Shown: positions 1-20,000 of the stretch, piece by piece
How positions within the stretch are numbered: the stretch's first letter is position 1
Layout of the letters: the number at the start of each line of letters is the position of its first letter
IMG/VR virus record: IMGVR_UViG_3300017991_000099
Length of the DNA stretch: 20,000 bases
From: an uncultured virus (IMG/VR IMGVR_UViG_3300017991_000099)
Taxonomy: Duplodnaviria > Heunggongvirae > Uroviricota > Caudoviricetes
Direction: 5' to 3' (one strand)
Program-made: the position numbers and the translations under genes
The notes under the pieces: model-generated
Told to the model about the DNA's origin: nothing
The model's input: only the letters and a program-made list of their open reading frames with translations
The model's database searches: none

Positions 1-55
1 CTGACTTTTGTTTATATATTCAGCAGCAAAGAGGACAAAACAAAAGGGAGAAAAA

Positions 56-271
56 ATGAGCATGACAAACATCAAAACCGTTTACTGTTGGGATGTAAAA
101 GGACGGCATGATCCTTGTGGTTGTCGCCTGTGTAAGAAGATTCAAAATGTGGTTTACAAGCGTAGTATCAATAAGCGTATGCGTGATTATTATGTGCAGC
201 AAGAGGATGGTTCTCAAGTGGCGATGGTTGAGATAAGTATTTCTGAAAAAGATACGAAAAATACTGCTTGA
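56..271 (+). CDS. Hypothetical protein, Cys/His-rich (C..H.PCGCRLC)
   Basis: AAGGGAG RBS then ATG at 56, behind motif copy at 8. Confidence 0.75.
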   Translation: MSMTNIKTVYCWDVKGRHDPCGCRLCKKIQNVVYKRSINKRMRDYYVQQEDGSQVAMVEISISEKDTKNTA

Positions 272-313
272 GAATTGTATATCCAAGTAGGCCAAGACAA
301 GGGAGAAAACGAA

Positions 314-670
314 ATGAAAACGCTCGAATGTGAATGTGGTCGTAAGGTCAAGAACGTGGATGACAATGCCGTTGCTGTAATGTGTTATTTGTGCTTGAAT
401 GGAACGCAACCTATTGACCCTAACGCACCTATTCCCGAAGAAAAGCCCCAGGAACCCAAGCAAGAAAAGCCAAAGCCGGAACCTAAGAAAAGCATGGAAA
501 TCGTCGTGTTCAATAAGGACGATTCTACTGCTACAGGACAGGCTAACGGTATCCAGTTCAAGGCTACACGCAAAATGGGTCTGGACAAGAAGTTGCATTG
601 GATTCTGGAAGGTGATTGGAGTAGGGGACAACGTATCGCAATTTCTCGAAAAATCAACGCGAAAAGTTAG
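314..670 (+). CDS. Hypothetical protein: N-terminal zinc ribbon (CECG...CYLC), Pro/Glu/Lys linker, C-terminal domain
   Basis: ACAAGGGAG RBS, ATG at 314, motif at 275. Confidence 0.85.
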   Translation: MKTLECECGRKVKNVDDNAVAVMCYLCLNGTQPIDPNAPIPEEKPQEPKQEKPKPEPKKSMEIVVFNKDDSTATGQANGIQFKATRKMGLDKKLHWILEGDWSRGQRIAISRKINAKS

Positions 671-718
671 AAAAAATAGGCTCCAGATTTGTATATGTAA
701 TTAGAAGAAAGGAGAAAA

Positions 719-821
719 ATGAAAAAGCATACGTGAGCGCCCCAACCTGCTTCTAAGGCGCTATGACATAAATGGGGGAAGCAGGGGCCAGGAGTTGATC
801 GCCCTGGCCATGAGAAAATAA
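719..821 (+). pseudogene. Frameshifted mini-gene or 5-codon minigene (MKKHT*)
   Basis: Motif at 689 plus AAAGGAG RBS and ATG 719 give TGA at 734-736; the +1 frame stays open to TAA 819-821. Confidence 0.45.
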
Positions 822-886
822 AAAGAAATTGATCAAAAATAATCATCTTGAGAATTGTATATATAGGGAGAAGGGAGAAGAAAACA

Positions 887-1087
887 ATGGCCACTATTCG
901 TTGCTACAATATCAAATGGGACACAGACGGCGAAGAAATTGATTTGCCGGGTGAAGTGGTTATTGAAATTGAGGAAGAAGAGGGAATCGACCTTGAGACT
1001 CTGGTCAATGAACAAGGGGCAGATGTTCTTTCCGATGAATATGGCTGGTGTATTTTTGGATATAATTGGGAAGAAGTTACGAAATAA
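887..1087 (+). CDS. Small, very acidic hypothetical protein
   Basis: AAGGGAG RBS, ATG 887; NIKWDTDGEE...LSDEYGWC. Confidence 0.85.
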   Translation: MATIRCYNIKWDTDGEEIDLPGEVVIEIEEEEGIDLETLVNEQGADVLSDEYGWCIFGYNWEEVTK

Positions 1088-1129
1088 TTGCTTTAGGATT
1101 TGTATATATAAATACAAGGGAGAAAGACA

Positions 1130-1525
1130 ATGAAAAAGGGTGTATTGATCGACGCAGTAAACAAGACAGTGACAGACGTAGAAGTAGAGGATGGAATTGA
1201 CGCTATCTATGAAAAGATCCAGGCAAACAATTTCGATGTTGTGGATATTGCCGACAATGCTACTCTGTACGTCGATGGAGAAGCATTGTGCAAGCAAGCA
1301 TACATTGACGAAGACGGTACAAAACACGGTCTACATGCGTTTTCTTTTGATGGTATTTCTCAAGTTATGATGGGTCATGGTCTTATTCTTGGTTTTGATG
1401 CTAAGACTGGTGAAAGTGTCGATTCTCCCTTCAATGCAGAAAATATCGAAGGCTATATCACCTTTTGCGAGTATGACAGGCCAGAAGATCGACCGCAACC
1501 ATTTATGCAGTTTTTCTCGTTTTAG
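1130..1525 (+). CDS. DUF3846-like phage protein
   Basis: Motif, RBS; pattern LYVDGEAL...GHGLILGFD..GESVD recalled as DUF3846-like. Confidence 0.7.
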   Translation: MKKGVLIDAVNKTVTDVEVEDGIDAIYEKIQANNFDVVDIADNATLYVDGEALCKQAYIDEDGTKHGLHAFSFDGISQVMMGHGLILGFDAKTGESVDSPFNAENIEGYITFCEYDRPEDRPQPFMQFFSF

Positions 1526-1606
1526 TTGCGAAAAAACAGGCTTTTGAATTGTATATACTGTTGTCGAGGGAATAAACCTAAGACAAAAACAACAAGGGAG
1601 GAAAGA

Positions 1607-1807
1607 ATGGACGCAATCCTGACAAAAGAAGAAGCAATAGACCGTATCGAGAATGGCGAGTTTCAGTGTCATAATTGCGGGGAATGGCACCAGACCGATT
1701 TTGACAACTGGAATTACGACCATCAGGGCAACATGTATTGCAGCAAGTGTACGGATGCCTTGATCTGGCGGTTGAGAATTGTTGCATCAAATTACGAAAC
1801 GCTCTAA
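1607..1807 (+). CDS. Small zinc-finger protein (CHNC...CSKC)
   Basis: ACAAGGGAGG RBS, ATG 1607. Confidence 0.85.
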   Translation: MDAILTKEEAIDRIENGEFQCHNCGEWHQTDFDNWNYDHQGNMYCSKCTDALIWRLRIVASNYETL

Positions 1808-1854
1808 AATAACTGCCTTGTCTTTTGTATATATAGGGCAGAAGGGAGAAAAAG

Positions 1855-2094
1855 ATGCTGTACCTTGTCAAGTTTGGTTGCTTTCCAAGCGGTCCTAGAA
1901 GTTGCCTGATTTCTGCCGATTCCAAAGAAGAGGCAAAAGGGTATGTCTCTGAGTATTATAGTTACGGTGAAGATAAGTGGCAAGAGACAGACGAAGACCC
2001 GGTGTATGATTATAAAAATGAAATCTACACCTACACCATTGAACAGGTTGAATTGACAAACGGGATTCTTCATCGGTCATATAATTGTTGCTAA
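1855..2094 (+). CDS. Hypothetical acidic protein
   Basis: Motif 1825, AAGGGAG RBS. Confidence 0.8.
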   Translation: MLYLVKFGCFPSGPRSCLISADSKEEAKGYVSEYYSYGEDKWQETDEDPVYDYKNEIYTYTIEQVELTNGILHRSYNCC

Positions 2095-2190
2095 AAACAA
2101 GAAAAAGATACGAAAAAACAGGCTTTTGAATTGTATATACTGTTGTCGAGGGAATAAGCCCAAGACAAAACAACAAGGGAGAAAAGAACA

Positions 2191-2367
2191 ATGCAAGATG
2201 TAATGACCGAAATCAACACCGACGTTATTGGAAAGTTCAAAATGTCCGAGTTCGTGGAGTATCTTGAGCTTGACGAAAAGCTGGCTCGTAAGTTCTGGAG
2301 AGCATTGCGGAGAAAAGAAGTTATCCAGAAGAAGAATAACCAGTTCTATGTTGACGGAAATCTCTAA
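2191..2367 (+). CDS. 58-aa hypothetical protein, possibly winged-helix-like (not in ORF track)
   Basis: Hand translation MQDVMTEINTDVIGKFKMSEFVEYLELDEKLARKFWRALRRKEVIQKKNNQFYVDGNL*; motif 2131 and RBS. Confidence 0.8.
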   Translation: MQDVMTEINTDVIGKFKMSEFVEYLELDEKLARKFWRALRRKEVIQKKNNQFYVDGNL

Positions 2368-2520
2368 ATAGATCCTTTCCTTCCATGTTCGTGTTTCAAA
2401 TGCTCTTGGGGGTGGAGAAACCACATACTCTCCACCCCCTTCCCTCCCTAAAAAAATAAAAGTTTTACCCCGAAATAATTGCCCTGTGTTTTGTATATAT
2501 AGGCACAAGGGAGAAAACAA

Positions 2521-2943
2521 ATGAATATCGTTTTCCTAGACATTGACGGGGTACTAAACCAAAACGGAAGTATGGATTTCCCGCCTGCATTGGATACAGC
2601 AAAGGTGGGCAATCTGAATCTGATTCTTGAAAATACAAACGCCAATATCGTAATTTCAAGCACTTGGCGTTTCATGTTCTCGCAAGAAGAAATCGAAAAT
2701 GCTCTGACTACTGCTGGCTTCATGTTTCTTGACCGGATTATTGATAAGACTCCGGTTCTAAATGAAGGAACAAGGGGAAGTGAAATCGCTATGTGGATGC
2801 AAGATAAGGACATACAGAGCTTTGCGATTCTTGACGATGACGATGATTTCTTGCCAGATCAAATGCCTTTCCTGGTCAAGACAGACTTCGATACTGGTCT
2901 GACAAGAGAACATGTAGAAAAAGCAATCGAAATCTTGAGTTAG
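2521..2943 (+). CDS. HAD-superfamily protein (Swiss Army Knife RNA-repair-like HAD)
   Basis: FLDIDGVLN motif I, IVISSTWR, RGSEI..W, FAILDDDDD. Confidence 0.9.
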   Translation: MNIVFLDIDGVLNQNGSMDFPPALDTAKVGNLNLILENTNANIVISSTWRFMFSQEEIENALTTAGFMFLDRIIDKTPVLNEGTRGSEIAMWMQDKDIQSFAILDDDDDFLPDQMPFLVKTDFDTGLTREHVEKAIEILS

Positions 2944-3014
2944 AAAATAAGCATTTTACTCCGAAATAATACGCTTCAGAATTGTATATAGAAGTACAAG
3001 GGAGGAATAAGAAA

Positions 3015-3281
3015 ATGCCATATGTCACGAAAAAACACTTCACAGTTGACGGCAAAAGACCTACTACAGCAGATTGGAATGAGTTGTGCAAAGACGACAA
3101 TTTCAATTCTGCTGTTTCTTTCTTTGAGGAAGCACAGTACAGTAAAAAACTTGCCAAACAATACGCAACAGAAGAGGGAGAAAATATTTCCTCTATCTGT
3201 GCCTTTATTGATAGGCTTGGTATAGGCACACACCAAGAAGAGGCAAAAAATTACTCCGGTTATTCTGGACCTATTTCATAA
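3015..3281 (+). CDS. Hypothetical protein
   Basis: Motif 2982, ACAAGGGAGG RBS, ATG 3015. Confidence 0.8.
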   Translation: MPYVTKKHFTVDGKRPTTADWNELCKDDNFNSAVSFFEEAQYSKKLAKQYATEEGENISSICAFIDRLGIGTHQEEAKNYSGYSGPIS

Positions 3282-3342
3282 ATAATCCAGAAATAATGAC
3301 CTTGAGAATTGTATATATGTTCAGTAAAGGGGAGATAAGAGT

Positions 3343-3597
3343 ATGCCGCCAAAACTGATTGCTGAAGGAGAAGAGAGTATGAACAATGTCGATCAACTCT
3401 GGAACAAGTATTGGTATGATCGCGGCTTCAAGGATGGATATGAGGCGTTTGGAACCGAAGCACATCCTCTCTTTGCTGACCATGCTGTTTATATGTGTGG
3501 TTGGGAAGATGGTCAAGAATATGGAGATGCAGTAGTAGAAGGTGAGGAACAGTGGTTTGTTGCAAAGGGTTATCGCTCTGCCCTTTCTGCTTCTTAG
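3343..3597 (+). CDS. Hypothetical protein with an Rmf/CrpP-like pattern
   Basis: YDRGFKDG-x8-HP-x7-YMCGWEDG resembles the RMF pattern RGYxAG-x8-CP-x9-WLGGW; GGGGAG RBS; alternative start 3379. Confidence 0.6.
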   Translation: MPPKLIAEGEESMNNVDQLWNKYWYDRGFKDGYEAFGTEAHPLFADHAVYMCGWEDGQEYGDAVVEGEEQWFVAKGYRSALSAS

Positions 3598-3721
3598 ACG
3601 TTGTTCGTTCTCTGGGAGGGGAGTCTGGTCAACTCCCCTCCCTCCTCTAAAAATAAATAGTTTTACCCCGAAATAATTACTCTGCCTTTTGTATATATAA
3701 ACACAAGGGAGGAATAAAAAA

Positions 3722-4045
3722 ATGCTTACCGTCGAATACTACTGGCATTGCGTATCTGCTGAAAAGGCTGTCTACAAGATCGAGGGCAGCAAAGATACAT
3801 ACACTGTTTCTTACGATCACAATTATATCAATACCAAGGGTCAGGGTTGGCATTGTCCTTGTCAGGGTTTCACTTTTCGTAAGACCTGCAAGCACGTAAA
3901 AGAAGCACAGGCAAAGCATTGTGGTTGGCTCCAGTTCGTTTCTGGTGGGGATGCTGTTGACGTTCCTGAGAATGACGAATATACTAACGGAAAAGCCTGC
4001 CCTGAGTGTGGCGGTCCAGTTGCTTCAAGAGGATGGGGAGTGTAA
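3722..4045 (+). CDS. SWIM zinc-finger protein with a C-terminal CPECG knuckle
   Basis: YTVSY...WHCPCQGFTFRKTCKHV fits SWIM CxC...CxH. Confidence 0.88.
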   Translation: MLTVEYYWHCVSAEKAVYKIEGSKDTYTVSYDHNYINTKGQGWHCPCQGFTFRKTCKHVKEAQAKHCGWLQFVSGGDAVDVPENDEYTNGKACPECGGPVASRGWGV

Positions 4046-4048
4046 TAA

Positions 4049-4657
4049 ATGCTCTTTGTTGGTGACGTACACGGTAAGTTTGACGCATTTGAGAGCCTAC
4101 TATATAAACACCTGGATAATAAACCAGTCTTCCAATTAGGAGATATGGGAATAGGCTTTACAAATTGGAATGATGGTCTATATTCCCGTATCGTCCCTAA
4201 CCATAGATTCATAAGAGGCAACCACGACGACCCGGAAAAGTGTGAAAAAGAATACAATTATTTAGGTGACTTTGGTTTCCTGAAAGAACATAATCTCTTT
4301 TATATAAGTGGGGCGCATTCAATAGATAAACATTTGAGAACAGAAGGTAGGGATTGGTGGCCTGGAGAAGTATTCAATTATACACAACAAGAGGAATGTG
4401 TAAAATTATATACAGAAGCAAAACCTAAAATTGTAATGTCGCATGAATGTCCTAACGATTGTGTTCAATATGTTGCAAAATACGGTTCGAGTAAAAATAA
4501 TAACGATAGCATGAAAATGATGTTGAATCATATGCTTTCGATACATGAACCAGAACATTGGATATTTGGGCATTATCATATTACATTGCATTTTGAATTG
4601 CCGGATTGCTCAACAAACTTTCATGCTGTAGACGAATTAGATACTTTTTCTCTCTAA
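4049..4657 (+). CDS. Calcineurin-like metallophosphoesterase
   Basis: GDVHG, LGDMG, RGNHD, SHECP, FGHYH motifs. Confidence 0.93.
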   Translation: MLFVGDVHGKFDAFESLLYKHLDNKPVFQLGDMGIGFTNWNDGLYSRIVPNHRFIRGNHDDPEKCEKEYNYLGDFGFLKEHNLFYISGAHSIDKHLRTEGRDWWPGEVFNYTQQEECVKLYTEAKPKIVMSHECPNDCVQYVAKYGSSKNNNDSMKMMLNHMLSIHEPEHWIFGHYHITLHFELPDCSTNFHAVDELDTFSL

Positions 4658-4720
4658 ATAATTGCCTTGTGTTTTGTATATATGTTTGTTGGAGAAAGAC
4701 ACTCAAACAAGGGAGAAAAA

Positions 4721-5032
4721 ATGCTCAATTCGCTTCTGACCGGCAATGCACCTATCGAGACTAACGAGATTCACGCAGCAGTAACAGAGCGATTCAATGC
4801 TATTCGTCATACCCTCAATGAAAAGGAAGGCGATTATATTTATTTGGGCAATCGCTGTAATCCTGTCAATTTGGGTTGGCGTTTTTGTCAGAATGTTGGT
4901 GGCTACTTGGGTTGTGAAGATTTTGACCCGGCAGATATTCTCGCTGGCAAGTATGACGAAGGAATTGAAGCTACTTGGCATGACGCAGCTTCCGCACAAC
5001 ATTGGTATACTTACGAAAAAGAATGGGAATAA
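4721..5032 (+). CDS. Hypothetical protein
   Basis: Motif 4674, ACAAGGGAG RBS, ATG 4721. Confidence 0.8.
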   Translation: MLNSLLTGNAPIETNEIHAAVTERFNAIRHTLNEKEGDYIYLGNRCNPVNLGWRFCQNVGGYLGCEDFDPADILAGKYDEGIEATWHDAASAQHWYTYEKEWE

Positions 5033-5097
5033 AAAACAAAACCCCTAAATAATTGCCTTGTGTTTTGTATATATAAGCACAAGGGAGAAATAAGAAA

Positions 5098-5286
5098 ATG
5101 AATATGCTCGAAAAAATGGCAGAAAGAATCGTGCAAGAAGGTGATTATCAAAAACTTATCAACGCTCTGATGAAGGCTGCCAAGGAATGCAATAAGGATT
5201 ACGAAGCACAAATTGAATTGATCAGAACACTTGAAGAACACAAAGAAGGAAATGAAAATCTTGCTTTTCTAAGTAGTTTTTCCTAA
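5098..5286 (+). CDS. Small helical hypothetical protein
   Basis: Motif 5065 and RBS. Confidence 0.8.
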   Translation: MNMLEKMAERIVQEGDYQKLINALMKAAKECNKDYEAQIELIRTLEEHKEGNENLAFLSSFS

Positions 5287-5338
5287 AATAATTGACCTGG
5301 AAATTGTATATATAAAAAGACATAAAGGAGAAAATAAA

Positions 5339-5665
5339 ATGAAGGTCGAAATTACTGGCTTCAACAAAGAGCGTAAGATTCCCGCTATCAAGGCTGTCCG
5401 TACTTTGACAGGTATGGGCCTCAAGGAATCCAAAAACATTATTGACGATACTCAGGATGGAAATAAACATAGTATCGAAACCAATCCTGAATTTGATGTG
5501 CGTCAGATTGTCAATATTTTGGATGAAGGAGAAGTTCAATACAACATTATTTCCAATCTTGTTACTCACCATTTGAAGGAAACACTTCAGGTTGCTCTTG
5601 ATAAACACAACTTTGAACTGGTTTGTGATCTTGCTGCCGTTGCTAAAAAGCATGGATTGGAGTAA
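5339..5665 (+). CDS. Ribosomal protein bL12 (L7/L12) C-terminal-domain-like protein
   Basis: KIPAIKAVRTLTGMGLKESKNIID matches the bL12 signature KIxVIKAVRxxTGLGLKEAKxLVE. Confidence 0.85.
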   Translation: MKVEITGFNKERKIPAIKAVRTLTGMGLKESKNIIDDTQDGNKHSIETNPEFDVRQIVNILDEGEVQYNIISNLVTHHLKETLQVALDKHNFELVCDLAAVAKKHGLE

Positions 5666-5669
5666 AAAA

Positions 5670-5855
5670 ATGAATGTTTATCTTGCAGAACCGGGATTTG
5701 TTAATCCAGTATTCAAGAGTGGAATTCAAACTGTTCGCTGCTGGGATGCTTTGAAACACTATCTCGAAAAGGAAGTTGCACTGAAAGAGAATGAAGAAAT
5801 TGAAGCTATCGAAGTTGGGGGATACGGAATAAAAATCAAGATTGTTCAGAAATAA
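5670..5855 (+). CDS. Hypothetical protein
   Basis: GGAG RBS inside the end of the previous gene, ATG 5670; stop lies in the AAATAA of the next motif. Confidence 0.75.
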   Translation: MNVYLAEPGFVNPVFKSGIQTVRCWDALKHYLEKEVALKENEEIEAIEVGGYGIKIKIVQK

Positions 5856-5931
5856 TTGAGTTGACTTTTGTATATATAATTGTTGGAAGGGAATGGACCT
5901 AACCAACAAAAACATAAGGGAGAACAAAACA

Positions 5932-6138
5932 ATGTCAGTCAATGCAAGGGGTGGAGAGTTTCGTGGTTCCGAGCGTTCCCAGGCACACAATGCAATTTTC
6001 GAGTGTCCTATCTGTGGCACTATGAACACCAAGCGTAAGTCTTTTGCTGTTCGTGGTGGTCGTTTTTGTAAGAAGCACGGGGACGAGACTTCTGTTATTA
6101 TGGTCATGGATCACCGCAAGAAGAGAAAGAGAGCGTAA
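5932..6138 (+). CDS. Small basic zinc-finger protein (CPICG...CKKH)
   Basis: AAGGGAG RBS, ATG 5932. Confidence 0.8.
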   Translation: MSVNARGGEFRGSERSQAHNAIFECPICGTMNTKRKSFAVRGGRFCKKHGDETSVIMVMDHRKKRKRA

Positions 6139-6140
6139 AA

Positions 6141-6338
6141 ATGGCTAAATACGAAGCGGAAAGAGAATTGATCAAGAGAAACCTTAGCACTATGGGAGTG
6201 ACGAAAGGTGCAATGAAGGGGTGCAGAATCAACACGTTACGTATGATGTTGCTTGAAAAGGTGCTTCCTATGAGCCAAGAAAATCGGCAGATCATTATGA
6301 GGGCGGTTTGGCCCAACGGAATGCCAAATAATGACTGA
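6141..6338 (+). CDS. Hypothetical protein
   Basis: Starts 2 nt after the previous stop. Confidence 0.7.
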   Translation: MAKYEAERELIKRNLSTMGVTKGAMKGCRINTLRMMLLEKVLPMSQENRQIIMRAVWPNGMPNND

Positions 6339-6406
6339 AAAATCTCTTTTGTTCTGAATTTTTTACTTTAACTTTTGTATATATAAAAAGAAAGGAAACA
6401 AAACAA

Positions 6407-6583
6407 ATGGCTAAGTCAAAAAAGCAACTTTACGAAGAAGCAGTTGAGCGGAACCTTGCAACTGCCCAAAACGCCAAAAAGAGCAAGTATAAGGGTATGG
6501 CGTTCAATGAGGCAAAAATTAAGATTGGGATTCGCAACGACGACGAATCTTATGACGATCAGGTAAAACAAGCAATCAAATAG
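6407..6583 (+). CDS. 58-aa hypothetical protein (not in ORF track)
   Basis: Hand translation MAKSKKQLYEEAVERNLATAQNAKKSKYKGMAFNEAKIKIGIRNDDESYDDQVKQAIK*; motif 6375, AAAGGA RBS. Confidence 0.75.
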   Translation: MAKSKKQLYEEAVERNLATAQNAKKSKYKGMAFNEAKIKIGIRNDDESYDDQVKQAIK

Positions 6584-6607
6584 CAAAATCACAAAAGATA
6601 AATAAAA

Positions 6608-6946
6608 ATGAATGATTGGCCTAAGTATGATCGACCGTTTTTCTTCCATGTCAATACGGATCTTTTGGCTTTTAAGGAAATTACCGTATGTGCCAAACCT
6701 AAAGAACCTGGAAGTGAATATTTTGCAGTTGGAGTAGCCTGTTGCAGTAAAGGTGACTCGTACAATAAGAAGTTGGGAAATAGGATTGCAAGGGGCCGAG
6801 CTACTGTCAGGTCAAATATTTCAGTTAAAGCAAAGAGTCCTACTGAATTGAAAAATGTTGTTGATTCTCTTGCCCATGATATAGACGAAAAACAGCATTG
6901 GCTCTATAAAGATAAGAATTGTGCTTGCGGATCTTGCTCGCACTAA
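6608..6946 (+). CDS. Conserved-looking phage hypothetical protein
   Basis: GVACCSKGDSYNKKLGNRIARGRA, a GxAxCSxxDxxxKKxGxxIAxGR pattern I recall from phage proteins. Confidence 0.75.
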   Translation: MNDWPKYDRPFFFHVNTDLLAFKEITVCAKPKEPGSEYFAVGVACCSKGDSYNKKLGNRIARGRATVRSNISVKAKSPTELKNVVDSLAHDIDEKQHWLYKDKNCACGSCSH

Positions 6947-7060
6947 AAGAAATCCCTTGTGTCCTGGGTAGAGAGAGTATGTTTATCCCCCACCTAAAAA
7001 CTGCCCAACAAAAATATGCTCTCTCTACCCTCTCCCTTGTTATATAAAGGATAAATAAAA

Positions 7061-7243
7061 ATGTCAGAAGAAGATAATAGACTCACTCCCAAATACTGCA
7101 AAAAATGTGGTACTCAACAATATTCCACTATTGTTTGCCCTATCTGTGGAAATAAATCATATACAACATTCAAACAAAAGAAAATCCTTGGCGGTAGAGA
7201 AATATTAGACGAAAACCCACACGATAAATATGGAAATGATTAG
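7061..7243 (+). CDS. Small zinc-ribbon protein (CKKCG...CPICG)
   Basis: Two CxxC knuckles; AAAGGA RBS. Confidence 0.75.
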   Translation: MSEEDNRLTPKYCKKCGTQQYSTIVCPICGNKSYTTFKQKKILGGREILDENPHDKYGND

Positions 7244-7287
7244 AAACTTTTGCTCCTGGAATTGTATATACATAAAGAAATAACAAA

Positions 7288-7405
7288 ATGAAGAAATGCC
7301 CTGTTTGTTCTAGTACAAAATACTAGAACAATATGCAAACCCAAAGACGAACTAAGAGAATGTAAATCCTGTGGACATATCTATCTCAAACAAGAAAGAA
7401 AATAA
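7288..7405 (+). pseudogene. Frameshifted zinc-ribbon mini-gene (CPVC / CKSC in different frames)
   Basis: MKKCPVCSSTKY* in frame 0; the +1 frame continues NTRTICKPKDELRECKSCGHIYLKQERK* to TAA 7403-7405. Confidence 0.7.
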
Positions 7406-7407
7406 AA

Positions 7408-7743
7408 ATGTTCAATATAGACTCGCAACCTAGATACTTACACGATTGCGATAATTGCCTTTTCCTTGGCTGTTATAAAGAGTTTGATTGCTACTGGTGT
7501 CAAGGCTCTACCTCAATCGCTGGAGGCTCTGTAATCGCTCGATATGGCTCAGAAGGACGTGAATATAGCTCAAGTCCTGTTGCTATTGTCCTGTATGCTG
7601 ATATTACAGATAATGTCCTCTTCAAAATTGCCCAATATCTACTAAGAGCAGGATATATCAAACTACAAGTAAACCAGGAAAGAATTGAAGAAGACGAACC
7701 ACTCTATGAAAGCCTATGGAATGCAAGAAAAACTGTATATTGA
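7408..7743 (+). CDS. Conserved-looking phage protein (HDCxxCxFLG...ARYG...YSS)
   Basis: Metal-binding-like motif; ATG 2 nt after the upstream stop. Confidence 0.8.
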   Translation: MFNIDSQPRYLHDCDNCLFLGCYKEFDCYWCQGSTSIAGGSVIARYGSEGREYSSSPVAIVLYADITDNVLFKIAQYLLRAGYIKLQVNQERIEEDEPLYESLWNARKTVY

Positions 7744-7951
7744 TAAATTCGGCAATCGCTACTGGTATAATGATGATGGATACCTGCATCGTAATAATGG
7801 ACCAGCAGTAGAATGGAATAGTGGCTCTAAAACATATGCTAAAGATGGAAGAATAATAAGACACTCATATCCTTTGAAATATAACGATAATATCTCGCAA
7901 TCATTTATTCTCTGTGCAATGGGCTTTCCAAGAATAAAAGGAATAAAATAA
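7721..7951 (+). CDS. LHRxxGPAVE (MORN-variant-like) repeat protein
   Basis: GNRYWYNDDGYLHRNNGPAVEW; paralogous to 8593-8814. Confidence 0.75.
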   Translation: MQEKLYIDKFGNRYWYNDDGYLHRNNGPAVEWNSGSKTYAKDGRIIRHSYPLKYNDNISQSFILCAMGFPRIKGIK

Positions 7952-8019
7952 AAAACAGGGAACAAACTCCTTTTGCCAAGCGTATGTATTCGAACGCTAT
8001 ATAAAAAGGAGAATATACA

Positions 8020-8370
8020 ATGAAAGATCCCAAAGATTACCTGAAGAAACCCAAACCAGTTGTCATTGATAGAGGAGCATATGGCCTAAAAGAAGGTCAA
8101 CAAGTCCCAATAGAATTCTGCCCTGCATTTGTATGTATCGACTGTGGACATAAACAAAGAGAAACATGGTCGAAAATGAAACGGGCCGCAATGCCTAGAT
8201 GCCAATTGTGCGGTGGAGCCTTAGACCTGCCAACAAAAGTAAAAGAAGAAGCAAAGAAAGATAGAGAAATTGACAGTACAGATTATAGATGTAAAAAATG
8301 TGGATGCAAATTAAGAAGAGGAAATTTTGATGATTATTGCTCCCCATGTCAAAATTCCTTCAAGTTATAA
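8020..8370 (+). CDS. Double zinc-ribbon protein
   Basis: CIDCG..CQLCG and CKKCG..CSPC; AAGGAG RBS. Confidence 0.85.
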   Translation: MKDPKDYLKKPKPVVIDRGAYGLKEGQQVPIEFCPAFVCIDCGHKQRETWSKMKRAAMPRCQLCGGALDLPTKVKEEAKKDREIDSTDYRCKKCGCKLRRGNFDDYCSPCQNSFKL

Positions 8371-8471
8371 TTCCTGAATAGTCGATATAATATATAGGGA
8401 ACAAAAGGAAGCCAACACTGGTTCCTTAAAAAGAGGAAGCCATGACATAACCCCCAATTAGAAAGGGGAAT

Positions 8472-8600
8472 ATGAACATGGTACGCTTTATTGCGGCAAG
8501 AGTTTTAGTAGCAGCAGTAAAAACATTGGCAAAATTGGCAATCAAGTTGGCAGGCCATGGATACTTCGAAATACAAATATTCAGAATAAAAAATGGCTAA
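8472..8600 (+). CDS. 42-aa Ala-rich amphipathic peptide (not in ORF track)
   Basis: GAAAGGGG RBS; MNMVRFIAARVLVAAVKTLAKLAIKLAGHGYFEIQIFRIKNG*, overlapping the next start. Confidence 0.5.
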   Translation: MNMVRFIAARVLVAAVKTLAKLAIKLAGHGYFEIQIFRIKNG

Positions 8601-8814
8601 CTTACACATAGATGAAAATGGTAGTAGATATTGGTTTGAAGAAGATGATTTGCATAGAGATAATGGTCCCGCTGTTGAATTTATGGACGGTAGTAAAATA
8701 TGGTATTACAAAGGCGAATACCATAGAGATAACGGACCAGCTGTAGAATGGAATGATGGATTTAAAGAATGGTATAAACACGGTAGGCTAATCAAAAGCG
8801 AAGGAGTAGAATAA
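8593..8814 (+). CDS. LHRxxGPAVE (MORN-variant-like) repeat protein, two repeats
   Basis: LHRDNGPAVEF and YHRDNGPAVEW. Confidence 0.85.
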   Translation: MANLHIDENGSRYWFEEDDLHRDNGPAVEFMDGSKIWYYKGEYHRDNGPAVEWNDGFKEWYKHGRLIKSEGVE

Positions 8815-8849
8815 CCTAATAATTAGTCCAAATCAAATGTGGAATATTA

Positions 8850-9017
8850 TTAGACCTTATCTTTACCCCTTTCCTCCTTCCAATCCAATGCCAATAACTT
8901 TTCTTTATTCTTATTATACTCTTCTTCGTTAGATAAGAAAAATTGACGATAATTCCAGTAACGATGACCATTTCTTACAGTGCTATACCACATTGTCAAT
9001 ACACGATTATCATCCAT
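8850..9017 (-). CDS. Hypothetical protein
   Basis: Minus-strand motif at 9044, AGGAGG/AGGA RBS, ATG 9017. Confidence 0.7.
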   Translation of the reverse strand: MDDNRVLTMWYSTVRNGHRYWNYRQFFLSNEEEYNKNKEKLLALDWKEERGKDKV

Positions 9018-9097
9018 TTTTCCTATCCTCCTGAATATATACAATTCCTACACTGAAAATTTCCTAAAACTAATAGAGAAATTCAAAAACCCAAACA

Positions 9098-9292
9098 TTA
9101 CCATACAATTCCATCAGAAGAACCCCTATTCCCCTCAATGAAATCCTTCTTTGCCTGCTTCCGGTTCTGTCCGTATACATGAATCTTATTCGGACAATAA
9201 GAAACATCGTGCCAAAAATGATGCGGAAAATCAGCACCCTCCACAACTTCATACTTCGCCTTCTGCTTGCAATGATAACAATGCAAACCCAT
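9098..9292 (-). CDS. Small Cys/His protein (CYHC...CPNKIH)
   Basis: Minus-strand motifs at 9316 and 9353, AAGGGG RBS; alternative start 9298. Confidence 0.7.
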   Translation of the reverse strand: MGLHCYHCKQKAKYEVVEGADFPHHFWHDVSYCPNKIHVYGQNRKQAKKDFIEGNRGSSDGIVW

Positions 9293-9371
9293 ATTCATAT
9301 CCCCTTATATATACAAACAACAAACCCCTTTTCCAACACCTATATATATACAATACCAACCCCAATAATTT

Positions 9372-9421
9372 CTAAACAAAACAAAAGGGAAGGGGGATAA
9401 TTATTTCTATCCCCCTTCCCT
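9372..9421 (-). terminator. Intrinsic terminator after the ArdC-like gene
   Basis: 14-bp stem AGGGAAGGGGGATA/TATCCCCCTTCCCT (9386-9421), then TTTGTTTTGTTT on the minus strand. Confidence 0.8.
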
Positions 9422-9434
9422 GAATAACCAACCC

Positions 9435-10256
9435 TTACGCTTCAACCCCAATCTCTTCAGCGGTCTTAAGAATGTGCTCAACAATCTTGCACACCCGGTT
9501 GACCACCTTGTAGCAAGCATCCGCCACAGACTTGCCTTCCCGTTCCGCCCAAGTCTTGACATACTCAAAACAACCGCCCAAATCCGCTTCAGTCTCGTAA
9601 CCGATGCACTTCAGAAGAACCGCACCAGCAAACTCGGCAGTCACTTCACCCAAAGCACGACTGTCTTTGCCAAGGTTGCCCAGCAGATCGTCGCTCTTGT
9701 GTGCCAACTCATGCGCCCAAGTTGACAGATTCTTAGTGCCAAGGCCAATCGCGTTCGGTCCAGGCATGTAAACACCCAAAGCACCATGCTCAGAACCATT
9801 GAAAGCCTCGACCGAAACCCCCCAATGCTTCGCAACTTCAATCAGGGGCAAACTCGACATAAACTCTTGCACATCTGAAGCATGTTCAATCGGCTTGCCT
9901 TCAGTCTGTTCCAAGCCGTAAACCCGCACAGCCTTGAAACCGATCAAAAACGACTTCTTTTCGCCCGTATCCTTGTCCTTGTAAGAACGCATGACAGGGG
10001 CAAGAATGTGAACCGGATTGCTCCATTCCTCGCTCTTCACCCAACGACCCAGCTTTTTCCACTGTTTGGCTCCACGGGCATCAGAATAACCATGCAACAG
10101 CACAATCAGCCGGTTCATAAAGCTGTAACCCGAAATGTGCTTATCCGCAGCCCCCTGAACAAACACCTGAGAAAGAGCCGCAGGAATATCGCCATTCTCA
10201 AAGGCCCGGATCACACTGTTTGCTGCATTCTGTGCCTGCCCAAAATACTTAGCCAT
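9435..10256 (-). CDS. ardC: ArdC-like protein: N-terminal ssDNA-binding domain plus zincin-like (HExxH) metallopeptidase domain
   Basis: YSFMNRL, RGAKQWKKLGRWVK, ILAP, GFKAVRVY..EQTEG (ArdC-N/DUF1738 pattern); WAHELAH and EVTAE; ACAAGGGAG RBS, motif at 10327. Confidence 0.8.
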   Translation of the reverse strand: MAKYFGQAQNAANSVIRAFENGDIPAALSQVFVQGAADKHISGYSFMNRLIVLLHGYSDARGAKQWKKLGRWVKSEEWSNPVHILAPVMRSYKDKDTGEKKSFLIGFKAVRVYGLEQTEGKPIEHASDVQEFMSSLPLIEVAKHWGVSVEAFNGSEHGALGVYMPGPNAIGLGTKNLSTWAHELAHKSDDLLGNLGKDSRALGEVTAEFAGAVLLKCIGYETEADLGGCFEYVKTWAEREGKSVADACYKVVNRVCKIVEHILKTAEEIGVEA

Positions 10257-10319
10257 TTTTGTATCTCCCTTGTCCCTTGTTCTCTGTGGCTTGAACCCCA
10301 TTGTTCTCGCCACAACCAG

Positions 10320-10401
10320 ATAAACAATTCTCAAGACGATTTTTTCGACACTATCTTTTTTTTATTTTGATACGAATTTTTCGAATCCAGAATTGTATAT
10401 C
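10320..10401. repeat. Back-to-back motif pair, copy 1 (others about 10475-10556, 11252-11333, 12365-12446)
   Basis: ATAAACAAWTCTCAAGACRATWTTTTCGA...GWTACGAA near-identical in three copies; minus TTG to plus TTG distance is 66 bp in all four. Confidence 0.85.
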
Positions 10402-10419
10402 TGAACCCATGTGCTAAAA

Positions 10420-10470
10420 ATAGACCTTGGCGTAACTCTGGACCAAGGGCGCGTATGTCCCTTCCCGCAA
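10420..10470 (-). ncRNA. Putative small non-coding RNA, copy 1 of 3
   Basis: Conserved ORF-less element starting 12 nt after the minus motif at 10482; AAGGG/CCCTT stem with 9-nt loop. Confidence 0.55.
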
Positions 10471-10587
10471 TAAAATAAACAAATCTCAAGACAATATTTT
10501 CGACACTATCTTTTATTTATTTAGATACGAAAAAATTGATCTGACTTTTGTATATACATTCAGGACAAGACAAGGGAGAAAAGAACA

Positions 10588-10752
10588 ATGGCTAAGAACA
10601 TGAAAAACAACAAAAACAAGAAGCAGAAAAGCAACACAATCACTATCCCCGTCGAACACAAGGCCCCAAGGGTTTTCTTCAAGAAACAGACCCACAAGGA
10701 CAAGAAAAAGCATGCAAAAAAGTATGCTTGTCGCGGAAAAAATTGGGATTAG
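10588..10752 (+). CDS. 54-aa highly basic protein (HKDKKK...KYACRGK), not in ORF track
   Basis: Motif 10548, ACAAGGGAG RBS; hand translation MAKNMKNNKNKKQKSNTITIPVEHKAPRVFFKKQTHKDKKKHAKKYACRGKNWD*. Confidence 0.8.
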   Translation: MAKNMKNNKNKKQKSNTITIPVEHKAPRVFFKKQTHKDKKKHAKKYACRGKNWD

Positions 10753-10836
10753 TTACGAAAAAATTGATCTACGTTTTGTATATATAATTGTTGGAAGGGA
10801 ATGAGCCCAACCAACAAAACAAGGGAGACACAAAAC

Positions 10837-11118
10837 ATGGCAATCACCCGCGAAAAGGTCTGCATCGACGGCAAGGTTTACGAGCGCGAAATTGACACAA
10901 ACGAAGCACAGGTCCACCGCTTCATGGTCAGCGATCAAATCATGGGTCGCCTTGGCCTCCGGTTAGACTCCTACGCAGCAAGAGTCGAACAGGGACGCAA
11001 AGGCCCAATGGCCTCCGCAATGGCCGCTCGCAACCACAAGAATGGCAAGAGCCGTAAGGCCGAATCCGCTGCACGGGCAAGAAGGGAACAGGCCAAAACC
11101 AACCGGGAAGGCAAGTAA
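10837..11118 (+). CDS. Hypothetical protein with a basic C-terminus
   Basis: Motif 10776, RBS, ATG 10837. Confidence 0.8.
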   Translation: MAITREKVCIDGKVYEREIDTNEAQVHRFMVSDQIMGRLGLRLDSYAARVEQGRKGPMASAMAARNHKNGKSRKAESAARARREQAKTNREGK

Positions 11119-11141
11119 ACCCGGCACACACAATAACTTAG

Positions 11142-11178
11142 AGGGACCGGGAACAACAAACCCGGTTCCTTTTCTTTT
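11142..11178 (+). terminator. Intrinsic terminator
   Basis: AGGGACCGGG/CCCGGTTCCT stem followed by TTTCTTTT. Confidence 0.8.
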
Positions 11179-11200
11179 GATTTATATACAAACCATATAG

Positions 11201-11247
11201 ATAGAATTCGGCGTACCTCTGGACTAGGGTTTGTTACCCTCCCGCAA
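11201..11247 (-). ncRNA. Putative small non-coding RNA, copy 2 of 3
   Basis: Starts 12 nt after the minus motif at 11259; same scaffold, different loop. Confidence 0.55.
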
Positions 11248-11384
11248 TAGAATAAACAAATCTCAAGACAATATTTTCGATATAATCTTTTATTTATTTA
11301 GTTACGAAAAAATCGAGCTACGTTTTGTATATATAAGTGTTGAGGAAATAAGTCTTCAACACAAAAAACAAGGGAGAAACAAGA

Positions 11385-11543
11385 ATGGCCAACGATCTGA
11401 CAAACATCCCCGCCGCCGCCTGTTGCAAGTGTGGAGGATGGACAAGTTATGGCGGTTGCAGCCAACACAGGGACGCAACAAAGCCGGTCCTAGGACGAAC
11501 CGGATGCACCTGCCTCAAAAAGAACAAGAAGAAAGAAAAATAG
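11385..11543 (+). CDS. 52-aa Cys-rich basic protein (not in ORF track)
   Basis: MANDLTNIPAAACCKCGGWTSYGGCSQHRDATKPVLGRTGCTCLKKNKKKEK*; motif 11325 and RBS. Confidence 0.75.
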   Translation: MANDLTNIPAAACCKCGGWTSYGGCSQHRDATKPVLGRTGCTCLKKNKKKEK

Positions 11544-11625
11544 ATCCGAAAAAATTGCTATGGGAATTGTCTATACAGTTGTGAGGCAAAGAGGCCCACA
11601 AAACAAACAAGGGAGAAACAAAACA

Positions 11626-11982
11626 ATGATTACCCTCTACACCGCAACTTACCAGATTGTCACCCAGGACGATGCAAGCCACTACACTTCCGGCTATGGC
11701 AAGGCAACACACCACGATATGAAAATCGCTGCAATCCGGGCATATCAGCTTGCAAATGAGGATTTTGACAAGCAGGTCCGCAATGACGATACTGGCCTTG
11801 CTGGTTCCGGTTGCTGCATCCTCCATGACGGCAATGTGGACCGCTACAACGATGGGGAAAAGGATCTCGCAACCTATTGGAGCTACGACTTTTACGGCCA
11901 CAACAATAACCACTTTGTTGAAATGCACCGTAGTCCTTCCCTGGTCGAAAACATCAAAAACCGGGAAAAAGTTACAAAATAA
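11626..11982 (+). CDS. Hypothetical protein
   Basis: Motif 11567, RBS, ATG 11626. Confidence 0.8.
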   Translation: MITLYTATYQIVTQDDASHYTSGYGKATHHDMKIAAIRAYQLANEDFDKQVRNDDTGLAGSGCCILHDGNVDRYNDGEKDLATYWSYDFYGHNNNHFVEMHRSPSLVENIKNREKVTK

Positions 11983-12052
11983 TCACGCTACAAATTGTAT
12001 ATACTGTTGTCAAAGGGAATGAGCCCAAAGACAAAACAAGGGAGAAACAAGA

Positions 12053-12220
12053 ATGGATATGACGACCGAAATCAAGACCCTCCTGAATGACACCGAAAAC
12101 GTATGTGATGGTGAGCTTGATCTGTACGGCGAAGAATGGGAATACTACAAGTCGCACAAGGATTCCCAGCCAGAGGATTATTCCTGGTACGAAGAATCTC
12201 TCCAGAATTGCCCCTTCTAG
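12053..12220 (+). CDS. 55-aa acidic/aromatic protein (not in ORF track)
   Basis: MDMTTEIKTLLNDTENVCDGELDLYGEEWEYYKSHKDSQPEDYSWYEESLQNCPF*; motif 11995 and RBS. Confidence 0.8.
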   Translation: MDMTTEIKTLLNDTENVCDGELDLYGEEWEYYKSHKDSQPEDYSWYEESLQNCPF

Positions 12221-12251
12221 GGCATATAAAGCCCTACAATCAATCTTAACG

Positions 12252-12290
12252 GCCCTGCCCCAGCAAGACAAGGGGCAGGGCATTCTTTTC
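12252..12290 (+). terminator. Intrinsic terminator
   Basis: GCCCTGCCCC/GGGGCAGGGC stem followed by ATTCTTTTC. Confidence 0.75.
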
Positions 12291-12313
12291 AATATAAGCC
12301 AAATATGGACGAA

Positions 12314-12360
12314 ATAGACCTTGCCGTACCTCTAGACCAGGGAATCAAACCCTCCTGCAA
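12314..12360 (-). ncRNA. Putative small non-coding RNA, copy 3 of 3
   Basis: Starts 12 nt after the minus motif at 12372; same scaffold, different loop. Confidence 0.55.
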
Positions 12361-12470
12361 GTATATAGACAAATCACGTATCAAATAATTCAATACCAAA
12401 TAAAATAAACTTTGCTACGAATTTTCCCTGTTCAGAATTGTCTATATATCAAAAGAAGGGAGAAAAAACA

Positions 12471-12815
12471 ATGCCAAAAGAAGATATGTATTCCTACTTC
12501 TTTATAAAAAAAGATGATGGCTCTGAAGAAATGTTCACCGTTACAGAACACGCACAAAAAAGAGTTCTGGAAAGACATCGAGAGCTATACCCAAAAGATA
12601 CTCCCGCAAATAAACCAAATTTTATGATATATAAAATGTTGAATAAATATCAACATTCAAGATATTGGTATATTATTACAAAAGATAATAAAAAGATGAG
12701 ATGCTGTATATGTGGGAAATTTCGCCTGATTATATCACAAGATAATTTCGTAATTACCGTTATGATTCGTAAAAAGTTCAAACCGAAAAAAAGAAAACAT
12801 AAGCAAATAGCATAA
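12471..12815 (+). CDS. DUF4258/RelE-like (BECR-fold) putative ribonuclease
   Basis: TEHAQKRVLER near the N-terminus and LII...VITV near the C-terminus. Confidence 0.55.
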   Translation: MPKEDMYSYFFIKKDDGSEEMFTVTEHAQKRVLERHRELYPKDTPANKPNFMIYKMLNKYQHSRYWYIITKDNKKMRCCICGKFRLIISQDNFVITVMIRKKFKPKKRKHKQIA

Positions 12816-12894
12816 ATTATCTTGAAATTTCCCCTATCCAATTTGTATATATATTCGTGAGGCAATGAGGCCAAACAAAAAGGGAGAAAACAAA

Positions 12895-13287
12895 ATGCTT
12901 CAGAACATTCTCAACCTGCTGAATGTGGTCCTGAGCCTGCTTCCTGGTAACAAGCCCAAGGTCCGCTCCGCAATTTACAACATCATGGAGTCTCTCAAGC
13001 GGGAACAGATTCGCCTCTCTGATGACGAAAAAATGGAAATCTACCGGGAATACAATCTGAATGGAAAGGTCCGCAAGATCCCGCATATCAAAGCAGTAAA
13101 GGATCGTACTGGCCTTCCTTTGACCGATTGTAAGGAAATGGTAGAAGAATACATAGCGGCAGAACTTGAAGAAGAATCCCCGTATGGCACCTGTAAGCGT
13201 TGTGGAGCCGCTAACGACGAAATCGGACAGTGTGGATTTTGTCAGTATATGTCTTCTTCTCCTTGTGAATATCAACCCCGCACATAA
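12895..13287 (+). CDS. Protein with a divergent bL12-CTD-like segment and a C-terminal zinc ribbon
   Basis: KIPHIKAVKDRTGLPLTDCKEMVEEY, then CKRCG...CGFC. Confidence 0.7.
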   Translation: MLQNILNLLNVVLSLLPGNKPKVRSAIYNIMESLKREQIRLSDDEKMEIYREYNLNGKVRKIPHIKAVKDRTGLPLTDCKEMVEEYIAAELEEESPYGTCKRCGAANDEIGQCGFCQYMSSSPCEYQPRT

Positions 13288-13300
13288 AATCGCCTCCGTT

Positions 13301-13340
13301 AGCCCCTGGTCCATAAAAAGGCCAGGGGTTATTTTTTATT
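13301..13340 (+). terminator. Intrinsic terminator
   Basis: AGCCCCTGGTC/GGCCAGGGGTT stem followed by ATTTTTTATT. Confidence 0.8.
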
Positions 13341-13394
13341 TAGATACGAAAAAATAGACTCCCGAATTGTCTATATACAAAAGGGAGAATGACA

Positions 13395-13577
13395 ATGATA
13401 CACTTGACAGATGAAGAATTGGTTAACATCTACGAAATTGAAGAGAAATTCGGCTATATTCGCGTTCCTTGTGCCGATAGTGGTTTTCGTAAAGCTGTAG
13501 AACAAATCGGATTTATTGCCGACAAAGAACATAGTGAAAGTGACAAAATGATGATTGTATATAAAAGGGAGAAATAA
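13395..13577 (+). CDS. Hypothetical protein
   Basis: Motif 13367, AAGGGAG RBS; alternative start 13389. Confidence 0.7.
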   Translation: MIHLTDEELVNIYEIEEKFGYIRVPCADSGFRKAVEQIGFIADKEHSESDKMMIVYKREK

Positions 13578-13579
13578 AT

Positions 13580-13882
13580 ATGGAAATCTACGCAACCCTC
13601 GATATTATCAACAGTAAAGCCGATATTTATGGAAATCGGTATTGGGCTTTTCGTTATACAGACCATGAAACCGGAAATAATGTTGAAGCTAGAATCTCAG
13701 GGGGCGAAAGTAATATCAATGCTATTCGATGCCATATGGGAAAAGTAGATGGTTGGGATTCCGGTATCAATACAAAAAGAACAGAAATGAAAATCAGGGA
13801 ATTCAACCGCCTGACAAAAGACTGGCCTCATGCTGGTTGTTCTCCCGAAGACCTTGCCAATTATATAAAAAATAATCTTTGA
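13580..13882 (+). CDS. Hypothetical phage protein (DIYGNRYW motif)
   Basis: TTGTATATA box (13555) and RBS embedded in the end of the previous gene. Confidence 0.8.
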   Translation: MEIYATLDIINSKADIYGNRYWAFRYTDHETGNNVEARISGGESNINAIRCHMGKVDGWDSGINTKRTEMKIREFNRLTKDWPHAGCSPEDLANYIKNNL

Positions 13883-13948
13883 TACGAATTTTCCTCCCTA
13901 CAAATTGTATATAATAGTGTCAGACAACTCATACAAGGGAGAATAAAC

Positions 13949-14128
13949 ATGGTCGTACATTTCCGCAACCTCCGATTTCGTAACAATGCTGGTATGGATT
14001 TTCCTCAGTGCTATTCCAATGCTGACCTTTTGGATCTCGATAAAGGTCGCCTGCCTACTACTGGTGTTGATACAGAAGTGACCTGCAAGCGTTGTCTCCG
14101 TTATCTCAAAAAGAAAAAAGGAAATTGA
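13949..14128 (+). CDS. 59-aa zinc-binding protein (H...C...VTCKRC), not in ORF track
   Basis: MVVHFRNLRFRNNAGMDFPQCYSNADLLDLDKGRLPTTGVDTEVTCKRCLRYLKKKKGN*; motif 13905 and RBS. Confidence 0.8.
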   Translation: MVVHFRNLRFRNNAGMDFPQCYSNADLLDLDKGRLPTTGVDTEVTCKRCLRYLKKKKGN

Positions 14129-14197
14129 TACAAAATAATCCGGCTACAAATTGTATATAGTATTGTCAGACAACTCATACACAAGGGAGAAAAGACA

Positions 14198-14431
14198 ATG
14201 AAGACTATTCAAGCCAGTAAGCTTCCCGTCGAGTCAAGCAAGACCCTCACCCGTTGGCAGTATGAAAACAATCTGGGGGAAATGTTTGACATCACCCTGG
14301 AAAAGAAACTGGGTGTATGGAGTGTTGAGTTGCTTGCATGGGACGAAGAAAAACAAGACTGGATCGGCAAGCGTGTAGATGCCGATACAGAAAAGCGTGT
14401 ACTCAATGAGGCCCTTCCCCTTTACGAATAA
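14198..14431 (+). CDS. Hypothetical protein
   Basis: Motif 14151 and RBS. Confidence 0.8.
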   Translation: MKTIQASKLPVESSKTLTRWQYENNLGEMFDITLEKKLGVWSVELLAWDEEKQDWIGKRVDADTEKRVLNEALPLYE

Positions 14432-14502
14432 AAAGGGGAAATTGATACAAAATAATCAGGCTACGTTTTGTATATAGTATCAGGACAAGGGAGGAACAAA
14501 AC

Positions 14503-14622
14503 ATGGCAAGGAAGGCAGAAGGAACCCCAAGCGAATGGGCAAAGCACCTGAAGAAGTACGGCAAAAGGCAGGCTAACAAGGGTGCAAGAAGGGCTAGTAA
14601 AAAGGCTATAAAAGGCCTCTAG
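14503..14622 (+). CDS. 39-aa basic peptide (EWAKHLKKYGKR), not in ORF track
   Basis: MARKAEGTPSEWAKHLKKYGKRQANKGARRASKKAIKGL*; motif 14468, ACAAGGGAGG RBS. Confidence 0.75.
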   Translation: MARKAEGTPSEWAKHLKKYGKRQANKGARRASKKAIKGL

Positions 14623-14845
14623 GCGGGGACAATGGTATGGAGCGGAGATCCCCTGTCCGCCGTGAGAGACGATTTTTGGGGAAATTACACACCTTTTTCC
14701 CCGTATATCCCCTATATAGCCAAAGGCCGCGCTATGAGTCGCGTGAGAATTTTTTAAAATACCCTATAAATACTTTAGAAAAGATTTTATTTGCATATGG
14801 TTATAAATTATAGTAAGATTGATCTGAAAATATAAAAACGGTCAC

Positions 14846-14919
14846 TTTATATTGGGTGTCAAATTTGTATTTTTAAAAAATTTTGCAGATTTTATAGGAA
14901 ATTGGAGCACTTTGATACA
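14846..14919 (+). repeat. 74-bp imperfect direct repeat, copy 1
   Basis: Aligns with 17695-17768; exact 19-bp core AAAAAATTTTGCAGATTTT (14875-14893). Confidence 0.85.
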
Positions 14920-14951
14920 TTAGATGTCATAGATGTATTAGGAGAGTTAAT

Positions 14952-17681
14952 ATGGAAAAGGAATTAAGGGATACTTCTGATTATTGCATAGAGTGTGGTA
15001 ATTTTCTTTCTAATAGGCATAGTAATCGTTGTTATGAATGTCGGCAAAAAAAAGAGAAAGAAAGGAAATTATTAAAGCAGTCGAACTTTTGTATCATTTG
15101 TGGGGCATCATTATCTGAATACAACATTAATTCAAAAAAGTGTAATCAGTGTAAGTCATATAAGAAGGTTAAAGATAAAAAGGTAAAGGTTAAAAAAAGA
15201 TCGTTTGAATATGATGGAATTTTATATAAGAGTATATCGGATTTTTATAGAAGAAAGAAAATATCAGATGTTTCTTGTGGTATATTTGTTGAATTATGCA
15301 ATAAGTGTGGATCTATTAATGGAGCCTTGAAGAAATTAGAAGAACGAAGGGAAAAGCATATAACAATAGAAAAATGCAATAAATTAGCAAATGATCGAGG
15401 AGGAAAATTTTTAAATATAGAAGTGAACGGTGCATATGATAAACTACAATGGCAGTGTCACAATGGCCATATATTTGAAAAGACATATTATGATGTATTT
15501 GTTCGTGGTTCCTGGTGTTCTCAATGTACATCTATATTTTATAAGGAAGAGTTGTGTCGAGCTATATTAGAGGCTTTGTTTGGCAGTCGATTTCCTAAGG
15601 GATTCTTTTTTGATTGGTTAGTAAATGATCATGGTAATCAAATGGAGTCTGACGGATATTGTAAGGAACATAATATAGCATTTGAATATCATGGGATACA
15701 ACATTTTAAGTCTGTAGGAAGATTTAAAAACAATCTTGAACAACGACAAAGGGACGATAAAAGAAGGGAAGAACTATATAAAGAACATGGAATTAAATAT
15801 ATAGAAATAACACACAGAGTAGCAAAACGAAATACTTTAAAGATAGATGAGAGGGTTAGAAGGATAAGGAAATATATTTTATTTGAGTGTAGCAGATTGG
15901 GGATTGAAGTACCCTATCCTGATGCTGAGATAGATGTTTCTAAAATATATACAGCAGATAAATGGAGGTATAAAGAAATAAAGGAAGATGTTGAAAGAAA
16001 CGGAATGCAATTAGAAAGTAAATTTTATATAGGCACAGATTCTAAATATGATTTAATTTGTAGCAATGGGCATAGATTTAGTTTATCTTATTCCCATTTA
16101 AAGAGGGAGAAGTTAGTTTGTCCTATATGTTTTGAAGAAGAGAGAATAAAGAAGGGGAATGAAAGGGTAAAGAGGGCGATTTTAGAGCATGGTGGTGAGA
16201 TAATTGAAGGTGAGTATAGGAGTGGTAAGAGCAAATTAATGATAAGGTGTAAGGAAGGTCATGAATGGGAGACAAGTTGTTACAGTATAATAAAAGGATC
16301 GTGGTGTTCTGAGTGTTATAATCCTGGTATTAAGGTTGATTATGCGGGTGAACATTTTGAAAATTTAGTTGAGTTTTGTTCTCATTTTTTTATTCGACAG
16401 GAAACGTTGCATAGATTAATGGAAATAGAAGGGTGGAATATAGAGAGGGCGGCTGATTATTTAATATATGGAATAGGGAAGAGGAAGGATAAAGAGTATA
16501 AATGTGAATTATGCGGGAAATTATTTTATATTAAGGCGGGTGCAAGCGGTAATAGAAAATATTGTATTGATTGTATAGAGAGGTCTAAAAAATTAAGATA
16601 CAAGAAATATGCCAAACAACAGAAGGAAGAGAGGCACAAAAGAAAGAAAGAAAAGGGATGGTTTTGTATAGAATGTGGTAAGGAAATAATTGGCATTGAT
16701 ATTCATGGTAGAAGGAAAACGTGTGATGATTGTAAAAACAGGGAAAGAAATGGATGCAAAAAATGGACAGAGGATGAAGATAAGATATTATTAGATAATG
16801 CTGACACTTTATCTACAGTAGAATTAGGAGAGTTATTACCAGGAAGGAGTATTGAAGCGATAGGAGTTCGAAGATTAAAATTGGGGATAAGATTGCGTGA
16901 GGAATCTATAGAATGGAGCAAAGATGAATTAGAGGTTATTAGAGAGCATGGATCTGAGATGTTTTGCGGTGAGCTTCAGGGGTTATTACCTAAGAGGAGT
17001 GTTGGAGCAATAGGGTTTAAGCGTAAGCAGATGGGCATTTATTTATCTGAGAGAAAGAAGAAGGAACAGCGTCGAGAATTGATTTTAAATTCTCAGGCTG
17101 TTACGAGAAAGTTAGATCATTCACTTACTTTAGAAGATTTAGATTACATAACTAAGCAGGTTTTATTAGGCAGTGTATTTGGAGGTGGATCTATATATGC
17201 TAAGGGTAGTAGTCATATATTATCGGTTGGTAGAGATAATGAGGCATATTTAGATTGGAAGATGTCTAGGTTATCTATATTTGAACCTAGAAGGAAGGGT
17301 AAGTTGAAGTTTGAGACACCTAAGCATTCTATATTTAGTTATTTATATTCCAGGGTATATTCTTGTGTTTCTAATAGGATGAAGCAGGTATTATTTCCGG
17401 TAGATTTATTGGATCAGTTGGGAGATTTGGGTTGGTTGGTGTGGTATTTGGATCAGGGATGTTATAATGCTGGGAATATGAATTTAAGTGTAGGCAGGGC
17501 GTTGGATTTTGGGAATATTTTGGATGAATTTGAGAGGTTTTATTCTGTTAGGTTAAAGAGGTCTAAAGGTCGTCAGAAGTTATTGTTAGGATCTGTTAGG
17601 GATATTATATTGCCTAGATTTTGTTCTATATTTAGGGAGTGTATGTTTCCTGGGAGTATTGGGTATAAGTTAGGTTTGTAG
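14952..17681 (+). CDS. Multi-domain homing-endonuclease-like protein: zinc ribbons, Vsr/PD-(D/E)XK-like nuclease, tandem Myb/SANT-like HTH repeats, degenerate LAGLIDADG domain
   Basis: CxxGH...WCxxC ribbons; EELCRAILE...ESDGY...AFEYHGIQH...RDDKR; KWTEDED...RSIEAI and EWSKDE...RSVGAI; VLLGSVFGGGSI and LVWYLDQG; AGGAG RBS. Confidence 0.8.
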   Translation: MEKELRDTSDYCIECGNFLSNRHSNRCYECRQKKEKERKLLKQSNFCIICGASLSEYNINSKKCNQCKSYKKVKDKKVKVKKRSFEYDGILYKSISDFYRRKKISDVSCGIFVELCNKCGSINGALKKLEERREKHITIEKCNKLANDRGGKFLNIEVNGAYDKLQWQCHNGHIFEKTYYDVFVRGSWCSQCTSIFYKEELCRAILEALFGSRFPKGFFFDWLVNDHGNQMESDGYCKEHNIAFEYHGIQHFKSVGRFKNNLEQRQRDDKRREELYKEHGIKYIEITHRVAKRNTLKIDERVRRIRKYILFECSRLGIEVPYPDAEIDVSKIYTADKWRYKEIKEDVERNGMQLESKFYIGTDSKYDLICSNGHRFSLSYSHLKREKLVCPICFEEERIKKGNERVKRAILEHGGEIIEGEYRSGKSKLMIRCKEGHEWETSCYSIIKGSWCSECYNPGIKVDYAGEHFENLVEFCSHFFIRQETLHRLMEIEGWNIERAADYLIYGIGKRKDKEYKCELCGKLFYIKAGASGNRKYCIDCIERSKKLRYKKYAKQQKEERHKRKKEKGWFCIECGKEIIGIDIHGRRKTCDDCKNRERNGCKKWTEDEDKILLDNADTLSTVELGELLPGRSIEAIGVRRLKLGIRLREESIEWSKDELEVIREHGSEMFCGELQGLLPKRSVGAIGFKRKQMGIYLSERKKKEQRRELILNSQAVTRKLDHSLTLEDLDYITKQVLLGSVFGGGSIYAKGSSHILSVGRDNEAYLDWKMSRLSIFEPRRKGKLKFETPKHSIFSYLYSRVYSCVSNRMKQVLFPVDLLDQLGDLGWLVWYLDQGCYNAGNMNLSVGRALDFGNILDEFERFYSVRLKRSKGRQKLLLGSVRDIILPRFCSIFRECMFPGSIGYKLGL

Positions 17682-17694
17682 GAAAAATTGGGTT

Positions 17695-17768
17695 TTTATA
17701 TTAGGGGTACGATTTATATTTGAAAAAAATTTTGCAGATTTTTGGGGAATTTGGGCTTGTTTGATACA
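17695..17768 (+). repeat. 74-bp imperfect direct repeat, copy 2
   Basis: Exact 19-bp core at 17724-17742; both copies end in TTTGATACA. Confidence 0.85.
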
Positions 17769-17836
17769 GATTTGCCCTTTTGAGTATTTTTTGATATTGT
17801 GGTTATATTATGATTAGGTCAGATATGGAGTAGATA

Positions 17837-19729
17837 ATGCACAATTTAAGAGTAGCCCGTATATCTTTGGTTGCGGATCGGCTTTATGTTGCTGGTGTGG
17901 CTGATCAATTACTGAGAAAATATCAAGGCAAGTATTCTGATTTGACGATTCAAGATATAAAGAAGCTAAGAGATACAGTTAAGGGTGTTATATCAAAGGG
18001 TATTTCGTATGATGGAGCCAAAATAGATATAGGCAAGAATGAGGATAAGATAGTAAAAGCTACTACGGATTTGATTTTATCTTCAAAGGGTAATTTAAAA
18101 GAAATTACATCTGACACGGGTATTATTTATGAGATTATAGATTGTGTGTCTATGCTTTCTGTTTTGTTATATTTACGGCGAAGATATCCTCGTTATTGGG
18201 ATAATGAGATGATCAAGTGGTTTAACAAGGATATCAGCAGTTTTAAGACGTTGAATAATTTGAAGAGGCATTTTGAGATACATAAGGATTTATTAGTAAA
18301 GGATGGTGATGGTCGTATTGCATTAAGGCCTGAGAAGAAGGGTCAGAGTAAAAAGCATAAGAGTGTTGATAGTTTGCCTACAGAAGCGAAGGTAGCGGGG
18401 TATATAATTAAGAGGATTGATAGTGAGGATCAGATACCGTCGCAGGATTGGACTGATTTGGAGTGTAAGAGAAAATATTGTATAACTACGAAGAATTATT
18501 TTGGTGAGTATGGTGGGCCTCCTTATTTTTGGGTATTAAAGAAGGATGGTGAGAAGTATGTACAGTATGGGATGATCATACCTAAAGGGCTGGAAGACGA
18601 TCCTGAACAAGCTTTAAGGAACGCAAATAACACGGGTATGATGGAACCTGAACTTATGGAAAAATTACGTCCATTTCTTGAGAAGATTGGAGTAAAGTCT
18701 ATAGGTGAGCATGGAATTATTTTAAAAGATCGATTTATAAAGAAATATAATGAAGAATTTTTCGAAACTGAAGAAGAAGAGGAGGAGGATAGGAAAGCAA
18801 AAGAGGAGGCTCTTTGGGGTTACAAGGGGTTAACGGAAAGAGATAAGTTAGCAATTTTAAGAACTCATGGGAATATGATTAAGCGTATAGAAAATCCAAG
18901 TGAGGAAATGCAATTAGCGGCTGTTAAGGAAGATATTTATGCGATAAGATATATTTTAGAAAAGGGTATTAAACCAAGCAAAGAAGTACAATTAGCGGCT
19001 GTTAAGAGATGGGGAGGTGCAATAGAATATATTTTAAAAAGTGGTATTAAGCTAAGTGAAGAGGTTCAATTAGCAGCGGTTAAGGAAAATGGAAATATAA
19101 TAAAACATATTTTAGAAAGCGGGATTAAGCCAAGTGAAGAGGTTCAATTAGCAGCGGTTAGGGAAAGTGGTGAGGCAATAAGATATATAGATAATCCAAT
19201 TGAGGAAGTACAATTAGCGGCGGTTAGGGAAAGAGGTAGTGCAATAAAATATATAGAGAATCCAAGTGAGGAAATGCAAATGGTGGCGATCAAGGAATCT
19301 GAGATGAATATAGAAAATATTAAGAATCCTACTGAGAAGGTTCAATTAATTACAGTGGTAAAAAATGCCAGCACTATTGCAGATATAAAGGATCCCAGTG
19401 AGGCGGTATTATTTGCGGCTGTTAAGAAGTATGGTCGAGTAATTAAGTATATTTTGGAGAATGGCATTAAGCCTAGCGAAAGAATATTATTACAGGCGGT
19501 TCGTGAAGATGGCAGGGATGGTCATGCGATTGAGGAGCCTGCGATCAAGTTTATATTAGATGCGGGAATTAAGCCTAGTGAAGAGATATTATTGGAGGCG
19601 GTTAAGGAAAATAAGGATGCGGTTAAATTTATATTAGAGGCTGGGATTAAGATACCGAAAAGTGTAAAGAAGCAGCACAAGTCTAAATGGAATACTGAGC
19701 CTTGGAAAGAGGGAGAGTTAGTCCATTAA
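17837..19729 (+). CDS. Large phage protein with C-terminal DUF4116-type helical repeats
   Basis: About 11 repeats of PSEEVQLAAVKExGxAIxYI; GGAG RBS. Confidence 0.85.
   Translation: MHNLRVARISLVADRLYVAGVADQLLRKYQGKYSDLTIQDIKKLRDTVKGVISKGISYDGAKIDIGKNEDKIVKATTDLILSSKGNLKEITSDTGIIYEIIDCVSMLSVLLYLRRRYPRYWDNEMIKWFNKDISSFKTLNNLKRHFEIHKDLLVKDGDGRIALRPEKKGQSKKHKSVDSLPTEAKVAGYIIKRIDSEDQIPSQDWTDLECKRKYCITTKNYFGEYGGPPYFWVLKKDGEKYVQYGMIIPKGLEDDPEQALRNANNTGMMEPELMEKLRPFLEKIGVKSIGEHGIILKDRFIKKYNEEFFETEEEEEEDRKAKEEALWGYKGLTERDKLAILRTHGNMIKRIENPSEEMQLAAVKEDIYAIRYILEKGIKPSKEVQLAAVKRWGGAIEYILKSGIKLSEEVQLAAVKENGNIIKHILESGIKPSEEVQLAAVRESGEAIRYIDNPIEEVQLAAVRERGSAIKYIENPSEEMQMVAIKESEMNIENIKNPTEKVQLITVVKNASTIADIKDPSEAVLFAAVKKYGRVIKYILENGIKPSERILLQAVREDGRDGHAIEEPAIKFILDAGIKPSEEILLEAVKENKDAVKFILEAGIKIPKSVKKQHKSKWNTEPWKEGELVH
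18880..19660 (+). repeat. Intragenic tandem repeats (22- and 26-codon units)
   Basis: Recurrent CCAAGTGARGA...CAATTAGCRGCKGTTARG at DNA level. Confidence 0.85.
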
Positions 19730-19767
19730 TTTTTAGTTTTTAGTTCTACTTTGGTTTGATACAGGTT

Positions 19768-20000
19768 TTAAGCGCAATCATCTCCACTACAACCTGATGG
19801 GCAGTTATATTGGATTATATCTGTTTCATAAAATCCACCAAGATCGACGCATGATGGTTCTGTTGAAAAATATCCACATTGATTAGTTGGAGGATCGCCG
19901 CCAAAACATCCGATTAGGTTTGTACAATTTGAATCTGTATATGAGCAGGTCCAATAAACATAATATCCAGCACCCACCCAAGGATTATACGAAGGCAATA
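19768..20000 (-). CDS. 3' end of a Cys/Gly/Tyr-rich protein, truncated by the window edge; possibly virion-exposed
   Basis: Open frame to the edge, 8 Cys in 76 aa, stop convergent with the 17837-19729 gene. Confidence 0.6.
   Translation of the reverse strand, partial: LPSYNPWVGAGYYVYWTCSYTDSNCTNLIGCFGGDPPTNQCGYFSTEPSCVDLGGFYETDIIQYNCPSGCSGDDCA

Follow-up and report, generated by a model that had tools for sequence, protein, structure and literature searches.

A hairpin with a conserved AAURRR loop at the predicted start of a subset of early-type phage messages

Inventory of the leader hairpins

Phage early genes need to be expressed in a still-hostile cell using host machinery only, and the viral DNA described here raises the question of why some of its small promoter-led units carry a hairpin in the leader, and at which level that hairpin acts. 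The window, that is, the whole 20,000-nucleotide stretch analyzed, contains about 30 promoter-like cores, the first unit having its TTGTATATA at 1549..1557 (plus strand). The initial annotation listed nine leader hairpins, and all nine were recovered letter for letter at the same coordinates. Each lies downstream of a core (TTGTATATA with at most one mismatch, or TTGTTTATC in the minus-strand unit) and upstream of AAGGGAG and an ATG. Together with one variant in the window and five further copies immediately to its left on the same metagenome contig (L001), they bring the total to 15 of the 45 promoter units counted in 27,870 nt, in agreement with the earlier view that the motif marks a subset of early-type units.

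The hairpin of the first unit, TTGTC-GA-GGG-AATAAA-CCT-AA-GACAA, occupies 1561..1586 on the plus strand (28.7 bits; -8.3 kcal/mol, z -2.45), or 1563-1584 if counted from the predicted +1, a G at 1563. It is followed on the same strand by hairpins at 2143..2168 (loop AATAAG; folding z -3.56) and 5880..5909 (AATGGA; 33.2 bits, z -3.51). The minus-strand copy at 10284..10315 (AATGGG; 29.4 bits, z -4.45), whose core TTGTTTATC lies at 10327-10319, precedes an ArdC-like gene (9435-10256, minus). Further copies on the plus strand are found at 10788..10817 (AATGAG; 37.3 bits, z -4.14), 11337..11362 (AATAAG on an unbroken 10-bp stem; 26.2 bits, z -6.74), 11579..11601 (AAAGAG, with a 1-nt bulge; 18.5 bits, z -2.75) and 12007..12034 (AATGAG, with a 3x3 AAA/AAA internal loop; 35.8 bits, z -1.99). 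The last copy had been described as an inner stem only; that stem is indeed present at 12861-12872, but a 2-bp outer stem and a GA/AA internal loop extend it to a short hairpin at 12857..12876 on the plus strand (GT-GA-GGC-AATGAG-GCC-AA-AC; 22.5 bits, z -1.78), whose first base is exactly the sixth after the core.

The variant, GUUGGAG-AAAGACA-CUCAAAC at 4688..4708 (plus strand), is weak (13.1 bits, E 0.71; z -0.95; minimum free energy -3.2 kcal/mol from the predicted +1) and occupies the usual slot after a core at 4674-4682, with AAAGACA as its loop. Of the five copies to the left of the window, two have the loop AAUAAG or AAUGAG, and the others read AAUGG (one copy) or A(G)UUGG (two copies). 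The AAURRR apex is not obligatory in the hairpin slot, given that three of the 15 hairpins carry different loops in the identical place. No relevant match to Rfam covariance models was obtained in the window at E up to 1, nor in 23 apex-carrying loci of other phages.

Loosely defined as 3 bp and an AAWRRR loop, the element shows no excess in the window (30 matches vs 24.4 +/- 5.0 expected). A two-tier definition applied to both strands of the 27,870 nt gives 16 matches vs 6.7 +/- 2.5 expected, with a maximum of 15 in 300 shuffles, and ten of the 16 begin 2-4 nt past a core, where the chance estimate is roughly 0.05-0.2.

Pairing, strand and loop conservation

The earlier proposal that the stems vary yet stay paired holds in a loop-centered alignment of 11 copies, in which 83.6% of the cells are paired, compared with 54.5 +/- 3.5 in shuffles (none of 500 equaled it), although the copies are paralogues in one genome, some of them recent duplicates (94.9% identity), and counts of covarying cells overstate the independent events. 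Sliding the partner by 1-3 columns reduces pairing to 32-48%, and the loop-closing pair takes three forms (GC in five copies, AU in three, CG in three). The apparent covariation of the outer stem is partly a matter of register shifts between stems of unequal length.

On the sense strand, the 116 cells include eight G-U pairs and one A-C, and every internal-loop mismatch is purine-purine, which points to a single fold formed on the sense strand only. A covariance model likewise gives 18-37 bits on the sense strand and at most 11 on the antisense strand. The hairpin is a sense-strand structure and hence most likely acts at the RNA level.

The six-base, purine-rich loop is retained as first reported, reading AAWRRR in 11 copies while the stems differ; a twelfth has the five-base AAUGG. 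Within the 11, the first two bases are A without exception and the third is U in ten, and the stems share almost no sequence. Divergent stems around a conserved loop reverse the pattern expected from a constraint on structure alone, and selection acts on the loop.

The promoter module and the predicted transcript start

The geometry of the module, examined in 45 units, resembles that of the sigma-70 family: a 17-nt spacer separates a CGAAAW box at about -35 from TATATA, and there is an A-rich tract. The core TTGTATATA at 10776..10784 (plus strand) is an example, with its CGAAAW box 20 nt upstream and a purine at the sixth base after it. Consensus sigma-70 sites are not enriched (36 vs 37.6 +/- 6.0 expected), and the hexamers of the units are non-consensus.

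A purine fills the sixth position after the core in 44/45 units, a G in all 15 with a hairpin; the fifth is a pyrimidine in 15/15 hairpin units and in 19/30 others. This conserved pyrimidine-purine step at bases 5 and 6 after the TATATA box leads us to predict the start at the G of (T/G)TG, by a start-site rule borrowed for units whose promoter is not consensus sigma-70. The initial annotation had instead placed the likely +1 at a purine 11 nt after the TTG, the third base after the core. That purine is present in all eight full window hairpins, but four of the five extra copies have T there; the start probably lies three bases further downstream, the purine conserved in both leader classes being the sixth base. 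The sixth base falls within the outer stem as first drawn, and the RNA stem, losing two pairs, still forms. Complementarity nevertheless continues for two bases ahead of the predicted start (TT...AA; where a G replaces the first T, in two copies, its partner is C), which hints at an earlier start or at a hairpin in the DNA.

Two leader classes

The distance from core to ribosome site is 28-55 nt in the 15 hairpin leaders and 3-25 nt in 29 of the 30 others, the exception being an unfolded leader of 29 nt (the unit at window position 8). When folded from the predicted +1, every hairpin leader has its first base paired, with minimum free energies of -3.2 to -15.0 kcal/mol, whereas all 30 other leaders have a value of 0; inverted repeats around their cores amount to scattered repeats of 5-8 bp. 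In all predicted folds of the hairpin leaders the ribosome site is unpaired. The loop begins 8-14 nt from the predicted start, a variability which indicates that it is read through the hairpin rather than through linear distance from the start. None of the 15 hairpins is followed by a T-run, the linkers being A/C-rich instead, and a terminator scan passes over all 15.

At least four hairpin units (starts 2131, 10776, 11995 and 12843) are short single-gene units ending in a GC-rich hairpin of their own, as read from the sequence, the scan itself having called only 13300-13331. Of the 42 proteins encoded in the window, 24 have no Pfam family at E 0.01. Near-identical cassettes adjoin unrelated genes: those at 1529-1607 and 2111-2188 share 94.9% identity over 79 nt, and those at 10749-10841 and 11298-11389 share 83%. 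The genes behind hairpins are richer in G+C than those behind other leaders (0.480 vs 0.409, p 7e-5).

The same apex in unrelated phages

Unrelated IMG/VR phages, too, carry the GGG-AAURRR-CCY apex at the predicted +1 of promoters of host type. In a promoter-anchored scan, among the matches listed, seven of 22 well-paired contexts start at the seventh base after the -10 box, compared with none of 15 for a permuted loop; this cross-phage signal is modest, and one of the seven listed contexts (the L170 family) resembles coding sequence. Two copies stand at that seventh base behind TTGACT-17-TATACT in one genome (G001), one behind TTGCTA-17-TATAGT in another (G002) and one behind TTGACA-17-TATAAT in a third (L249). 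In five apex-carrying phages taken for comparison the hairpin is located at the first promoter close to a contig end. A tblastn comparison of 81 regional ORFs with these five returned one weak match (G002, E 7e-4) and none for the other 80.

A proposed 5'-terminal stem-loop on early messages

We hold with moderate confidence that the hairpin forms a stem-loop at the extreme 5' end of the mRNA in 15 of about 45 single-gene, early-type units and stabilizes those messages, a cap-like structure that would protect or mark them. With the conserved G at base 6 after the TATATA box as the start point, the RNA would already be paired at its first base. A fully paired 5' end would offer no grip to an RppH-type pyrophosphohydrolase, to the 5' sensor of RNase E or to RNase J; as these enzymes depend on the 5' end, hairpin-tagged messages would be expected to live longer. 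Base pairing at the 5' terminus reportedly stabilizes E. coli mRNA, in work ascribed to Emory and to Bouvet and Belasco, both of 1992. The 5' UTR stabilizers of ompA and papA resemble the present hairpins in having almost no unpaired 5' bases and a free ribosome-binding site downstream. Stabilizers of that type reportedly work whatever their sequence, whereas the present loop keeps its sequence in 11-12 copies and is found again in other phages. The conserved loop counts against a plain stabilizer, which needs none. One relevant enzyme, BsRppH, requires two or more unpaired 5' nucleotides (PMC3997798).

The AAURRR apex on its G/C-rich top stem would be a second, sequence-specific feature of the stem-loop; it might form a structured loop or be contacted by a factor. 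The sequence itself shows the hairpins with their covariation, strand and fixed place after the core, and selection on the loop; the start site, the stabilizing effect and any binding partner are what we infer. We think that a factor reading the apex is more likely to come from the host than from the phage, because unrelated phages carry the same apex at their first early promoter, before any phage protein exists. A bolder version, which we consider unlikely, makes the AAURRR hairpin at +1 a 5' tag shared across phages, converged on or exchanged because a conserved host component (ribosome, RNA chaperone, decay enzyme or defense nuclease, for instance) would read it on the earliest messages of the infection. 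If this version were true, the tag would represent a new class of cis-acting early-mRNA element, beyond a generic stabilizing hairpin. More generally, a short, portable 5' hairpin with a defined loop, should it protect or mark early messages, would be a widely usable device of phages in taking over the cell. It would also offer a compact part for stabilizing synthetic bacterial mRNAs and a sequence signature by which to find immediate-early genes in the genomes of uncultured phages.

Alternative explanations

The hairpin could instead be the operator of a phage-encoded RNA-binding protein, either for boxB-like antitermination or for a translational switch of an early regulon of the T4 RegA/gp43 type, a reading to which we give little credence. 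In its favor, some of the units share a conserved purine-rich loop on stems that vary, two small Lys/Arg-rich proteins are encoded nearby (10588-10752 and 14503-14622), and the 5' arm often looks like a ribosome-binding site (GAGG, AGGG) to which the 3' arm is complementary. The true ribosome site, however, is free in all predicted folds, no RNA-binding or antiterminator family was detected among the 42 window proteins, no PDB relative was found for either basic protein, and the five apex-carrying phages share next to none of the regional ORFs. As in the lambda N/boxB system, a small purine-loop hairpin lies toward the 5' end of early phage transcripts with small basic proteins encoded close by, but here there are 15 copies, the hairpin sits at the predicted +1 and family searches of the 42 window proteins revealed no N-like protein, the two small basic ones having no assignment. 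A boxA word, with up to two mismatches allowed, has 15 matches in the window vs 19.6 expected, none of them in a leader. With a six-base loop, no such word in the leaders, many copies, and at least four short single-gene units closed by their own GC-rich terminator-like hairpins, the boxB-like antitermination offered by the initial annotation loses its footing. A lambda-type nut site likewise finds no support: in place of its five-base GNRA-like loop there are six bases in 11 copies and AAUGG in one.

The closest known kind of element is the PeSL cassette of the T4-type phages RB49/phi1, PST/T4 and nt-1/KVP40 (PMC2839356, PMC4122927). According to PMC2839356, about 50 repeated cassettes per genome each place an early promoter, a stem-loop and a Shine-Dalgarno site upstream of an ORFan; the stems are made of a G-tract and a C-tract, and one subclass places the stem-loop downstream of the -10. 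On that reading, which places the action mainly at the DNA or transcription level, the loops seen here would be kept by common descent and not by function, and the stem-loops would reduce read-through from the preceding unit and supply homology for the recombinational shuffling of small ORFan cassettes. The architecture matches: PeSLs are repeated by the dozen between genes, directly ahead of small ORFans, as are the 45 units in 27,870 nt. A PeSL cassette runs from an AT-rich stretch through an early promoter, a stem-loop of G- and C-tracts and a Shine-Dalgarno site to the start codon, with the stem-loop downstream of the -10 in one subclass, and near-identical cassettes flank unrelated genes, as in both pairs above. 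The three hairpins with unrelated loops in the one slot point the same way, as does the higher G+C of the genes behind hairpins, which imported modules would show. The PeSL promoter, however, is described as a sigma-70 consensus with an upstream AT-rich region, whereas the hexamers here are non-consensus, though their geometry fits, and no T4 core genes were seen in the 28 kb examined, the sequence read being the window and 21.7 kb of the 109,874-bp contig. PeSLs are described with five stem-loop positions, whereas only a third of the present cassettes have a stem-loop, always in the leader and beginning at the predicted +1. The lack of a following T-run removes the signature of an intrinsic terminator, the asymmetry of G-U over A-C and the purine-purine internal loops favor a sense-strand fold, the asymmetric hexaloop is conserved beyond the stems, and unrelated phages repeat the apex at the predicted +1. 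We regard a role mainly at the level of DNA or transcription as improbable.

The higher G+C of the genes behind hairpins also suggests that imported gene cassettes bring the element with them, which would tie the control of messages to the modular shuffling proposed for PeSLs.

Leader hairpins in the early gene units

Bases 1-14,650 of the window form a run of small genes, nearly all of which are individually equipped with a promoter-like module, a strong AAGGGAG ribosome site and an ATG. Few of the 42 window proteins were named by Pfam, PHROGs or NCBIfam. Profile matches identify a HAD_SAK_2 phosphatase, a calcineurin-type phosphoesterase, an ArdC-like anti-restriction protein, an HNH-endonuclease-like protein of 909 aa, a DUF4116 repeat protein and two proteins with a ribosomal protein L7/L12 C-terminal domain (5339-5665 and 12895-13287; Pfam E 4e-9 and 9.5e-5, with NCBIfam L12 below cut-off). 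We read the window as an early, ORFan-rich region of an uncultured phage.

Units were counted in the window together with the 7,870 contig bases that precede it. The listing required a core TTGTATATA with at most one mismatch and, after it, a ribosome site, an ATG and an ORF no shorter than 30 codons. From the resulting 45 rows, three were left out (cores +1056 and -9353, whose gene is shared with a nearer core, and the doubtful -13870), and three units with two-mismatch cores were added, namely the minus-strand ArdC-like unit and those at 12340 and 12555 of L001, a metagenome contig with the same phage whose extra DNA adjoins the left end of the window (final n=45).

A leader hairpin is present in 15 of these 45 units and is solid as an observation. 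The nine hairpins listed in the initial annotation are all present exactly as written; to them are added a variant at 4688-4708 and five from the adjoining DNA, including one detected solely by a covariance model (25 bits). Eleven hairpins carry a six-base AAWRRR loop and one carries AAUGG, while AAAGACA, AGUUGG and AUUGG occupy the same place in the remaining three. The 30 other leaders are predicted to be unstructured (MFE 0 when folded from the predicted start), and their core-to-ribosome-site distance is 3-25 nt in 29 of 30 and 29 nt in the unit at window position 8.

The products encoded behind the hairpins are unrelated small proteins, including zinc ribbons, the ArdC-like protein, one of the two L7/L12-like proteins and several ORFans. 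The G+C content of these genes is 0.480 ± 0.046, compared with 0.409 ± 0.047 behind plain leaders (Mann-Whitney p 7e-5), and third-position G+C is 0.525 compared with 0.403. This difference suggests that the hairpin moves together with a set of cassettes that is distinct in composition and perhaps imported. At least four hairpin units (starts 2131, 10776, 11995 and 12843) also have their own GC-rich end hairpin, as read from the sequence; one of these end hairpins, at 13300-13331, was also called by a terminator scan.

Pairing, strand and loop conservation

Under a loose definition the hairpin is not enriched (30 observed vs 24.4 ± 5.0), and under a two-tier definition there are 16 matches vs 6.7 ± 2.5. 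Ten of these 16 begin 2-4 bases after a core, a placement for which we estimate a chance expectation of far fewer than one. In a loop-centred alignment of 11 copies, which are paralogues within one phage and include some recent duplicates (94.9% over 79 nt), 83.6% of cells are paired vs 54.5 ± 3.5 in shuffles, with none of 500 as high, and sliding the partners lowers pairing to 32-48%. The earlier claim that the stems change sequence and keep their pairing is upheld. RNAalifold predicts nine pairs, eight of them with changes on both sides, the variation of the outer stem being partly a register shift between stems of unequal length. The common shape appears in every leader fold (MFE -5.4 to -21.1 kcal/mol, z -0.95 to -7.97). 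A search for a pseudoknot or other loop partner found no consistent loop complement within 140 nt downstream, and no Rfam family matches the hairpins here or in other apex-carrying phages.

Among 116 paired cells, 89 are Watson-Crick, 8 are G-U and 1 is A-C, the last coming from a copy with a bulge, and all internal-loop mismatches are G-A or A-A. Given the asymmetry between G-U and A-C and the purine-purine mismatches, the fold works on the sense strand only, which favours RNA or, less likely, the non-template DNA strand. Overall, the inverted repeats are between 20 and 32 bases long, which makes a double-stranded dimer operator unlikely. The first three loop positions are A in 11/11, A in 11/11 and U in 10/11 copies, and the stems have almost nothing in common (e.g. 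GTGCCGG vs TTGTTGG). The six-base loop is thus better conserved than the stems, as initially described, which is the opposite of the pattern expected from a purely structural constraint.

Candidate promoter module and predicted transcription start

Across the 45 units, the module consists of a CGAAAW box, 17 bases and TATATA. Judged from these sequences, its geometry is that of a candidate sigma-70-family promoter with non-consensus hexamers, and a scan of the window with the sigma-70 consensus gave no enrichment. A purine occupies the sixth position after the core in 44/45 units, with G in 15/15 hairpin units and A in 23/30 others; the fifth base is a pyrimidine in 15/15 and 19/30, respectively. 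With the start read as pyrimidine(-1)/purine(+1), the first RNA base is paired in all 15 hairpin units, and the copy at 12857, which lacks the TTGT arm, nevertheless starts exactly at the sixth base. Transcription is therefore predicted to start, probably, at the sixth base after the core. The +1 proposed initially, at the third base, is a purine in the eight full copies of the window, but four of the five extra copies have T there.

Complementarity often extends two bases further upstream of the predicted start (TT...AA), and in the two copies with G in that stretch the partner is C, so the start may lie a few bases earlier; with either start, the hairpin is predicted to be 5'-terminal. Inverted repeats bracketing other promoters are scattered cases and not general. 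The core of one hairpin-less unit lies between the arms of a 7-bp inverted repeat (CCTTGTG..CACAAGG; window 5056-5084), the 3' arm of which overlaps the ACAAGG in front of the ribosome site, and comparable, shorter repeats are present at a few other cores.

Possible function of the leader hairpin

We consider it likely that the hairpin is transcribed as a 5'-terminal structure. Such an RNA stem-loop would deny 5'-end-dependent decay enzymes a single-stranded end, and would in addition display a sequence-specific apex to a putative reader. Protection of bacterial mRNAs that lack a single-stranded 5' end is an established principle (reviewed in PMC3997798). Towards the whole statement, in which a decay-blocking 5'-terminal stem-loop is combined with a sequence-specific apex, we lean only slightly.

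Among described systems, the promoter-early stem-loop (PeSL) cassette of T4-type phages comes closest (PMC2839356; PMC4122927). As portrayed in PMC2839356, PeSL shares with our element the cassette logic and a G/C-tract stem, and one PeSL subclass has the stem-loop after the -10, as here. Unlike PeSL, the element here is fixed at the predicted +1, folds on the sense strand only, has a conserved hexaloop and has no terminator signature; an attenuator and recombination module of the PeSL type is, in our judgment, improbable. Our literature search found no paper joining phage early promoters, the transcription start and a conserved hairpin. An operator for a specific phage protein, boxB-like or translational, also seems doubtful to us. 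The boxB-like antitermination offered in the initial annotation fares worst of all the options, given the six-base loop, the lack of a boxA-like word within any leader, the 15 copies and the presence of several hairpins on short self-terminated units.

Relatives and the same apex in other phages

Neither megablast of 14.7 kb against phage records nor tblastn with the ArdC-like protein gave a match, and all relatives of the calcineurin-type phosphoesterase are below 40% identity. IMG/VR scans for proteins, for promoter plus hairpin and for the promoter alone yielded no relative, the last returning 28 single loci, at chance level. A metagenome pattern scan recovered the same phage only (L001, L007-L009 and L011; 99.96-100% identical), plus six single chance matches. 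No cultured or IMG/VR relative was found by these searches. Three DNA sequencing runs contain the same strain, with one substitution and all hairpins unchanged, so natural variation is not obtainable from these runs.

A promoter-free word search of IMG/VR (TTGT..GGGAATRRRCCY..ACAA) returned 86 loci. The largest repeated match string ("group B", 17-18 rows) was dropped as a likely coding coincidence, because in L062, the single locus checked, the match falls within an opposite-strand ORF. True hairpins with the apex occur on several unrelated contigs, where they lie close to a contig end and within the first gene's leader. On G001, TTGACT-17-TATACT precedes each of two copies, whose stem begins at the 7th base after the -10, and on G002 TTGCTA-17-TATAGT precedes one. 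The apex hairpin is also present in G003 and a family of 11 contigs, one member of which shows a compensatory change from TAGGG/CCCTA to TGGGG/CCCCA, and the provirus G005 has one copy.

A second IMG/VR scan, anchored on a -10-like word, gave at least 117 loci, compared with 108 for a permuted-loop control. The -10-to-stem distance was taken by a strict helix walk over distinct contexts having 8 or more pairs. The first stem base was precisely the 7th after the hexamer in 7/22 contexts among the matches listed vs 0/15 in the control, and it lay within one base of that position in 10 contexts among the matches listed vs 2; one of the seven, the L170 family, resembles coding sequence. This modest signal agrees with an association between the apex and the predicted +1 of host-type promoters in lineages that have almost nothing in common with the phage of the window. 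A shared phage protein behind the apex was rejected, since tblastn of 81 ORFs of the region against five apex-carrying phages gave one weak match only (E 7e-4). A search for a T7-like RNA polymerase found no match in these five phages, but none in the control genomes either, so this negative is uninformative.

In locus L128 (G001:C1:747-3770), the promoter-hairpin modules at ~1640-1700 and 2190-2250 are GC-rich islands in a genome of 33% G+C, and in each a 12-bp palindrome, GATCCGCCGGGG..CCCCGGCGGATC, surrounds the -35 box and may serve as an operator. In L243, another locus from these searches, bases 121-153 form the hairpin GCCGCAGGGG-AATGAG-CCCCTGCGGT, placed at the 7th base behind a TATAAT box, and 12/18 of its unconstrained positions agree with the helix 45 stem of E. 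coli 16S rRNA. Helix 45 mimicry as a general reading was rejected because the real and control distributions overlap, L243 being a single case without a trend.

Other features of the region

In reverse-complement orientation, window 1-13,834 matches bases 13,834-1 of the 109,874-bp metagenome contig Ga0180433_10000173 at 100% identity. The last 6.2 kb (13835-20000) lie past the contig end, differ in composition and gene style, and may be a variable or mobile insert. The window is AT-rich from ~14,650 on, and this part contains the 909-aa ORF, rich in zinc ribbons and with HNH-endonuclease-like PHROG matches, as well as the DUF4116 repeat protein (630 aa). Sites near 14875 and 17725 have the upstream word aaaaattttgcagatttt..gg.aatttgg in common. 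In run X1, depth is 26.8 on the contig that covers 14406 onward and 58.2 on its neighbour, a difference of about twofold.

By eye, window 7288-7404, which follows the core at 7262, reads as a small ORF of zinc-ribbon-like type with an in-frame TAG after 12 codons and the second Cys pair in a different frame; a broken gene and an unusual read-through are both possible explanations.

A repeated intergenic element of 110-137 nt occurs in four copies (window 10420-10556, 11201-11333 and 12312-12421; L001 12171-12281). Each has a promoter-like core, TTGTTTATT or TTGTCTATA, on the minus strand of the window, followed by a conserved stretch of ~55 nt (..TTGCGGGARGG-hairpin-GGTCCAGAGKTACGCC..). After this stretch, some copies also have a CCTTGG..CCAAGG stem that carries a T-rich tail. 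The element has no Rfam match; RNAalifold predicts 10 pairs, 3 of them with changes on both sides, and the copies may represent a small non-coding RNA family.

Follow-up and report, generated by a model that had tools for sequence, protein, structure and literature searches.

The window analyzed here is a stretch of 20,000 nucleotides from a phage genome of about 144 kb, and the number of copies reported for this phage refers to that window. It is made up of dozens of small ORFs, each provided with a copy of one promoter and stem-loop. Three protein genes are located on the minus strand, one of which encodes an ArdC-like protein. A preliminary description had drawn attention to an element without an ORF that is repeated three times on this strand, and all three copies were found where it had placed them, oriented towards the ArdC-like gene (Table 1). 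Copies 2 and 3 lie, as had been noticed, just behind plus-strand terminators, whose hairpins (-19.3 and -23.9 kcal/mol, respectively) are followed by U-runs. The loop of the element measures 9, 7, and 7 nt in copies 1, 2, and 3 and 6 to 14 nt in the homologues described below, so that no reading frame is kept across it; no conserved ORF was found behind the element in either the window copies or the homologues, as had been proposed for the former. Copies 2 and 3, together with the second copy of the homologous contig L002, have no co-oriented gene behind them. Two small, very basic proteins are encoded beside copies 1 and 2 (10588-10752 and 10837-11118, respectively). An RNA made from the element would start G-rich, and A+T-rich DNA then follows. 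The runs listed as containing this DNA included no RNA run, and contigs from two other runs were identical to the window and so offered no variation.

Table 1. Features at the element copies and the ArdC-like gene (positions in the 20,000-nt window; promoters, terminators and RNA structures are predicted)
Feature	Positions	Strand	Remarks
Intrinsic terminator behind ArdC-like gene	9386-9421		strong
ArdC-like gene, 273 aa	9435..10256	-	conserved neighbor of the element
Promoter of ArdC-like mRNA	10319..10357	-	same subclass as copy promoters; score 27.4; leader hairpin, RBS, ATG at 10256
Promoter convergent on copy 1	10363..10401	+	no ORF behind it
Element, copy 1	10420..10468	-	covariance model 72.8 bits (copy 1 in training set); 5' GC
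Copy 1, lower stem	10464-10466 with 10440-10442	-
Copy 1, bulge	10443-10444	-	2 nt
Copy 1, upper stem	10459-10463 with 10445-10449	-
Copy 1, loop	10450-10458	-	9 nt
Copy 1, conserved tail	10420-10439	-
Leftward promoter-like site before copy 1	10474..10512	-	core 10474-10482; score 26.1; upstream part 99.98th percentile
Intrinsic terminator just before copy 2	11140..11178	+	reverse side without U-run
Element, copy 2	11201..11245	-	7-nt loop; tail is exact family consensus; covariance model 53.5 bits
Leftward promoter-like site before copy 2	11251..11289	-	score 26.7
Intrinsic terminator just before copy 3	12252..12290	+	reverse side without U-run
Element, copy 3	12314..12358	-	7-nt loop; covariance model 37.9 bits
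Leftward promoter-like site before copy 3	12364..12402	-	score 24.8; good core, upstream part more divergent (10.5)

To locate promoters, we used a position-weight matrix derived from 27 plus-strand promoter sites of the window phage. On the minus strand of the 20 kb this profile gave only six strong matches, with scores from 21.9 to 34.2, the next best scoring 12.3. Three of the six precede the minus-strand genes (9353, 10327, and 9044) and the other three precede the copies (10482, 11259, and 12372), each copy beginning 4 to 5 nt past its match. The distance of exactly 12 nt between the TTG at these last three positions and the copies, which had been reported beforehand, applies to all of them, and so does the agreement in register with the leader hairpins of plus-strand mRNAs (9-nt core, 4 nt, hairpin). 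Each copy is therefore preceded directly by a predicted promoter of its own (24.8 to 26.7), as would be the case for a stand-alone RNA gene. The ArdC promoter has a near-duplicate in the site before copy 1. A divergent promoter module with cores exactly 66 nt apart, present four times, surrounds the copies; in one such pair, the ArdC promoter is combined with the plus-strand promoter that converges on copy 1.

The element had initially been viewed as a constant scaffold around a variable loop. The loops indeed differ, but the flanks are not two independent parts, since GGG on the 5' side forms base pairs with UCC in the 3' flank. The revised fold comprises a lower stem of 3 bp formed by these bases, a 2-nt 3' bulge, an upper stem of 4 to 5 bp, to which copy 1 contributes an extra A-U pair that had been recognized correctly, a free loop, and a nearly invariant tail of about 20 nt with the consensus AGAGGUACGCC-RARK-UCU. 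Because the flanks pair with each other, this tail is the only invariant single-stranded part. The fold was evaluated on an alignment of seven full copies and one truncated copy from five contigs. A number of observations can be made. (i) The seven hairpin pairs were paired in 100% of the rows, which had been fitted to the upper stem before counting, whereas shifting the partners by 1 to 3 columns left only 32 to 58% paired. (ii) Three pairs show changes on both sides, namely, G-C to A-U in the lower stem of copy 3 (which also carries one C-to-G change in the tail), A-U to G-C in copies 2 and 3, and G-C and U-A in contig L081; the covariation score was matched in none of 500 shuffles. (iii) A G·U pair is present in seven of the eight rows, and the opposite strand would have a C·A mismatch at this place, which fixes the strand as minus. 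(iv) Single-sequence folds gave no extra stability over shuffled sequences (z from +0.5 to +1.6 in six of seven copies and -0.6 in one); as modeled, the RNA is weakly structured, and the minimum free energy fold of copy 2 is the bulged hairpin. An alternative helix around a 12-nt loop was discarded, as it forms only in copy 1 and L015. The tail itself could fold into a small UACG-capped hairpin with a 4-nt bulge; this predicted structure shows no variation in any copy, and in copies 1 and 3 the bases that would close it do not pair.

For the training of a covariance model, copy 1 was combined with four homologues taken from other contigs. Although copies 2 and 3 had been left out of the training, the model recovered both of them (53.5 bits, E = 4.8e-12, and 37.9 bits, E = 5.1e-8, respectively). 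No further copy was detected in the window, the next best among the 19 matches listed having an E value of 0.39.

Homologues are present in four other uncultured phage contigs, in each case directly behind the promoter type of the respective phage. Counting the window, a copy is found directly upstream of the ArdC-like promoter in four of five phage contigs, the other three being L002, with two copies that each have their own promoter, L013, and L015. In L013 and L015 the element stands behind a tandem duplicate of the ArdC promoter, and in L081 it follows a sigma-70-like promoter (TTGCCA-N18-GATAGT) of which the 253 kb contain only two instances, each of them flanking the element; the co-oriented gene downstream in L081 is CobT-like. 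The promoter type thus differs among these contigs, which indicates that the predicted RNA start is fixed while the promoter changes. The ArdC-like proteins of L013 and L015 are only ~51% identical to that of the window, and no ArdC was found in the 253-kb jumbo phage G001. The tail is nearly invariant among these phages and in the jumbo phage, whereas the flanks have diverged. By hand count, window and L002 agree in about 46 of 53 positions inside the element versus roughly 40%, with indels, just downstream. The tail is also unchanged across different G+C contents, estimated at about 42% for the window and amounting to 49% in G001. In L081 the hairpin arm is entirely different and the tail unchanged, which argues for long-term selection and against recent spread. 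We found no partner protein common to the window and G001.

Searches of databases did not assign the element to a known family. None of the 4,227 models of Rfam release 15 matched it at E values up to 1 in the window or in L081, L082, L002, and L013, in line with the initial impression of an unfamiliar family. ARAGORN detected no tRNA gene in the window, and Rfam gave no tRNA match there. A 6-kb segment compared by megablast with 50,697 phage records returned no match, and when the element itself was run with blastn on collections of phages and plasmids, only short chance matches were obtained. With ArdC as a single-protein query, IMG/VR yielded no confirmed match; with an ArdC alignment, 11 loci were obtained, none of which has the element (best E value, 1.7), and a whole record contained one spurious 29-nt match. 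Exact-pattern scans of IMG/VR produced 0, 1, and 1 matches, always in contig L081. The exact 22-nt constant pattern was then sought in one genome each of 185,579 prokaryote species and found once, with a chance expectation of about 1. This match (L082, Chloroflexota) was rejected as a chance occurrence, since it lies in a chromosomal context of transporter and hydrolase genes; with up to one mismatch allowed, the pattern was found in 3 of the 401 genomes of its phylum, and the reversed control likewise in 3. Apart from this match, the 22-mer is absent from the prokaryote genomes searched, which speaks against exact mimicry of a cellular RNA, and on this sequence evidence the element is not an exact copy of a host repeat. 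Any resemblance to a helix of 16S rRNA, to the sarcin-ricin loop, SRP RNA, a glycine tRNA, boxA, or ops is at most putative and carries no weight here. A 13-mer of the element had only an unrelated occurrence in literature text, and among the papers listed on ArdC with phage noncoding RNA and on phage anti-defense small RNAs none was seen to describe the element.

We consider the element to be probably a real, selected RNA element of the minus strand. Judged from sequence, it looks like a small RNA family new to Rfam that adjoins an anti-restriction gene in related phages. The proposal of a family of early minus-strand RNAs of ~50 nt is consistent with the promoter placement, the hairpin with its covariation and G·U pair, the homologues in four contigs, and the lack of a matching Rfam family; the accompanying suggestion of a guide, with the loop as specificity determinant, was not supported. 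Our preferred explanation, to which we assign a probability of roughly 40%, is that of a trans-acting small early RNA that is bound by a protein and made together with ArdC. Each copy would then be a tiny early minus-strand transcription unit, in which a leftward promoter of the ArdC-promoter subclass, which we infer to be active, would start an RNA at the G of GCGGGA. The first 45 to 50 nt of this RNA would fold into the GGG/UCC lower stem, the 2-nt 3' bulge, the upper stem of 4 to 5 bp, and the variable loop, followed by the tail. The loop is unconstrained and no complementary target was found in either phage sequence searched, so we read the constrained parts, i.e., lower stem, bulge, and tail, as a candidate recognition surface for a protein. 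The small RNA would act in trans by binding a protein, as a decoy or adaptor, and several copies of it would be made simultaneously with the anti-restriction protein ArdC, as part of the program of the phage for the first minutes of infection. More speculatively, the element may be an RNA gene for counter-defense, that is, a multicopy immediate-early RNA that has its promoter class in common with ardC and traps or redirects a conserved host protein. The bulged hairpin and the invariant 20-nt tail would then constitute the trap, the host target being, for example, a factor of RNA surveillance or defense such as Ro60 or a nuclease, and the element would represent an undescribed family of protein sponges in phages.

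The main rival to a protein-binding RNA acting in trans is a cis-acting leader of the nut/put kind, which we regard as a serious possibility, if a minority one. Here, the bulged hairpin at the 5' end and the linear box would bind the polymerase or a factor and alter elongation, by antitermination or attenuation, leftward into ArdC and beyond. The layout, in which the hairpin varies and the linear sequence after it is invariant, fits this role, all three window copies point to ArdC, and the terminator behind ArdC could be the object of read-through. Furthermore, for five of the eight copies the predicted transcript begins with the element and has the same orientation as a gene farther downstream (the CobT-like gene in L081; in the window and in L002, L013, and L015, ArdC). 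A U-run of at least 4 is found close behind the tail in about four of the eight copies, such as copy 1, the first L002 copy, and L013, and no U-run follows the tail in L015, copy 2, and the second L002 copy; since no terminator consistently separates element and gene, transcripts may continue into the next promoter and gene, which favors a role in cis. Against it, there is a second predicted promoter between element and gene in every lineage, so that the upstream start would be dispensable for the gene. Moreover, copies 2 and 3 and the second L002 copy face converging genes and would give 0.8 to 1 kb of antisense RNA before a co-oriented ORF is reached, and the element of L081 is closed by a strong hairpin with a U7 run behind the tail.

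Alternatively, the repeat might function at the level of DNA or single-stranded DNA, as a site where replication starts or is primed, as a binding site for a protein, or within a mobile promoter cassette, in which variant the element would spread with a duplicate of the neighboring promoter. Its position in the 66-nt divergent module, the two near-identical promoters that always flank it, the weak folds, and the G-rich start followed by A+T-rich DNA are compatible with such a site. We nevertheless hold this to be improbable, including the cassette variant, because the compensatory changes and the conserved G·U pair point to a single-stranded molecule of one strand, the element begins where transcription is predicted to start, whichever of the three promoter types is present, and the unchanged tail next to a wholly different hairpin arm in L081 is indicative of long-term selection rather than recent spread.

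Still less probable is a minimal Y-RNA-like partner of Ro60, in which tail and bulge would carry the Ro60 contact motif and the RNA would tether or block Ro60 and an exonuclease. According to PMC4201824, the sequence contacted by Ro60 in the Y RNAs of animals is GGUCCGA, and those of bacteria have GNCGAAN0-1G near the 5' end; PMC12135203 reports that Ro60 of a Thermus phage binds small hairpin RNAs through CGAA in a bulge. The tail begins with GGUCCAGA, which can be compared to the two motifs of the former source and is present with one base more than the Ro60 motif in six of the seven full copies, copy 3 reading GGUCUAGA. Four of the seven have GNCGAA, without the final G, and CGAA, the latter inside the proposed 4-nt bulge, and both are missing from copies 1 and 3 and L015. 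A TROVE protein was predicted beforehand for the element-carrying jumbo phage G001 and subsequently found. However, TROVE proteins are common on large uncultured contigs, which makes this co-occurrence weak evidence; the TROVE gene of G001 is located at a distance of 25 kb from the element, with a tRNA-like gene of its own 190 nt upstream of it; no TROVE gene was found in the window or at the other loci examined; and the element was detected in none of 13 other viral records that encode TROVE. In addition, GGUCC forms the 3' strand of the 5' hairpin instead of the 5' strand of a terminal stem, the element has neither a tRNA-like domain nor a long stem between its 5' and 3' ends, and the Y-RNA models of Rfam do not match.

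It is highly unlikely that the element is a base-pairing regulator, either c4-like with the loop as specificity element or an antisense RNA against the converging genes. In its favor, the loops differ completely among copies, transcripts from copies 2 and 3 would be antisense to the 3' ends of genes on the plus strand, and a plus-strand promoter converges on copy 1. This promoter, however, is not conserved in L002, and the complementarity of the loops to phage targets that had been envisaged was at chance level: with the element itself left aside, each strand has 1 to 4 complements of the 7-nt loops, about as many as expected by chance and not at ribosome-binding sites, and the complement of the full 9-nt loop of copy 1 was found only within the element, its 7-mers being scattered over the plus strand only. 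The constant part fared no better, as the constant 15-mer had no target superior to shuffled controls and the 18-nt tail had none in the window or the 253 kb of G001. The least likely explanation is a neutral by-product, i.e., leader hairpins left over from duplicated promoter modules after loss of their ORFs: the hairpin is indeed similar to hairpins in the 5' leaders of several mRNAs of this phage and is placed equally far from the promoter core, but the idea of decayed leaders is close to refuted by homologues that are also without an ORF, by compensatory changes, and by the conservation of tail and lower stem in four other contigs with differing promoters and G+C contents, in phages with and without ArdC, next to intergenic DNA that has diverged.

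To our knowledge, few phage-encoded small RNAs have an established role, and RNA-based counter-defense comprises only a handful of cases, namely, repeat mimics, a PARIS-neutralizing tRNA, and phage Y-like RNAs. The element described here is compact (45 to 50 nt) and has its promoter class in common with an anti-restriction gene; covariation supports its hairpin, and its tail hardly changes between phages that differ in promoter and base composition. Should the RNA bind a host factor, this short list would grow by a new family, and the earliest minutes of infection by a group of large uncultured sediment phages would become more accessible to study; should it act in cis instead, a new kind of leader that modifies the polymerase would have been found. 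Either way, the element is a defined object that can be synthesized and studied without phage culture.

Several known systems can be compared to the element. (i) The T4-type promoter-early stem-loop cassettes are repeated units of promoter and stem-loop between small early ORFs and represent regulatory DNA within one genome. The window likewise contains small ORFs with a repeated promoter and stem-loop, and the element rides on a repeated divergent promoter module; it differs in being a putatively transcribed sequence of 45 to 50 nt that is conserved between distant phages independently of the promoter. (ii) The c4-type antisense RNAs of P1 and P7 have a constant scaffold and loops that set specificity. 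They share with the element the small size, the phage origin, and loops that differ between copies on a constant scaffold, whereas the loops of the element have no complementary targets and the c4 model of Rfam gives no match. (iii) YrlA and the Yrl1 and Yrl2 RNAs of Thermus phage phiLo are, according to PMC4201824 and PMC12135203, small RNAs of stem-bulge-stem form with a short contact motif. The element resembles them in this respect, part of its copies have a motif of the CGAA/GGUCC type, and one carrier phage encodes a Ro60 homologue; in contrast, it is not located beside the Ro60 gene, has no tRNA-like domain, does not have the motif in three of the seven full copies, and has no match in Rfam. 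(iv) RNA anti-CRISPRs, solitary repeat units, and pseudo-antitoxin repeats are phage RNAs that mimic a host repeat. Like the element, these are short ORF-less RNAs with a hairpin and fixed flanks that occur among counter-defense genes and possibly act as protein decoys; the element is set apart by its 22-nt constant part, which the 185,579 species' genomes do not contain, except for one chance-like match. (v) Lambda nut and HK022 put are leader RNAs that render RNA polymerase resistant to terminators. As in the case of the element, several copies are located in the early region just behind early promoters, and a hairpin and a conserved linear part are combined in the nascent RNA. Set side by side by description, the two differ in that a second promoter separates the element from the gene and that three of its eight copies have no gene behind them. 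Unlike nut and put, the element has a hairpin whose loop varies, while its bulge and tail are fixed.

The 45- to 50-nt element without an open reading frame (ORF) was found at the three places of the window named in the preliminary description, and a scan with a covariance model gave nothing beyond these (next match, E value of 0.39). The model was trained on copy 1 and on the copies of four other contigs, namely, L002, L013, and L015, which are loci with relatives of the window ArdC, and L081, a 253-kb jumbo-phage contig also termed G001; four base pairs were supplied. Copies 2 and 3, both outside the training set, were recovered with E values of 4.8e-12 and 5.1e-8, respectively. Against 82 sources (389,788 bases), the model returned nine matches at E values up to 1: the five training sequences, copies 2 and 3, a truncated copy in L002, and a Chloroflexota chromosomal locus (L082). 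The four upper pairs were 100% paired in the alignment, with double-sided changes in two of them. RNAalifold extended the stem by three lower pairs that had not been supplied (GGG/UCC, set off from the upper ones by a 2-nt bulge), which show a compensatory change from G-C to A-U in copy 3 and an A-U for G·U in L013. Together, the seven pairs were paired in 100% of the cells and changed on both sides in three pairs; these counts include L082, without which there is one G-C cell less and all three covarying pairs stay. The seven-pair covariation score was reached in 0 of 500 shuffles, and sliding the partners by 1 to 3 columns lowered the paired fraction to 32 to 58%. Since the G·U pair is present in 7 of 8 rows, the strand of the element is the window minus strand. 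Single-sequence folds were no more stable than shuffles (z of +0.5 to +1.6 in 6 of 7). The near-invariant 3' tail, AGAGGUACGCC-RARK-UCU, might fold into a small hairpin that has a UACG loop and is interrupted by a 4-nt bulge; no variation is seen in the pairs of this hairpin, and in copies 1 and 3 the closing pair is disrupted.

Homologues were sought at 80 loci, obtained by searching metagenome contigs with an ArdC alignment and screened with the constant 15-mer (up to 3 mismatches). Matches were found in L001 (same phage), L002 (ArdC 68% identical), and L013 and L015 (51% each), in every case co-oriented with the ArdC promoter and immediately upstream of it. A second copy, of which the 3' part is present, lies in L002 at the place equivalent to window copy 2. 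An exact-pattern scan of IMG/VR yielded one further copy, the only one in G001, located upstream of a CobT-like gene; no ArdC was found in the 253 kb of this contig. The family was thereby counted as eight copies from five contigs. The element is sandwiched by two tandem copies of one promoter in L013 and L015, and TTGCCA-N17-19-GATAGT occurs only twice in G001, before the element and before the next gene. The ArdC locus L005 has the same architecture, with two tandem near-identical promoters and a short ORF-less spacer before ArdC (~3030-3245), and lacks the element. With each of three different promoter types, the start of the element lies 4 to 7 nt after the -10 region, at the predicted transcription start. 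Between the window and L002, about 7 of 53 positions differ inside the element. Immediately downstream, the intergenic DNA of the two shows an identity of roughly 40% and contains indels. Loops measure 6, 7, 7, 9, 9, and 14 nt and the L081 arm is wholly different, so that no reading frame is preserved across homologues, in line with the ORF-less nature initially proposed. Taken together, these data support a single-stranded minus-strand element that is under selection and starts where its transcript is predicted to start.

The window represents the early region of a large uncultured phage. The contig on which its ArdC-like protein is recorded has 144,235 bases, and a DNA-level search revealed no matching cultured phage. 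About 30 small plus-strand genes are each preceded by one repeated promoter type (an upstream CGAAA-rich box and the core TTGTATATA) and have a strong ribosome-binding site and often a 5' leader hairpin. This hairpin, GG(G/C)-AAUGAG-like loop-(C/G)CC, stands at the start of many early mRNAs, and similar ones precede ArdC in L002 and L007, another ArdC locus; it seems to be a second 5' RNA motif conserved within this group of phages. A position-weight matrix trained on 27 plus-strand promoter sites had only six strong matches on the minus strand of the 20-kb window (scores of 21.9 to 34.2; next, 12.3), three before leftward genes and three before the element copies, and the 12-nt offset of the copies from the minus-strand TTG proved exact. 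Near-duplicate promoters precede ArdC, copy 1, and copy 2. Four leftward promoters are each paired with a plus-strand promoter, and three of these four divergent modules are near-identical 97-nt repeats (family D14). As described before, plus-strand terminators immediately precede copies 2 and 3; these fold at -19.3 and -23.9 kcal/mol, respectively, and carry U-runs, which the same hairpins lack when read on the minus strand. A full plus-strand promoter without an ORF converges on copy 1 and its leftward promoter, with predicted starts ~60 nt apart. It would produce an exact antisense of copy 1, and no counterpart is kept in L002.

Features of the window
Feature	Position	Strand	Remark
Element copies 1, 2, and 3	10420-10468, 11201-11245, 12314-12358	-	
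Divergent promoter modules	10319-10401, 10474-10556, 11251-11333, 12364-12446		cores exactly 66 nt apart
Converging promoter	10363-10401	+	
Leftward promoter of copy 1	10474-10512	-	
Leader hairpins	just behind promoter cores 1549, 2131, 5868, 10776, 11567, 11995, 12846	+	
Leftward gene block	8850-10256	-	three genes, one ArdC-like
Very basic small proteins	10588-10752, 10837-11118	+	between element copies
Ribosomal protein L7/L12 C-terminal domain, small proteins	5339-5665, 12895-13287	+	E 4e-9; E 9.5e-5 (below Pfam cut-off)
HAD domain of 'Swiss Army Knife' RNA-repair proteins	2521-2943	+	E 6e-29
Calcineurin-like phosphoesterase	4049-4657	+	
DUF4116-type repeats of 26 aa (78 nt)	17837-19729	+	630 aa; direct-repeat families D3, D7, D8
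909-aa protein	14952-17681	+	PHROG: HNH endonuclease and D5-like regulator; no Pfam match

The ArdC-like protein (273 amino acids; Pfam ArdcN; PHROG anti-restriction) has 220 relatives in metagenomes. The two basic proteins are possible nucleic-acid binders, and for the 93-amino-acid one L002 has a conserved counterpart (64% identity) beside its second copy.

Consistent with the initial failure to recognize the family, no Rfam family matched at E values up to 1. No tRNA was found in the window, and collections of cultured phages and plasmids contained no match to the element. When 185,579 species were scanned, each represented by one genome, the 22-nt constant part matched once, on a Chloroflexota chromosome, where it is flanked by genes for a transporter and a PRC-barrel protein. 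This locus (L082) was rejected as a homologue: about one match is expected by chance (our own arithmetic), and 3 of 401 genomes of the phylum show a match with at most 1 mismatch, versus 3 for the reversed control. The RNA is thus not an exact copy of a cellular RNA or host repeat.

We infer that the element may act as a discrete trans-acting RNA recognized by a protein. This reading is favored by (i) a predicted promoter of its own at every copy, (ii) several copies per genome, (iii) the lack of a gene behind some copies, (iv) a predicted terminator behind the element in L081, (v) the unconstrained loop, and (vi) the failure to find an antisense target of the constant part in the window or G001. 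The suggested guide function of the loop was not borne out, its complements occurring at chance frequency. Some points favor instead a nut/put-type leader acting in cis: the element forms the very 5' end of predicted transcripts, most copies lack a terminator, and 5 of 8 are co-oriented with a downstream gene. As for the biological role of the putative trans-acting RNA, the promoter subclass common to the element and ArdC suggests joint expression with the anti-restriction gene, and on this ground we assign it, with low confidence, to a counter-defense program.

A minor alternative is that the element is a Y-RNA-like partner of Ro60 (TROVE). A TROVE gene was predicted beforehand in G001 and then found; however, it is 25 kb away from the element, such proteins are commonly encoded by large uncultured contigs, and 190 nt upstream it has an odd 92-nt tRNA-like gene of its own. 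The latter (398-489 of L112, a part of G001; ~68.2 kb) resembles tRNA-Met, has a long extra arm, and may be the Y-like RNA of G001 rather than a working tRNA. Furthermore, the window and the other loci examined contain no TROVE gene, the element is absent from all 13 other viral records that encode TROVE, and CGAA is absent from 3 of 7 full copies. What also speaks for this alternative is a likeness to Y RNAs: the start of the tail resembles their Ro60 contact motif, given as GGUCCGA in animals and GNCGAAN0-1G in bacteria (PMC4201824), and a Thermus phage is described as having small hairpin RNAs that bind its Ro60 via a CGAA motif in a bulge (PMC12135203).
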